Below are positions 1-64,000 of a DNA stretch of 64,000 bases, in pieces. The stretch spans positions 1,775-65,774 of the forward strand of contig DJFZ01000032.1 of NCBI GenBank assembly GCA_002432655.1, read 5' to 3'. Positions within the stretch are counted from its first letter, which is position 1, and every line of letters begins with the position of its first letter. The position numbers were made by a program, and so were the translations under genes. The notes beneath the pieces were generated by a model, which was given only the letters and a program-made list of their open reading frames with translations, did no database searches and was not told the DNA's origin. This stretch comes from Thiotrichaceae bacterium UBA5859 (GTDB lineage: Bacteria; Pseudomonadota; Gammaproteobacteria; UBA5859).

Positions 1-1266
1 CCTTTCGTCTGACCAACCATTATCTTCGCTACGACTTTGTTTTAAAAAAGTCTCGGGATCTGCCTGTAAGATACCCAGCACATCGCTTAACTGGATTAAG
101 GTGGCACATAACCTAGAGGCCGCGACTTCATCCAGCGATTTTAAGCGATTGATCTCTCGCACCAGATCAAACAATACAGCCAATGCTTCGGGCGTATTAA
201 AGTCATCGGCCATGGCATGATAAAAACGTTCGCTATAGTCCTCTTTTTCAGCTGCTTCGGTGGCCGTCACCGTTCGCAACAGACTATAAAAACGATCCAG
301 TGCCGCCTTCGCATTATCCAACTGTTCGGTAGAATAATTTAATGGGCTACGATAATGACTGGCTATCATTAGATAACGAATGACTTCGGGATGGTACTCT
401 TTCAACACCTCTCTGATGGTGAAAAAGTTTCCCAAGGATTTGGACATCTTCTCTTGATTGACCTGCACAAATCCCACATGAATCCAGGTGTGTGCAAACG
501 GTTTGTCCGTTGCGGCTTCTGATTGGGCAATCTCATTTTCATGATGCGGGAACTGTAAATCCAATCCGCCTCCATGAATGTCAAAACTATCACCTAAGCA
601 ACGAGTGGACATGGCAGAGCACTCGATATGCCATCCGGGTCGCCCTGGCCCCCAAGGAGATGACCAGCTCGGTTCATCCACCTTCGCCGACTTCCATAAC
701 ACAAAATCGAGAGGATCCTTTTTCGCTTGGTTTAACTGAACTCTTGCGCCAGCACGTAGATCAGTCACTTGCTTGTGAGACAATTTGCCGTAAGATTCAA
801 ACCGACCGACCTCGTAATAGATATCTCCATTTTCTGCTGAGTAGGCAAAACCTTTCTTCTGTAGCACCTCAATCATCTGAATGATATCTGCCATAGACTC
901 AGTGGCTCTTGGTTCGATATCCGGTGGCAAGACATTTAATTTTTTTTCATCTTCATGCATTGCTTGGATAAACTCATCCGTGAGTGACTGAATCGTTCGA
1001 TTCTGCTCATTGGCTCGTTGAATGATTTTGTCATCCACGTCGGTGATATTGCGCACGTAGGTGACATCATAACCGCAGGCGCGCATGAACCTCACCATAA
1101 AGTCGAAACTGACCAGCACTCGAGCATGCCCCAAATGACAATAGTCATAAACCGTCATGCCACAGACGTACATGCGAATTTTTCCTCTGCAGAGAGGGGT
1201 GAACTCTTCTTTCTGGCGGGTGAGGTTGTTGTATATTTGAATCGATCTTAACTGCTTCTCGGCCAT
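1..1266 (-). CDS. cysS: Cysteinyl-tRNA synthetase, 3' end cut by the window edge (N-terminal ~422 aa present). It is absent from the ORF track because no stop codon falls inside the window.
   Basis: Manual reverse-complement translation from ATG at 1266..1264 gives [15 protein letters not shown]...[15 protein letters not shown] (HIGH-type motif) ... [10 protein letters not shown] (KMSKS motif). The frame is open to position 1. Confidence 0.9.
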
Positions 1267-1368
1267 ATGCCCTCACTTAGAGTTCTAACTGCGGCGACTT
1301 CATAGAGTGTAAAAAACCCGTTATGATCCTGTCACAGACAACGGATCCCAAAAAGGGAGAATTCTAAC

Positions 1369-1983
1369 ATGCTCAGCCGGAGAAAATGGCCCCTCGCATT
1401 TTTAATAGCGCAACTCATGGCGATCTCTTACGTTGCGGCTTCCAGTAGCCAGGTACCAGAGGCAACCGAGCAAGAAATTCGGGTCAGAATGCTGACCAAC
1501 CAGGGTGAAGTCTTGCTGGCGCTCTATCCTCAACAGGCCCCCATCACAGTGGAAAACTTTTTGACCTATATTCGAGAGGATTTTTACCGGGGTACTATTT
1601 TTCACCGTATCATCGACAATTTTATGATCCAAGGCGGCGGTTTTACACAAACTTTCGAGCAAAAACCGACCCGATCTGCAATCTTAAATGAGGCCAATAA
1701 CCAACAACCCAATGTGCGCGGTAGCCTCGCGATGGCGAGATTATCTCCTCCCCATTCGGCCACTTCACAGTTCTACATCAATTTGGTGGATAACCCCGGG
1801 TTAAATTATCGCAGTTCAACCAATCAAGGCTGGGGATATTGTGTCTTTGGTCGAGTGATTGCCGGCATGTCGGTGGTAGACAAAATTGGCAAAATGCCCA
1901 CCCGTGCGATGGGACCCTTCTCGGCAGATTATCCTATACAGCCAGTGATTATCCTGAAAATGGAAGTCCTAACTAATTCATGA
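1369..1983 (+). CDS. ppiA: Periplasmic cyclophilin-type peptidyl-prolyl cis-trans isomerase
   Basis: N-terminal signal peptide; FHRIIDNFMIQGGGF cyclophilin core; AGGGA-like RBS upstream of ATG. Confidence 0.85.
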   Translation: MLSRRKWPLAFLIAQLMAISYVAASSSQVPEATEQEIRVRMLTNQGEVLLALYPQQAPITVENFLTYIREDFYRGTIFHRIIDNFMIQGGGFTQTFEQKPTRSAILNEANNQQPNVRGSLAMARLSPPHSATSQFYINLVDNPGLNYRSSTNQGWGYCVFGRVIAGMSVVDKIGKMPTRAMGPFSADYPIQPVIILKMEVLTNS

Positions 1984-2738
1984 TTGCGCATTCAGGAGAG
2001 CAACTCTGTTATTTCATTTCTGATCTGCATCTCGCATCAGCCAATGACGCTGCATTTGAGCTCTTCGTGCAATTCGCTCAACAGGAAGCCTTGAAGGCGC
2101 AACATCTCTATATCCTGGGGGATCTTTTTGAAGCCTGGATTGGCGACGACGCCCCTACTGATTCTCTACAGCCGATACTCTCCCGACTTCGGCGTTTGTC
2201 TGACAATGGTACTCAGCTTTATATCATGCACGGGAATCGTGATTTTTTACTTGGAGACCAATTCACCAAATCAATAGGCGCAAAGCTACTGCCTGAGTAC
2301 ACAGTCATCAATCTATTTGGCACCAGCACTCTGCTACTGCACGGTGACAGCCTCTGTACAGATGATGCAGCTTATCAGGAATTTCGCGCACAGGTGAGAG
2401 ATGCCAATTGGCAACAGGAATTTTTATCTCAACCTCTCGCGTCCCGCAGAGCCTACGCGGAACAAGCTAGAGGTAAAAGCGGAGAATACAAGGCACAGGT
2501 AGAAAAGGACATCATGGATGTAAATGACGACGACGTGACCGCAACAATGGCGCGCTATCAGGTGCAGCAAATGATTCACGGGCATACTCATCGGCCAGCG
2601 GTACATCATTCAACGGTTGGTTCAAGAACTTGCGTGCGTTACGTTTTAGGGGACTGGTCAGACAATGCGCTAATTGTACGAGCAACGCACAAACAGACCG
2701 CACTCATTCAGTATAGTCTTTCCGGCTTTGCAGAATGA
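1980..2738 (+). CDS. lpxH: UDP-2,3-diacylglucosamine pyrophosphatase
   Basis: FISDLHLAS...LYILGDLFEAWIGDD calcineurin-like metallophosphatase motifs; ATGA overlap with the ppiA stop, matching the conserved ppi-lpxH pair. Confidence 0.9.
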   Translation: MIAHSGEQLCYFISDLHLASANDAAFELFVQFAQQEALKAQHLYILGDLFEAWIGDDAPTDSLQPILSRLRRLSDNGTQLYIMHGNRDFLLGDQFTKSIGAKLLPEYTVINLFGTSTLLLHGDSLCTDDAAYQEFRAQVRDANWQQEFLSQPLASRRAYAEQARGKSGEYKAQVEKDIMDVNDDDVTATMARYQVQQMIHGHTHRPAVHHSTVGSRTCVRYVLGDWSDNALIVRATHKQTALIQYSLSGFAE

Positions 2739-2756
2739 TTGCATCGTAAAAACACT

Positions 2757-3929
2757 TCAATTCAAACCAGCAATTAAATCTGCCTGAATATCTTCAACGG
2801 CTTCCAAGCCTACTGCGATCCGTACCAGGCCGTCGCCGATACCTGCTTCGCTTCGCTGTTGTTCACTCAGTTTGCCATGAGTGGTTGTAGCGGGATGAGT
2901 AATAGTCGATTTTGTATCTCCTAGGTTCGCAGTGATTGACAGCATTTCAGTCTGATTGATCAGCGCCCAGGCATCGGCTCGCCCACCTTTCAACTCGAAA
3001 GAAACAATGGCGCCGAAATCAGACTGCTGTTCTTTGGCCAACTGATGTTGCGGATGCTCAGGTAAACCAGGATAAAACACTCGCGTCACCTTTGGTTGTT
3101 GTGTTAACCAGTGAGCCAATTGGGACGCATTTTGACAGTGGGCTTGCATTCTGACCTTCAATGTTTCGAGTCCCTTCAAAAATACCCAGGCATTAAAGGG
3201 ACTCATTGCCGGACCTGCACTGCGTAAAAAACCGAATACCTCTTCTAAGGTCTGCTCATCCCCGCAAACGGCGCCCCCCAAACAACGACCTTGGCCATCG
3301 ATAAATTTGGTTGCAGAATGAATGACTACATCTGCACCTAAATTGAGTGGTTGTTGCAGCGCAGGTGTACAAAAACAGTTGTCCACTACCAGGCGAATAT
3401 CCTGTTGGTGTGCGATCTGTGCTAACGCGGCAATATCCACTAAATCGGTTAACGGATTGGACGGACTTTCGCAGAAGAATATTTTAGTATTTGGCTGAAT
3501 GGCCTGTTGCCAAGAATTGAGATCAGACAATTTGACAAAGGTAAATTCAATACCGAACTTGTGCAAATATTTATTAAACAGTGTCACCGTAGAACCAAAC
3601 ACCTCGCGGGCGCAGACCACATGATCACCGGACTGCAAAAGCGCCATACAGGTACAGAGAATGGCGGCCATGCCTGAGCCAGTCGCGACGCAACGTTCGG
3701 CATTTTCCAAAGCCGCCAACCGCTGTTCGAAGGTACGTACAGTGGGATTAGTGAATCTGCTATAAATATTACCAGCAGTCTCGCCGCTAAATTTTGCCGC
3801 TGCTTCCTCGGCGCTGCCAAACACAAAACTCGAAGTAGGAAAAATTGCTTCGGAATTTTCCTGCTCGTGGCTACGGATCTGACCGGCGCGTATCGCCTGA
3901 GTTTGCCATGAGGGTGGATTTTTTTTCAT
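2757..3929 (-). CDS. metZ: O-succinylhomoserine sulfhydrylase / Cys-Met metabolism PLP enzyme
   Basis: 390 aa, PLP-fold gamma-family; the Ser-Ala-Thr-Lys PLP-lysine motif is visible (SATKFIDGQGRC); sits immediately downstream of purF as in Pseudomonas. Confidence 0.8.
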   Translation of the reverse strand: MKKNPPSWQTQAIRAGQIRSHEQENSEAIFPTSSFVFGSAEEAAAKFSGETAGNIYSRFTNPTVRTFEQRLAALENAERCVATGSGMAAILCTCMALLQSGDHVVCAREVFGSTVTLFNKYLHKFGIEFTFVKLSDLNSWQQAIQPNTKIFFCESPSNPLTDLVDIAALAQIAHQQDIRLVVDNCFCTPALQQPLNLGADVVIHSATKFIDGQGRCLGGAVCGDEQTLEEVFGFLRSAGPAMSPFNAWVFLKGLETLKVRMQAHCQNASQLAHWLTQQPKVTRVFYPGLPEHPQHQLAKEQQSDFGAIVSFELKGGRADAWALINQTEMLSITANLGDTKSTITHPATTTHGKLSEQQRSEAGIGDGLVRIAVGLEAVEDIQADLIAGLN

Positions 3930-3935
3930 ATTGAC

Positions 3936-5453
3936 CTAGCTATTATTATGTACTGCCAAGACAGTATAACCCTTATCCTGTGATCGCCTTCTCTCTTGGG
4001 CTGCATCATTACGGCTATCTTTCAATCTTTTCAGGTAAGCCTCATCCACATCACCCGTGACATAATCTCCATTAAAACATGAACTATCGAAACGAGTAAT
4101 GTGTCCGTAGTGACCACATACAGCGTTTTCCAAATCTTCCAATGTTTGATAGATGAGCGCATCGGCACCAATCGCTTGGCGGATCTGCTCTAACTCTCGT
4201 TGATGGCCTATCAATTCACTGGCGCTGGGCATATCGATTCCATATACATTCGGAAAGCACACCGGTGGCGCAGCGGACGCAAAATAGACCTGATTCGCAC
4301 CCGCGTCTCGCGCCATCTGGACTATCTGTTGCGACGTGGTGCCACGCACAATGGAATCATCCACCAAGAGCACGTTTTTGCCATCAAACTCCAAATCTAT
4401 GGCATTCAGTTTTCGCCTCACGGAGCGTTGACGTTCTTTCTGACCAGGCATAATAAATGTTCGACCAATGTAACGATTTTTGATAAACCCTTCGCGATAA
4501 ACCACGTTGAGTTCCCGAGCCAATTCCATCGCAGCGGTACGCGCCGTATCCGGGATTGGAATCACCACATCGATATGTTTATCGTGCCACTGTTTTTTAA
4601 TTTGTTGTCCGAGTTTTTCACCCATTCTGAGTCGACTTTTATAGACCGAGATACCGTCTATCATAGAGTCCGGTCTAGCAAAATAGACATACTCAAATAT
4701 ACATGGAGAACGCTGCGCCTTGTCCGCACACTGTTTAGTCCAGAGATTTCCATCTAAATCACAATATACAGCCTCTCCCGGCGCCACATCAGCGATCAAC
4801 TCAAAGCCTTGAAAATCGAGTGCCACACTCTCTGACGCCAACATATATTCATCGCCTTGTTCAGTCTCTCGTTTACCGTATACCAAAGGTCTAATACCGT
4901 TGGGATCTCGAAAACCGACCATACCGTGGCCATTTATCATCAACACCACGGCATAAGCGCCGCGACAACGCCGATGAACTGCGGAAACTGCGTTAAAGAT
5001 ATCTTCTTGATCGAGATCAGCTTTACCCAGGCGATGCAACTCATGTGCAAATACATTCAGCAACACCTCTGAGTCGGAATCCGTATTCACATGACGCATA
5101 TCGGTACGAAACATCTCTTGCTTCAGGGCCATAGCGTTAGTGAGATTGCCATTATGCGCTAGGGAAATACCGAAAGGTGCATTCACATAAAATGGTTGAG
5201 CCTGAGATGAGCTGGATGATCCAGCGGTGGGATAACGACAGTGACCAATCCCTACACGACCCGTCAAGCGCAACATATGGTCAGCTTGAAACACATCATG
5301 CACTAAACCGTTACTCTTACTTAAATTGAAATAGCCGTTGTCCAAGGTGGTGATGCCCGCAGCATCTTGACCTCGATGCTGCAATACCGTCAAAGATTCA
5401 TAGAGTAAAAGATTCACATCGCTTTTTAAAACCGCACCGACAACACCACACAT
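3936..5453 (-). CDS. purF: Amidophosphoribosyltransferase
   Basis: MCGVVG N-terminal nucleophile; 505 aa; PRTase domain. Confidence 0.95.
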
Positions 5454-5469
5454 TTAACTCATCCACCTA

Positions 5470-5976
5470 TTAAAGATTTAACCTAGGGTCTAGCGGTATC
5501 GGCGCTGACGCCTCTACAGGGAAATGGGACTCCAACCAGTTGACCACTATCAAAATTTGAGGGATGACTACTGAGCTTTGCCAAGTTCTATTTTGACTCA
5601 ATGGCGTTAAGCTACCGATCATCACCAACAGGATTAACAATATAGTCCCCCGTAAGGTACCAAATACCAAGCCAAACACTCTGTCCGGCACTTTGAGTAG
5701 CGTTTTATGTATCAAATTTTTGACCAATGCTTTAACCAAAGAAGCCACTAGCAGCACAACAACAAATATCACTAAAACCGAAATCGCATAGGCAAGGGAA
5801 GACTGAGGCACCCAGGCACCCAACTGCACAGCCAGAGATGGCGAAAACAGCAGCGAACATACGCCTGCGACCACCCATGCAAGGATGGACAACACTTCGG
5901 TTACTAATCCACGGATCCAGCCTACTAAAGCGGAAACTGCCAAAATTAGCAAAAGCAGAATGTCAATCCACACCAT
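5470..5976 (-). CDS. cvpA: Colicin V production membrane protein
   Basis: 168 aa polytopic membrane protein directly upstream of purF. Confidence 0.85.
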   Translation of the reverse strand: MVWIDILLLLILAVSALVGWIRGLVTEVLSILAWVVAGVCSLLFSPSLAVQLGAWVPQSSLAYAISVLVIFVVVLLVASLVKALVKNLIHKTLLKVPDRVFGLVFGTLRGTILLILLVMIGSLTPLSQNRTWQSSVVIPQILIVVNWLESHFPVEASAPIPLDPRLNL

Positions 5977-6039
5977 AGACGATAAAATCTGGGCCTGATA
6001 TAGGGACGGCTAGTCTATCAAATTAGTGGCAACAGTGCC

Positions 6040-6603
6040 CTAATCCTTCAACTCTCTAACTAAGCCCTCGGTAGAAAATTTGTTCTGAATCTGTTGCTGA
6101 CCTTGCATCGCTTCGTTTTTAGTTTTAAACGGACCGGCGATGACACGATACCCTGGTTTGTTTTTCACCGTTATCGATTCTATATAGGCGGTGAATCCGC
6201 CCTTTTGTAGTTCATCTCGAAACCTTTGCGCGTTTTGACGTTGACTAAAGCTCGCTACCTGAACCACCCACTCTCCCTTAGCTGCTGAACTCTCAGCAGT
6301 CCGATTTTTTTGTTCAGACTGGTTCTTCTCAACTAAGCCACTTTCCTTGTTCGCACTCGCCCGCTCCTCCCCCTTCTGCAACGAGGACGGGGCCAAACGT
6401 TTGCCTCCGGTCTCTCCGGCATCAAGTGCACTCCCCGGTACGATCCCTGTTGGTTCTAGCAATGCCGGGGGTACAGGTGGCACCTGATCATCCAGATAGG
6501 CTTCATATCCCTCACCATCAAAAATCATGGGTAAAAAAATGACCGCCAGTAACACTAAAATTATAGCGCCTACTAGTCGTTGCTTGATTTGGATTTCTTC
6601 CAT
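6040..6603 (-). CDS. dedD: SPOR-domain cell-division protein, DedD-like
   Basis: N-terminal TM, Pro/Gly-rich linker, C-terminal SPOR-like WVVQVASFSQRQNAQRF...GYRVIAGPF; lies at the folC-dedD-cvpA-purF position. Confidence 0.75.
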   Translation of the reverse strand: MEEIQIKQRLVGAIILVLLAVIFLPMIFDGEGYEAYLDDQVPPVPPALLEPTGIVPGSALDAGETGGKRLAPSSLQKGEERASANKESGLVEKNQSEQKNRTAESSAAKGEWVVQVASFSQRQNAQRFRDELQKGGFTAYIESITVKNKPGYRVIAGPFKTKNEAMQGQQQIQNKFSTEGLVRELKD

Positions 6604-6625
6604 ATCAGTTTAATCTTACTTGTAG

Positions 6626-7894
6626 TTAATCCACAGACAAATTCAACTCACGCATTAGATCGCCAATTAAGACAAATGAGCCAAATGCGATTATCGGCTT
6701 ATCTCCGGACTGTCGTTGCGCGCCATGCCAAGCTTCAAGCGCACTTTGGTAACAATAAATATTCGCATCTGGATCACCTGCTTTGATGATATGCGCCAAA
6801 TCTGACGTACCGAGCGCACGGTCATCAACTAAAGGGACAAGATGCCAAGCGCAAATATTCCCCTTAACCTGCTCTATGCTACCTAAGATGTCTTTGTTCT
6901 GCAGCATAGCAAATAACACATGTACTTCACCGGCTTCTGGATAATCTTCGTATAATTTTTCAAATAGGGCTGCTATTGCCGGTTTATTATGCGCAACATC
7001 AAGAACTTGTAGAGGATTTTCAGAAATTACCGAAAATCTACCGGCCAATCGCTGTATGCTTCCTGAGGCCAATGCTTGGCTCGACACCGGTAACTGAGCA
7101 GACAACAGTTCCGCCGCTTGCATCGCGCAAGCGATGGCAGATTTATTTAGTTGACTAGTATGCAGAGGGATTTGCAATTTTTCCCCATCAGCCTTTATCC
7201 CTCGCCACATCCATTGTTTACCGCTGGAATCTATTTCAAACTCCCGACCATACAGATAGAGTGGTGTGTGCAATCGCGCCACTTCTTTCATAACCGCTGT
7301 TGGCGGATTGTCATCTCCATACACTACCGGTTTACGAAGACGAAAAATACCCGCTTTCTCACGACCGATGGAATCCAGATCTGGGCCGAGGTAATCCATG
7401 TGGTCGTGCCCCACACTGGTGATGACCGCCACATCTGCGTCCACTACATTCACCGCATCCAAGCGCCCACCCAAGCCTACCTCTAATAACATCACGTCTA
7501 CGTTGGCATGGTAAAAAATCCACAGTGCGGCCAAGGTGGTAAATTCGAAAAAGGTTAAGGAAGTGCCTTGACGCGCCTGCTCCACATGAGTGAATGCGTC
7601 TATCAGAAGATCATCACTCAGAGGCTGTCGATTGATACGAATGCGTTCATTAAATTGCACAAGATGGGGTGAAGTGTAGCTTGCTACTTGATACCCTTGT
7701 TGCAAATAGATAGCTTCTAATGCGGCCACACAGGTGCCTTTACCATTGGTTCCCGCAACGGTAATCACAGGCATTGGAAAACCTTGCAGTAAAAAACGAT
7801 CAGCAACCAGAGAAACACGCTCTAGCCCCATATCAATGGTTTTGGGGTGTTGTTTAGTTAATCTCAGCAACCAATCTTGCAGCGCTGGCGACAT
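6626..7894 (-). CDS. folC: Bifunctional folylpolyglutamate synthase / dihydrofolate synthase
   Basis: 422 aa; Mur-ligase P-loop VAGTNGKGT. Confidence 0.9.
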   Translation of the reverse strand: MSPALQDWLLRLTKQHPKTIDMGLERVSLVADRFLLQGFPMPVITVAGTNGKGTCVAALEAIYLQQGYQVASYTSPHLVQFNERIRINRQPLSDDLLIDAFTHVEQARQGTSLTFFEFTTLAALWIFYHANVDVMLLEVGLGGRLDAVNVVDADVAVITSVGHDHMDYLGPDLDSIGREKAGIFRLRKPVVYGDDNPPTAVMKEVARLHTPLYLYGREFEIDSSGKQWMWRGIKADGEKLQIPLHTSQLNKSAIACAMQAAELLSAQLPVSSQALASGSIQRLAGRFSVISENPLQVLDVAHNKPAIAALFEKLYEDYPEAGEVHVLFAMLQNKDILGSIEQVKGNICAWHLVPLVDDRALGTSDLAHIIKAGDPDANIYCYQSALEAWHGAQRQSGDKPIIAFGSFVLIGDLMRELNLSVD

Positions 7895-7903
7895 GCAAAT
7901 CGA

Positions 7904-8794
7904 TTAACTAGCTGGCTCAGGATCATCTGCCACTACTGGTGTGATTTTCTGCATAATCAAAAGTAGATTATGCAGACGCTCTCTCATTTGGGTGCGCGGG
8001 ATAATCATATCGATAGCACCGTGGGTGAGCAGAAATTCAGCGCGTTGGAATCCTTCCGGTAATGTTTCCCGCACTGTTTGTTCAATCACACGAGGCCCCG
8101 CAAATCCGATTTGCGCATTGGGCTCTGCCACATTTAAATCTCCCAGCATCGCAAAACTGGCAGAGACGCCTCCAGTAGTGGGATCCGTCAATACGGAAAT
8201 ATAAGGCACCCCAGCATTTGCCAAACGACCAAGGGCGGCGCTGGTTTTTGCCATCTGCATGAGTGAAATCAATGCTTCTTGCATGCGAGCACCACCAGAA
8301 GCAGAGAAGCAAATAAGGGGATGACAATGTTCACGGGCCACGTCTACCGCACGCACGAATCGTTCCCCCACTACAGCACCCATTGATCCCCCCATGAAGG
8401 AGAATTCGAAAGCCGCGCATACTACCGGCAAGTTTAGCAACGTGCCACTCATCGCCACCATCGCATCCGTTTCATTGGTCTTTTTCTGCATTTGCAGAAT
8501 TCGATCACGATATTTTTTACTATCTTTGAATTTTAAAACATCCACTGGCTGCAGCTTGGCACCGATCTCCTCTCGGCCGCCCGCATCCAGAAAAGTGTCC
8601 AAACGTCTTCTCGCACTGATGCGTAAATGATGTCCACACTTCGGACAAACACTCAGATTGCGCTCTAACTCGGCGGTATATAGCATCGCGTCACAAGCTG
8701 GGCACTTGGTCCAGATCCCCTCTGGCACATCTTTCTTCTCACCACTCGCTTCCGTACGAATCTTGGAGGGAATTAATTTTTCAAACCAACTCAT
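7904..8794 (-). CDS. accD: Acetyl-CoA carboxylase carboxyltransferase beta subunit
   Basis: N-terminal C4 zinc ribbon CPACDA...CPKCGHH; carboxyltransferase domain. Confidence 0.95.
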
Positions 8795-8815
8795 CTATCA
8801 CCACCCATTTTTATC

Positions 8816-9637
8816 TTATTTTTCAAGCGCAGGCAGACCATCAATAGCCGCACGAATATCGCGCATCACCTGAGACATGGCCTGCTTCATTGTATGAGGG
8901 TCGGTTGCGTATTTTTCAACACAATTCACCAACGCACTGCCCACTACCAGGGCATCTGCATGACGCCCCATTGCTGTTGCGGTAGCCCCATCTCGAATGC
9001 CAAATCCTACACCCACTGGCAGAGACGTATGCTTGCGAATTTTCGCAACTTGATCTGCTATCTCTTGATAGTCACTCACTTGTGCGCCAGTCACGCCCCG
9101 TAAAGAGACATAATAAACGAATCCCTTAGCCAATTCACAGGCACGCTGAATACGCGCATCACTACTAGTAGGCGCCAATAAAAATACCGGAGCCAAATCG
9201 TGCTCCTCGAAAACCTGGATCACTTCATCTGCCTCCTCTGGAGGCATATCCACGATGATAAGACCATCCACCCCCGCAGCATTCGCCTGGGCGGCAAATT
9301 TTTCGAATCCCATACATTCTATGGGATTCAAATAACCCATTAGCACAATTGGTGTACTTTTGTCTTGCTGGCGAAACTGAACCACTAGCTGTAACACCTG
9401 GGACAAACCCATATGATGAGCTAAAGCCCTCTCGTTTGCCTTCTGTACCACTGGGCCATCCGCCATAGGATCAGAAAAAGGCATTCCTAATTCCAATACG
9501 TCCGCACCCTCCGCCACCAAATGATGCAATAGGGAAACAGTCATTTTAGGCTCAGGATCACCGGCGGTAATAAAAGTGATAAATGCTCGCTTACCTTGCT
9601 CTTTTAAGGAAGCAAACCTAGCATCAAGTCGGCTCAT
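8816..9637 (-). CDS. trpA: Tryptophan synthase alpha chain
   Basis: 273 aa TIM barrel; overlaps the trpB stop by 4 nt. Confidence 0.95.
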
Positions 9638-10857
9638 ATCTCAATGCCTTCTAGGGATGCCACCGTGTGCACATCTTTATCCCCACGACCGGATAAGTTC
9701 ACTAAAACAATCTCATCCTTACTACGTGCCGCAGCAAGTTTGGTCGCATAAGCAATGGCATGGCTCGATTCTAGCGCGGGCAAGATACCCTCTACTCTCG
9801 TAAGCAAATGAAAAGCCTCTAACGCTTCCTGATCTGTTACCGCCACATATTGAGCGCGGTGCATGTCTTTCCAATAGGCATGTTCCGGCCCCACCCCCGG
9901 ATAATCTAAGCCGGCGGAGATAGAATGGGTTTCAATGATTTGACCGTCCTCATCCTGCATGACGTAAGTCCGGTTGCCATGTAATACACCTGGCGAGCCA
10001 GCACACAAAGGCGCTGCGTGATGGCCAGTACTGACACCTTCGCCGGCGGCTTCTACGCCATACATCTCAACGTCAGCGTCGTTCACGAATGGATGAAACA
10101 ATCCGATTGAATTCGATCCACCACCGACACAGGCCACTAGCGCATCGGGCAGACGACCTACCTGGGCTAACATCTGTTCTTTTGCTTCACGCCCGATGAT
10201 ACTTTGAAAATCACGCACCATCGCGGGATAAGGATGAGGGCCGGCCACCGTGCCAATAATGTAGAAGGTCTCCTCCACTCGCGTCACCCAGTCCCGCAGG
10301 GCTTCGTTCAGAGCGTCTTTTAAGGTTTTCGAGCCGGAGCTGACGGGAACCACTTCCGCCCCTAAGAGTCGCATGCGATAAACATTAATCGCCTGGCGGC
10401 GGATATCCTCTTCCCCCATGTAGACAGTACATTGCAATCCAAGGCGAGCAGCCACAGTGGCCGAGGCGACGCCATGCTGTCCCGCACCTGTTTCCGCAAT
10501 TACCCTCGGTTTGCCCATGCGTTTGGCTAGCAATGCCTGACCCACAGTATTATTAATTTTATGGGCACCGGTGTGGTTTAGATCTTCGCGTTTGAGATAA
10601 ATCTGCGCGCCACCTACCTGTGCAGTTAGACGCTTGGCAAAATAGAGCGGCGATGGCCTACCCACGTAGTGTTTGAGATCTTCATCGAATTCAGCTAGAA
10701 ATTCAGCCTCCTGAAGATAGTGTTTATAGGCGCTTTCCAACTCACTGATGGCACCCATCAGGGTTTCCGAGACATATTTCCCGCCATATTGACCAAAATG
10801 GCCTTTTGCATCTGGCATTTGCGCCAAATGTTCCCAACCGCGCCTCGTGTCATTCAT
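9634..10857 (-). CDS. trpB: Tryptophan synthase beta chain
   Basis: 407 aa; PLP lysine motif HTGAHKINN. Confidence 0.95.
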
Positions 10858-11471
10858 ACCACAGATTTAGCAACCTCTATAAATCTTTTCACTTTTTCCG
10901 CATCTTTGATGCCAGGGGCAGATTCTACACCACTACTGACGTCAACGGCGCTTGGTTTTACGGTTTTGATGCCACTTTCCACGTTTTCCGCAGTTAACCC
11001 GCCTGCCAATATCACTGGCAGCGTTAAGCAAGGGGACTGAGACCAGTCAAAAGACTGTCCTGTGCCCCCATGAGCTTCGGTATCGAACTTATCCAATAAT
11101 ATGGCACGAGCAGAGGTATAGGTAGATGCGATCCCTACCATGTCAACGCCCCTGGCCACACCGATGGCTTTTATATAGGGCAAAGAATAACGTTCGCAGT
11201 CAGTAACAGATTCTTTGCCATGAAATTGCAACAGGTTTAAGGGCACGGCCTGGCAAACTTGTTCTATTTCTGCAGGCGACTGATCCACGAAGAGCCCGAC
11301 CAATAATACTAGCGGACATAATCCCTCGACGATTTCACTGGCAAGCTCAATGTTCACGTATCTTCGACTACCAGGATAAAATACTAAGCCAATCGCATCC
11401 GCACCAGCAGCGACAGCAATTTGTGCATCCTTTGGTCTCGTAATTCCACAAATTTTCACTCTCACGGCCAT
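10854..11471 (-). CDS. trpF: Phosphoribosylanthranilate isomerase
   Basis: 205 aa; [11 protein letters not shown] start; 4-nt overlap with trpB. Confidence 0.9.
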
Positions 11472-11478
11472 GCTTAAA

Positions 11479-12282
11479 TTATCCTTCTGTAGATAGGCGG
11501 GGCCAAGATGTCACTTTGCCGTCGGGCAGTTGAAATTCAGGAGGATATTGTACACTGGTCAAGTACAGACCACAGGCGGGCGCAGTGGCAGCACATTGTC
11601 GTCGATCACGACTGCTCAACACCTGCTCCAGCCACTCAATAGGCCGCTTACCGCGTCCCACTTCAAACAAACATCCCGCGATGTTTCGTACCATATGCAA
11701 TAAAAACGCATTGGCCTGAACAGTGAAACAGATACCCTGCTCTTCACGTTGCACCACCACATAAGAAACATGTCTCATAGTACTGTGAGACTGACAACCA
11801 GCGCCGCGAAAAGCACTAAAATCCAACTCACCGATTAAACTCTGACCGGCTTGGTGCATTGCCTCTACATCCAACATATAGGGTGTCCACGCCATTCTAT
11901 TACGCGCTAGCGCGGAACGCACTCTTCCTTCTTGGATCCAGTACTGATAGCGCCTACTTTGCGCACTGAAACGAGCATGAAAATCTTTATCTACTGCTTT
12001 CGCCCAATGGATGGCGATGTCGTCCGGGCAATTTACATTGCCACCCAACACCCATGCGTCGGCATTTCTAGCGGCATCAGAATCAAAGTGGACAACTTGA
12101 TTCAATGCATGCACGCCGGCATCGGTTCGTCCCGCACACTGCAAAAACACAGATCGGTTTGCCACTTTCGACAGGGCGGCCTCCACTGCTCCCTGCACAG
12201 TACGAACAGCAGGTTGACGCTGCCAACCATGGAAAGCCGTGCCATCGTATTCTATTGATAATGCCCAACGCACAAGATCCAA
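11479..12282 (-). CDS. truA: tRNA pseudouridine(38-40) synthase
   Basis: 267 aa; catalytic-Asp motif GAGRTDAGVHA. Confidence 0.9.
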   Translation of the reverse strand: MDLVRWALSIEYDGTAFHGWQRQPAVRTVQGAVEAALSKVANRSVFLQCAGRTDAGVHALNQVVHFDSDAARNADAWVLGGNVNCPDDIAIHWAKAVDKDFHARFSAQSRRYQYWIQEGRVRSALARNRMAWTPYMLDVEAMHQAGQSLIGELDFSAFRGAGCQSHSTMRHVSYVVVQREEQGICFTVQANAFLLHMVRNIAGCLFEVGRGKRPIEWLEQVLSSRDRRQCAATAPACGLYLTSVQYPPEFQLPDGKVTSWPRLSTEG

Positions 12283-12306
12283 ACCTTATTGCTCAATACG
12301 AAAAAT

Positions 12307-12324
12307 CCAGCGACAAGTCGCTGG
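12307..12324 (-). terminator. Candidate intrinsic terminator between fimV and truA
   Basis: Perfect inverted repeat ccagcgac-aa-gtcgctgg, followed on the minus strand by ATTTTTCG; A-run on the other side, so possibly bidirectional. Confidence 0.4.
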
Positions 12325-12378
12325 ATCCGTATTATTTTAAATGGTTGATGGCGTTTATGTTAGATCTATGGGAAATAT

Positions 12379-14550
12379 CTATGCATTGGTTGCTTTTAAT
12401 CGCTCCATGAGAGACTCTGCTTCTTCCTTTTCCTTCTCATCTCCCTCTTTGAGCACTTCGCGAATCAATTCCTCAGCACCTTCAAAATCTTCCATCTCTA
12501 TGTAGGTAGTGGCCAAATCCAACTGAGTGCTAAAATTATCTGCACCAAAGCTGTCTTCACCCTCATCTTCCGTGGCGACTTCCTCTTGGAATGCAGACTC
12601 ATCGTCTGTCAGCTCCAATATACCCAAATCACCTTCCTCATCGAGCGCAGTCAATTCTGCGAACGCTTTTGCTTCTAACTCAGGATCCACCGTTTCTTGT
12701 TTAGTAGTAGAGCCAGCCAATAGCGATGCTGGAGCTTCCAGATCTTGATTCATATTTAGTGGCTCTTCATCGCTGACGATTCCTGTATCCAATCCGTCCA
12801 TTAACTCTGTGTCAGTCTCGTGATGTTCGACATGAAATTGCCCTTCCTGCAGCGTAGAGCCCGTGTCGTGAGTATCCGTAGTTTCAGCAAACAACCAATG
12901 TTCTGGCGCCACCTCTAAACCCAGAGCTTGTACTCGATTCCAACCGCTATATTGTGTGCCTACTATGAGAGAATGAAGACGTTCTGCTTCGGAGACGAAC
13001 ATATGAATGTTGCCTGCATCATAATAAATTTCAATTAGTCTAGTGCGTGCATCGTGATCGTCGGGATGCATTTCCAGATGTTCTTTTAACAGTTTTTGTG
13101 CTGCCGCTTGCTGATCTTGCTCAACCAGTTCGTCCGCTTGTTCCAATACACCTTTGGCAGCTGAGGTATGCTCTTGAATCATGGTACCCGCATCGGGTTC
13201 CTCAGATTCAAATTCAACGTAGTCTTCTGCGGCCTCTTGTCGACCTTTCAAGAAACGTAATCCAACGGCTACCAATGCTAACAGCAGCAACGCTCCTAAC
13301 AAAAACAGAGTACGATTTTCTGCAATGCTATCTACCAATCCAGTGGGCTCTGGCTCTTGCGCGGTCGCTTGTTCCGCTTCATTGGTTGCTAACTCTGGCG
13401 CATTCGCTGGCGCTTGTTCTACCACTTGCGGCTCTTCAATAGCTTGCGATTCAAGCTCTACCAACTGCTCACTACGTAACTGGATCAACGCCTCCATATT
13501 CTGAATTTGAGACTCTAAATCCAAGATACGAGATCTTAGTTCATCGTTTTCTCGCACCACGGCATCCATAGCTTCCTGGGCAAGGCTGGATCCGTCCGCG
13601 CCATTTTCTGTCGCAGCGTCCGCTCCGGAACCACCTGCTTGCTCCAGGCTCTCGTTTACCTTCGGTACGATAAGCTCCAGTTGCGGACCAGTCACTGCGC
13701 CGCCACTACCGGAAGGCAAGGGAGTCTCCGGTTTCGAGGTGGTAAGGGGTGCTTGAGGGGCGCTTTGGGCGCTGGTAATACGATTGCTTTCCCATGCACT
13801 ATTTTGTCTAACAAATTCTTGATGGGCTTCCGACCGACTCATAGCCTTAAAGGTCGCAGCACTTGGAATTCTTAAGACCTCCCCGCGCTTGAGTTCATTC
13901 ACATTGTTATTGATGAATGCGTGAGGATTAGCCTCTAACAAGGCCATCATCGATTGGTAAACACTAACAGAATCGTCGGGTCGAACTTCCGTAGCGATGC
14001 TCCAAAGGGTTTGATTTTCCAACACTGGCCCATAAAGCTCACCTGCCAAATCGACATTTTGGTCTGCAGTCGCGGAAGGTCCGGGCTGTGCAGCACTCTC
14101 CTCAGCTAACCTGGCTTCCAGCGGAGCACCCTCTTCTGAAAACACCGGGGGATCCAACAACACGGTAAATTCGCGCTGCAATCGACCAGCGGGCCAGGTG
14201 AGATCTACTAGAAAATTCAGGAAAGGTTCGTTGACTGGCGCCTCAGTAGTCACCAACAATTTTGGCTCTGCGCCCGCCCTGGAAACAGTAAATTGTAGGT
14301 TGAATAGATCCGCCACTCTTTGAATACCGGCGCGCTGAAAAGCTTCACCATCCGCTAATCCCGCGTCAACGGTATCAAAATTTATTCCATCTGCAGAAAC
14401 GAAACCAATTTCTGCTTCTAAAGGTTCGCCCAGTTTAGAATTGACTTGGATCTGTCCCAAACCAAGCGCCAATAGAGCTTGAATCGGCAATAGGAAAAGA
14501 GTGAATATCAAACTCCATTTCGTCATCCTGGCCTGTACAAACACGCTCAT
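12379..14550 (-). CDS. fimV: FimV-like peptidoglycan-binding motility/polar-organiser protein
   Basis: Signal/TM at the N-terminus, LysM-like segment, highly acidic low-complexity middle, single TM (LFLLGALLLLALVAVGL), conserved FimV C-terminal TPR motif (TQLDLATTYIEMEDFEGAEELIREVL); asd-fimV-truA synteny. Confidence 0.8.
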   Translation of the reverse strand: MSVFVQARMTKWSLIFTLFLLPIQALLALGLGQIQVNSKLGEPLEAEIGFVSADGINFDTVDAGLADGEAFQRAGIQRVADLFNLQFTVSRAGAEPKLLVTTEAPVNEPFLNFLVDLTWPAGRLQREFTVLLDPPVFSEEGAPLEARLAEESAAQPGPSATADQNVDLAGELYGPVLENQTLWSIATEVRPDDSVSVYQSMMALLEANPHAFINNNVNELKRGEVLRIPSAATFKAMSRSEAHQEFVRQNSAWESNRITSAQSAPQAPLTTSKPETPLPSGSGGAVTGPQLELIVPKVNESLEQAGGSGADAATENGADGSSLAQEAMDAVVRENDELRSRILDLESQIQNMEALIQLRSEQLVELESQAIEEPQVVEQAPANAPELATNEAEQATAQEPEPTGLVDSIAENRTLFLLGALLLLALVAVGLRFLKGRQEAAEDYVEFESEEPDAGTMIQEHTSAAKGVLEQADELVEQDQQAAAQKLLKEHLEMHPDDHDARTRLIEIYYDAGNIHMFVSEAERLHSLIVGTQYSGWNRVQALGLEVAPEHWLFAETTDTHDTGSTLQEGQFHVEHHETDTELMDGLDTGIVSDEEPLNMNQDLEAPASLLAGSTTKQETVDPELEAKAFAELTALDEEGDLGILELTDDESAFQEEVATEDEGEDSFGADNFSTQLDLATTYIEMEDFEGAEELIREVLKEGDEKEKEEAESLMERLKATNA

Positions 14551-14666
14551 CTCCGTTGAGTTGTCCTGATTTTTTGAGTAGCCTACCCGTTTCCATCTGG
14601 GTTTTTAAGGCCACCAGTTACGCACACGCTTATGGTGCGATTCCCTTAGTCTATCCGTACTATTTC

Positions 14667-15704
14667 CTATGATGGCGGCAGATTGAAGTAATCTTTTATC
14701 AAAATTTCAGCAATTTGAACACTATTAAGGGCAGCCCCTTTACGTAAATTATCAGCCACCACCCATAGATCGATGCCTCTAGGATGTGAAATATCCTCCC
14801 GAACGCGGCCCACATATACTGCATCAGTATCCGCAGCCTCAGTGGCGGCAGTGGGATAACCGCCGTCCTCTCGCTCATCCATGAGATGAATGCCGGGCGA
14901 CACCCTGAGTAAATCCTGTACCTCAGAAGCGGATATCTTTTCCCGGGTCTCAATATGAACGGCCTCAGAGTGACCATAAAATACCGGTATTCGCACAGTG
15001 GTCGGGTTCACCTGGATGCGGTCGTCACCCATAATTTTTTTCGTCTCCAAGACCATTTTCATCTCTTCTTTTGTGTATCCGTTATCCATAAAAACATCGA
15101 TTTGGGGCAGTGCATTAAAGGCTATCTGCTTGGGATACACTTTACTTTCGACTTCGTTACCATTGAGCAATGTAGCGGTCTGCATGGCTAATTCCTCTAT
15201 CGCTTCTTTGCCCGTTCCGGACACCGCTTGATAAGTGGCCACATTGATGCGCTCAATGCCTACGGCATCATATATAGGCTTTAAAGCCACCACCATCTGA
15301 ATCGTTGAACAGTTTGGATTGGCGATGATATTGCGTTCGCGATAATCCGCAATATCAGCCGCGTTCACCTCCGGCACAACCAAGGGAATATCTTCATGCA
15401 TACGAAAATGGGAGGTATTGTCGATCACCACACAGCCTGCATCTGCAGCTAGCGGCGCGAATTGCGCAGAAACTGAACCTCCAGCGGAGAAAAGCGCTAT
15501 TTGGGCTTGGGAAAAATCGAACTCCTCAAGTAAGCCAACAGTCAAGTAACTGCCAGCGAATTGAATTTTACTGCCCGCGCTGCGGCTGCTAGCAAGCGGA
15601 TAGAGCTTGCGCACTGGAAACTGACGCTGCTCAAGAATTGCAATCATCGTCTCACCCACCGCACCAGTTGCCCCAACGACAGCTATATCGAAACCTTCAC
15701 TCAT
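14667..15704 (-). CDS. asd: Aspartate-semialdehyde dehydrogenase
   Basis: 345 aa; N-terminal NAD(P)-binding VAVVGATGAVG; active-site Cys region NPNCSTI. Confidence 0.9.
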   Translation of the reverse strand: MSEGFDIAVVGATGAVGETMIAILEQRQFPVRKLYPLASSRSAGSKIQFAGSYLTVGLLEEFDFSQAQIALFSAGGSVSAQFAPLAADAGCVVIDNTSHFRMHEDIPLVVPEVNAADIADYRERNIIANPNCSTIQMVVALKPIYDAVGIERINVATYQAVSGTGKEAIEELAMQTATLLNGNEVESKVYPKQIAFNALPQIDVFMDNGYTKEEMKMVLETKKIMGDDRIQVNPTTVRIPVFYGHSEAVHIETREKISASEVQDLLRVSPGIHLMDEREDGGYPTAATEAADTDAVYVGRVREDISHPRGIDLWVVADNLRKGAALNSVQIAEILIKDYFNLPPS

Positions 15705-15753
15705 TTATAAATCGCCTAAAATTCATTTAGTTAGTATAGTTAAGTAATCAACC

Positions 15754-16824
15754 TTATAAATAATCCAACACAGCATCACCCATTTCCTCTGTGCCCATCA
15801 ATTTGTTTCCGGGTTGATAAATATCCGCAGTTCTTAATCCCTCGGCCAACACCTGTTGAATAGCGTTTTCGATTTTATCCGCTAATGCAACCTCATCCAG
15901 GCTATATTTTAATAGCATGGCTAACGAGAGTAAGGTGGCAATGGGATTAGCCTTATTTTGTCCCGCAATATCGGGTGCCGAGCCATGGACTGGTTCATAT
16001 AAGCCTTTGTTATCTGCATTCAGTGATGCCGAGGGCAACATGCCTATGGATCCTGTCAACATGGCGGCACAATCGGACAAGATATCGCCAAATAGATTAG
16101 TGGTCACCACCACATCAAACTGCTTCGGTGCACGTACCAGTTGCATCGCCGCGTTGTCCACATACATATGAGAGAGTTCAATAGCTGGATACCGTGCTGA
16201 CAACTCAGTGATACATTGTCGCCACAGTTCAGTACTCTCAAGGACATTCGCCTTATCCACAGAACATAACCGACCCTGACGCTTAGCAGCAATTTCAAAG
16301 GCTATACGACCAATGCGATTGATTTCTGACTCGCTGTAGACCAGGGTATTATAGCCTTCGCGTTCGCCAGATGCATTGTTGCGTATTCCCCTAGGCTGTC
16401 CAAAGTAGATGCCTCCGGTCAATTCGCGTACGATGAGGATATCTAACCCCGCCACCACTTCAGGCTTTAAGGTAGAAGCATCCGCTAATTCTGGATACAA
16501 AATCACCGGTCTTAAATTAGCGAACAACCCCAACTCAGAACGTAATTTTAGAAGTGCGATCTCGGGACGTTGACTGATCTCCAGTACCTCCCATTTCGGT
16601 CCCCCAACCGCCCCGAATAAGATTCCATCTGCTTCTTTTGCCCGCTGCAATACTTCATCAGTTAAAGGGCTACCGTAAGCATCGAAACTGGCGCCTCCCA
16701 CCAGAGCCTCACTTGTCTCGATCTGCAAGCCATGATCAGATCGCAATTTTTCAATCAGCTTTTTTGCCTGGGAAATGATCTCAGGCCCTACCCCGTCTCC
16801 CGGCAACAATAAGATTTTTTTCAT
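15754..16824 (-). CDS. leuB: 3-isopropylmalate dehydrogenase
   Basis: 356 aa; [16 protein letters not shown] start typical of LeuB. Confidence 0.95.
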
Positions 16825-16855
16825 TTAATCAACCTTTGATAATATTGGTAAGATT

Positions 16856-17509
16856 TTAGATGTCACCTGGCGCATTAAACAGCCAGGGAACCTGTTGCCG
16901 ACGCTTCGACTCATAAGCTCTAATGAGATCTGCCTTTTGCAACGTAAGGCCGATTTCATCTAATCCTTCCAGTAACGCCTGCTTGCGAAACTCTTCCAAC
17001 TGAAAATTCACGACTTCCCCGTCTGGCTTACATATCTGCTGCTTAGCTAGATCGACAGCCAATTCATAGCCCGGATCAGCTAATACCTCGGCAAATAACT
17101 GTTCAACTATTTCTTCATTTAGAACAATAGGTAATATTCCATTTTTAAAGCAGTTGTTATAAAAAATCTCGGCGAAGCTAGACGCTATTAAGACTCTGAA
17201 TCCAGCATCCAACAAAGCCCAAGGGGCGTGCTCCCGGCTCGATCCACAACCAAAATTTTCCCGCGCTAATAATACAGTTGCGCCTTGGTAGCGCGACTGG
17301 TTCATTACGAATTCGGTGTTCAGCCGCCGTTTTGAATGGTCATCTCCAGGCTCACCCGGATCCAAATAGCGCCAATCATCGAACAGGTTGGGACCAAAGC
17401 CGGTTCGCTTGATGGATTTTAGATACTGCTTTGGAATGATGGCATCAGTATCCACATTCGCTCGATCCAAAGGCATCACAATGCCCTGCCACTCTGTTAG
17501 TTTTTTCAT
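16856..17509 (-). CDS. leuD: 3-isopropylmalate dehydratase small subunit
   Basis: 217 aa LeuD fold. Confidence 0.95.
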
Positions 17510-17527
17510 TGATGTGTTCCCTTCGTC

Positions 17528-18931
17528 CTACGCTTCTCTGACATCCACAAAGTGGCCAGCGATGGCAGCAGCGGCGGCCATTGCCGGACTCACCAAATGG
17601 GTACGGCCGCCCTGCCCTTGACGACCTTCAAAATTTCGATTGGAAGTAGAAGCGCAACGTTCCCCCGGAGCCAGGCGATCTGCATTCATCGCCAGACACA
17701 TGGAGCAACCTGGTTCGCGCCATTCAAAACCCGCTTCTTTAAAGACCTTGTCCAAACCCTCTTTTTCTGCTTGGGCCTTGACCAAACCAGAACCAGGCAC
17801 CACCATCGCCAACTTGATGTTTTCCGCTATCTTATTGCCCGCCACCCAACGCGCAGCTTGCCGCAGATCTTCAATGCGTGAATTGGTGCACGAGCCGATA
17901 AAGACTTTATCCAGCGGTATGGAGTTAACCCGGGTACCGGGCGCTAAGGACATATATTCCAACGCCCGTTGCAACGATTTTCGTTCCGCATCTGTTTGCA
18001 TCTGCTCGTAGGTGGGTATGGCACCATCTATGGGCGCGACCATTTCCGGTGACGTTCCCCAAGTCACCTGTGGTGCAATGGTACCAGCGTCTAATACTAT
18101 CTCTTTATCAAATTCACAATTCTCGTCACTCACCAAAGTTCGCCAATAACTCACCGCTTGTTCCCATACCTCGCCTTGAGGCGCATAAGGACGATCTCGA
18201 AGATACTCAATGGTGATTTCATCCACCGACACTAACCCTGCCCGGGCGCCCGCCTCGATGGCCATATTACACAGGGTCATCCGGCCTTCCATCGACAAAG
18301 TGTGTATCGCCTCACCGTCGAACTCGATTGCGTAACCAGTCCCCCCTGCCGTCCCCAACTCTCCAATCACCGCTAAAATGATGTCTTTCGCTGTCACACC
18401 CACCGCCAATTGCCCATCTACTTTGATGCGCATATTTTTCATCTTTTTTTGAATCAGGCATTGAGTCGCCAACACATGTTCTACTTCAGAAGTACCAATA
18501 CCGTGTGCTAAGGCACCAAAAGCACCGTGAGTTGAGGTATGGGAATCGCCACAAACAATTGTCATCCCAGGCAAAGTCGCACCCTGTTCAGGCCCCATCA
18601 CGTGCACGATCCCCTGTCGAATATCATTCATGGGGATCTCGGTGATACCAAAATCCGCACAATTCTTGTCCAAAGTTTCCACTTGGAGGCGAGACACCGG
18701 ATCGGAAATTCCTCTGCTACGGTCAGTAGTGGGTACATTGTGATCAGGAACTGCCAAATTGGTCTCCAGTCGCCAAGGTTTTCGATTTGCCAAGCGCAAT
18801 CCCTCGAAGGCCTGGGGCGAGGTCACTTCATGCAGTAGATGTCTGTCTATATAGAGTAACGCGGTACCGTCTTCCTGCTCTGACACCAAATGCTGCTGCC
18901 AAAGCTTGTCGTAGAGGGTTTGTGCTGCCAT
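17528..18931 (-). CDS. leuC: 3-isopropylmalate dehydratase large subunit
   Basis: 467 aa aconitase-family; Fe-S Cys ligands present. Confidence 0.95.
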
Positions 18932-19017
18932 TGAGTTGCTCCTATGTACTTTTGCAATATTTTACGGTTCGACTTAACATTACTCAAATTCATATTGATA
19001 ATATTTTGTATTCCTTA

Positions 19018-19914
19018 ATGGAATGGATAGTGGAAACCAATCAACTAAAAGCGTTTGTGGCAGTCGCGCAGCTAAATAGTTTTTCCTTAGCAGCGGACAA
19101 GCTACACCTCACTCAACCGGCTATCAGTAAACGCGTTGCCGCTCTAGAGAACCATCTACAACAAAAGCTATTCGATCGCATTGGCAAGCGATTGATGTTA
19201 ACGGAGGCAGGCCATCTGCTCTTACCTCGCGCGCAAACATTACTGCAGGAGTTAGACGCCATTAAGCAGTTGGTTACCGATCTCTCGGCACCCGTACAAG
19301 GACCTCTGGCGCTCTCTACCAGTCACCACATTGGGCTACATCGACTACCGCAGGTGTTGCGACAATTTAGTAAGCAGTTTCCCCAAGTATCCCTTGACCT
19401 AAAATTCGTCGATTCGGAAAAAGCTTGCGAGCAGGTATGGAAAGGTGAAATTGAACTTGGCGTGGTCACCCTACCTACCATCCCATGGAAAGATTTACGC
19501 TTTACGCCTATCTGGCCAGATCCACTAAAATTTGTGGTTGCCCAAGACCATGCACTCGTCTCTCAATCCAATATCAGCTTACACACGTTAAGCCAGACAC
19601 CCGCATTATTACCGTCAGAGGGTACCTTTACCCGAGATATTGTGACTAAAGTCTTTCAAGAAGTTGGATTAAATTTCACCACCGCTCTAAATACCAACTA
19701 CATGGAAACTTTAAAATCCATGTGTGCCATCGGCTTAGGATGGAGCTTGCTGCCTACGACCATGATTGATGAGACGCTGACCATCCTAGAAGTGCCCGGA
19801 GTTCAGCTACAACGCATATTAGGTATGGTGATTCACGAACAAAGAACTTTGAGCCGGGCTGCTCTAGCTTTCACAAACCTACTAGAAGATGCTCAATTCA
19901 ATCCATTAGGTTAA
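19018..19914 (+). CDS. LysR-family transcriptional regulator, divergent from leuC
   Basis: HTH LTQPAISKRVAALE plus LysR substrate-binding domain. The track ORF 18787..19914 carries a 77-aa extension overlapping leuC, so I place the start at ATG 19018 (MEWIVETNQLKAF). Confidence 0.75.
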   Translation: MEWIVETNQLKAFVAVAQLNSFSLAADKLHLTQPAISKRVAALENHLQQKLFDRIGKRLMLTEAGHLLLPRAQTLLQELDAIKQLVTDLSAPVQGPLALSTSHHIGLHRLPQVLRQFSKQFPQVSLDLKFVDSEKACEQVWKGEIELGVVTLPTIPWKDLRFTPIWPDPLKFVVAQDHALVSQSNISLHTLSQTPALLPSEGTFTRDIVTKVFQEVGLNFTTALNTNYMETLKSMCAIGLGWSLLPTTMIDETLTILEVPGVQLQRILGMVIHEQRTLSRAALAFTNLLEDAQFNPLG

Positions 19915-20461
19915 ACAATAACCTATTTAACAATCTTTCCTTAATGCTGGGCACACTATTGTCTGTATAATTTTGATCCAGATGTGTCAGTATCGGTCTT
20001 GTGTGATGAATCCACATTTGTTCGTCCCAGAATAATGGTAGTGACAAACTACCTTGCGCAGCTAGCTTTTGATCGATAAGAGATCCTTCGTCCACCCGAA
20101 CTGATACAAAGTCTATTGCTTTTCGTTCCAGTGCCATACGCACGAGAGCAGCATAAGGACAGTGTGGTCTTTGGTATAAAACCTTATACCCATTAGTATT
20201 ATCAACTACTTCTACAGGGTTCGGTTTTGACGAAGGCAGCTGTTTATTTTCAATGCTGGTACTAGTTCGGTTATCTTCAACAGATTTTTTTTCTTGCTCG
20301 AAGGATTGCCACAGATCCAATAAATCAGCCTCGATGGATTTAGATGCAATTTGGCCCTTTTTCTTAAGAGGAGTTTTTCGACTACGTCCAATTTTCTCAG
20401 CCACTTCCGCTTGTGATCCATAGTGGCTAATGAGTGCCTCCAGAATCTCTAGTGACGTCAT
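19898..20461 (-). CDS. Hypothetical protein: N-terminal HTH-like segment plus C-terminal thioredoxin-fold (glutaredoxin/GST-N-like) domain
   Basis: C-terminal KVLYQRPHCPYAALVRMALERKAIDF...LPLFWDEQMWI resembles a glutaredoxin/GST-N monothiol CPYA motif; N-terminal YGSQAEVAEKIG is HTH-like; 3' end overlaps the LysR gene convergently by 17 nt. Confidence 0.4.
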   Translation of the reverse strand: MTSLEILEALISHYGSQAEVAEKIGRSRKTPLKKKGQIASKSIEADLLDLWQSFEQEKKSVEDNRTSTSIENKQLPSSKPNPVEVVDNTNGYKVLYQRPHCPYAALVRMALERKAIDFVSVRVDEGSLIDQKLAAQGSLSLPLFWDEQMWIHHTRPILTHLDQNYTDNSVPSIKERLLNRLLFNLMD

Positions 20462-20647
20462 GCTCCTCTCCTTTTTGATGCATCGAGATTTTTATCAGTC
20501 AACTTATCCATCAACGATACACCGAATTGACCTAGTAAAAAAGTCTGTGCTTCTTTACATTTGACAAGTAGCGCAAAAATCACTTAAAAAACACGGTCAT
20601 GTGTTAAACTGGCTGTCGAAATAAAAACAAGACCCCAAGGGGCTAAT

Positions 20648-22384
20648 GTGTTGAAATCCGCCATCACCGCCTTGAAAGAGGCACATAAACGAGCCTTAAA
20701 TCTATATAAGCTACGGCGCGGCAGGATTGCCGACTATCTCTTTCTTGATCTCAACGGTCCATTGCGCGAAAAACCTTTACGTTTACCCTGGTGGCATCGA
20801 TACCAACCCGCACCAGTACGCACACCGGTGGACGGCCATAGTCTGGATGAACTCAGAGAAACTCTGAAGGTCGTCAGCTCTGATCCTCGTGTCAAAGGTC
20901 TAATCGTTGATGTCACCTTGTTGGAAAGCGGTTGGGCCAACATACAGAGCTTGAGATCCATTTTTGACCAATTCAAAGAGTCTGATAAAAAGCTTGTGGT
21001 GTATGCGGATGACTTCAATATTCTAAACTACTATCTGGCCAGTGCTGCCGATCTGATAGTCATGCCGCCAGGAAGCTATTGGAATGTATTAGGCCTTGCC
21101 ATGAGTTTCTCCTATTTGGGAGAGTTTTTAGAGACACTAGGACTGAAACCAGAAGTCATTGCCATCTCACCCTATAAAGGTGCAGGGGATACTTACGCAC
21201 GCACCAGTATGTCCGATGAACAGCGTGAAATGATGAGCTGGATCCTAGACGCGCAGTATGACACCTTGGTTGAAGGTATGAGCCAAGGAAGAAATATACC
21301 TATCAACAGCATCAAAGATCTAATTGACAAGATACCCTATCGTGCGGAACAGGCTCTGGAACATAAATTAATAGATGAAGTGGCCTATCTCGATCAACTC
21401 GCCAATATTCTCAGTGAAGAACCCGTTAGTCTCGATACAAAGCCGCCGAGGGTGGCACCGCTGCAACAGGCATTAGCCAACTTGATCCAACCACCGAAAA
21501 CAGTGTCATCAAATAAAATTGCCATTGTCTCGGTAGAGGGCACCATTCAATACGGTTCTAGTCGCGCGATTCCGTCTCCTATCCCCTTACCTTTTATAGG
21601 CAATCAGCAAGCGGGATCACACACCTTTGCCCAAGCCATACGACGAGCGGAACGAGATCCGAAAGTGTCTGCCATCGTCTGTTACATTAATAGTCCAGGT
21701 GGTTCTGCTCTCGCATCTGATCTGATGTGGCGGGAACTCGAGCGCGTACGCCGACGCAAACCCGTAGTCGCTTACATGGGTAACGTCGCTGCATCTGGTG
21801 GGTACTATATTGCAGCCGGTTGTGATCACATCGTTGCGCAACCGCTCACCTTGACCGGCTCTATCGGTGTGTTGTTTATGAAGCTTTCTAGTCATGATTT
21901 TTATGAAAACATGTATATTTATAAAGAATCACTACAAAGAGGCCAACGAGCAAGGCTTTACGATACGGAGTCCTCATATACTGCAGAAGAAAAACAGGTC
22001 ATCGAAGATACGATTCGCGATTCTTATGTGCAATTTAAAGATAGAGTTCTCAATGGCAGACCCCTAGATGATGAGCATTTAGAGCCAGTAGCCGGTGGCA
22101 GAGTATGGTTGGGCAGCCAGGCAGCAAAACATAACTTAGTGGATGAACTGGGTGATTTACACTCTGCTATAGACAAAGCAAAAATGCTGGCCGGCATCGA
22201 TAAAGATCAAGAGACCAGTCACTATTGGCTACGGCCGTCTAGAAAATGGCGATTACCCTTACCGATCACAGCACAAGGTGTGCGGCAACCTCTGAAACAG
22301 CTCCAAGAATCTTTGTCCCCCGTGACTCGGGAACGTCTATGGTTCATCATGCCGTTCCATTTCAAACAAAATTCTAAACCTTAG
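20648..22384 (+). CDS. sppA: Signal peptide peptidase A (protease IV, 67K two-domain type)
   Basis: 578 aa with two ClpP/crotonase-like S49 domains; GTG start. Confidence 0.85.
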   Translation: MLKSAITALKEAHKRALNLYKLRRGRIADYLFLDLNGPLREKPLRLPWWHRYQPAPVRTPVDGHSLDELRETLKVVSSDPRVKGLIVDVTLLESGWANIQSLRSIFDQFKESDKKLVVYADDFNILNYYLASAADLIVMPPGSYWNVLGLAMSFSYLGEFLETLGLKPEVIAISPYKGAGDTYARTSMSDEQREMMSWILDAQYDTLVEGMSQGRNIPINSIKDLIDKIPYRAEQALEHKLIDEVAYLDQLANILSEEPVSLDTKPPRVAPLQQALANLIQPPKTVSSNKIAIVSVEGTIQYGSSRAIPSPIPLPFIGNQQAGSHTFAQAIRRAERDPKVSAIVCYINSPGGSALASDLMWRELERVRRRKPVVAYMGNVAASGGYYIAAGCDHIVAQPLTLTGSIGVLFMKLSSHDFYENMYIYKESLQRGQRARLYDTESSYTAEEKQVIEDTIRDSYVQFKDRVLNGRPLDDEHLEPVAGGRVWLGSQAAKHNLVDELGDLHSAIDKAKMLAGIDKDQETSHYWLRPSRKWRLPLPITAQGVRQPLKQLQESLSPVTRERLWFIMPFHFKQNSKP

Positions 22385-22747
22385 ACTGGCTACATGAGCG
22401 CCATTGGAAAACCGCTCTATAGAGTGGGCAATTTATAACCAGCTGGCCATTAAGATGTTGAATCAATAAATAATTATGTTTGCAGCCCATTGGAAATTAT
22501 AGACATTTGAAAGCCAACCTCCGTAGAGTCTCATTGCTGTCATCCGTCACCTTGATCCGGCAGATATTCATCAAGTGTAGTTTACGCCTACTTACCCGAT
22601 GTTCACCTAACGAATTGAGCAAACTCAGTGCGCTGCCCCCACAGTGGAGGAAATAAGTACTTTAAAAAGACAAACAGACCGCTTGAACTTGTTCGCTAAC
22701 CTTCATTATCTGACTAAGATAGGAATCAGAGCCACCGCTTTGGGTTC

Positions 22748-23089
22748 TCAAGAAATTTTGGAACCACGTGCCCGAACTGCTACCTCTAGAGACTTGTTCA
22801 CCCAAACACGTAATTCTTTTACGTCCTCAAGCACCTCCTCAGGGATTTGATAGAAATTCATTTTTGTGGGTCGATCTTTAAAGGGAATGAATTGCGCCAT
22901 GCCCACTGCTTCAAAATCATGTCGGTTGGTTTCATCAACTTTGAGAAACAGGCCGTCTTCAACAATCAAACCAAAAAATAGTTCTTCAAAATAGAGGCCG
23001 ACCCCACCAAACATATTTCGATGTCGAATCGGCCCTAACTGAGATAACTGCTCAATGATGTGCTTCTTGAGTTGTTCACTAACTGCCAT
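22748..23089 (-). CDS. TfoX N-terminal-domain-only protein
   Basis: MFGGVGLYFEELFFGLIVEDGLFLKVDE matches the TfoX/Sxy N-domain consensus; 113 aa, no C-terminal domain. Confidence 0.65.
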   Translation of the reverse strand: MAVSEQLKKHIIEQLSQLGPIRHRNMFGGVGLYFEELFFGLIVEDGLFLKVDETNRHDFEAVGMAQFIPFKDRPTKMNFYQIPEEVLEDVKELRVWVNKSLEVAVRARGSKIS

Positions 23090-23101
23090 GGTGTCTATAC
23101 A

Positions 23102-23728
23102 CTAACTCTGTTTCTCTCTTGCCATACCGCGAATCCAGTAATCCACACTGAAATATCGCCCTGCCCCTACAAAAAATAACGTCAATAACATGATGAAATA
23201 GGTAGCGGCAAACTCAATGCCATTATTTAAGATAACAGGTCGACCATGTTCCGTAATGGTCTCATAGCGTCCTGGATAAGCATCCTTCAACCAACCTAGA
23301 AAACCCTTAAGATCCTGAGCCGCCTGCACGGCGGCATCACTGCTCAAGATATCTGGAGTAGAAGGTGCGATCGCATACCAACCATGTTCTAAGTGAACAG
23401 TCGCGGCAGCCACAACCATGGTCACCATCAGAGGAACCGCTATCCAGCGCACAGCGAATCCGATCAACAAAAATAGTGCACCAACTACTTCTGATAAAGT
23501 TGCTAACCAAGCTAGAATCACAGGAAAAGGTAAACCTAAGCCCCAATCTGGATTGCCAAACCAGGCGATAGTGCTCTCCATACTGTTCAACTTATTGGTA
23601 CCTGCGATCCAGAAAATCGGTACCAAATAGAGCCGCAGTGCCAACGGGCCCAAAAAATCTACCCGTTTTGTCGCATCGAGAATATCCTGACCTTGGTTTC
23701 CTAATTTCTTCAAGAGTTCTATCATCAA
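23102..23728 (-). CDS. DoxX-family membrane protein
   Basis: 208 aa, 4 TM, LRLYLVPIFWIAGTNKL DoxX-like first helix. Confidence 0.5.
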   Translation of the reverse strand: MMIELLKKLGNQGQDILDATKRVDFLGPLALRLYLVPIFWIAGTNKLNSMESTIAWFGNPDWGLGLPFPVILAWLATLSEVVGALFLLIGFAVRWIAVPLMVTMVVAAATVHLEHGWYAIAPSTPDILSSDAAVQAAQDLKGFLGWLKDAYPGRYETITEHGRPVILNNGIEFAATYFIMLLTLFFVGAGRYFSVDYWIRGMAREKQS

Positions 23729-23997
23729 TTTGACCTTTCACATCCTAACGGTATTTGTTGGTTTATGTTCCCGATACGACCAATAGTAAATAACAATATT
23801 ACACTTTCACTAAAAACCAACAAAAAGATCGAGAATAAGGCATCAATTCATAAGAAATTTCTTATTTATCATGACTAGACAAGATTATTTTTACTGTAGC
23901 TTATTAAAAGTGTTGCATAAGTTATCCAGTGAGATAGTATTACACGCTGACAGGAAGTTAATTATCGCAAGCGATTGTCCACCTATAGGGGAAATGA

Positions 23998-24582
23998 ATG
24001 AAACAGAAATCATATCTAACTCCTAACGAAGTGGCCGAGCTGTTAATGGTCTCTCCAATTACTATCCGCCAATGGGCGCAGAAGGGTTTAATTCACGCCG
24101 TGACCACCGCCGGTGGCCACCGAAGATTTAAGTTCAGTGATGTTAAGGCCTTTGCCCGACAAAGGGGTTTGACCCTTAATACGGTAGATTTTGAAAAGCG
24201 CATATTGATTGTAGATTCCAACACTCACCAACAACAGCAGTTGGCAGATAAAATTAAAAGCACGGACGCTGAAGTAGAGATAGAGCAAGCCGAGGATGGC
24301 TTCGATGCTGGGGTCAAGTTGATGACCTTTAAACCGACACAGATCTTTATCAATTTGGACGCGCCAGATCTAATCGGGTACGACATCTGTCGCTATATTA
24401 AGCAAGAACCCGACTTAAAAGCCATTGATATTGTGGCAGTTTTAAGTGAAGAGATAGCGGAAAAAGTAAAACTTGCTGAGTCTGCTGGGGCGAACCATTG
24501 CTTAATCCTGCCGATTGAGGAGACTCAGTTAGAAGCTTGTCTAGGTATAGGCTCTCCCCTATCTACCGGTCAACTAGCCTAG
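23998..24582 (+). CDS. Excisionase/MerR-type HTH fused to a C-terminal receiver-like domain
   Basis: LTPNEVAELLMVSPITIRQWAQKGLIHAVTTAGGHRRFKFSDVKAF is an excisionase-family HTH; it is followed by ILIVDS...IFINLDAPD...IVAVLS receiver-like signature. The conserved Lys appears replaced. Confidence 0.55.
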   Translation: MKQKSYLTPNEVAELLMVSPITIRQWAQKGLIHAVTTAGGHRRFKFSDVKAFARQRGLTLNTVDFEKRILIVDSNTHQQQQLADKIKSTDAEVEIEQAEDGFDAGVKLMTFKPTQIFINLDAPDLIGYDICRYIKQEPDLKAIDIVAVLSEEIAEKVKLAESAGANHCLILPIEETQLEACLGIGSPLSTGQLA

Positions 24583-24722
24583 TGTAAGCAACTAACTCAT
24601 CAATAAGCATTATCTGTATTAATTATGTTAATGTGTTTGGGCTTAAAATAAATTTTTAGGTGCTATGGTGATTCAAGTATTTACAATAGATCTGAGCTAT
24701 TGTAACAAGACGAGAGACACCG

Positions 24723-25154
24723 ATGGCTACTATACTGATAGTTGAAGACGATACCAACATTCGGACTCTTATCACCGAATTCCTAACTCTAAACCATCAT
24801 CATATCATCGAAGCCAAAGACGGCGCCTCTGGGCTGACACAATATCAACTACATTGTCGAGAAATAGACCTCGTCATCACAGATATAGTGATGCCGGGTA
24901 CCGAGGGTGTTGAGTTGATCTTAGAATTGAAACGCATCGATCCAAGTATCCCGATACTCGCGATCTCTGGTGCGGACGTTAGGATCCCGGTCAGCCACCT
25001 GAGTACCGCGAAAGCATTGGGAGCAGATGCCACCCTGAAGAAGCCCTTTAGCTTTAGCACGTTGAAAAACAAGGTAGACAAACTCACGACCATTAATAAG
25101 TATCGGCTCCGACAATTATCAAACACAAAGAATCACTCCACTCCTTTGAAATAA
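24723..25154 (+). CDS. Single-domain CheY-like response regulator
   Basis: ILIVEDD, ITDIVMPG (phospho-Asp), ILAISG, KKP motifs. Confidence 0.8.
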   Translation: MATILIVEDDTNIRTLITEFLTLNHHHIIEAKDGASGLTQYQLHCREIDLVITDIVMPGTEGVELILELKRIDPSIPILAISGADVRIPVSHLSTAKALGADATLKKPFSFSTLKNKVDKLTTINKYRLRQLSNTKNHSTPLK

Positions 25155-25451
25155 TAATCTGCTAAAAGATGACTGAAGCAAACGCGAACCGTGCTAACTA
25201 TGTTCAGGGTCGTAGCAGAATTGCTGGAATATAGACTCATCCATTGAATGTACAGCCGGAGTAACACGCCAATACTAGCTACTGAAAAAGCACCTCTTAG
25301 CAGCCCTCTCCTTAAATCCATTTTGAGGCCAGCAATCCCTTAAAATATTGTCAGTTATTTTCAATAAAAAACAATGATATACTGTTGTGCTCTTAGTCTG
25401 AATTTAAAATAGAGAACATCTCCTAGAGACATCTGCAAATCCATCCATCTT

Positions 25452-28400
25452 ATGCCGCAAAAAGACTCCGCTAATTTAGCCTCACTATTAGGTAAGAATA
25501 TCTTAATCATTGATGGCGCAATGGGAACCATGGTTCAAGCTTACCGGCTAGATGAGCAGGATTACCGTGGTGCTCGATTTATAGATCATACCTGTGATTT
25601 AAAGGGCAATAATGATCTGCTCACCCTCACACAACCTCAGATTGTGAAAGATATCCACGCTGCTTACTTGCAAGCGGGCGCCCATATCATTGAGACCAAC
25701 ACCTTCAATGCCACACATATATCCCAGGCAGATTATCAGCTGGAGGAAATAGTATTCGAACTCAATCAACGAAGCGCCGAATTGGCCAAGCAAGCGTGCG
25801 AGGAAGCTTACACTAAAAATCCCAATATCCCGCGATTTGTCGCCGGCGTTCTGGGTCCCACAAATCGCACTGCTAGCATCTCGCCCGACGTAAACGATCC
25901 TGGCTCTCGCAATGTGAACTTCGATCAACTGGTGCTTGCCTACCGTGAAGCCACCTCCGGCTTGGTGGCAGGTGGCGCAGACATTTTGCTCATAGAAACT
26001 ATATTCGACACGCTCAACTGTAAAGCCGCTATCTATGCCATTGCTGACTATTTCTCAGCAACCGGCAACCAATTACCGGTGATGATCTCTGGCACTATCA
26101 CAGATGCCAGCGGAAGGACTTTGTCGGGACAAACTACCGAAGCGTTTTGGAATTCCGTCAACCATATCAATCCTATCTCCATCGGACTCAATTGCGCATT
26201 GGGTGCGCAAGAGCTAAGACCTTACATTGAAGAATTATCGAGCATTGCGACTTGTCATGTCAGCGCCCATCCGAATGCGGGTCTGCCCAACGAATTTGGT
26301 GAGTACGAACAAACACCAGAACAAATGGCAGATATTCTAGAAGAGTTTGCCGATAGCGGCTTTCTCAATCTAGTAGGTGGCTGTTGCGGTACAACACCCA
26401 ATCACATCCGTGCTTTAGCCAATCGCATGGCAAGCAAAACACCTCGTGCCTTACCCAAGATCCCACCCCAGCTGAGGTTGTCGGGATTGGAGCCGTTGAA
26501 TGTTGGTGAATCCACGCTATTTGTTAATGTGGGCGAACGAACGAATGTTACCGGCTCGAAACGCTTTGCCAATCTGATTAAAGCGGGAGATTACGAAACG
26601 GCATTGGATGTCGCCCGCCAACAAGTGGAGAACGGCGCTCAAATTATAGATATCAACATGGATGAAGGCATGCTCGACTCACTCGCAGCGATGAAAACCT
26701 TTCTCCATCTAGTAGCTTCCGAACCAGATATTAGCCGCGTACCGATCATGCTGGACTCATCCAAATGGGAGGTGATTGAAACGGGACTAAAATGTATCCA
26801 AGGCAAAGGCATTGTTAATTCTATCAGTCTGAAAGAAGGCGAAGAGAAGTTTCTCGAATGTGCCCGTACTATTCGTCGCTACGGCGCAGCAATTATTGTG
26901 ATGGCATTCGATGAACAAGGCCAAGCTGACACTCGTGCCCGTAAAGTGGAAATCTGCAAGCGTTCATATGACCTACTTGTGAATCAAGCTGGCATCCCAC
27001 CAGAAGATATTATCTTTGACCCTAACATTTTCGCTATCGCCACAGGTATTGAAGAACACAACAACTACGCTTTGGATTTTATCGAAGCGACAAAAGAGAT
27101 CAAACAGACTTTAGCCTACGCTAAAATTAGTGGTGGCGTGAGCAATGTTTCTTTCTCTTTTAGAGGCAACAATCCAGTACGCGAGGCAATACATTCAGTC
27201 TTTCTCTACCACGCAGTACAAGCCGGGATGGATATGGGTATTGTCAATGCTGGCCAGCTCACTGTGTACGAAGATATTCCCACTTCGTTGCGGGAAGCAG
27301 TAGAAGATGTAGTCTTGAACCGTCGTTCGGACGCCACAGAGCGCTTGTTGTCTTTGGCCTCCGAAGTCAAAGGCGTAGAAAAAACTGACGTACAAGATCT
27401 CGCTTGGCGGCAAACCTCGGTCGCGGAACGACTGTCTTACGCCTTAGTAAAAGGTATCACTGAGTATATTGAAGAGGATACCGAAGAAGCTCGACTAAAC
27501 TCAAATCGGCCGTTAGATGTCATCGAAGGTCCTTTAATGGATGGCATGAATCGCGTTGGCGATCTGTTTGGCGCGGGAAAAATGTTTTTACCTCAGGTTG
27601 TGAAAAGCGCTCGCGTGATGAAAAAAGCTGTGGCCTATCTCATCCCCTATATTGAGCAAGAAAAACTGAGGACTGGTAATCAATCAAAATCGAATGGCCG
27701 AATTTTGCTGGCCACGGTGAAAGGTGATGTACACGATATCGGTAAAAATATCGTGGGCGTAGTATTGCAATGCAATAATTACGAAGTAATCGATCTGGGC
27801 GTCATGGTACCTACCCAAGAAATACTCAAAATCGCGCAACAGAAGCAAGTGGACATTATCGGCTTAAGTGGGCTAATTACTCCTTCCTTAGAAGAAATGA
27901 GCCACGTCGCTAAAGAGATGCAAAGACAACAGTTCGCTATACCATTGCTGATCGGTGGCGCCACCACATCTAGAGTACACACAGCAGTGAAAATTGCGCC
28001 TCATTATGATCATACATCCGTTTATGTTAAAGATGCTTCGCGAGCCGTTGGTGTCGTCAGTCAATTAGTAAGTGACACGCTTCAAGCTGAATACACTGAA
28101 AAAATTGCCGCCGAGTATCAACAAATCAGGGAACGACATAAACAAAAACAACTAGCAGCAAAGTGGCTGAGTATCGATAGCGCAAGAAAGAACAGACTGC
28201 AATCAGATTGGTCCGAAGTAGAAATAGCGATACCGAAAGAGCCAGGAATTCACATACTCAAAAACTACTCTCTCAAGCAGCTACAAGACACTATCGATTG
28301 GACGCCGTTTTTTCAGTCATGGGAGTTAGCGGGACGGTTCCCTAAAATATTAGCGGATGAAAAAGTCGGTAAACAGGCTCAACAGCTTTATCAGGATGCT

Positions 28401-29156
28401 GAGGAACTGTTACAGAAGATTATCAACGATGAGTTACTGACCGCTCATGCTATCTTCGGTCTTTTCCCAGCTAATAGTGTGGGTGACGACATAGAAGTCT
28501 ACGCGGATGAAAATCGCAGTTCAGTGATTCAGGTGTTGCATACTCTCAGACAACAAAGTGAAAAACCAACCGGCAAACCCAATCTAGCGTTGGCTGATTT
28601 TATTGTACCGAAATCGACCGGGCGCACCGACTATATCGGGGCTTTCTGTGTCACTGCAGGCTTTGGGGTAGATGAATTGGTCGCTGAATTCGAAAAACAA
28701 CACGATGATTACAGCGCCATTATGGTCAAAGCTCTGGCTGACCGACTAGCAGAATCCTTCGCCGAACATTTACATCAATTGGTTCGTCAACGTTTCTGGG
28801 CGTATGCAGAAGAAGAATCCCTTAGCAATAATGAGTTAATTGATGAGGCATATCAGGGTATACGGCCTGCGCCAGGCTACCCTGCCTGCCCAGATCATAC
28901 TGAAAAACAGACTATTTGGTCTCTCCTACAGGTTCAGGAAAAAATCGGTGTCAGCCTCACTGAAAGTCTAGCTATGTTTCCCACCGCTTCTGTCAGTGGT
29001 CTATACATCGCACATCCTGGAGCACGCTACTTCGGCTTAGGAAAAATTTACCGCGATCAGATAGAAGATTACGCCGCCCGGAAAAACATGGACATCAACT
29101 TGGTGGAAAAATGGCTTGCCCCCAACTTGGGTTACGATCCGGAAGACGAAAATTAG
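25452..29156 (+). CDS. metH: Cobalamin-dependent methionine synthase
   Basis: 1234 aa covering Hcy-binding, pterin-binding, B12-binding ([14 protein letters not shown]) and AdoMet activation domains. Confidence 0.95.
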
Positions 29157-29335
29157 AGCAAACTCATCAACCAACTTCGGCCTTTTTGTAGGCGCGCTCT
29201 TTAATTAAACAATCGGTATTGATTAAAGTATTTTCAATAACAAGCGACACTCTAAAATATGTGACTAAGGGGTTTCCCTCAGGCTCCCGTCTGCAAAAAA
29301 TACAAAATCTCCGAATAACTTTATTATAAAGACGA

Positions 29336-30049
29336 TTGCCTGGTGCCGTGAGCGATACATTGATTCAATACGACTTCCGCCTTTCTGAGGAACTATTCGA
29401 ATATCAAGTAAGACTTGATCCAAACTCCCTTGCAATCACCGAAGAAAATGAAACTTATCCGGATTGGGTATTGCTACAGTTTCACCAATGTCCACACTGC
29501 CCACTCAAACCCGAAGAAACCCAATACTGTCCCTTGGCAAAGCATATCAGTCATGCAGTGGATTTTTTCGCGGAAATGCCCTCCTTTGAACAACTTCAGG
29601 TAGCCGTTTCCACCAAAGATCGAAAGTTCTTAATGCAAACAGATGCACAAGACGGTATGCGCTCCTTGTTAGGTCTAATTATGGCTACCGCGGGATGTCC
29701 ACACATGAACTGGTTTAAACCCATGGCTAGATTCCACCTCCCAAAAGCTAATTTGGCAGAAACAATTTATCGTGTGACCTCTATGTATCTTTTAGCACAA
29801 CATTTTGTTGCCAAAAATGGAGGCGAACCAGATTGGGAACTGCGAAAACTACCGGAACTCTACGGCAATGTGGATTTAGTCAATACCTATATCTTAAAGC
29901 GACTACGATCTTTTATTAGTAAAGATTGTTCCCTTAACGCATTGGTCATTCTCACGGTATTTTCAACACAATTGAACGAATCTGTTACAGAACCCCTAGC
30001 TGAGTTGGAATATCTATTTAGCGATTTCCTACCCTCTCCTCACACCTGA
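29336..30049 (+). CDS. Hypothetical Cys/His-rich protein; start codon uncertain (TTG in track)
   Basis: Open 237-codon frame; motifs CPHCPL, YCPL, AGCPHMNW could form a metal site; no family recognised. Confidence 0.35.
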   Translation: MPGAVSDTLIQYDFRLSEELFEYQVRLDPNSLAITEENETYPDWVLLQFHQCPHCPLKPEETQYCPLAKHISHAVDFFAEMPSFEQLQVAVSTKDRKFLMQTDAQDGMRSLLGLIMATAGCPHMNWFKPMARFHLPKANLAETIYRVTSMYLLAQHFVAKNGGEPDWELRKLPELYGNVDLVNTYILKRLRSFISKDCSLNALVILTVFSTQLNESVTEPLAELEYLFSDFLPSPHT

Positions 30050-30164
30050 CAATCTAGTGGCATTTTAATATACTCTTCCCTAGGCATTCTCTGTCGCTTC
30101 GGTTTTATGAGATCCTTATTGAATATCTGTTTCCACCAATTCATCTACGGCAGCTATCTAAAAT

Positions 30165-30827
30165 ATGTCCTTAACCACCACCCCGATAAATGAAATACTA
30201 AATCAGTATATACAGGATATTGGTATCCGTGAGCCGGAAGTCCTCAAGGCGATTCGTACGGCCTCTAAGGATCACCCACTAGCAGCAATGCAAGTGGCCC
30301 CGGAGCAAGGGCAATTCCTAGCCATCATTCTCAAACTGATGAATGCTCGTCGAATATTAGAAATCGGTACATTCTTAGGATACAGCGCGACCGCCTTTGC
30401 GTTGGCTTTAGGAGAAGATGGTGAGGTAGTAACTTGCGATATACGTCAAGATTGGGGGGAACTAGCCAAAGCGAACTGGCAAAAAGCGGGCGTGGATGGG
30501 ATCATCTCTCAGAAGATTGGACCTGCTACGGAGACTCTAGTTGCATTACGTGGGACACTGGGGGATGGATATTTTGACTTTGCCTTTATCGATGCGAATA
30601 AACAAGATTATCTGACCTACTACGAACACTGTTTAAAGTTGGTTCGTAGAGGTGGATTAATTACCATCGACAATACGCTCTGGAATGGAGAAGTCGTTGA
30701 TTCAAATTCAACAGACAACAAGGTAGCTGCGATAAGGCAATTTAACGCTTTTGTCCACCAGGATCAGCGTGTTGATATCTGTCTCACACCCGTTGGTGAT
30801 GGCTGTACACTACTATATGTGAGATGA
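30165..30827 (+). CDS. Class I SAM-dependent O-methyltransferase (caffeoyl-CoA OMT family 3-like)
   Basis: LEIGTFLGYSATAFALAL glycine-rich SAM motif, EVVTCDI acidic loop, ~220 aa size typical of the family. Confidence 0.75.
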   Translation: MSLTTTPINEILNQYIQDIGIREPEVLKAIRTASKDHPLAAMQVAPEQGQFLAIILKLMNARRILEIGTFLGYSATAFALALGEDGEVVTCDIRQDWGELAKANWQKAGVDGIISQKIGPATETLVALRGTLGDGYFDFAFIDANKQDYLTYYEHCLKLVRRGGLITIDNTLWNGEVVDSNSTDNKVAAIRQFNAFVHQDQRVDICLTPVGDGCTLLYVR

Positions 30828-30873
30828 TTAATAGATTCCGATTCGACTAGTAAACTCATCCCACTGGTTAAGC

Positions 30874-31962
30874 TTATGGGGTAGTGGTCGCAAGTTCTCC
30901 CGTAAGCTCACGAATTTGTTGCTGCCTTTCGGGGTCTTCTCTATGTAGCTCTAGGACAAACTGGAAAAATTCAGCGCTACTATCCACTGAACCCACAGCC
31001 ACCAAAGTCCGTCCGATTTCCATAAAGATTCGCTCATCCTCTTTGTCTATTTTTTGGACTTCTTTATAATATTTTTTTACTTCATCCAAATTACCACGAA
31101 TGGCTGCCACTTTGGCTAACCCACTCCAAGCGAACTTGTTATTAGTTTTTTGCAGAACCTGACGACAGGTATTTTCGGCATCTTCCAGCCTGCCCACATT
31201 TCTATAGGCATCTCCGAGCCGGGTTAACATCTCAATGGTGCCTTCATGCCTAGTTAAAATGCGCTCCCAATGACTGATTGCTTGTTCATACTGTTGTTGC
31301 CATCGCAAACAGTCACCCATTCCAAATAATGCATAGGCATTAAATGGCTCTTCGTCTAAAGCTATCGAGTAGTAACTCTTGGCTTGTTCAAATTCTTTTT
31401 TATAGCGATAAATATTACCCGCCATAGTCAGCACGTGTACCGACCGTGGATCCTGTTCCAATACCTTCAAATAATGAACCAAGGCCTGATCCGCACGTTC
31501 GGTTTTTTGATACAGATCTGCAATACCAATGAGTGCGTAACGATCTTTAGCATTTATCTCCAAGGCCTTATTGTAGAAACTTTCAGAGTCTAGATAGTTG
31601 CCAATTTTTTTATAGGCATCGGCCACGCGAGTAATCACGAAAATATCATTCGGGCGTTCTTCAAGATATTTTAGCCACACCTCAGCCGCGTCTATGTATC
31701 GATGTAATCCTCGATAGGCATCTCCCAGGCCTCTAAGCGAAAATACATTCTTTGGATCCACCTTGAGTACGGAAAGATAGCATTGAGTGGCTTCACTGAA
31801 TTCTTTACAGCGACGTAACACATCGCCCAGCCCCGTCAAGGCATATGCATTCTGAGACTCAATATGCAATGCCTTTTCAAAACTTGCGCGTGCGTCTTGG
31901 AGGTTATTTTGTTTGGAAAAGCGATTGCCTTGTTTACAAAGCTCAACGACCGTGGAATGCAT
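30874..31962 (-). CDS. Cytoplasmic TPR-repeat protein
   Basis: Repeated A..Y...G.....A...Y.KAL..P 34-residue units across 362 aa; no signal peptide. Confidence 0.65.
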   Translation of the reverse strand: MHSTVVELCKQGNRFSKQNNLQDARASFEKALHIESQNAYALTGLGDVLRRCKEFSEATQCYLSVLKVDPKNVFSLRGLGDAYRGLHRYIDAAEVWLKYLEERPNDIFVITRVADAYKKIGNYLDSESFYNKALEINAKDRYALIGIADLYQKTERADQALVHYLKVLEQDPRSVHVLTMAGNIYRYKKEFEQAKSYYSIALDEEPFNAYALFGMGDCLRWQQQYEQAISHWERILTRHEGTIEMLTRLGDAYRNVGRLEDAENTCRQVLQKTNNKFAWSGLAKVAAIRGNLDEVKKYYKEVQKIDKEDERIFMEIGRTLVAVGSVDSSAEFFQFVLELHREDPERQQQIRELTGELATTTP

Positions 31963-32293
31963 TTAGAAATCCTTTATACTCCATTTGTACTCATTTTAAG
32001 CAGTTCGATTGAAGCGTTAATCGGGGTTTTAACAATGTGTTAGTCATCAAAATATGGGTGACGAACAGCTATTTTCGGTATCGGCTCAGGGGCAGAAAAA
32101 GTAAGCCGAAAAGCACCCCCGACGGATCGCTATTGTGCCGCCTTGAGACAAACGAAAAATACTAGAGAAAAGCTAAAATTTATCTCTTAATCAATCTGTT
32201 ATATAAATGACAGGGCTATTAGAAAGGGGACTTATTTATCCGAATTAGGATAACAAGCAAAGAGTTAAAACGATAAACGGGTAAAATTATAGT

Positions 32294-32977
32294 CTACACG
32301 GCGGCCGGTAACAGAGCGTCTTCATTCTCCACGGCGCTTTTGTACTCCGCCTCTACACGGCTATGAAAATATCTTCTATTTTCCTTCAGAGCTTGGAGCA
32401 CTTGTTGAGGTCTTCCTACGTAGGGCACCCGCTTGCCCCGATGCCGGCACTCTTGTCCACACTGCTTTAACTCAATACCTAATGAGCGATAGACGCGCAA
32501 AAGTGTGAGAGGCACAATACCGACGATGCCCTCAACCTCTGCTTGATCTGAATGAGCCGAAGCGGCGCGCAACATACCCGCGATAATCGGCTTCTCCGGG
32601 CGAATGGTTTCCCTCTTTAAGCCTACTCCGATCAGCGTTTGAATAGCCAATTCTCTATCGATACACAGACGCGACAGCTCGACAATTTTTCCATGACGGC
32701 ATTTATTTAAGATGCCATCATCCAACTCAGTAATCAGTGCTGAGGGTATTTGCGGATTAGACGAAATCAAGCGAAATCCTGCCACAATCGCATGAGATGC
32801 TTTGGATTTAACAATAAAATGGCTAGAAGTTTGATCGAAGAAATCCCGCTCCATTCTATCTTTGCTGACCCGCTCAAACTGCTTTAATTCACAAAATATT
32901 CGATGTCTTAACCTAAAGTGAGCCAGTCTTGTTTCTTCATCATTTGCCAATATTACTTCAAAATGATCATCGAACAT
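32294..32977 (-). CDS. LuxI/FeeM-like GNAT-fold acyltransferase, paralog A (resembles PEP-CTERM/exosortase-associated acyltransferases)
   Basis: FRLRHRIFCEL...ELSRLCIDRE...HGKRVPYVG motifs are shared with the downstream paralog and with autoinducer-synthase/N-acyl amino acid synthase-like families. Confidence 0.55.
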   Translation of the reverse strand: MFDDHFEVILANDEETRLAHFRLRHRIFCELKQFERVSKDRMERDFFDQTSSHFIVKSKASHAIVAGFRLISSNPQIPSALITELDDGILNKCRHGKIVELSRLCIDRELAIQTLIGVGLKRETIRPEKPIIAGMLRAASAHSDQAEVEGIVGIVPLTLLRVYRSLGIELKQCGQECRHRGKRVPYVGRPQQVLQALKENRRYFHSRVEAEYKSAVENEDALLPAAV

Positions 32978-33305
32978 CTACATAAACCTTCCTTGAATAC
33001 TGCTTTCAATATCTCCGCTGGAGATTAACTTTTTACGTTTCTAGGCACTGCGCGGGGTTAAAACCCAGATTGACTCATCTTATAGCGACTGGATTGTGCT
33101 CAGATTGAAGACGGGATCACCTTCGGATTGGCTCACTTCCGCCCTCTATCTATCGATGAAAAAATGAATTTATCAATAAAAATAAGGTGTTGGGAGGTTA
33201 ATCTAGAGTATAAAAACAAAAGTCGAACCTTTTCAACAGATTTAATATATTTCAGCGTTTATTCAACATCGTTTTTATTAAATTTTTCTTAATAATGCAC
33301 AACTT

Positions 33306-34121
33306 TTAAACATGATTAACGCAAGAACGCGGTGGATGCCAATAACACTCTCCATTGGTAATAAAATGGTAAACTTCCGGGCGCAAATGTTGAATGCCCA
33401 ACAAAACCTCTTCCACGCTGTTAAAAACCGGAACCCTCTTGCCATGGTATTCCACGTCCGTTCCAATACGCATAAATTCGATACCAAATCTCTTTAAAAG
33501 CCGTAACAACATAGGTTCCATCACCGCAAACCAATTATCAATGCCTTGGTCCGCACTCATTTGCACAATCGAACGGAACAGCCCTAAGGTGATATAGGGT
33601 AGATAGCGACGCTCATTGCTCATCGGTCCCTCATCCAATTGTTGAACAGCTTTATTGGTTATACCATGATGTACGTTTTGCTCACCAATGCGTCGTCGAA
33701 ACTCGCGAGAAACAGCAAATCTAGAAATTTCTGCAGCCGTCTTTCTGGTTTGGGAAGATACGCGGTAGCCGTAGTTTGCCAAACTAGTTCCACAATGCTG
33801 TTCAATCGGAAGCAGACTAAATTCTGAGCCATCCATCGGCAGGACCAACCGTACAGTTGCGGCATCCCAACCTGTTCTTTTATGGCGGATCAGGCAGTGT
33901 ACTGATCGACTATCGTAAATATCCCGCTCTAATCCACGATAACATTGTTGAGGATTTTCAAACGGATGCTCCAAACAATACACTTGATAACGTAGCCGAA
34001 ATACTGCGTCAAGCATTTCATCAGTTTTCACAGGCAAGATTTCGAAATAGTCGAAAAAATGATCTAACTCACTTTGTGTGGCGCTCCTGCCTAGCTCCCT
34101 TGAAACTTGTTTACTCATCAT
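33306..34121 (-). CDS. LuxI/FeeM-like GNAT-fold acyltransferase, paralog B
   Basis: FRLRYQVYCLEH...EISRFAVSREFRRR...YHGKRVPVFN; clearly alignable with paralog A along its length, with an extra N-terminal ~20 aa and internal indels. Confidence 0.55.
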   Translation of the reverse strand: MMSKQVSRELGRSATQSELDHFFDYFEILPVKTDEMLDAVFRLRYQVYCLEHPFENPQQCYRGLERDIYDSRSVHCLIRHKRTGWDAATVRLVLPMDGSEFSLLPIEQHCGTSLANYGYRVSSQTRKTAAEISRFAVSREFRRRIGEQNVHHGITNKAVQQLDEGPMSNERRYLPYITLGLFRSIVQMSADQGIDNWFAVMEPMLLRLLKRFGIEFMRIGTDVEYHGKRVPVFNSVEEVLLGIQHLRPEVYHFITNGECYWHPPRSCVNHV

Positions 34122-34278
34122 GGCGACTGTGGCCTACTTTCCGAATAATTATATTTACTATAATAATAGTCGACCCGATATTGTCCCTATTGAGTGTCTA
34201 ATATTTAAACAGTTGTGAACCTGGTCGCAAAAATTAATATTTATTTATATGTAGAAAGAGGGCTTAACCTGGATACGG

Positions 34279-36540
34279 CTAGGAAACCGTGCTCGAACGG
34301 CGCAATCGCTCCACTATAACTACTAGAGCTGGCAACAATAACAGATCAAATGCTAACGCGGTCATCATGCCTATGGTGGTTAATAGACCAAAATATTCTA
34401 TGGGCTTGAAGCCGGAGACCACCAATAAACCAAATTGTAAACTTAAAATAATTGTGGTGACAGATAGGGCCGCCCCGACTTTCGTTAGGGCAATATGAAT
34501 CGACTGATGGACGTTTATTCCCGATTGACGGGATTGGCGATAAGCGTGAAAGAGGTGAATGGTATCATCTACGGCCACTCCCACGGCGACGCTAGCAATC
34601 ATTGCAGTGGCCATATCCAACCAAATACCACAGATCCCCATCACTGCAAAAATCAATATGATGGGAGAGATATTCGGTATCATACAAAGGATAGCGGCGG
34701 GTAAACTTCTGAATAAGATTAACAACGAAATAAAAATAAGCGACAAAGCGCCAAACAAGCTTCGAACTTGACCGCTAATGAGGAGCGATTCTTGATCCGC
34801 AAACAATCGGCCATCACCCGCTATTTGAACGGTTACTTGATCTAATGGCACCTCATTCAATCTGTCTTCGATTCGACTCATTAACCCCCGAATTTTTTGT
34901 GAGCCCTGCTCATGTACACTGATCAAAATCCGGGTTTGCGCGAAATCTCTATCCACAATGTCATATAGATCTTCGCCATCATATAACTTTAAGTATTGGG
35001 CAATTAAGCGATCGCGTTGTGGGACAACACGATAATCTTCCACGCCATCATGGAACGCCCAGTGCATCTCCTCTACATATTCCGCCATAGATAGGGTGCG
35101 ATCCACTTCTGGCTGCGCCTCTAACCAGATCTGCATCGCGCGTATCCAATTTTGACTATGTGCATTCAGCAAACCATCCCGCTGCGATGACGTGAGCAAT
35201 AGTTCCAATGAGGTGACACCACTTATTTGTTCTTGAAATTTTTCTGTGGCTTGGACTAATTCGGAGTCCGACTCAAAGTACTCCAGAAAGTTTGTTTCTG
35301 TATGGATAGCTGTGATCTTGGGAATACATGTAAACACTACAAATGCAAAACCCGCCACCACCAAGAAGGGATAGCGAGTAGCCAACAGGCTACAACTTTC
35401 TAACATTGGATCGAAGATACCCACACCAAAACGAGTTTTGGACCAACTTTTATTGTCCCACTTAGCAAACAGCGGTGGCACAATAAACATTACGATAAAA
35501 AACAAAATAAACACACCCAGGGCACTGATCAATCCGAATGTACGAATGGGTACTATCGGACTTAAACTAAGTGACGCCAAACCCGCTGCAGTGGTGATGG
35601 ATGTAAACAGTGCTGGCTTGTATATTTGTTTTAATGCTTGCGTAAACCTTCCATTCCCTTGATATCCCGATTGCTCCGCTAACAACACACTATTATAAAA
35701 ATGCACCAACAGCGCCACGGTAAGCGCGCCTAGTAAAGATGGCATCATAGTGGAAACCAGTGTATACGGTTGTCCGCTAATCACAAATAGCGCGAGGGTG
35801 GCAGTACTCACGGTATGCATCGCCACCAAGCCCACTACCACAGCCATGACACGTCGAAACATCCACCACAGTAATAACAATGCTATCCCTAACGTCAATG
35901 GGATCAGGCGCATATTTTCCTGCATCATTAAATTGAGCTGATATACATCCACTGCCACTTGACCGACGCTGCCTTGGTACCATGACATCAAATGATGTTG
36001 TTCCATTAAACCCAGTGTGGTCTGTACAAGAGAGTTTCTTTCTACACTGTTACCCATGTCGTTAGGTCGTATTACCATCGCTACAGCGGTTGCATCCTCA
36101 CTCACTAACCATCCAGGTGCGAACCTATCTTGAAGTACTGTTTGTCGAATGACATGGGGTTCGAGCTGTACAAAATTGGCCACATCGACTAATGGGACGA
36201 TTTCAAAACCGTCCTCTACTGGTTTAACAGATTCCACAGTCGTAAAAGTTAATACTTTCTCCACAAAATCTTGCCTGGAAAGATCTGTTGCCAAGTGATT
36301 TAGATTGATTAACACATTGTGCTGAAAAAGATCCTGTCCTTCAAAGAGTAAGATCAACACTTGGTCTTGAGGGAATTTCTCACGAATGAGTGCATCAATT
36401 TGCACAGCCGGTTCGGCATCGGACAAATACACGCCAGGTGCATTGTTGATTTCAAGTTGGCTTAATAGTCCAGCGGGTAAAACCAAAAATAAGATCAAGA
36501 TGATTACGGCTTGTTTGGCGCTAAAGTAGATCTTGTTCAA
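34279..36540 (-). CDS. MMPL/RND-superfamily exporter (two 6-TM bundles with sterol-sensing-like regions)
   Basis: 753 aa; periplasmic domain between TM1 and TM2, two hydrophobic bundles; TTG start overlapping the stop of the upstream gene. Confidence 0.75.
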   Translation of the reverse strand: MNKIYFSAKQAVIILILFLVLPAGLLSQLEINNAPGVYLSDAEPAVQIDALIREKFPQDQVLILLFEGQDLFQHNVLINLNHLATDLSRQDFVEKVLTFTTVESVKPVEDGFEIVPLVDVANFVQLEPHVIRQTVLQDRFAPGWLVSEDATAVAMVIRPNDMGNSVERNSLVQTTLGLMEQHHLMSWYQGSVGQVAVDVYQLNLMMQENMRLIPLTLGIALLLLWWMFRRVMAVVVGLVAMHTVSTATLALFVISGQPYTLVSTMMPSLLGALTVALLVHFYNSVLLAEQSGYQGNGRFTQALKQIYKPALFTSITTAAGLASLSLSPIVPIRTFGLISALGVFILFFIVMFIVPPLFAKWDNKSWSKTRFGVGIFDPMLESCSLLATRYPFLVVAGFAFVVFTCIPKITAIHTETNFLEYFESDSELVQATEKFQEQISGVTSLELLLTSSQRDGLLNAHSQNWIRAMQIWLEAQPEVDRTLSMAEYVEEMHWAFHDGVEDYRVVPQRDRLIAQYLKLYDGEDLYDIVDRDFAQTRILISVHEQGSQKIRGLMSRIEDRLNEVPLDQVTVQIAGDGRLFADQESLLISGQVRSLFGALSLIFISLLILFRSLPAAILCMIPNISPIILIFAVMGICGIWLDMATAMIASVAVGVAVDDTIHLFHAYRQSRQSGINVHQSIHIALTKVGAALSVTTIILSLQFGLLVVSGFKPIEYFGLLTTIGMMTALAFDLLLLPALVVIVERLRRSSTVS

Positions 36541-38366
36541 AATGCCACGCTCCAGCCAAGCGCAAGATAGTCTCTGGAGTCAAAAAATCCGCCTATTGTT
36601 TGTTCATCTCCATCAAATGTATGGTAGGCAACAATCAGCTCGTGGGGTTCGAAGTTGCGAAACACAAGCTTCGGAGAGAGATAATAGTCCTCTTCACTGA
36701 GACCGATGCGACTACGCAGTTGAAAGCGGACACGATCATTCGCGAAAGCGTACTCAAGCTGACCATTGAGTGCATAAGTTTCGTCATCATCGAGAAATGG
36801 CTCATCCGCAGTTTTGCGATTGCCCGTCAACTGTATATTGATTCGAGTATCTTTATCGCCCGGATAAAACTCCATATCCAAAATCCAATGTAGTTGTTCA
36901 CTCTCGAGTAGTGCAAGATCCACGCCCGTCACCGGCATATCCTGCAAATTTGCCACTTCAAAGCGTAGTAATGACAAACCAAGATCCCAGGCGAACTCTA
37001 ACCCTGTGGCGACGATTTTTGGATGAACTTCAAAAAAGGTAGGCCCGCTGGTGGCTGCCAGCGCAGTGTCCACATCATTGTTGGATAAAACGAGATTCTG
37101 CACCATTTCTGGTGAGACGATAAAATAAGGCTGAGGGTTTTGTGTTTCCAAATAGCTCATTCCCCAATCCATCGAATTTAACGATTGCGTAAACCTAATC
37201 CCTCCAGACTCCTGCTCTTCTTCACGTATGCTAAGGGAGCCTTGTGTCACTAGACGAGCGATCAGCGGTGTCTCACTAAAGCCTAATAGCTGCCCACTCT
37301 GAGGGGACATCAGAGTCCAGAATTGGTCTCGATCAGCGGTCAATGGAGATAAGCTATTTGGTATATATAGAACATCCAGCTTGGCAGAGCCCAGAAACCA
37401 CTCGAGACGAAGCGCCGGAGTAGCCAATCGCCGTTCAGGTAACTCATCTATAAACCCGCGTCTAATATCCTGTCGACTGAGTAAATCTAATGGGCTGAAT
37501 TCGTCTGCTTGCCCCCAAATCACCGTTTGTGCACCCAAAGTCAAACGTGCAGACTCGCCACGGTAGCGCAAATAGGCTTGATCTAGTAAAAGCTTATAAT
37601 CTCTAACTTCATTAACCGCACTAAGCACGTAAGCATCTGCTCGTGCACCGATCCTAATTTTCCAGCCTGGAGACAACGCCCAATTTAATTCAGATCCAAT
37701 ACGCAAATAATTTGGATAGGTTTCATGTTCTGCAGTTGAACGCCCAAGTTCAGAATAAAGCTCATTTTTCAGTTCAATGGACGCAAATAATGCGCTTGTT
37801 ACCTCAGTTGTTTTCTCCGGAACTGAGTCTAGTACCTCTTGTCGCTGCTCAGTGCCGTCTTCTGCTAAGTACCCTCGCACTATATATCGGAGTTGTTGCT
37901 GTTCGAAAGGATGGGAATCAACTTTGTATCCTAGCGATTCGACTCTATTTTTGGTTCTTTGCAGATAATCCCGACTTTTAAAAATGCCTACTGATATCCA
38001 TAACTGCTGAATATGTTGATTACCAAAGATCTGTGTTTCAACTCCATGCTGCGCAAGCCTTCGCTGCACCCTCTGCGCCTCATCCATTTGAGAGATCGGA
38101 CCGATGCGCAGTTGGGTGAACAACACCAGTGTCTGTTTCTTCTCAATAGAAATATTGGTTGCGCCCTGGGCTACAAGAACGTCTACCCGCTCTTGCGCGG
38201 CCGATTGTGTCTCATACATCTGCTCAAACCAATTAGAGTGTTCCTGAGCTACGAGTGTGGACAGTAAGGTGTTAATCACAAAGAGGGTGACCAGGAAAAT
38301 GAGGGTTCGGAAATGGCTGACAGCGATGAGCATACAAACAAAGTTCCGCAGGCGTAGATTTGCCAT
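36537..38366 (-). CDS. Putative outer-membrane beta-barrel protein with N-terminal signal/anchor and SPOR-like module
   Basis: 609 aa; long hydrophobic N-terminus; alternating amphipathic beta-strand-like pattern; C-terminal ...LGWSVAF ending in Phe, typical of OMP barrels; translationally coupled to the MMPL gene. Confidence 0.45.
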   Translation of the reverse strand: MANLRLRNFVCMLIAVSHFRTLIFLVTLFVINTLLSTLVAQEHSNWFEQMYETQSAAQERVDVLVAQGATNISIEKKQTLVLFTQLRIGPISQMDEAQRVQRRLAQHGVETQIFGNQHIQQLWISVGIFKSRDYLQRTKNRVESLGYKVDSHPFEQQQLRYIVRGYLAEDGTEQRQEVLDSVPEKTTEVTSALFASIELKNELYSELGRSTAEHETYPNYLRIGSELNWALSPGWKIRIGARADAYVLSAVNEVRDYKLLLDQAYLRYRGESARLTLGAQTVIWGQADEFSPLDLLSRQDIRRGFIDELPERRLATPALRLEWFLGSAKLDVLYIPNSLSPLTADRDQFWTLMSPQSGQLLGFSETPLIARLVTQGSLSIREEEQESGGIRFTQSLNSMDWGMSYLETQNPQPYFIVSPEMVQNLVLSNNDVDTALAATSGPTFFEVHPKIVATGLEFAWDLGLSLLRFEVANLQDMPVTGVDLALLESEQLHWILDMEFYPGDKDTRINIQLTGNRKTADEPFLDDDETYALNGQLEYAFANDRVRFQLRSRIGLSEEDYYLSPKLVFRNFEPHELIVAYHTFDGDEQTIGGFFDSRDYLALGWSVAF

Positions 38367-38374
38367 GACGATGA

Positions 38375-39154
38375 TTAAAGTTCTTCTAAGGAGCGTCGTG
38401 AGAATCTATCCCTTGACAAGCCCATGTCATAGTCTATGGACTCCAAGCGAATTTCGGTGCTATGTTGAGAGATCAAATCGGTCATGACCGAATGCGTCAC
38501 AGTCCAATATCCCTCGATTTTCTTTTTCGAAAGAACTTTAAAACTCTTTATAGGGTCCTCATCACCCGACCGATAAAACTCGATTTTCATCGCTAATAGG
38601 GTGTCGGGATCAATCCAGCTGAGACGCTTGCTATAAACAGTAGACTGCGCTCTGAGCGGAATACTCTCTAAAACTATACAGTCGCAGCTGCCAATGGGCA
38701 TCGCTTTCACAATCGCATGTTTATCAAGATTAGGCGGCCTATCTCTAAGATCTTCAAAGAAGATATCAGAGCCAACAAATCGTCCTCCCTTTCTGGAAGA
38801 AGCAATACGACGTGCTCGATCAAGATCAGGTAAAAAAACCAATTGCTCTTTGTTTACCCCACTCACATCATGGGTCAACAAACCCACCCCCTTCATATCT
38901 GCTGGCGAGCTAAAACGTATCAGCGAGCGAATGCCTCCAGCTCCTTCATCTAGGCGATAGGTAGTCATGCGGCGAATACGAGGCTTGGTACCAGGTGAAA
39001 TTAAATGCATTTCGCCTACAGAAACGAAATCAATACCGTCAGGTCGTTCATACACCCGCTGGGCAAGAAGATCACCATCTTCCGTTGCCCATGAGGGTTG
39101 AACAAACAGCGTCAGTATAGGCGCAATAACAGCTAAAAGTATAGAAAACCGCAC
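38375..39154 (-). CDS. LolA-like outer-membrane lipoprotein-sorting family periplasmic protein
   Basis: Signal peptide; IRFSSPADMKGVGLLTH...QLVFLPDLDRARRIASSRKGGRFVGSDIFFEDL matches the conserved core of the LolA_like family often paired with MMPL transporters. Confidence 0.65.
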   Translation of the reverse strand: MRFSILLAVIAPILTLFVQPSWATEDGDLLAQRVYERPDGIDFVSVGEMHLISPGTKPRIRRMTTYRLDEGAGGIRSLIRFSSPADMKGVGLLTHDVSGVNKEQLVFLPDLDRARRIASSRKGGRFVGSDIFFEDLRDRPPNLDKHAIVKAMPIGSCDCIVLESIPLRAQSTVYSKRLSWIDPDTLLAMKIEFYRSGDEDPIKSFKVLSKKKIEGYWTVTHSVMTDLISQHSTEIRLESIDYDMGLSRDRFSRRSLEEL

Positions 39155-39240
39155 TTCATCCCTGTGTGCTGAATAGATGATTCCCTGAGAGTTTAATCGG
39201 CGAAGAGTACCAGAGCCACAAGGTGGAAACTATATCTGGC

Positions 39241-39280
39241 AAAAAAAAAGCCTCGCAAGGCGAGGCTTTTTTGTTTTTTT
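39241..39280 (-). terminator. Rho-independent terminator downstream of the PEP-CTERM gene, likely bidirectional
   Basis: A9-gcctcgc-aag-gcgaggc-T6gT7: a GC-rich 7-bp stem, 3-nt loop, flanked by an A-run and a T-run. Confidence 0.8.
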
Positions 39281-39287
39281 ATCGGAT

Positions 39288-40181
39288 TTACCGAACTCTT
39301 CGTCGAGCCAGACCACCCATCCCTAATAATCCTAACCCCATCAAAGCGAGCGTTCCAGGTTCAGGTACAGCAACTGTGAAGTCGATACTACCATTATGGT
39401 CAGAAAGCACAGTAAACAGTTCAGAATTTAAAGGATCTCCAGGACCTACTACTACATTATCTGTGTTTTGGTCTAAATTCCAGGAAAGCGCAATGATGCC
39501 ACCATCTAATAAATCGTTGGCATCGGAATCTGCGCTTGTATCTGCAATACCATCACCATTGCTATCAAAGAAGAAGAAATCTTCCAGAGCAAAAGTGATT
39601 TCACCAAAAATAATGGAAGAACCTGATACAAAAGCACCACCCGCGAAAAGATTCGAGCCTGTACCACCGAGAATAGTCAACTCAAGAACCTTGGTTCCAT
39701 CACCGTAGCCAGTGTCATCACCCAGACCTAAACTACCATTGTCATTGCGATTTAATGCGGTATCTAGATAAAACGAGATGACGGTACCAGAATCGTAGGT
39801 AGTGGTTTGATTTACGCCGTCAAAAGCAGTTACGGTTCCGCTTAGTCCAGTCCAGGTTGCGGTTAACTCATACCCGCCTAGAGAATCCAAACCTTCATCA
39901 TCAATTATCGCTGAAGCTATCAATCCATTAATGTAGGCATTACCAGAATCAACAAAGGAGTCCCCTACGGTTAGACCTGGATTACCATCATCATCAAATT
40001 GAACAGACTCTGTGTTCGCAGAAAAAGCGAACTGCTGTGCCACACCAGTCAGAGTGTTGGCATCAAAGCCTGTTCCAGCAGAACCTGCCACACCAACATC
40101 ATAAAAAAAGCCAGTAGCAAAAGCACTAGAACTTGCCGCTAATATTGAAGCCCCTAAAGTCGCCTTACTTAAAGTTTTCAT
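39288..40181 (-). CDS. PEP-CTERM sorting-domain exoprotein
   Basis: Signal peptide MKTLSKATLGASILAASSSAFA; Gly/Asp/Thr/Ser-rich body with Asp-rich D-x-N-x-D-G-like loops (FDSNGDGIADTSAD); C-terminal VPEPGTLALMGLGLLGMGGLARRRVR, i.e. PEP motif, TM helix and Arg cluster. Confidence 0.9.
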   Translation of the reverse strand: MKTLSKATLGASILAASSSAFATGFFYDVGVAGSAGTGFDANTLTGVAQQFAFSANTESVQFDDDGNPGLTVGDSFVDSGNAYINGLIASAIIDDEGLDSLGGYELTATWTGLSGTVTAFDGVNQTTTYDSGTVISFYLDTALNRNDNGSLGLGDDTGYGDGTKVLELTILGGTGSNLFAGGAFVSGSSIIFGEITFALEDFFFFDSNGDGIADTSADSDANDLLDGGIIALSWNLDQNTDNVVVGPGDPLNSELFTVLSDHNGSIDFTVAVPEPGTLALMGLGLLGMGGLARRRVR

Positions 40182-40230
40182 TTTATCACCCTTACATCAC
40201 TAGGATTTATCTCTATCTGCTTAAGCTATC

Positions 40231-40246
40231 AGCAAGTGCTGTGCCA
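40231..40246 (-). promoter_or_regulatory. Sigma-54 (RpoN) -24/-12 promoter for the PEP-CTERM gene
   Basis: Minus strand reads TGGCAC-AGCAC-TTGCT, a perfect TGGCAC-N5-TTGCW match. The -12 element lies ~50 nt upstream of the ATG, with an AAGGGTGA Shine-Dalgarno between; the sigma-54 activator PrsR is encoded just upstream. Confidence 0.65.
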
Positions 40247-40479
40247 AACCGTCTTAACCAGAATATCTTATTGTTTTATAAAGCATTTTTTATTTATGCA
40301 TCACGACTAGAATCCACCTTAAAAGTCAGTTAGCAGGATCCGCTGATAAAACGTAAAAATAGCTGACAGATTTTATCCATGATCCTGAAACCATCTAGGC
40401 AGCCATATTGACAAATGGTCTTTTATTGTTATTTTTCAATAGCTTATATTTTAGTCGGCAGTGTAAAAAAATTTAACGG

Positions 40480-41394
40480 CTAAGGTTGAGAGCGCGCGAG
40501 TCTGCTACCGAATTGCCTTTTAGCATGTGAAATGAGCAATCTTTGCATGGGGTTCCTCCATCCAAAGGGTCTCCAAGTTTTACGTAATCGTTGTTTGTAG
40601 GCATCGAAGTGTAAGCCCCATGGTGCCGTTGTCACCTTTCCCCTAGCAAGCAAGATTTTTAAGGCTTGAGTGGCGGCTAGTCCCGCACATAACTCACAGG
40701 CCATTGGCGTAGACGGCCCTTGTCTGCGGTTAAAATCCACACGACTAGGCTCGATCAGATAACCCATCTGCAACATGGCCGGTGAAAGGCCGACCAGAAA
40801 TCGTATATATTGTTCCACTTCATCACGTCCTTGTAGGCCAAAATATGCCTCGAAAGACATGCCGCTGGGTAAAAATGCTAAGAACGCACAACCCATGCCC
40901 AAGGGAGCTGCAGTAATCGCCGGAATACCGCGCTCACCACAGGCGGTAAACAAAGCAGAACGTATTGGTAGCTGAAAAAAATCCAGGCTATCGACATAAA
41001 TATCAACGTCTTGGAGAAAATCATCCAGATTTTCCTCAGACACCCCTTGTTCAAAACCGGTTAAGTGCAACTCGGGATTAATATCGAGCGCCATCTGTGT
41101 CATGGTCTCTAATTTCGAACAACCCATGGAGCGAAGGCTGGCACCCGCTTGTCGATTAAAATTCGCAAGCTCAAAGCGATCAAATTCAGCCAGACTAAAA
41201 CCACCAACACCTAATCGGGTTAGAGTCAGCAAATGACTTCCCCCCACCCCGCCTAAACCGGCGATGGCAATTTTTTTTGCGCGTAAAATTTGCTGCTCAG
41301 ATTCGGTCACCCAACCCAGATTGCGTGAAAAAGCTTGTTCGTACTGAAACTGATTATCATCCATGATTCGTATATCGCGTGATGTCACCCTCAT
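40480..41394 (-). CDS. ThiF/MoeB/HesA-family E1-like adenylyltransferase
   Basis: IAIAGLGGVGGSHLLTLTRLGVGGFSLAEFDRFELANFNRQ is a Rossmann nucleotide-binding and E1 signature; 304 aa; a single C-x-x-C (CELC) near the C-terminus. Confidence 0.75.
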   Translation of the reverse strand: MRVTSRDIRIMDDNQFQYEQAFSRNLGWVTESEQQILRAKKIAIAGLGGVGGSHLLTLTRLGVGGFSLAEFDRFELANFNRQAGASLRSMGCSKLETMTQMALDINPELHLTGFEQGVSEENLDDFLQDVDIYVDSLDFFQLPIRSALFTACGERGIPAITAAPLGMGCAFLAFLPSGMSFEAYFGLQGRDEVEQYIRFLVGLSPAMLQMGYLIEPSRVDFNRRQGPSTPMACELCAGLAATQALKILLARGKVTTAPWGLHFDAYKQRLRKTWRPFGWRNPMQRLLISHAKRQFGSRLARSQP

Positions 41395-41405
41395 TCATGA
41401 GTCGA

Positions 41406-44183
41406 CTATTGTTTAAGTTCCTGCCAGAGGGCTTCTGCTTCAGCTCTTGAATTGAATTCCCTTTGGCTATAAATAAAGGGCTCGAGGATCTCTCGCGCCC
41501 TTTCTTTGGCATTCAGGTGACTATTTACGAGCGCTAGGTGATAAGCGATGTCGGCGTTATTTCGCTGCTTTTGATATGCTCTACTCAATAACTCCTGCGC
41601 CTTAGTCCATTTATTTTCTTCCACCAGCAGCATAGCATAAGTATCCATGACTGCCGGCACCTCTGGTGCTAACTGATAGGCTTTTTCAGCGTGAGATAAG
41701 GCTTGTTGATACTCTTTGTCCCTTAAGTGCCAGGCTAGATTATTTAATGCCACTAGATTATTAGGTTTAACAGCTATTACTTTCTGCCAATAGGTAATCG
41801 CCAACTCTATTTGAGCCAGAGCTAAATATTCGTTTGCCATCCAAATCATTAAGCCCGTATCCTGGGGTCTATCTGCTATCCAGGCGTCGACAAATCTTTC
41901 CACCTGTTGCCAACCGCGACCAAGCTTTATCACCTGAGCAAGTGCGATAGCATTGCGCTCAGAGGCTTCAATCTCGATAGCTTGCCGCAGCGCGCGCTCT
42001 GCTCTTGAAAAATCTTGTACACCGTGGGCCAAGTCCGCCTCTAGCTCAAGTCCCATCACGGCCTCAGGCCACAACTGACGATATCGGTTAACTAAGGGCT
42101 CCGCTCGGCTAAATTGCTTTTCTTGCAGTAACAGTAAGGCAAGAATTCCTGTGGCAGACTGATTTTGTTCCTGCTCTTGTAACACCTGACGCAGATGGAA
42201 CTTAGCCTCTTCTGGATAACCGGCCGCCATATACGCCTGCGAAATGAGCAAGTTCGCATCAATATGGTTAGGATATGCATTCAATACGCGACGACAAGAC
42301 TGCACGGCTTGTTCCGGTTTGCCACGGCGAATCAATAGTTCACAATGAAACAGGGTGAGATCAGGTTGATCGGGTTCAACCTCCAACCCTTCATTAATTT
42401 GCGCCAGGACTTCGTTTAGCCTCTCTTCACTGAACAAATACTTAATTAAGGCAATTCGATTTTTAATCGAGTTTGCATCACTTCGCAATGCCAGCCGCAA
42501 CCAGCGCTCATAAGCATCAAAATCTTTTCGGGCACGGGCTAACTTGGCCATTTTCTCAATAGCCACTACATTGTTTTCATCTTGCTTCCAAACATCTAAA
42601 AACCACTTCTCAGCAAGCTCGTAGTCACCCCGACCCATAGCTATCTCGCCAATGTTAAATGCCGGCGAAGGATTTTTTCCATCAAGCTGATGTGCGCGTT
42701 CGAAACTAGCCATTGCTTCGTCCTCTTGTTTCAAGGACAAATGTGCGATACCCATCAAATTGTACGCAACAGGCTCCTTAGGGTAAGCAGCCACCCACTG
42801 GTTCGCAGCCTTAATAGCCGCATCAAATCGTTGCGCATCCAACAAGGCGAGGGTTTTAGTGAGATGAATTTGTGGGCCTGCTTGCGGTCGACCGAGTAAC
42901 GTATCAAGTTCTGTTAAGCCTCTATCAACCTGATCTGCGTCCACCAATGCTCCTGCCAGCTTAAACCTCAAAATATCTTCGTTTGGATTCTTGTCTACTA
43001 TCTCCTCCATCAGTTGCAAACCACGTTCTGTTTCGCCTTCACGCAGATATAGTTGTGCAGACAATAGCGTCAAACCGAGATGATCCACCGACAAAAGTAA
43101 ACCCTCTTCCACCACTTTTCTCGCCCGCTCTAGTTGCCCACTCTGAATTAAGATTTCCCCCAATAGTCGATAGGCGCCCACATTTTTGGGATGATCAAAA
43201 AGATATCGGGATACCAAACGCTCTGCCTGTGAATAATTTTTATCCTGCAAAAAAATAGTTGCCAACAGCAAAGGCACGTCCCTAAAGGAACGATACCTGG
43301 ACTCAATTTCCAGAAGAATCGCTCGTGCCTCATCTACCTGTCTATTTTGTAAAAGGATACGAGCCTTAGCGTATCGAGTTTCCAAATTACCATATATTTT
43401 ATCTGCTAATTCCACGTCTTTTAGGGCGGCTGCCGGTTGATTGCTATCGCTAAAATAATAGGCCCGTTGCAGCACTGCTAACCAATGATCCCGACTTCCA
43501 GGTACCGCCGATTTGATTGCTTGCGCGAACACGGCTTCCACCTCTGCACCTGATTCACCTTGAGTGGCCAACAGTAGCGCATAGATTCGGTATGCTTCCG
43601 ATACTGCACTATCCATCTGAATGGCCCTACTCAATGTGAGTGTCGCTTCTTCGAGATCGCCTTGGTTCTTTAAAATCAATCCGTATAAAGCAAGTGCTTC
43701 GCTATCGCTTGATAAATTTTCTAGACTGGTCAATAAATCTATCGCTTCTGGATAGCGGCCAAGAGCGAGCAGCACCCTCGCCTCTAACTTTATCAATGCA
43801 GATGTCGGCACCGCATTTTCAGGAACTTGTGCCAAACGAGATAATGCCAGTTCATTCTCATGCCTAAAGTGCGCAGCCTCGGCAAACGCCAGAATAAAAT
43901 CAAGGTCGGTTGCCCCCAATGCCTCTGCTTTTTCTAATTCCTTTTCCGCCGTGGGACCATCGCCAAGCAGCAAATAGTTTTCACCCAATAGGCGACGAGC
44001 TTCCACATGGTCTGGGCTGCGTTGCAATATGGTTTTCAGATCCAAAACACTTGCCTGGATCTCTCCTTGAGACTGCGCTACTTTCGCCCGCTCAAACAGC
44101 TCCTCATCGGAGGGTGTCCTGCTACAAGCGACTAACAGAAGTACCGGAACTAAAAAACCAAAAACCATCCTAATAAAACCCAT
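41406..44183 (-). CDS. prsT: PEP-CTERM system TPR-repeat lipoprotein, PrsT-like
   Basis: 925 aa; lipobox LLLVAC-S after the signal peptide; TPR repeats throughout; size and context match PrsT. Confidence 0.7.
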   Translation of the reverse strand: MGFIRMVFGFLVPVLLLVACSRTPSDEELFERAKVAQSQGEIQASVLDLKTILQRSPDHVEARRLLGENYLLLGDGPTAEKELEKAEALGATDLDFILAFAEAAHFRHENELALSRLAQVPENAVPTSALIKLEARVLLALGRYPEAIDLLTSLENLSSDSEALALYGLILKNQGDLEEATLTLSRAIQMDSAVSEAYRIYALLLATQGESGAEVEAVFAQAIKSAVPGSRDHWLAVLQRAYYFSDSNQPAAALKDVELADKIYGNLETRYAKARILLQNRQVDEARAILLEIESRYRSFRDVPLLLATIFLQDKNYSQAERLVSRYLFDHPKNVGAYRLLGEILIQSGQLERARKVVEEGLLLSVDHLGLTLLSAQLYLREGETERGLQLMEEIVDKNPNEDILRFKLAGALVDADQVDRGLTELDTLLGRPQAGPQIHLTKTLALLDAQRFDAAIKAANQWVAAYPKEPVAYNLMGIAHLSLKQEDEAMASFERAHQLDGKNPSPAFNIGEIAMGRGDYELAEKWFLDVWKQDENNVVAIEKMAKLARARKDFDAYERWLRLALRSDANSIKNRIALIKYLFSEERLNEVLAQINEGLEVEPDQPDLTLFHCELLIRRGKPEQAVQSCRRVLNAYPNHIDANLLISQAYMAAGYPEEAKFHLRQVLQEQEQNQSATGILALLLLQEKQFSRAEPLVNRYRQLWPEAVMGLELEADLAHGVQDFSRAERALRQAIEIEASERNAIALAQVIKLGRGWQQVERFVDAWIADRPQDTGLMIWMANEYLALAQIELAITYWQKVIAVKPNNLVALNNLAWHLRDKEYQQALSHAEKAYQLAPEVPAVMDTYAMLLVEENKWTKAQELLSRAYQKQRNNADIAYHLALVNSHLNAKERAREILEPFIYSQREFNSRAEAEALWQELKQ

Positions 44184-44210
44184 GTGCTTCCCTTTATTAT
44201 ATTTTCATTT

Positions 44211-46982
44211 CTAGCTATCTAACTGGGTCAGAAGCTGTTCTGCTTGTGTTCGACTACTAAACGATCCAGGATTGGACAACAACTTTGTCAATAACGCTTT
44301 TGCTTCTGACTTTTTACCATTTCGCTGCAGTAACACCGCCAAATGATATGAAATCTCCTGATCTTTCGGATTAAGCCTATGTGCCTTATGAAGCAACTCG
44401 CTGGCGTGGTTCAGTTTGTTGTGCGACAGAAGCACCCACCCATACGTATCCACCACCGCAGCATCCTCAGGCGCCAATTGATAAGCCGATTTAGCATGCT
44501 TAAGAGCTTTTTGCAGATCAGTGTCTAGATAAAGATAGGCCAGATTGTTGTGGATCTGTACTTCTGATCCGGAAGATTCGTCCAGCAATCTTTCGTACTC
44601 GGCAATTGCCAAAGTGGACTGCCCAAGACGATGATATAAGGTCGCGAGCGCCAATCTGATATCTGTATTTGGTTCGTTGATGGTCAATGCGTCCGTTAAA
44701 AGAGTTATCGCCTTTTTTGGCTGTCCGGCTCGGAGACTTGCCCGGCTTGCTTGTATTAAAATCTCATCGGCTGGCTCTCGCACGTACGCGATTTCGTAGT
44801 TTTCGGCAGCCAATCCGAATCGATTTTGATGCGTGTAAATCTTAGCCGCCAAGTGATATCCCACAGCTTCATTTGGAGCTAACTGCTGCAGTCTATATGC
44901 AAATGCAAGCGCCAGATCTGGCTTCGCCCGACGCATCGCCAAATCCACTGCTACGATTAAGGTTCTCGGCCTCAAGCTATCTTCTGCGATTGACTGTAAC
45001 TGACTCCAAGCTTGTTGATATTGTTGTTGTTGGTAAAGTGCGTAAACAATAGATTCTGTGACACCGACTCCTGGGCTGAGTGCCCCCCCTAGTCCCTGAT
45101 AGTAGTCCAAAGCCAATGACCAGTGTTCATATTCTAAAAACACGTCACCGATACGCCTTCTCAGAGACAAACCGTCTGCATTCAAATTAAGTAATTGCTC
45201 CGCTATTCGTTGCGCCGCGGACGGATCCCCCATAGTCAGATGCACCCGCATGGTCATAAAACCAGCAGCTAAATCCTGAGGATTCAATTCCCAAGCCTGC
45301 TGGGCTGTTTGCAAAGCTTTTGAGTTATTTCCCGAATATAGATAGAACCTAGCTTGAGTTAACAACAGCTGTTTATCCAAAGGTACCTTTTTGCTCGCCT
45401 TTCTATAAAGCCTCTCTGCTTCATCAAAGTCTCGCTGCTGACGCTTAACTTCAGCTAAATTTAGCAGCGCTGGTAGATAATCTGCTTGCATCGATAACGC
45501 ATGATTGAATCGTTCCGAGGCCGCATCCACATCACCCTGATACAGTTTCACTAGCCCCAATAAATTAGCAGCAAAGGGTTCACTGGGATATCGGGCGAAC
45601 AAACGCTCAGCTTCTACAACTGCATCGTCGCTATATCCCGCTGTCAACAATGATAATACGGTAATATAACCGCTCTGTAATGAATCTGCTGCCGCACTAT
45701 ATCGTGCTTGCTCTAATGCTTGTTCTATTTGTCCGGAATAAATTGACTGAATCGTGTTTCGAATTTTTGCATTTTCGTCGTAGGGCTGAAGAAAACTAGC
45801 TTTCTCCAAAAGGTGCAATCCTTTTTTTTGCTCTCCTGATTCAATGTAAGCCAACCCCAATAGAGTCATTAGATCCGTATTGCCGTGATTCGATGATTGA
45901 ACCTGAGTTAACGTTGACACCGCACAAGAACTACAGCCCAGTAGTAACTGGACATTGGCATAAAGCATACTAATTTCTAAATTATTAGGTTCTAATTCTA
46001 AGTAATGCTTGAAGTGCTGTGTCGCTTGCTGATGATTGTCCTTGGCCATCGCTACTCGACCCAACAACTCCAATGCAGAAAGCTGATTCGGCTCCACCGA
46101 CAAAATTTCTTTTAGTTGCTGCTCGGCCAGATCATACTGTTGCGCAGACCACAACCATTGCGCCTGTAAAATTTTAGCAGGGAGCAAAGTGGGCTCTCTT
46201 TCCAATAACCAATTAATATCTTCCTGGGCACGATTGAACTCTTCATCAGCTAACAACAAGGCTGCGCGTCTTAACCTCGCTTCTATATTCTGAGGATGTG
46301 TTCTCAAGATTTTGGAATATTGTAATCTAGCTGCTTTTATACTCCCCCGTTTTTCATACAGTTGTGCACGTATAAACTGTGCACCAGAGTCATTCGGAAA
46401 ACTATCTAATAGCATGGTTAGATGACGTTCTGCAGAAACATCATCTCCTAGTTCAAATGCTTTGCGCGCCAAAGCCCAATTCGCCGTATGGCTTTTTGGG
46501 GATAACTCTAAGGCCTGTTGGAATTTAATTGTACCCTCTTTTATTTGACCCAAGTTCAATTCGGCCTGTGTTCGAAGCGCCAGAATTTCTCCTCTGATCT
46601 CTTGTGAATCATTGGCTTGCACTGTCAATTGATTCAGTATTTCTCTATTTTTTTCCTGTGCTAGGAAAAACTGCCCAAGCCATATCACATAAAATTTACG
46701 AGATAAGCCTTTCGTCTTAGCCAACTCAATCGCATGTTCTGCTTCATCGTAGCGCCCCATTTGCGCATAGATTTGGCTCAATAGAAATGGTGTGGAGAAG
46801 TTATTGGGATCTGCTTGTTGCGCATTCTTCAATTCAATCAATGCGGCACGAAAGTCTCCAGCCTCGACATATAGACGAGCACTGTCTTGAAATTGATCTA
46901 CGGAATCAGCCGCGAGCGGTATTGGACAGAGAAGAACAATCGCTATGAACTGTAGGTTTCTAGCTAACTTCACAACACTCAT
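44211..46982 (-). CDS. Second PrsT-like ~920-aa TPR protein (paralog; signal peptide, lipobox doubtful)
   Basis: 923 aa; signal peptide; TPR repeats; same length class and orientation as the adjacent prsT. Confidence 0.65.
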   Translation of the reverse strand: MSVVKLARNLQFIAIVLLCPIPLAADSVDQFQDSARLYVEAGDFRAALIELKNAQQADPNNFSTPFLLSQIYAQMGRYDEAEHAIELAKTKGLSRKFYVIWLGQFFLAQEKNREILNQLTVQANDSQEIRGEILALRTQAELNLGQIKEGTIKFQQALELSPKSHTANWALARKAFELGDDVSAERHLTMLLDSFPNDSGAQFIRAQLYEKRGSIKAARLQYSKILRTHPQNIEARLRRAALLLADEEFNRAQEDINWLLEREPTLLPAKILQAQWLWSAQQYDLAEQQLKEILSVEPNQLSALELLGRVAMAKDNHQQATQHFKHYLELEPNNLEISMLYANVQLLLGCSSCAVSTLTQVQSSNHGNTDLMTLLGLAYIESGEQKKGLHLLEKASFLQPYDENAKIRNTIQSIYSGQIEQALEQARYSAAADSLQSGYITVLSLLTAGYSDDAVVEAERLFARYPSEPFAANLLGLVKLYQGDVDAASERFNHALSMQADYLPALLNLAEVKRQQRDFDEAERLYRKASKKVPLDKQLLLTQARFYLYSGNNSKALQTAQQAWELNPQDLAAGFMTMRVHLTMGDPSAAQRIAEQLLNLNADGLSLRRRIGDVFLEYEHWSLALDYYQGLGGALSPGVGVTESIVYALYQQQQYQQAWSQLQSIAEDSLRPRTLIVAVDLAMRRAKPDLALAFAYRLQQLAPNEAVGYHLAAKIYTHQNRFGLAAENYEIAYVREPADEILIQASRASLRAGQPKKAITLLTDALTINEPNTDIRLALATLYHRLGQSTLAIAEYERLLDESSGSEVQIHNNLAYLYLDTDLQKALKHAKSAYQLAPEDAAVVDTYGWVLLSHNKLNHASELLHKAHRLNPKDQEISYHLAVLLQRNGKKSEAKALLTKLLSNPGSFSSRTQAEQLLTQLDS

Positions 46983-47021
46983 GTTAAAGATTCTTAGTTT
47001 GGGATTGCATCCATATTAGGA

Positions 47022-48383
47022 TCAAACTTTCAAATTATATTTACTCATTAAAGAGTAAAGTGTCGGCCGAGTGATACCTAGTAGTTCAGCAGCACGGGAC
47101 ATATTCCCTCCGGCATGACCTACTGCCTGAATGATGGCGTTCGTCTCTGCGCGTTCACGTACGGTGCGTAAGTTAAGAGGCAAAGACTGGTCTTTTTCTG
47201 CCGGAGTAATTTCTAGCTCGTCTGCTGAGATTTCATTGCCCTCAGCCATAATGACCGCTCTCTTGACGCGATTTTCTAATTCACGCACATTGCCAGGCCA
47301 TGCATAGTCCACAATTGCTTGACTGGCTTGAGAGGAAAACCCCTTAATTTCGATGCGATTCATTTCCCTTTTGAACCTATCTAAAAATGCCTTTGCCAAT
47401 AGCAGCACATCGCCTTCACGGGCTTTCAGCGGAGGAATATTAACCGTTACTTCACTAATTCGATAATACAAATCTTCTCTAAAATCACCTTGTTCTATTT
47501 TTTCTAATAGATCTTGATGAGTCGCTGAAATGATCCTCACGTCTACAGCTATTTGCCGTCGCCCCCCTACTCTCTCGATCACGCGCTCCTGGAGAAAACG
47601 TAAAAGTTTCGCTTGTAGTGGCAGGGGTAAGTCACCTATCTCATCCAGAAACAAAGTACCGCCGTTGGCCTGCTCAATCTTACCAATGGTTTGCTTAATG
47701 GCCCCGGTAAAGGCACCTTTTTCATGACCAAAGAGTTCCGATTCCAGCAAGTTGTCGGGGATAGCCGCACAATTGATAGCAATAAATGGCTCCTGCTCTC
47801 GACGACTTAGTTCATGTAATGCACGGGCAATGACTTCCTTCCCGGTACCACTTTGGCCAAGTAATAACACGGTTGCGTCGGTAGGGGCCAATTTTTCCAC
47901 CGTTCGACAAACTTTTAACATTTGAGGACTGGCCGCAATAATCCCCTTCAAGGGCGACGTCAGTTGAGTACTATGCTGCTGTCTCGACTCCTCTTCCAAC
48001 TGCCATACATGAAACGCTCGATCAACTATTAATTTAAGCACATCCGCATCAATAGGTTTTTGATAAAAATCATAAGCACCTTTTTCAACCGCCTGAATCG
48101 CTACTTTGCGATCCTCGTTTCCGGTCACCACAATGATTTTAGTGGCAGGTTGCAACTCTAATATTTCGGCGAGCGCCTTGAGCCCCTCACTTGCATTCGC
48201 CGGATCGGGTGGTAAGCCTAGATCACAAATCACCACTTGAGGCTCGTGACGTCGCAAGGCTTTAATTCCCGTCGCTCGGTCCGAACTAATCTCAACTAAA
48301 TAATCCTCGAAACACCATTTCAGCTGTTTTTGTAATCCTGCATCATCTTCAATTATCAAAATTGTTGGTTTTTCTTCCGACAC
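47022..48383 (-). CDS. prsR: Sigma-54-dependent response regulator of the PEP-CTERM system (NtrC family)
   Basis: Receiver domain (ILIIEDD...CDLGLP), AAA+ sigma-54 interaction domain with Walker A GQSGTGKE and GAFTGA motif (EKGAFTGA), C-terminal Fis-type HTH. Confidence 0.85.
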   Translation of the reverse strand: MSEEKPTILIIEDDAGLQKQLKWCFEDYLVEISSDRATGIKALRRHEPQVVICDLGLPPDPANASEGLKALAEILELQPATKIIVVTGNEDRKVAIQAVEKGAYDFYQKPIDADVLKLIVDRAFHVWQLEEESRQQHSTQLTSPLKGIIAASPQMLKVCRTVEKLAPTDATVLLLGQSGTGKEVIARALHELSRREQEPFIAINCAAIPDNLLESELFGHEKGAFTGAIKQTIGKIEQANGGTLFLDEIGDLPLPLQAKLLRFLQERVIERVGGRRQIAVDVRIISATHQDLLEKIEQGDFREDLYYRISEVTVNIPPLKAREGDVLLLAKAFLDRFKREMNRIEIKGFSSQASQAIVDYAWPGNVRELENRVKRAVIMAEGNEISADELEITPAEKDQSLPLNLRTVRERAETNAIIQAVGHAGGNMSRAAELLGITRPTLYSLMSKYNLKV

Positions 48384-48401
48384 TCTAGAATCCTGCCCTG
48401 G

Positions 48402-50492
48402 TTAATTGCTCTTTTCTGTCGGTTTGACTAAGGGTAATCGAATAGTGAACAAGCTTCCCACACCGGGCTCACTTTGCACATCCAGACTGCCATCCATTCC
48501 AAGAATTATCGACTTACTCTCGTAAGCACCGATTCCCATACCGGCATTGCCCTTGGTGGTGTCAAACGGCACGAATAATCGCCGACGAATAAATTCTTGC
48601 GACATGCCTATACCTTCATCGGCAATTTCAATTTTTGCCAAATGTCCTTGATCATCTTTGCCTATCGTCACCCTGACGGGTGTATCCGATTCTGTTGCCT
48701 GCTGAGCATTCTGAATCAGGTGTTCTAGCGCAGAATACAGCTTCTCCCGATCCCCCAATACCTCCACTGATGAGTGTTTAGTGTTCAACATCACCTCAGG
48801 GGATTCGACCGATCTATCGGTGACCACCTGTTTCACCAAATGGTTCAATTCTATCGGTTGACGCTTGTAACCTGCTCGACCGCCTTGCCGCAAATGTGCC
48901 AACATACTCTCCACTCGAGCTACTGCATTGGCAACGGTATTGATTGCATCATCTACAAAATCGGGATTTCGCCGATGCTTGTCAGCATTGGCGACCACTA
49001 ACGAAAGCTGGGCATTCACGTTTTTGAGATCATGTACGACAAAGGCGGACAATCGATTAAATGCCTCGAACTGTCTAGCTTGTACCAAATTATCTGTGGC
49101 CTCTAGCAGTGCCACGGTATTGGCCAACTGTAGCCCCGCAGTCTTCAACAGATCCCTGTCTTCCCAATTAAGCTGTCTGGGCACGCGAGACGGCAGCAAT
49201 CCCACCAACCCAATCATATCATTCTGATAAAAGAGCGGCACCAAGACTGATAGTGACCCACTTTTCACCATCCAATCAGGCAAATCTAATCCCTGATAAA
49301 AATCTGGATTATCAAGATATTCCGTGACTTCTACTACCCAACCGGTTCGCCGTGAAAACTCTAACAAGGAGTGCTTTGCCGCTATCGCAGGCCAATCCGT
49401 TGGTGAACTGGTCTGCCAGGAAACCTCCGGTAGATAGTCGCCAGATTCGCTTTTCGTCCACAAAATTGCGCCAGTACTTTCAAACAGATCACAGATGGCT
49501 TTTAGAGCTTGTAGTTTTGGTTCCACTCTCTCATCAAATGTGGTTAAGGTTTCCATGAACCTAAGCCACTCTTTGCGGTAATCGTAGCCCTGTTGATAAA
49601 AATTCTTTTGGATGAATACTCTCATCCTGGCGCGCAGTTTCCCAGAAAAGAGCAACAGAGCCAGCAAGAGCACCGCACCCACCAAAAACACTGCCTGCAT
49701 TGCCATACCCCAGCTACCACCAATGGCCCTCAATAAATAGGCTGCCATCGCCATCAGCAGCAGATAAAACCCGGTAGCCGCGAGCGTGACTGTGTGCAGA
49801 ACAAGATCTTGGGAAATAAAAATTTCACGAGAACTAAAGTGGGTACGGCGAATATAGGGAATAACAATGAGCATAGCTAATGCAAAGACGAATCCCCTTG
49901 ATTGCCATAAAATGGGATCCAAAGCACCAAACAATAGTGCATGGGTATAGAGGAATAGATCATAGCCGAATATTGTCAGCAGCCCGAGGAACAAAAACTT
50001 CCAGCTCCACCGGTGCTCAACCTTGGTATTGGAGATCAGCTGCTCAGTGGCCAACAAACCAGAAACAGCCAATAAAGAGTGCCCCACAAGACGGATCTCC
50101 ATCTGCTGGCCGACACCGAATAACGCTTGGATGCTGAGAGGAAAGAGATCCACTACAAGTAGTAGCAGGCAAAAGAGATAAACTATAGGTTGGACAACAT
50201 TAAAGATTCGTCGAGCGTTACTGCCAGTGTCTACCAACGGTTGCAGTAACCGAAAAATAAAAGCAAACCAAAGCAGGTTTCGACCAATCTCGGCAACGTA
50301 ATAATAGTTTCCTAAATGCTTAAAATCGTCATAGGTGCTGTATCCGGCCACCAATGACCAAGCGGCCATGCCCAAAACAGGTAAAGTTAATTGATTCGCA
50401 TGTTCAGTTCGTCGTCGATTAGCCAGTAAGAAGGCACCGAGCACCAGCGCCACCACAGACGCTACGAGAAAACTAATAACCCCGACAGACAT
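48402..50492 (-). CDS. prsK: PEP-CTERM system sensor histidine kinase
   Basis: 696 aa; multi-TM N-terminal half, GAF-like region, HisKA H-box (VHDLKN), HATPase_c G-boxes; adjacent to prsR. Confidence 0.8.
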   Translation of the reverse strand: MSVGVISFLVASVVALVLGAFLLANRRRTEHANQLTLPVLGMAAWSLVAGYSTYDDFKHLGNYYYVAEIGRNLLWFAFIFRLLQPLVDTGSNARRIFNVVQPIVYLFCLLLLVVDLFPLSIQALFGVGQQMEIRLVGHSLLAVSGLLATEQLISNTKVEHRWSWKFLFLGLLTIFGYDLFLYTHALLFGALDPILWQSRGFVFALAMLIVIPYIRRTHFSSREIFISQDLVLHTVTLAATGFYLLLMAMAAYLLRAIGGSWGMAMQAVFLVGAVLLLALLLFSGKLRARMRVFIQKNFYQQGYDYRKEWLRFMETLTTFDERVEPKLQALKAICDLFESTGAILWTKSESGDYLPEVSWQTSSPTDWPAIAAKHSLLEFSRRTGWVVEVTEYLDNPDFYQGLDLPDWMVKSGSLSVLVPLFYQNDMIGLVGLLPSRVPRQLNWEDRDLLKTAGLQLANTVALLEATDNLVQARQFEAFNRLSAFVVHDLKNVNAQLSLVVANADKHRRNPDFVDDAINTVANAVARVESMLAHLRQGGRAGYKRQPIELNHLVKQVVTDRSVESPEVMLNTKHSSVEVLGDREKLYSALEHLIQNAQQATESDTPVRVTIGKDDQGHLAKIEIADEGIGMSQEFIRRRLFVPFDTTKGNAGMGIGAYESKSIILGMDGSLDVQSEPGVGSLFTIRLPLVKPTEKSN

Positions 50493-50507
50493 TCCTTTAA
50501 GACGCCT

Positions 50508-51905
50508 TTAGCGCGCCCCTTTTGCCCATAGAATCACATATATGGTTTGAAACAACACCATCAAGTCCAGGAACAGACTGTGATTTTTAACATAGTAGAG
50601 ATCAAACTGAAGTTTTTCCCTGGCTTCTTCCTCAGAAGCACCATAGGAATAACGAATTTGTGCCCAACCGGTTATCCCCGGTTTAACACAATGGCGAATA
50701 TTATAATATGGGATCGATTCACCAAACTGTTTCACGAACTCTGGGCGTTCTGGCCGAGGCCCAACAAAACTCATTTGGCCCTGAATGACATTTAACAGCT
50801 GCGGCAATTCATCGATTCGCGTCTTGCGTATCAATCGACCCACGTTTGTTATTCTGGAGTCATTCTGCTGAGCCCATTGGGGTTTGCCGTCCACTTCAGC
50901 ATTTTCTACCATGCTACGAAACTTCAAAACGTCGAACACCTCTCCATCCCGCCCCACTCGTGCCTGATGGTATAACACACTACCTTTCAAGCCAGACTCT
51001 AACCAAATGGCAAGCGCGGTGAATAACATCAGCGGCCACACCATTGAAAAGAGCGCGAGGCTAGAGAAAAGGTCAAAAATTCTTTTCACAATTCGTTTAT
51101 ACATGGGTTGGTGAAACCCCTCTGAAAAGATGATATCGCCAGGAGAAATAGCGTCCAGACGCACCTTTCCAGTCTCTCTTTCATAGAAACTGAATAGATC
51201 CGTCACCTGGATGCCGCGCGTCTTACATTCGAGAATTTGATCCATAGGGAAGTTTTTCCGCCGATCTCGTTTCGCGATCACCAATTCATCGATATTCATG
51301 TTCATCAGCGTCTCGTATAGAGATCCATTGTATTTCACGACTTGTGAATCAGGTACAGCTACATGTTCTTCGGGATTTTGGATGAAACCGATAAGATTGA
51401 ATCCTCGCTCCCCCATAGTTGCAGAAAGTTGCCCAATTTCCGCTGCCCGCTGGCCAGTGCCCAAAACCATTAACCGGTGATTAAACCACTCATTTCTCTT
51501 AAAAATAAAAATAAAGGTTCTGCTGAGAAGTAAACCAACCCAAGCTATCAACAATGAGATGGCAAATTCGCCTCGCCACATATGCAATGAAGGAATGCTG
51601 TACTGAATCAGCATCATTGTTAATCCAGCCACCGCCACAGCACCAGTGAGTCTGAATAAAACATCTTGGATCCCGTGCCACAATTCCCGCTGATAAAGCC
51701 CCACCGAAGTCAATAACAACCAACCCACAGAGGCAAAAATAAGCGCCCGTGCTAAAAGTGATTCGACGGAGCCTGCATAAGCATCATTGACCAACTGATG
51801 GCGAAGCAAAACCCCTAAATACACTGATCCGGTCAGCAGTAGAAATTCTACCAACCCCAACCACAATAACTGCCGAGGTACGTAGTGCCCAAATAATTTA
51901 ACCAT
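50508..51905 (-). CDS. Polyprenyl-phosphate sugar phosphotransferase (EpsB-type, PEP-CTERM associated)
   Basis: 465 aa; N-terminal 4-5 TM plus C-terminal bacterial sugar transferase domain (DELPQLLNVIQGQMSFVGPRPERP). Confidence 0.85.
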   Translation of the reverse strand: MVKLFGHYVPRQLLWLGLVEFLLLTGSVYLGVLLRHQLVNDAYAGSVESLLARALIFASVGWLLLTSVGLYQRELWHGIQDVLFRLTGAVAVAGLTMMLIQYSIPSLHMWRGEFAISLLIAWVGLLLSRTFIFIFKRNEWFNHRLMVLGTGQRAAEIGQLSATMGERGFNLIGFIQNPEEHVAVPDSQVVKYNGSLYETLMNMNIDELVIAKRDRRKNFPMDQILECKTRGIQVTDLFSFYERETGKVRLDAISPGDIIFSEGFHQPMYKRIVKRIFDLFSSLALFSMVWPLMLFTALAIWLESGLKGSVLYHQARVGRDGEVFDVLKFRSMVENAEVDGKPQWAQQNDSRITNVGRLIRKTRIDELPQLLNVIQGQMSFVGPRPERPEFVKQFGESIPYYNIRHCVKPGITGWAQIRYSYGASEEEAREKLQFDLYYVKNHSLFLDLMVLFQTIYVILWAKGAR

Positions 51906-51936
51906 ATATCTTACATCGGCCGAGTAGTTCTTCTAT

Positions 51937-52920
51937 TCATACCCTTGATTTAGCTAATTTTTCTTCCCACTTAAGCGCACTTTGTATAATGACGCTTAAA
52001 TCATTGTATTTTGGCGACCAATTCAGTTCTGTTAAGATTTTTTCATTATTAGCGACAAGTTGCGGTGGATCACCAGCTCGCCTGGGCGCCTCTAGGATCT
52101 TGAACGATCCACCCGCCACGGCAGTAATTTCATCTAACACTTCACGTACGCTATAGCCTCTACCATAACCACAGTTCAAAATCTCAGAACGGTTTTCATT
52201 CACCAAAAAATCTAGCGACGCCAAATGCGCGGACGCCAAGTCCTCCACATGAATGTAATCTCTAACACCAGTACCGTCTGGCGTGGAAAAATCGGTACCG
52301 AATATAGACACAGATTCCCGCTTGCCCACTGCAGCTTCACAGCCCACTTTGATTAGATGGGTAGCATTCGGCGTTGCTTGCCCAATACGACATTGCAGAT
52401 CTGCGCCAGCCACATTGAAATACCTTAAAGAAACAAATTGCATATCTGAACTGGATGCATAGTCGGCAATCATACGTTCAGACATCATTTTCGAGGCACC
52501 ATAGGGATTAATTGGTTGCAGCGGCGCCTGTTCAGAAACGGGCACCTGATCCGGGATTCCGTATACGGCGGCGGTACAGGAAAATACCAAATACTTGACT
52601 TGATACTCTTGCATGGTTTCTAAAAGATTCAATGTATTAGAGGTATTATTTCTATAATACATTAGTGGATGTGCCACTGACTCGGGCACCACTATCTTGG
52701 CCGCGAAATGTAACACCGCGTCGAATCTATGGGTAGAGAACAAGCTAGCCAGAGCTTGCCGATCACTTAGTGTCCCCTGGACTAAGTCACCATACAACAC
52801 TGCTTCCTCACGCCCCGTGGATAGGTCGTCATACACCACGATTTGGTGTCCAGCCTCTCCTAATTGACGCACAACATGAGAGCCTATATATCCGGCTCCG
52901 CCGGTTACTAATAGTTTCAT
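51937..52920 (-). CDS. galE: UDP-glucose 4-epimerase / NAD-dependent sugar epimerase
   Basis: TGGAGYIGSH Rossmann start; YxxxK catalytic pair; 327 aa. Confidence 0.8.
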   Translation of the reverse strand: MKLLVTGGAGYIGSHVVRQLGEAGHQIVVYDDLSTGREEAVLYGDLVQGTLSDRQALASLFSTHRFDAVLHFAAKIVVPESVAHPLMYYRNNTSNTLNLLETMQEYQVKYLVFSCTAAVYGIPDQVPVSEQAPLQPINPYGASKMMSERMIADYASSSDMQFVSLRYFNVAGADLQCRIGQATPNATHLIKVGCEAAVGKRESVSIFGTDFSTPDGTGVRDYIHVEDLASAHLASLDFLVNENRSEILNCGYGRGYSVREVLDEITAVAGGSFKILEAPRRAGDPPQLVANNEKILTELNWSPKYNDLSVIIQSALKWEEKLAKSRV

Positions 52921-53509
52921 GGCTAACTTTCTACTTAATACAGACAGAACTTAGAAAACGGATCATATGAATAAGTTGTTCGACCACAGGTACTTCGATT
53001 ACCCCAAACCGAGTAGTTTCAATGCGCACTTTCCCAAGATCGGCTCATGCGCCAACTTTTGATCTAACAGAATGATGGAAATAGGATACGACAAGGCAAA
53101 CACTTTATCCAGAAAAGAGATGCAACATCCACTCTAGTTAAGAACCCACTTCTGCGCTGGTAAGCCCCCCATCGGTATCTCATGCTTTCTAGCCTATCTC
53201 AATTATTATGACTTAACAGCTTCCCTGATCCTGGAATACCGAATCCTACTTTATCTCTTAGTTTTCATTCTGAACCCAACGAACCTAATCCGCAAATACT
53301 CAATTGTTATTCACATACTGTGAACTTGTAGACATAACTATTTGATGTTTTGCAAACGAACAGAACGTAAAACATTAGTTCCTTCTGTACACACACGAGG
53401 CAACTAGGTTTACCAACCACTTTAAAAATCCATGATGTGCTGTTTTGCCGGTTGCCACACCGTCATTTTAAAAGGGCGATAATAGGAACCCGCTAGATGT
53501 ATTTTGTAT

Positions 53510-54316
53510 TTAAGGTGAACCTGAGGATCCAGCCTTATTGAGCAGTAGTTGTGCATACTTTGCTGGAATGGCGTAAGAGATGCCACTCGGTTGGCTCAAC
53601 ACATTCTCCTTACTCTGCTTCACGAACACCATATTTAAAATACCAATTACTTCACCAGTATTTGGATCATAAAGTGGACTGCCACTGTTTCCGGGATAAG
53701 CGATGGCATCCAGCTGTAATACTTGATAAGATTCTCTTAACCTATTGATTTTATTTCTATCTAACTGCTTGGTAGAAGATGCGGGTATGGCTATTGGCGT
53801 GATTGCAGAGATGTATGCTCTATGGGTGACAGGATAAAGCCCTAACACAGCACCGATCGGAAACCCGGTAAACCCATATTCATTTCCCTCTCGCACTCGA
53901 GCATTCGGGGCCAATATCAAGGGGGGCAACTTGGTGTCTATTTTAAGCAACGCGAGATCATGATCTTCATCCTTGGCGACTATTTTCACAGGTAGCACTT
54001 TTCGCTGCTTCTCACCGCCGGTGACCACAACCCAGTGCTCGAACTTTTCCCTATCTAGCGTCGTTGATACCACATGAGCATTGGTCAAGATTAGATTTCC
54101 GTCACCTACCGCAAATCCAGTACCGGAAAATTTAAATGGCGGTCTTCGGGTGGAAAGTACCGTGCCAATACCCACTACGCTCTGCTTCACTCGAGCGACC
54201 GTATCCGCAAACTCTGATGCCCTGGCAGGTAGTAAGCAAATAGAGAACAAACCCATCACAAAAAGAATATGGGCCTGTTTCTTGAAGATACCGAATTTGA
54301 ACAAATCGCTCGACAC
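53510..54316 (-). CDS. Secreted trypsin-like (S1/DegP-type) serine protease without PDZ domain
   Basis: Signal peptide; catalytic triad contexts TNAHVV (His), DHDLALLK (Asp), GNSGSPL (Ser). Confidence 0.75.
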   Translation of the reverse strand: MSSDLFKFGIFKKQAHILFVMGLFSICLLPARASEFADTVARVKQSVVGIGTVLSTRRPPFKFSGTGFAVGDGNLILTNAHVVSTTLDREKFEHWVVVTGGEKQRKVLPVKIVAKDEDHDLALLKIDTKLPPLILAPNARVREGNEYGFTGFPIGAVLGLYPVTHRAYISAITPIAIPASSTKQLDRNKINRLRESYQVLQLDAIAYPGNSGSPLYDPNTGEVIGILNMVFVKQSKENVLSQPSGISYAIPAKYAQLLLNKAGSSGSP

Positions 54317-54919
54317 TGTCAGCTGCTTCTTATCATCAATGACATTTTTCTTGTGACCGTATTGCGGACACCCAGTTCACTCTAAACTATAGAGTGATAC
54401 TAGAGTCCGAATATATCTAGCCATTAAGGATGCGAGTATCGCTTCCATCCCTTCTCTTTCAATATGGCTTACACCTACCGCTTGCATGCACATTTTATTT
54501 TGAGTAATAGAATGTGCAATGTGTCACATCCATGCTCACTAATAGATCACTCCGTGAATTATTATACGAAAACCATAGGATGATTTCTCCCAAAAACAGC
54601 AATATATTCCCATCTAAAGTTTATTTGCTGTTCCAAAAAAATATTTAGATTTAATAAATCTTAAACATACTTAAAATAGCTCATTGCCGATTTCTCACCC
54701 TGTTCAAAACAGAATTACCAGGCATTCTAATAGGTTAATCTACCCACCACAAAACAGTTGGATTTAACCTTATCAGCTGCTGGTAATTCACCAATGATCA
54801 TCCTTCCGGAACCATTGCTGTTAGATCTTACCCAACCACTCTATTATTGTTCCAGATCAGGCGATTCTTCCACAGACTAGCTTTACCCTCAGCGGCTTTT
54901 TCTGTTTAATGCTGATATT

Positions 54920-56941
54920 TTGATTGGCAGATATCTTTTAGAAATTCACACAAACCTCGTTAATATTGAACTTTTTGATTGTACATATTGTCGGTTCAAT
55001 GACATTAAATTTGGTTCTAGTTACGCAAACACTCATCTCGATGATGAAGGAATTTTTACGCTCTTGACGAAATCAATCAATCTCTACGCAGTTTCCGCCG
55101 GGCGGCTACTTGCGTCCCTACCAATATTAGCCTGGGCATTATGGTTCGCTCTGACTCACCCATTGTCACCATCACTGCTTTTCTTGTTCAGCTTAGTATA
55201 TTTTATATTAATACTGATCCAGCCCCACTTATGGCTTTGGATTGTCCCAGCCGCGTTACCCATCCTAGATCTAGCTCCACTAACCGGACGCTTCTATTTA
55301 GACGAATTCGATCTCTTAATGGCATTAACCATAATACGATTCTTGTTATTTCCTTCAGTACCTATCAGATCTAGCAGGCGGTTTCATTTCACGCTGTTTA
55401 ATTTGTTTATACTCTTTTATGGCGTTGCGGCAATACATGCACTCTTGCCCCTAGAAGCGATGCATTCAACCACCTTTTTCTCCTACTTCACACAATATAA
55501 CGCACTTCGCCTAATAAAGGGGCCAATGTGGGTTGGGCTTATTTATATTTTAGTTCGACATAATCAGATGCTGTTTAACAAACGCACACTATTTAACGGA
55601 ATCACGTTAGGCATGTCGTTGACCATCGCTGTTTGCCTGATAGAACGATTGTTATTTACGGGGTTACTGGATCTTTCCAAAGATTATCGCATAGCTGGGC
55701 TTTTTTCCGGAATGCACATAGGTGGTGCATATATTGACTCATATCTTGTACTGGCGTTGCCAGTTTTTATTTACACCTTACTTCATCGACAGAGAACTGC
55801 CGTTTGGACGATATTGATCTATATTTCAGTCCTAGCTTCAGTATATATAATTTATGTCACCTACTCTCGCACCACCTATCTGGCAGCCGTTTTTTGTGTA
55901 TTACCACTTTTATGGGTAGCCTACAAAAATCAGCGAGTCATAGGCGATAACAGCGACACAAAGAAATCTATTGTACTTTTAGGTCTCGTTCTCTTAACCA
56001 TCAGCTTACTTGTTTTCTCGGGTGGATTTATCCAGAAAAGGGTTGTAGATGTACCTGCGGATATGGAAAACCGCTATTCACACTGGAAAATGGTGCTGAG
56101 TTTGAAACAGAAAGATGTTTTTCATCATTTATTCGGTATGGGACTGGGTCAATACCCATTGCATTATTTTTGGAGTAGCAACTCTGATCGACGTCCGGGG
56201 GTTATCGGCATCAAGCACGCGCCAAATTCACACACGGTGTTGCTCTCCGGCGGCTCTCCTGTCTATCTTAACCAACACTTTGAACCTCAGAAAATGCGCG
56301 TGTTTTCTCTCATGATTAAGGCGAGAGCCCTCACTCCAGGCTCACATTTGGTCATCTATCTTTGTGAAAAATCCTATCTTTTTTCCGCTGATTGCTTGGT
56401 TCGTCATATTGGCGCCATCGTACCAGGCAGTGAATGGCAAAAAATTAATGTCTCTCTAACCTTAGACAACAGTTTGGGGAAATTCCAGGGAGTCAGAGAT
56501 AGTTTCGTCCCCTTAAGCCTGGGATTAGTTAATACCGGACAACATTCGCTATTGGAAATAGAATCAGTGACACTTCGTAATTCCAATGGAAAACAGCTGA
56601 TTAGAAACCATGAATTCAGCCACGGGACTCACCATTGGTTTTTCACCGCCGACAATCATTTAGCCTGGCATGTGGAAAATCTATTTATCTATTTCTGGTT
56701 TGAGTTAGGCATCATTGGTTTATTAATATTTTTGGCACTTTTGTCGCAATTATTACTAGCAGCATTAGGATCCTATAAATCTGGCCAAGCAGAAGATATA
56801 ATTCTATTTGGAGGGGTTTGTGGCTTAGTATTTATTGGTCTGTTTAACAGTCCATTTGACTTTCCACGTATTCTATTGCTATTTGGCTTATATTGTATCA
56901 GTATTTTGATTTTTGAAAGCGAACCGTATAAAACTACATAA
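54920..56941 (+). CDS. O-antigen ligase/polymerase-like (Wzy_C) polytopic membrane protein with a large periplasmic loop, of the PEP-CTERM-locus type
   Basis: About 10 TM N-terminal block including YSRTTYLAAVF; ~150-aa hydrophilic domain; two C-terminal TMs. Start codon uncertain because the first ~50 aa are not membrane-like. Confidence 0.55.
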   Translation: MIGRYLLEIHTNLVNIELFDCTYCRFNDIKFGSSYANTHLDDEGIFTLLTKSINLYAVSAGRLLASLPILAWALWFALTHPLSPSLLFLFSLVYFILILIQPHLWLWIVPAALPILDLAPLTGRFYLDEFDLLMALTIIRFLLFPSVPIRSSRRFHFTLFNLFILFYGVAAIHALLPLEAMHSTTFFSYFTQYNALRLIKGPMWVGLIYILVRHNQMLFNKRTLFNGITLGMSLTIAVCLIERLLFTGLLDLSKDYRIAGLFSGMHIGGAYIDSYLVLALPVFIYTLLHRQRTAVWTILIYISVLASVYIIYVTYSRTTYLAAVFCVLPLLWVAYKNQRVIGDNSDTKKSIVLLGLVLLTISLLVFSGGFIQKRVVDVPADMENRYSHWKMVLSLKQKDVFHHLFGMGLGQYPLHYFWSSNSDRRPGVIGIKHAPNSHTVLLSGGSPVYLNQHFEPQKMRVFSLMIKARALTPGSHLVIYLCEKSYLFSADCLVRHIGAIVPGSEWQKINVSLTLDNSLGKFQGVRDSFVPLSLGLVNTGQHSLLEIESVTLRNSNGKQLIRNHEFSHGTHHWFFTADNHLAWHVENLFIYFWFELGIIGLLIFLALLSQLLLAALGSYKSGQAEDIILFGGVCGLVFIGLFNSPFDFPRILLLFGLYCISILIFESEPYKTT

Positions 56942-56961
56942 ATAACACTTTTAGCGGATCC

Positions 56962-57633
56962 GTGAAGGAAGTTCATAACATGACAATAAGACTATCGCCA
57001 CTGCCAACCAAAGAGGTTTTGTTTGTACTTTTTTTCTCATTACTAGGAATTAGTTCACTGGGCTACGCAATAGAATTCAAAACTTTTCAACCTAATTCGC
57101 CAGCCAATCAAAATGACTATTTTTCAACCGATTCAATCTCTACGAAAAGAGTTCGCACTGTAGAGCGCCACCATTGGGATAAAGCGCGCCAACATAAGGA
57201 ACGTGGCGAAATACAATACGCTTTTGGAGATATCGATTTCATATTACGCTATGTGCCCAACCACCCCCATGCGCTCATGCAGATGTCTGAAATTAGCATG
57301 GCTGCAGGTAAACCGGACACGGTGCGCCCCTATCTAGACTACGCAATACAATATCGTCCGAAGAATTCCTCCACCCACATCATATATGGTATCCATCTAC
57401 ACCGCACCAAGAACTACAGCGAAGCTGTGCAACACTACAAAAGAGCGCTTGAATTAGATCCTAAAGCCAGCGAGACACACTATAATTTAGGGCTCAGCTA
57501 TTTTGAACTAAAAGAGTATACCCTAGCCCAGAAGCACGCTAAAATTGCCTACGACCGTGGTTATCCTTTGCCCGGACTAAAAGACAAATTGCGCCAACTA
57601 GGCCATTGGCCAGCACAAGAGAATTCACCATAA
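56962..57633 (+). CDS. Secreted TPR-repeat protein
   Basis: Signal peptide then 3-4 TPR units (AVQHYKRALELDPKASETHYNLGLSYFEL). Confidence 0.6.
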   Translation: MKEVHNMTIRLSPLPTKEVLFVLFFSLLGISSLGYAIEFKTFQPNSPANQNDYFSTDSISTKRVRTVERHHWDKARQHKERGEIQYAFGDIDFILRYVPNHPHALMQMSEISMAAGKPDTVRPYLDYAIQYRPKNSSTHIIYGIHLHRTKNYSEAVQHYKRALELDPKASETHYNLGLSYFELKEYTLAQKHAKIAYDRGYPLPGLKDKLRQLGHWPAQENSP

Positions 57634-57724
57634 AACTCGGCAAAATCGTTCGTCAGCCGCTATAATCAACAATCCACAAAATAATAAATTAATAGGTCAG
57701 AACAGCTCCTACAGTGATTCAAGG

Positions 57725-58858
57725 ATGGATCTCTATTTTCAATGCATCACTAATTTTGAAGATTTCCTGGGCTTAAAACACTCCTGGCGCCAGCTATTGG
57801 CTAAGATTGACTCTCCGAGCCTATTTCAAACCTTTGAGTGGCATGAATCGGTTCTTTCCTGGGTTCGCGATGAAGTATCCCTGCGAATTTTATTGTTATA
57901 TGGTAATGATGAACTAATCGGCATTGCACCTTTCGCGCTCTATGAGAAAAGGGCCGCCGGAATTCGATATCTGGTCTTGGACTTTATAAAATGTCCGGAT
58001 AATCAGATCTGTGATTTTCTTCTACATCCTCAATATAAAGATGAAAGTATCAAATTAGTTGCTCAATACCTACGACAATCTTCCGATTGGACGGCCCTAA
58101 ATCTTGCTCATAATCCAGCCAATTCCAGCCATGCAGAAAAACTACAGGAAGAGCTAGATTCCGTCGGATTAGTGACTGATTTATCCTCATTCGATAACAA
58201 TTGGTTTATCTCTCTCAACTCTACCTGGGAAAGTTTTTACCGAGATCGCAGCAGGCGTCTTAAAAAAGGAAACAACCTTGTACTCAATAAACTCAATCAA
58301 TCTCACGAATGGGAAATAAAACAGTATCAAAATACCGAACTGCTTCCCGAGTCTGAATTAATTCAACTTGTGACCAAACTGTCGGCGAATAGTTGGAAAG
58401 TAGACACAAATAACAGCCTCAACTTCCCTGGCCCACAGGCATTTATTCGCACATTAACACACCATCTATTGGAAAATGGCTGGTTGTCCTTGTGGGTATT
58501 GTATATTGATGGCACTCCTGCCGCGATGGAATATCAAGTTAAATATGGCACAAGTTACCACGCCCTGCGATCAGATTTCGATCAGCAGTTCAGTCAACAG
58601 TCTCCGGGGACATTGTTAACATGGAAACTTACGGAGCAATTGTTCCATGTTCATGAAAGTAGTCCGTTCAAATATTATCTTGGCCCCGGTACCAATGACT
58701 ATAAAAAGCGTTGGACCACGTTTTCGGAACCACTTAGTGTGTTAAAGGGCTATAATCACACCTGGCTTGGTTATTTAATACAAACATATGATAAACAGAT
58801 CCTTCCAATTGCCAGAACATTGAGATCCAATCTTAATCAAAAATGGTCTAGTGAATAA
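57725..58858 (+). CDS. FemAB/CelD-like (BioF2-like GNAT) protein, PEP-CTERM-locus type
   Basis: 377 aa; C-terminal WLSLWVLYIDGTPAAMEYQVKYGTSYHALRSDFDQQF is typical of the FemAB-related acetyltransferase_6 family. Confidence 0.6.
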   Translation: MDLYFQCITNFEDFLGLKHSWRQLLAKIDSPSLFQTFEWHESVLSWVRDEVSLRILLLYGNDELIGIAPFALYEKRAAGIRYLVLDFIKCPDNQICDFLLHPQYKDESIKLVAQYLRQSSDWTALNLAHNPANSSHAEKLQEELDSVGLVTDLSSFDNNWFISLNSTWESFYRDRSRRLKKGNNLVLNKLNQSHEWEIKQYQNTELLPESELIQLVTKLSANSWKVDTNNSLNFPGPQAFIRTLTHHLLENGWLSLWVLYIDGTPAAMEYQVKYGTSYHALRSDFDQQFSQQSPGTLLTWKLTEQLFHVHESSPFKYYLGPGTNDYKKRWTTFSEPLSVLKGYNHTWLGYLIQTYDKQILPIARTLRSNLNQKWSSE

Positions 58859-58860
58859 AT

Positions 58861-60675
58861 ATGAGTTATTTATTGTCCATCGCAACATCTATTCATTCCT
58901 CATATAGAGACAGGTTAGAGGCACTAAAATTTAAATCAGATAATGAGTTCACGTTTCATCAGTCTTCTTCTGCTTGTGTACTGATAAGCGCAGATGACAC
59001 TTCCTGCAATTATTTCGAGCTCTTTCCTTGGGTGGTCTTTTTGCAAGGTTATCCCTTCCTTCAGCAATATTCTTCCAACCGACCAAACGTACCTTTAGAT
59101 GCAAAAAACATTCTTGATCTCTATTTGTCAGAACCTACAGAACTCGGGACTAAGTTATCTGGATCTTATAGCTTAGTGATTGGCAATATAGAGACAGGTG
59201 AAACTTACTGTTGTACGGATCTATTTGCCTCTTACCCAATATTTTATTTTCACCTTAACCAATGTTTCATTGTCAGCTCATCTGCTAAGCTTTTAAAAAG
59301 AGTGGTGGGCCAAGATGCACCACTGAGTCATCAATCTATCTTTGATTATTTTTTCTTTCATGTTATCCCTCACCCTCATACGCCTTACCAAAATATATAT
59401 CGATTGGCGCCGAACAGATTTGCACATTTTTACCGAGCTAGTTTGAACCATGGGGAGATAAAACCTTATCCGAATAAACATAAACACAAGAGTTTTAAAA
59501 CACTCAAAAAAGAATTAAAAATTATATTAAATGACACAACGGAGCAATTACTGAACCTAGATGGTGATGCAGGTTGTTTTTTAAGCGGCGGCCTAGACAG
59601 CTCTACGGTAGCGGGGCTACTTTCGGCTCATCAATCTAATAGCCAAGCCTTCTCTATCGGCTTTGATGCTGAAGGGTACGATGAAGTGCCTTTTGCCCAA
59701 CAGTCAGCTGATCATTACGATATCTCACTCACAACTCGCTATGTGACGCCCAAAGATGTGGTCGATTTCGTACCCACTCTAGCAGCCGAGTCTGAGTTGC
59801 CTTTTGGGAATGCCTCTGCCGTGCCTACCTATTATTGTGCACTGTTAGCCAAGGAAAATGGCAAACGTTCTTTGTTCGGGGGAGATGGCGGCGACGAGCT
59901 CTTCGGGGGCAATGAACGCTATCTTAAACAACAACTCTTGTGGCAATACGACAAATTGCCGAAATTTCTGAGCCAAAAATTGATTAATCCCTTATCTCCG
60001 GTGTTGCCTAGAATAGGTCTAAACAAACTAAAAAGCTACATTCAACAAGCTCAAATACCATTGCCTGCCAGGTTGCAATCTTACAATTTGCTTTACCAGC
60101 TAGGCATGGAAAATATATTTAACCCGGACTTTTTTACCAACATCGACATTCAACACCCAATCGACTTGATGAACGAACAGTACCACGCTTGCCCGGCAGG
60201 CCCGACCTTAGAAAAGATACTGTATACCGATCTACAATTTACTCTCGCCGACAGCGACATTCCCAAAGTAGTGAATATGTGTCATTTGGCTGGAATTGAA
60301 GTACAGTTTCCACTACTAGACGAGGAGCTTATCAATTTTTCTCGAAATATACCGCCTGATCTAAAACTTAAGAATAGAGAGTTGAGATATTTTTATAAAA
60401 AGTCTCTGGCAGATTGGCTGCCACCTCATACCTTAAAGAAAAGTAAACATGGGTTCGGACTGCCGTTTGGCGTGTGGATGGTACAGGATAGGCGGTTAAA
60501 GGAGATGGCCTTCGACCACTTAATTAGTTTTAAAGAGCGCCAAATATTATCTAGTGAGTTCCTGGATAAAATTGCCAATGAACATCTAATTAACCACCCC
60601 GCTTATTACGGTACTTTTGTTTGGTTGATTTTGGTTTTAGAATCCTGGTTACAGGAAAATACCATTCACCACTAA
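58861..60675 (+). CDS. Asparagine synthetase family protein lacking the N-terminal Cys nucleophile
   Basis: PP-loop FLSGGLDSS present; the N-terminal domain begins MSYLLSI rather than MCG; 2-nt gap after the upstream FemAB-like gene. Confidence 0.75.
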   Translation: MSYLLSIATSIHSSYRDRLEALKFKSDNEFTFHQSSSACVLISADDTSCNYFELFPWVVFLQGYPFLQQYSSNRPNVPLDAKNILDLYLSEPTELGTKLSGSYSLVIGNIETGETYCCTDLFASYPIFYFHLNQCFIVSSSAKLLKRVVGQDAPLSHQSIFDYFFFHVIPHPHTPYQNIYRLAPNRFAHFYRASLNHGEIKPYPNKHKHKSFKTLKKELKIILNDTTEQLLNLDGDAGCFLSGGLDSSTVAGLLSAHQSNSQAFSIGFDAEGYDEVPFAQQSADHYDISLTTRYVTPKDVVDFVPTLAAESELPFGNASAVPTYYCALLAKENGKRSLFGGDGGDELFGGNERYLKQQLLWQYDKLPKFLSQKLINPLSPVLPRIGLNKLKSYIQQAQIPLPARLQSYNLLYQLGMENIFNPDFFTNIDIQHPIDLMNEQYHACPAGPTLEKILYTDLQFTLADSDIPKVVNMCHLAGIEVQFPLLDEELINFSRNIPPDLKLKNRELRYFYKKSLADWLPPHTLKKSKHGFGLPFGVWMVQDRRLKEMAFDHLISFKERQILSSEFLDKIANEHLINHPAYYGTFVWLILVLESWLQENTIHH

Positions 60676-60676
60676 C

Positions 60677-61630
60677 TTATCGATAATAGTTGATCCACAT
60701 ACGAGCCAGATACTTGAAGACAGTGTCATCCCATGGGGTAAATCTGTTCAATTGCCATAGATCACTATTTCTATCTGACACGCCCCATTCTGTAGACAAG
60801 GCAGCTTTAAAACCCTCATTCTTGACAAGATCCACATCTCGTTGGCTATAGTCCTGATCACGTTTGCCATTTGGATAGGCAAAGTAATCCACCGGCGCTT
60901 GAATCAGATTTTCCAATATTGTTTTGCTTTCTCGGATCTCTACTTTTGCGTCATTATCGCTTAGAGTATGTAATATAGGATGAGATTGGGTATGTGCTCC
61001 AATGCCCATACCTGCTCTGTGTAACATCTTGACTTGGTCTGCATTCAGCATCAGACTTTTAGGTATATGCACACCTAGTTTATTGACGACTTTGGATGCG
61101 AAATCCAATCGCTCTGTTGGAACTAAATATTTTATTGCGTGGATGATCTGTTTACCAGCCTGCAATCTCTCCCCTTCTGACGCCAGGGAATAGTGGCCTA
61201 ATCCCAACTCAATCAGTTCCACTTCTTGATGTTGAGTATCACGCATAGACTCCCAAATATAGTCGTTCCACATCGCCCCTCCTTCAATATAATTCGTTGT
61301 AATAAAGAAGGTCGCTGGGATTTGATAACGCTCCAAAATGGGCAATGCGACCAATAGATTGTCTTCATAGCCATCATCAAAGGTGATGCACACTGAGCCT
61401 GGCTTCAAATCCCCTTGCTGTAACTGCTCCAACGCATCCACTAAAGAAAGAGGGGCAAAATACGCTCTTAACAACGACATTTGCCACTCAAACTGTTTAG
61501 CCATCATATCTGTGGGCAATGGATATCCCTCAGGATGGACTCGGTGATAAATCAGAATAGGGAGCTTCACGCCGTTTTGGCCTCTCGCCACTACTCGTGT
61601 GACAGATTTTGCTAGCAGCGACAGGTTCAT
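60677..61630 (-). CDS. Polysaccharide deacetylase (NodB-homology domain)
   Basis: ITFDDGYEDN NodB motif 1. I place the start at the internal Met (MNLSLLAKS), which makes an ATGA overlap with the upstream methyltransferase stop; the track ORF extends to 61669. Confidence 0.75.
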   Translation of the reverse strand: MNLSLLAKSVTRVVARGQNGVKLPILIYHRVHPEGYPLPTDMMAKQFEWQMSLLRAYFAPLSLVDALEQLQQGDLKPGSVCITFDDGYEDNLLVALPILERYQIPATFFITTNYIEGGAMWNDYIWESMRDTQHQEVELIELGLGHYSLASEGERLQAGKQIIHAIKYLVPTERLDFASKVVNKLGVHIPKSLMLNADQVKMLHRAGMGIGAHTQSHPILHTLSDNDAKVEIRESKTILENLIQAPVDYFAYPNGKRDQDYSQRDVDLVKNEGFKAALSTEWGVSDRNSDLWQLNRFTPWDDTVFKYLARMWINYYR

Positions 61631-62367
61631 GTTTGCGGGCGCTCCGCTTGAATCACATAGGAGTGGCAAAATAAACGCGCGATACTATCACTCTTTCTAA
61701 ATAACCAATCTACGTAAGATCGTTCTAGTACAACCTGTGCCTTCGGTAATCGAGATGGCGCCATGGGTAGCCAGTGGTTCGCTTGTACTTGAAATTTATT
61801 TTGTTCCAATACCGCCACTAACTGCTGTGGACGAGTGTAATTTAAATGTCGGGATAGACCTTGTCGTTTACGTCTACTAATTTCCCAGCGATGAGGAACA
61901 CATTCTAGATTGAGGCCATCAATCCAAATCTTCGCACCAGGTTTGCTCACACGATACATTTCACTGATTAATTCATCTATGTTATGTAAAACTTGACTGA
62001 CACCGAAACAGATCATCCCTGAAAAGCTAGCATCCGCAAAGGGAAGAGATAAAGCCGAACCGTTCACCCAACAGATATGCTGAGGGTAAAACTGCTTGGC
62101 TCTTAACAATGAGGGCAACGAATAATCCAATCCCACGACTGTTTGACATCCATAATTTCGTAACCATTGACAATAGGTTCCCGCGCCGCAACCGATATCT
62201 AACCAACTCTCCATCCCGGTTGGATCGCAATGACGTTGAAAAAACCGGAGCCTTGTTTGCAGGCCGGGAGTAGACCAACCCGCCACTCCTGCTTCATCTG
62301 TACCCTGATTGGCGAATTCTTTAAACCGGGTTTTCCATTTATCTTCAAATTCTGAATCAGCGTTCAC
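61627..62367 (-). CDS. Class I SAM-dependent methyltransferase
   Basis: WLDIGCGAGTYCQWL motif I; 246 aa. Confidence 0.75.
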   Translation of the reverse strand: MNADSEFEDKWKTRFKEFANQGTDEAGVAGWSTPGLQTRLRFFQRHCDPTGMESWLDIGCGAGTYCQWLRNYGCQTVVGLDYSLPSLLRAKQFYPQHICWVNGSALSLPFADASFSGMICFGVSQVLHNIDELISEMYRVSKPGAKIWIDGLNLECVPHRWEISRRKRQGLSRHLNYTRPQQLVAVLEQNKFQVQANHWLPMAPSRLPKAQVVLERSYVDWLFRKSDSIARLFCHSYVIQAERPQT

Positions 62368-63718
62368 GACAGATCACTTCTTCTCGGTATGTCTGAACGA
62401 CTGAATCAAACAACTGCGCTAACTGCTTGGAAAGCGTCTGACGTGAGTACTGTTTGATCTGTCCTAATTCACAGCAATTTTGCGCAAGATGAGTAGCGCG
62501 CCATAACTCGATTGCCGTGGCAACCGCCTCCTCCAATGCCATCGGATCCTTTGGATCGATTGCCCAGCCTGCCGACAAATTCGTGATCAGATCGCTACTG
62601 GCACCTGACTGTACTAATGCAAATACAGGTGTCTGTGTACGTAAATATTCAAATAGCTTGGCCGGAATCAAACTGCGGGTATCTTCAGATGCTTGCAACA
62701 ATAATAAGAGATCAGCTTTGGCCATTTTCTCTAAAGCCTCATGATAAGGTATACGCTCATGGAAGCTAACAGAACTTTGTAATTCATTCTGTCTAATTGA
62801 CTCAGCCATTGCGTCACTATGGGCGAATTGGCCTGGGCCATAAAACTCAATTCTGATCTCTTCCGCCGACAGCTTTCCATTGTTGATAAGTTTCCCTAAG
62901 GTATCGAATAGTGGCCGCGGATCGCGAAAATTATCATTGACGCTCCCGGCATGGATCATAGTAAAAGTGCTACTTTGCGGCTCTTTCTTTTGCTCGATAT
63001 GCACAAAATCCGTCTCATCGTATCCGTTATAGATAGTGCAAAACTTCTCGGACACTTGCGGGTATCGTCGCTTAAAAGAGTCGGACAACTCGTTTGTAGT
63101 ACTCACCACCGCATTGGCCTGCTGAATGTACCGAGCCTCTGTCTTGCGGGCATACTGATGAACCAGCCAAGGGGTACCCGGCTCCGGTGGCTCTTCATAC
63201 CAAGGATCTCGAAAATCCATCACCCAAGGGACAGCCATTTTTTTCTGCAATGCCGACGCAATGCTGTGTGCAGTCGCGTGAGGACTAGTGGAATAGATTA
63301 AATCGTAGGGATCTCGCCGATAGATCTCCACTCCTTGAGGCACTGCCCACCATTTCCAGCCCATCCAGCGATCAGGAAGAGCAAGAATAGATGGATAGAT
63401 CCCTTTGATTGATAATTGAGTCTTGGAATTAATATAAGGTGTTCTATAAAGCGTAACATGAGATCCCACTTGATCTGTCAAAGTGGCATCAGTCATCTCG
63501 TAAGCATCTTCCTTTACTGACAGAACTGATACTCTCCAGCCAGATTCAATTAGATAGTTCGCATACTTGAGCGTCCGCAATACTCCGCTGCTACTGGCTT
63601 CTGGAGGAAAATGAAATGCGACGAAAAGAGCATGTCTTTGGGTATTCTGATCCTTGCTACCCACTTTGCGGATCCGTACTGATCTTTGTAAACACCGGGG
63701 CGCCTTGAGTAGTGACAA
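62357..63718 (-). CDS. GT4-family glycosyltransferase
   Basis: N-terminal ALFVAFHFPPEASSSG (GT4 N-domain), C-terminal E-x7-E-like region; 453 aa. The 5' end overlaps the next ORF, so the true start may be internal or non-ATG. Confidence 0.7.
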   Translation of the reverse strand: MSLLKAPRCLQRSVRIRKVGSKDQNTQRHALFVAFHFPPEASSSGVLRTLKYANYLIESGWRVSVLSVKEDAYEMTDATLTDQVGSHVTLYRTPYINSKTQLSIKGIYPSILALPDRWMGWKWWAVPQGVEIYRRDPYDLIYSTSPHATAHSIASALQKKMAVPWVMDFRDPWYEEPPEPGTPWLVHQYARKTEARYIQQANAVVSTTNELSDSFKRRYPQVSEKFCTIYNGYDETDFVHIEQKKEPQSSTFTMIHAGSVNDNFRDPRPLFDTLGKLINNGKLSAEEIRIEFYGPGQFAHSDAMAESIRQNELQSSVSFHERIPYHEALEKMAKADLLLLLQASEDTRSLIPAKLFEYLRTQTPVFALVQSGASSDLITNLSAGWAIDPKDPMALEEAVATAIELWRATHLAQNCCELGQIKQYSRQTLSKQLAQLFDSVVQTYREEVICRER

Positions 63719-64000
63719 AGCCCCGTCGTTTGACTTTGTTTTGCTCCTGCTGCACCAAATCTAACTCTCGACGTTCCCGATCTAATACTACCGACAGAAT
63801 TATAAAAAGGAACGCCAAATCAAAATAAGCAACACTTAGAAAGGCCCCAGTAGCGGCAAACGCAAACATACCGTAACGCAAACCCTTGGCAAAACTAGAA
63901 ATCCAATAGTGTTCAGAATCTTTCTTAAAGGTGCGTGCTGTTTTCGACAAGGTGCGATAGGTAGCCAACAATAATGCCATGTAAAGGAAAAGCCCCAAAA
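63657..64000 (-). CDS. C-terminal part of a polytopic membrane protein, cut by the window edge
   Basis: Frame open to position 64000; two hydrophobic helices then a basic, charged tail; the N-terminus lies outside the window. Confidence 0.35.
   Translation of the reverse strand, partial: LGLFLYMALLLATYRTLSKTARTFKKDSEHYWISSFAKGLRYGMFAFAATGAFLSVAYFDLAFLFIILSVVLDRERRELDLVQQEQNKVKRRGFVTTQGAPVFTKISTDPQSG

What the first reader, a model, noticed from the sequence alone, without database searches (positions are those of the whole stretch)
57725..60675. Asparagine-synthetase-like enzyme without its glutaminase nucleophile, coupled to a FemAB-like protein
The 604-aa protein keeps the ATP pyrophosphatase PP-loop (SGGLDSS) but starts MSYLLSI, so it lacks the N-terminal Cys that class II amidotransferases need for glutamine hydrolysis. 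It starts 2 nt after a FemAB/CelD-like acyltransferase. FemAB enzymes add amino acids using aminoacyl-tRNA, and AsnB-like enzymes amidate or adenylate carboxylates. The pair may therefore decorate the exopolysaccharide, or a PEP-CTERM protein, with amino-acid or amide groups.
Basis: partly seen in the sequence, partly recalled or inferred. Interest (0 to 1): 0.55.

Follow-up and report, generated by a model that had tools for sequence, protein, structure and literature searches.

The report
Cys-less AsnB-like enzyme with Fem-like partner
Two tightly coupled genes in a slime-polysaccharide (PEP-CTERM/exosortase) locus encode an asparagine-synthetase-like enzyme that keeps its ATP-using half but has a dead glutamine-splitting half, and a FemX-shaped transferase; together with a neighbouring deacetylase they most likely add amide or amino-acid groups to a sugar, and they belong to a widespread family that has no name of its own in the libraries and papers I searched.

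Summary
ORF 58861-60675 (604 aa) has the AsnB fold and intact adenylation motifs. It starts MSYLLSI, with an in-frame TGA two codons upstream, so no MCG start is possible. It begins 2 nt after a 377-aa PF13480 protein whose predicted fold best matches FemX, FemA and MprF.

The missing Cys is a family trait, not a local accident. Homologues at about 40% identity start M-S/T-G-I/L-x-G-W, where x is Cys in only 56 of 120 and is never residue 2. The glutamine-binding Asn, Glu and Asp are not conserved either. Canonical MCGI paralogues sit in some of the same loci.

The coupling is real. An AsnB-like gene directly follows the GNAT in 36 of 57 independent metagenome loci, usually with a 4-nt overlap. 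One natural GNAT-AsnB-like fusion exists.

The pair sits in a recurring cassette (TPR, GNAT, AsnB-like, convergent CE4 deacetylase, methyltransferase, GT4) inside an XrtA/PEP-CTERM locus. This cassette parallels the P. gingivalis VimE/VimA/WbpS linking-sugar pathway. Substrate, acyl donor and nitrogen source remain inferred.

Verdict: a new variant of a known kind, of moderate interest.

The parts
56962..57633 (+). Small TPR protein (223 aa; gene callers start it at about 56980) with a hydrophobic N-terminus. It is the first gene of the TPR-GNAT-AsnB-like operon.
   Evidence: Pfam TPR_2/TPR_1/TPR_16 and a weak PrsT hit. Its homologue lies directly upstream of the GNAT or AsnB-like gene in many independent loci.
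57725..58858 (+). Tandem-GNAT, Fem-fold acyl/aminoacyl transferase of the CelD/BcsL-type PF13480 family (377 aa).
   Evidence: PF13480 at 7.7e-21. No NCBIfam hit, not even TIGR03019 at E<=10. AF2 pLDDT 95.3. Foldseek top hits are FemX 7z5y/1ne9 (E 2e-11, TM 0.56-0.62), FemA, MprF and Sba18. The family has 1,980 representative clusters at E<=1e-30.
58861..60675 (+). AsnB-like adenylating amide synthetase with a pseudo-glutaminase N-domain (604 aa).
   Evidence: PF00733 at 1.7e-64. TIGR03108 scores 206.8 bits against a cutoff of 816.9, aligned only from aa 98. AF2 pLDDT 91. Foldseek hits are TsnB9 (TM 0.72-0.76), CarA, BLS, ASNS and AsnB.
58861..59475 (+). Degenerate class-II glutaminase (Ntn-fold) domain, aa 1-205. 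It starts MSYLLSI and has LQGYP (aa 61-65) where AsnB has VNGEI.
   Evidence: Alignment A1 and column statistics. PurF and GFAT are hit through this domain only. The domain is under purifying selection (aa 1-100: pN 0.24 vs pS 0.65; aa 101-205: pN 0.19 vs pS 0.79).
59584..59604 (+). PP-loop SGGLDSS (ATP pyrophosphatase motif).
   Evidence: Invariant S242 G243 G244 D246 S247 S248 in 60 family members.
59878..59913 (+). GGDGGDELFGGN motif, the counterpart of AsnB SGEGSDEVFGG.
   Evidence: Invariant G341 D342 G343 G344 D345 E346 F348 G350 N351. The aligned human ASNS motif FSGEGSDELTQG is shown; the E. coli wording is from my knowledge.
60439..60477 (+). KSKHGFGLPFGVW motif. K529 is the likely counterpart of the catalytic Lys449 of E. 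coli AsnB.
   Evidence: Invariant K527 K529 G531-P535 G537 W539. The assignment to Lys449 is my inference from the known AsnB motif.
60677..61630 (-). CE4 (NodB-type) polysaccharide deacetylase, 317 aa (longest ORF runs to 61669), with no signal peptide. It is convergent, with its stop 1 nt from the AsnB-like stop. TFDDG and HTQSH motifs are present.
   Evidence: PF01522 at 4.9e-25 in two stretches. Only a trace hit to the XrtA deacetylase TIGR03006. An orthologue lies within 3 kb of AsnB-like genes in 18 of 51 fully flanked genome loci, and directly after GNAT-AsnB-like in many metagenome loci.
61627..62367 (-). Class I SAM methyltransferase (246 aa). Its stop overlaps the CE4 start by 4 nt.
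   Evidence: Methyltransf_11 at 3.8e-19, and DVU_1556-family at 54.8 bits. It recurs next to CE4 or the AsnB-like gene in loci L087-L089, L093, L097, L106, L120 and L147.
62357..63718 (-). GT4 glycosyltransferase, upstream of the methyltransferase in the same minus-strand operon (gene callers end it at 63664).
   Evidence: Glyco_transf_4/Glycos_transf_1, with weak hits to the stp3/stp2 XrtA GT families. It recurs beside the cassette.

Best explanation
The two genes are the core of a cytoplasmic sugar-tailoring cassette in an XrtA/PEP-CTERM exopolysaccharide locus. The cassette is TPR, tandem GNAT and AsnB-like on one strand, and GT4, methyltransferase and CE4 deacetylase converging on the other.

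Shown: the AsnB-like protein keeps everything needed to adenylate a carboxylate (PP-loop, DE motif, catalytic Lys motif). Its N-terminal Ntn domain is retained as a fold but has no nucleophile and no glutamine site. The partner has a FemX/MprF-type tandem-GNAT predicted fold. The two genes are translationally coupled, and in one lineage they are fused.

Inferred: the AsnB-like enzyme activates a carboxyl group of a lipid- or nucleotide-linked sugar unit (a uronic acid or another acidic substituent) as an acyl-AMP. The acyl-AMP is then captured by a nitrogen nucleophile that does not come from its own glutaminase. That nucleophile is either a substrate amine (an amino acid, or the sugar amine freed by the CE4 deacetylase) or free ammonia. 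The GNAT transfers an acyl or aminoacyl group onto an amine of the same unit. The net result is an amide- or amino-acid-decorated sugar. This corresponds to the VimE (CE4) / VimA (Fem-like GNAT) / WbpS (AsnB-like) route that builds the P. gingivalis linking sugar.
For: - Adenylation motifs are invariant across 60 family members.
- The full two-domain AsnB fold is predicted with high confidence.
- The N-domain lacks Cys2. The Asn74/Glu76/Asp98 equivalents are not conserved family-wide, and the x-G-W column holds Cys in only 56 of 120 members, never at residue 2.
- Starts are fixed independently by 4-nt ATGA/GTGA overlaps in many loci.
- Canonical MCGI...HRGPD...RRLSIID paralogues occur in some of the same loci (about 10 of the 78 fetched), so this family is an addition to them, not a replacement.
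- The N-domain is under purifying selection.
- The GNAT fold matches FemX, FemA, MprF and Sba18.
- GNAT followed by AsnB-like is found in 36 of 57 loci, with 9 more nearby.
- Natural fusion P0291: GNAT at 2-371, a 50-aa linker, AsnB-like at 421-1030.
- The CE4 is the commonest neighbour of the AsnB-like family (18 of 51 loci).
- The locus is XrtA-type: PrsK, PrsR, PrsT, the TIGR03013 priming GT, PepA and TIGR03097 all score above their cutoffs.
- Published analogue: genetics and mass spectrometry for VimE/VimA/WbpS, and the authors' note that PEP-CTERM loci carry the same three gene types (PMC7468200).
Against: - No biochemical data exist for any member of either family.
- No uronic-acid pathway gene (Wbp-type dehydrogenase or aminotransferase) is visible in the 30-64 kb part of the window or in the 10 kb beyond it, so the carboxylate substrate is unidentified.
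- The pyruvyl transferase downstream is not conserved in the 72% relative.
- From the AsnB-like side the strict GNAT orthologue is rare (3 of 51 loci), so the AsnB-like enzyme does not need this GNAT.
- The GNAT is not in TIGR03019.
- The donor is unresolved. P0124 and the GNAT paralogues weakly hit BspF, annotated as a crotonyl transferase (which I take to imply an acyl-CoA donor), and an acetyl-CoA-binding tandem GNAT (2wpw) is also among the fold hits.
Confidence: 0.5

Rival explanations
1. The pair modifies a protein or peptide rather than a sugar. The AsnB-like enzyme would act like a lasso-peptide cyclase or amidase-in-reverse, adenylating an Asp/Glu side chain or the new C-terminus of a PEP-CTERM protein. 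The Fem-like GNAT would add an amino acid to a protein or peptide amine.
For: AsnB homologues that lack the glutaminase nucleophile, as far as they are characterised, use a substrate amine (lasso cyclases, beta-lactam and carbapenam synthetases; my knowledge). These families appear among the hits: NF033535 at 83 bits, and CarA and BLS by fold. A PepA-type PEP-CTERM protein is encoded in the locus.
Against: The scores are far below family cutoffs (83 against 525). No precursor peptide, leader protease or RiPP recognition gene lies beside the pair. The conserved neighbours are sugar enzymes: CE4, GT4, the priming glycosyltransferase and Wzy-like proteins. Both proteins appear cytoplasmic, whereas PEP-CTERM processing is expected at or beyond the inner membrane.
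Confidence: 0.12
2. Plain operon packaging: the AsnB-like enzyme is an ammonia-dependent uronamide synthase (WbpS-like) that works alone, and the GNAT is an unrelated N-acetyl/acyl-CoA transferase acting on a different position. Under this reading the coupling reflects only co-expression.
For: Most AsnB-like family members have no strict GNAT orthologue nearby. Weak hits of P0124 and the GNAT paralogues are to BspF, annotated as a crotonyl transferase. E. coli AsnB with Cys1 mutated retains ammonia-dependent activity (my knowledge).
Against: The GNAT family is followed directly by an AsnB-like gene in 63% of loci, mostly with start/stop overlap, and the two are fused in P0291. This argues for more than co-expression. 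The pseudo-glutaminase domain is kept under selection, which is unexplained if the domain has no role.
Confidence: 0.2
3. Small-molecule pathway: a GNAT plus an AsnB-like amidotransferase make a soluble compound, as Ngg/AsnO make the osmolyte N-acetylglutaminylglutamine amide, or as in beta-lactam-type chemistry.
For: TIGR03104 (NAGGN amidotransferase) is hit at 124.8 bits. GNAT plus AsnB-like pairing is the NAGGN logic (my knowledge).
Against: 124.8 bits against a cutoff of 570, and the match covers aa 80-356 only. The GNAT has no ATP-grasp domain. The cassette is embedded in, and conserved with, EPS/XrtA genes.
Confidence: 0.05
4. The AsnB-like protein is a catalytically dead scaffold or a decaying paralogue.
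For: The N-domain is poorly conserved and has the lowest pLDDT at residues 1-30.
Against: The C-domain catalytic motifs are invariant and mean column identity is 52%. pN is 0.13 against pS 0.78 in the C-domain. The frame is intact in all relatives.
Confidence: 0.04
5. Annotation artefact: the true protein is a normal glutamine amidotransferase with an MCG start that was missed.
For: None was found.
Against: An in-frame TGA lies two codons upstream. The same N-terminus occurs in the 72% orthologue. The N-domain length before the PP-loop (241 aa) is already full size. The family-wide N-terminus is fixed by overlapping stops.
Confidence: 0.01

Closest known systems
Wbp/Vim linking-sugar pathway of Porphyromonas gingivalis and Tannerella forsythia: VimE (CE4 deacetylase), VimA (Fem-like GNAT matching TIGR03019), WbpS/PGN_1234 (AsnB-like) (PMC7468200)
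   Same: The same three enzyme types are clustered together in a surface-polysaccharide locus that is linked to a sortase-like protein-attachment system. [quoted passage not shown]
   Different: Here the AsnB-like enzyme has no glutaminase site and the GNAT is not a TIGR03019 member. No Wbp uronic-acid genes are seen nearby. A methyltransferase and a TPR protein belong to the cassette. The sorting system is XrtA, not T9SS/PorU. Nothing has been tested experimentally.
Canonical XrtA/PEP-CTERM trio: TIGR03108 amidotransferase, TIGR03019 FemAB-related protein, TIGR03006 deacetylase
   Same: The locus type and the three protein superfamilies are the same. TIGR03108 is the best NCBIfam hit of the AsnB-like protein.
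   Different: All three window proteins fall far below the family cutoffs or do not hit at all: 206.8 against 816.9, no hit, and 18.5 against 276.2. Canonical MCGI paralogues co-occur with this family in other genomes. This is therefore a second, diverged set and not the canonical one.
AsnB homologues without glutaminase activity: beta-lactam synthetase, carbapenam synthetase CarA, lasso-peptide cyclases
   Same: They have the two-domain AsnB fold, an intact PP-loop adenylation site, and an N-domain retained without the Cys nucleophile. CarA and BLS rank just after TsnB9 among the fold matches.
   Different: Those enzymes make intramolecular lactam or isopeptide bonds in secondary metabolites or RiPPs. 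Sequence scores to them are low here, and the context is polysaccharide synthesis.
FemX/FemA/FemB, MprF aminoacyl-PG synthases and Sba18-type aminoacyl-tRNA-dependent transferases
   Same: The tandem-GNAT predicted fold matches (Foldseek probability 1.0, E about 1e-11 to 1e-9).
   Different: Sequence identity is only 9-12% and TM 0.5-0.6. There is no Pfam FemAB hit. tRNA dependence is untested, and an acetyl-CoA-binding tandem GNAT (2wpw) and BspF, annotated as a crotonyl transferase, are about equally close.
NAGGN pathway (Ngg GNAT/ATP-grasp plus AsnO amidotransferase, TIGR03104)
   Same: A GNAT and an AsnB-like enzyme are encoded together, with amidation of a carboxylate as the last step.
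   Different: AsnO is a true glutamine amidotransferase and Ngg carries an ATP-grasp domain. TIGR03104 scores 124.8 against a cutoff of 570. The product there is a soluble osmolyte, whereas the context here is EPS.

Membership tests
Glutamine-hydrolysing asparagine synthetase / class II (Ntn) amidotransferase (TIGR01536, PF13537/PF13522) | Cys as residue 2, which becomes the N-terminal nucleophile after Met removal | tested here: not met
   The protein starts MSYLLSI and its first Cys is residue 39. No upstream start is possible. In the family alignment the Cys column is Leu5 in the window protein.
Glutamine-hydrolysing asparagine synthetase / class II (Ntn) amidotransferase (TIGR01536, PF13537/PF13522) | Glutamine-binding and oxyanion residues (Arg49, Asn74-Gly75-Glu76, Asp98 in E. 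coli AsnB numbering, from my knowledge) | tested here: not met
   The window protein has LQGYP where AsnB has VNGEI, and only the Gly is conserved (116 of 120). The Asn, Glu and Asp equivalents are variable across 120 homologues. No conserved Arg is evident by eye in the region where Arg49 would lie; its column was not counted. D80 aligns with the ASNS Asp in the window protein only.
Glutamine-hydrolysing asparagine synthetase / class II (Ntn) amidotransferase (TIGR01536, PF13537/PF13522) | Score at or above the curated cutoffs | tested here: not met
   TIGR01536 scores 180.3 against 267.1, and GATase_7 scores 21.9 against 25. The window's own PurF (3936-5453) matches the N-domain part of TIGR01536 from residue 2 and serves as an internal control.
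AsnB superfamily synthetase domain (PF00733) | PP-loop SGGxDS plus downstream acidic and Lys motifs; AsnB two-domain fold | tested here: met
   PF00733 scores 219 bits. The motifs are invariant. Foldseek gives TM 0.57-0.76 to TsnB9, CarA, BLS, ASNS and AsnB.
XrtA/PEP-CTERM system amidotransferase (TIGR03108) | Full-length match at or above 816.9 bits | tested here: not met
   The score is 206.8 bits, and profile positions 1-117 are unmatched.
PEP-CTERM-associated FemAB-related protein (TIGR03019) | HMM match | tested here: not met
   There is no NCBIfam hit for the window GNAT or for three homologues, even at E<=10. I could not confirm that TIGR03019 is still held in this NCBIfam release.
FemABX aminoacyl-tRNA-dependent transferases | Tandem-GNAT Fem fold | tested here: met
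   AF2 pLDDT is 95.3. FemX 7z5y/1ne9 and FemA 1lrz are top Foldseek hits with probability 1.0.
FemABX aminoacyl-tRNA-dependent transferases | Use of aminoacyl-tRNA as donor | not testable with these tools
   Fold neighbours include both aminoacyl-tRNA users (FemX, MprF, Sba18) and an acetyl-CoA binder (2wpw); the weak sequence hits are to BspF, annotated as a crotonyl transferase.
Wbp/Vim-type linking-sugar cassette | Co-located CE4 deacetylase, Fem-like GNAT and AsnB-like enzyme | tested here: met
   The three genes span window 57725-61630. The arrangement recurs in loci L087-L089, L093, L097, L117, L120, L128 and L129.
Wbp/Vim-type linking-sugar cassette | Wbp genes that make a 2,3-diamino uronic acid substrate | tested here: not met
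   None was found among the annotated ORFs of window 30-64 kb or in the 10-kb extension L003. The rest of the genome could not be searched.
Lasso-peptide cyclase (NF033535) / macrolactam cyclase (NF033561) | Family-level score and the neighbouring precursor and B-protein genes | tested here: not met
   Scores are 83.1 against 525 and 54.4 against 300. The neighbours are polysaccharide genes.

The most novel reading that the evidence does not exclude
The Fem-fold GNAT and the pseudo-glutaminase AsnB-like enzyme form a complex. The dead glutaminase domain would serve as the docking or entry site in place of ammonia production. Together with the CE4 deacetylase, the complex would build an amide-linked, amino-acid-bearing sugar that is the long-sought acceptor onto which exosortase XrtA transfers cleaved PEP-CTERM proteins. 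This would be the proteobacterial counterpart of the T9SS linking sugar.
Probability: 0.1. Interest if true: 0.8.

Novelty: new variant of a known kind. Interest (0 to 1): 0.4.

Why it matters
PEP-CTERM/exosortase systems drive floc and biofilm formation in wastewater and environmental bacteria. The molecule to which exosortase attaches its substrates is still unknown. The only solved analogue, the T9SS linking sugar, is made by a deacetylase, a Fem-like GNAT and an AsnB-like enzyme.

This work defines a second, widespread and unnamed version of that trio. Its AsnB-like member cannot use glutamine, and it is translationally coupled to its GNAT and occasionally fused to it. That gives a concrete, testable set of genes for finding amide or aminoacyl decorations on these polysaccharides. 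It also offers a new example of how the AsnB scaffold is reused once the glutaminase is lost.

In addition, it shows that the annotation 'asparagine synthase (glutamine-hydrolysing)' carried by many of these proteins is very probably wrong.

Tried and rejected
- Upstream alternative start or frameshift giving MCG: rejected (in-frame TGA, conserved N-terminus).
- Membership of TIGR03108, TIGR03019 and TIGR03006: rejected on scores.
- Sequence search of the GNAT against PDB: no hit at E<=1, so structure prediction was needed.
- Literature search for PF13480/Acetyltransf_6/BcsL returned only irrelevant papers. A search for Cys-less AsnB in polysaccharide clusters found nothing specific.
- The idea that all AsnB-like family members are GNAT-coupled: rejected. 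The strict orthologue is within 3 kb in only 3 of 51 genome loci, and GNAT-adjacent members are scattered over an NJ tree.
- Weak GNAT paralogues beside other family members were tested for TIGR03019 membership. None hit; there were only weak BspF hits.
- P0356 as a second fusion: probably a read-through or gene-calling artefact, because the linker is Arg-rich and an internal M-N-G-V-L-G-W start is present.
- A sigma-54 promoter for the operon: only a 1-mismatch site inside the upstream gene, and the total hit count is at chance level.


Full report
**Observation.** The window holds two same-strand ORFs, 57725-58858 (377 aa) and 58861-60675 (604 aa).
- The first ends with TAA at 58856-58858 and the second starts with ATG at 58861, a 2-nt gap.
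- In the frame of the second ORF a TGA lies at 58852-58854, so the protein cannot start further upstream.
- Its N-terminus is MSYLLSI and its first Cys is residue 39.
- Pfam gives Asn_synthase at 1.7e-64 for aa 220-598. The glutaminase model GATase_7 reaches only 21.9 bits (cutoff 25), over aa 80-146.
- NCBIfam's best hit is the XrtA/PEP-CTERM amidotransferase TIGR03108, at 206.8 bits against a cutoff of 816.9 and aligned only from residue 98.
- The PP-loop SGGLDSS (aa 242-248), GGDGGDELFGGN (aa 340-351) and KSKHGFGLPFGVW (aa 527-539) are present.
- The upstream protein matches PF13480 Acetyltransf_6 (7.7e-21) and no NCBIfam model.

**Context.** Positions 1 to about 30 kb hold mostly housekeeping genes. 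These include a canonical PurF that starts MCG and matches the class-II glutaminase part of TIGR01536 from residue 2, which serves as an internal control.
- From about 31 kb to the end the window is an XrtA/PEP-CTERM exopolysaccharide locus.
- Above their curated cutoffs are two PrsT (TIGR02917), PrsR (TIGR02915, 706 bits), PrsK (TIGR02916, 636 bits), the TIGR03013 priming glycosyltransferase, GalE, a PepA-type PEP-CTERM protein, and one of the two TIGR03694 exosortase-associated acyltransferases (33306-34121, 250 bits against 112). The second (32294-32977) falls just short at 105 bits.
- The same contig in public assemblies continues with the exosortase-A-associated O-antigen-ligase-like protein TIGR03097 (424 bits), a GT2, a pyruvyl transferase, a flippase, a CapK-like adenylating enzyme and a GT4.
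- The source is a Gammaproteobacteria MAG from beach sand.

**The AsnB-like protein belongs to a large family whose glutaminase half is degenerate.**
- A search of 5.8 billion proteins returned one 72% relative and then a very large number of proteins at about 40% identity, 600-630 aa long.
- In a 60-sequence alignment the C-terminal domain is highly conserved, with 66 invariant positions that include all adenylation motifs. The first ~100 residues are poorly conserved.
- Most members start M-S/T-G-I/L-C-G-W, so the Cys is residue 5, not 2. Among 120 homologues that column is Cys in 56, another residue (A, F, W, V, H, T, G, L, S) in 25, and unalignable in 39, including the window protein.
- These starts are not gene-calling noise. 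In many independent loci the start codon overlaps the stop of the preceding GNAT gene by 4 nt, which fixes the N-terminus. There the variable column is C, Y, W, A, F or L.
- The position of the AsnB oxyanion Asn is variable. The following Gly is kept (116 of 120). The Glu and Asp positions that hold glutamine are not conserved. The window protein reads LQGYP where AsnB reads VNGEI.
- By contrast, other AsnB paralogues in some of the same loci start MCGI(T/A)G...HRGPD...RRLSIID.
- The window protein and its 72% orthologue have pN far below pS in every part: aa 1-100, 0.24 against 0.65; C-domain, 0.13 against 0.78. The N-domain is therefore maintained, not decaying.
- AlphaFold2 on the family alignment gives pLDDT 91 and pTM 0.92. 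Foldseek finds the whole two-domain fold of TsnB9 (TM 0.72-0.76), carbapenam synthetase, beta-lactam synthetase, human ASNS and E. coli AsnB. PurF and GFAT are hit through the N-domain alone.
- Conclusion: an AsnB-type adenylating enzyme with a pseudo-glutaminase domain.

**The partner protein.**
- AlphaFold2 gives pLDDT 95.3 for a tandem-GNAT fold. The best PDB matches are Weissella FemX (E 2e-11, TM 0.56-0.62), S. aureus FemX and FemA, MprF/aminoacyl-PG synthase C-domains, and the aminoacyl-tRNA-dependent peptide synthases Sba18/Sbb17. An acetyl-CoA-binding tandem GNAT from the clavulanate pathway also appears.
- 'Fem-like' is therefore right at fold level.
[quoted passage not shown] One homologue (P0124) and the related paralogues give only weak hits to the Brucella crotonyl transferase BspF.
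- Sources call its homologues 'CelD/BcsL family acetyltransferase'.
- The donor, acyl-CoA or aminoacyl-tRNA, cannot be decided here.
- The family is sizeable: 1,980 representative clusters at E<=1e-30.

**Is the coupling real?** The answer depends on which side one starts from.
- I fetched 80 metagenome loci through the GNAT family (31-39% identity to the window protein). Of the 57 loci with at least 600 nt of sequence downstream of the GNAT, an AsnB-like gene follows directly in 36 and lies nearby in 9 more. The junction is usually a 4-nt overlap.
- A 1032-aa protein, P0291, is a natural fusion: GNAT at 2-371, a 50-residue Pro/Ala/Thr-rich linker, and AsnB-like at 421-1030. The Cys column in it is Gln and lies internally.
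- From the AsnB-like side the picture differs. In 51 fully flanked loci from GTDB species representatives (Beta- and Gammaproteobacteria such as Nitrosospira, Thauera, Accumulibacter, Massilia, Halioglobus and Thioalkalivibrio), the strict GNAT orthologue is within 3 kb in only 3. Any PF13480-like protein is within 3 kb in 10. The commonest conserved neighbour is the orthologue of the window's CE4 deacetylase, in 18 of 51, often convergent and abutting.
- GNAT-adjacent members are scattered over a neighbour-joining tree.
- So the GNAT family nearly always comes with an AsnB-like enzyme, while the AsnB-like family also works without this GNAT.

**The cassette.**
- In the window the plus-strand operon TPR (56962-57633), GNAT and AsnB-like converges on a minus-strand operon of GT4 (62357-63718), methyltransferase (61627-62367) and CE4 deacetylase (60677-61630).
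- The two stop codons are 1 nt apart. The MT/CE4 junction overlaps by 4 nt.
- The same set, in the same order, recurs at about 35% identity in L087-L089, L093, L097 and L120, and with variations elsewhere.
- In several loci it lies back-to-back with the priming glycosyltransferase/PrsK/PrsR operon (L105, L108, L117, L131, L062).
- None of GNAT, AsnB-like, CE4 and MT has an evident signal peptide, judged by eye. The module should therefore act on nucleotide- or lipid-linked intermediates on the cytoplasmic side.

**Mechanism.**
- Shown: an intact adenylation site, a dead glutamine site, a Fem-type transferase partner, and a conserved deacetylase neighbour.
[quoted passage not shown] This is the sugar to which T9SS cargo is attached. 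The authors pointed out that PEP-CTERM loci carry the same three gene types and speculated on a similar role (PMC7468200). Large EPS clusters of floc formers carry two or three 'asparagine synthase/wbpS' genes, some with transposon phenotypes (PMC3684757; PMC9012009).
- Inferred: the window cassette is a second, diverged version of that trio. The AsnB-like enzyme adenylates a sugar-borne carboxylate and forms an amide with a nucleophile that its own N-domain does not supply.
- From my knowledge, every characterised AsnB homologue that has lost the glutaminase (beta-lactam synthetase, CarA, lasso cyclases) uses a substrate amine. I therefore slightly favour an amine (an amino acid, or the CE4-freed sugar amine) over free ammonia. 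This is not tested.
- The asymmetry of the coupling suggests that the GNAT acts on, or needs, the AsnB-like enzyme's product rather than the reverse. This too is inference.
- A weakness is that no uronic-acid pathway gene is visible in the roughly 40 kb of locus I could read. The pyruvyl transferase downstream is absent from the 72% relative.

**Comparison and novelty.**
- The pair is the same kind of thing as the AsnB-like/FemAB-like/deacetylase genes long known in XrtA loci and worked out in the T9SS system.
- It fails the membership tests for each named family (TIGR03108, TIGR03019, TIGR03006, TIGR01536). It forms its own widespread group, with a family-wide pseudo-glutaminase domain and an occasional fusion.
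- I found no paper describing this subfamily in the held library.
- I rate it a new variant of a known kind. Interest is moderate (0.4): a specialist would not be very surprised by a Cys-less AsnB paralogue in an EPS locus, but the conserved cassette bears on the open question of what exosortase attaches its substrates to.

Noticed in passing
window 40231-40246 (- strand), upstream of 39288-40181: A perfect sigma-54 -24/-12 consensus, TGGCACAGCACTTGCT, lies about 50 nt upstream of the PepA-type PEP-CTERM gene. This fits control by the sigma-54 activator PrsR (47022-48383) and the published RpoN-dependent pepA. Sites with up to 2 mismatches are at chance level overall (32 found, 36 expected), so only this exact site stands out.
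   Followed up: partly
window 56733-56748 (+): A one-mismatch sigma-54-like site, TGGCACTTTTGTCGCA, lies inside the 3' end of the Wzy_C-like gene, about 215-230 nt upstream of the TPR-GNAT-AsnB-like operon. It may be chance.
   Followed up: no
window 40480-41394 (-): A ThiF/E1-like adenylyltransferase (PRK08223, 421 bits) sits between the PEP-CTERM gene pepA and the two prsT genes. Its role in an exosortase locus is unexplained.
   Followed up: no
window 32294-39154 (-): This stretch holds two AHL-synthase-like genes of the exosortase-associated acyltransferase type TIGR03694 (33306-34121 above the cutoff; 32294-32977 just below it, 105 against 112 bits), followed by an MMPL/RND-type transporter, a DUF1302/SPOR protein and a LolA-like protein. 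It looks like a lipid or acylated-product export module beside the PEP-CTERM gene.
   Followed up: no
window 60677-61669 (-): The CE4 deacetylase has about 85 extra residues between the TFDDG and HxxxH motifs, so Pfam matches it in two stretches. It barely resembles the canonical XrtA deacetylase TIGR03006 (18.5 against 276 bits).
   Followed up: partly
L165 5441-8539 (protein P0291): This is a natural GNAT-AsnB-like fusion. It is followed by a UbiA-family prenyltransferase, an EamA transporter and an Acyl_transf_3/SGNH acyltransferase, and preceded by a GT4 and a flippase. That is a different polysaccharide context from the window.
   Followed up: partly
proteins P0314, P0338, P0353, P0357, P0373: Several relatives carry two copies of the whole tandem-GNAT unit fused head to tail (650-830 aa).
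   Followed up: no
window 23102-23728 (-): An HvfX-family Cu-binding RiPP maturation protein (215 bits against a cutoff of 80) lies outside the EPS locus. Its neighbours were not examined.
   Followed up: no
window 54920-56941 (+) and L003 14797-16155: The locus has two Wzy_C/O-antigen-ligase-like membrane proteins. The downstream one is the exosortase-A-associated TIGR03097. The upstream 673-aa one has no NCBIfam family, and gene callers disagree about its start (471-673 aa).
   Followed up: no
window 61627-62367 (-) and L003 19394-20767: The methyltransferase and the CapK-like adenylating enzyme weakly match the Desulfovibrio DVU_1556 and DVU_1553 families (54.8 and 143 bits). This hints at a shared cassette with that organism's cluster.
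   Followed up: no
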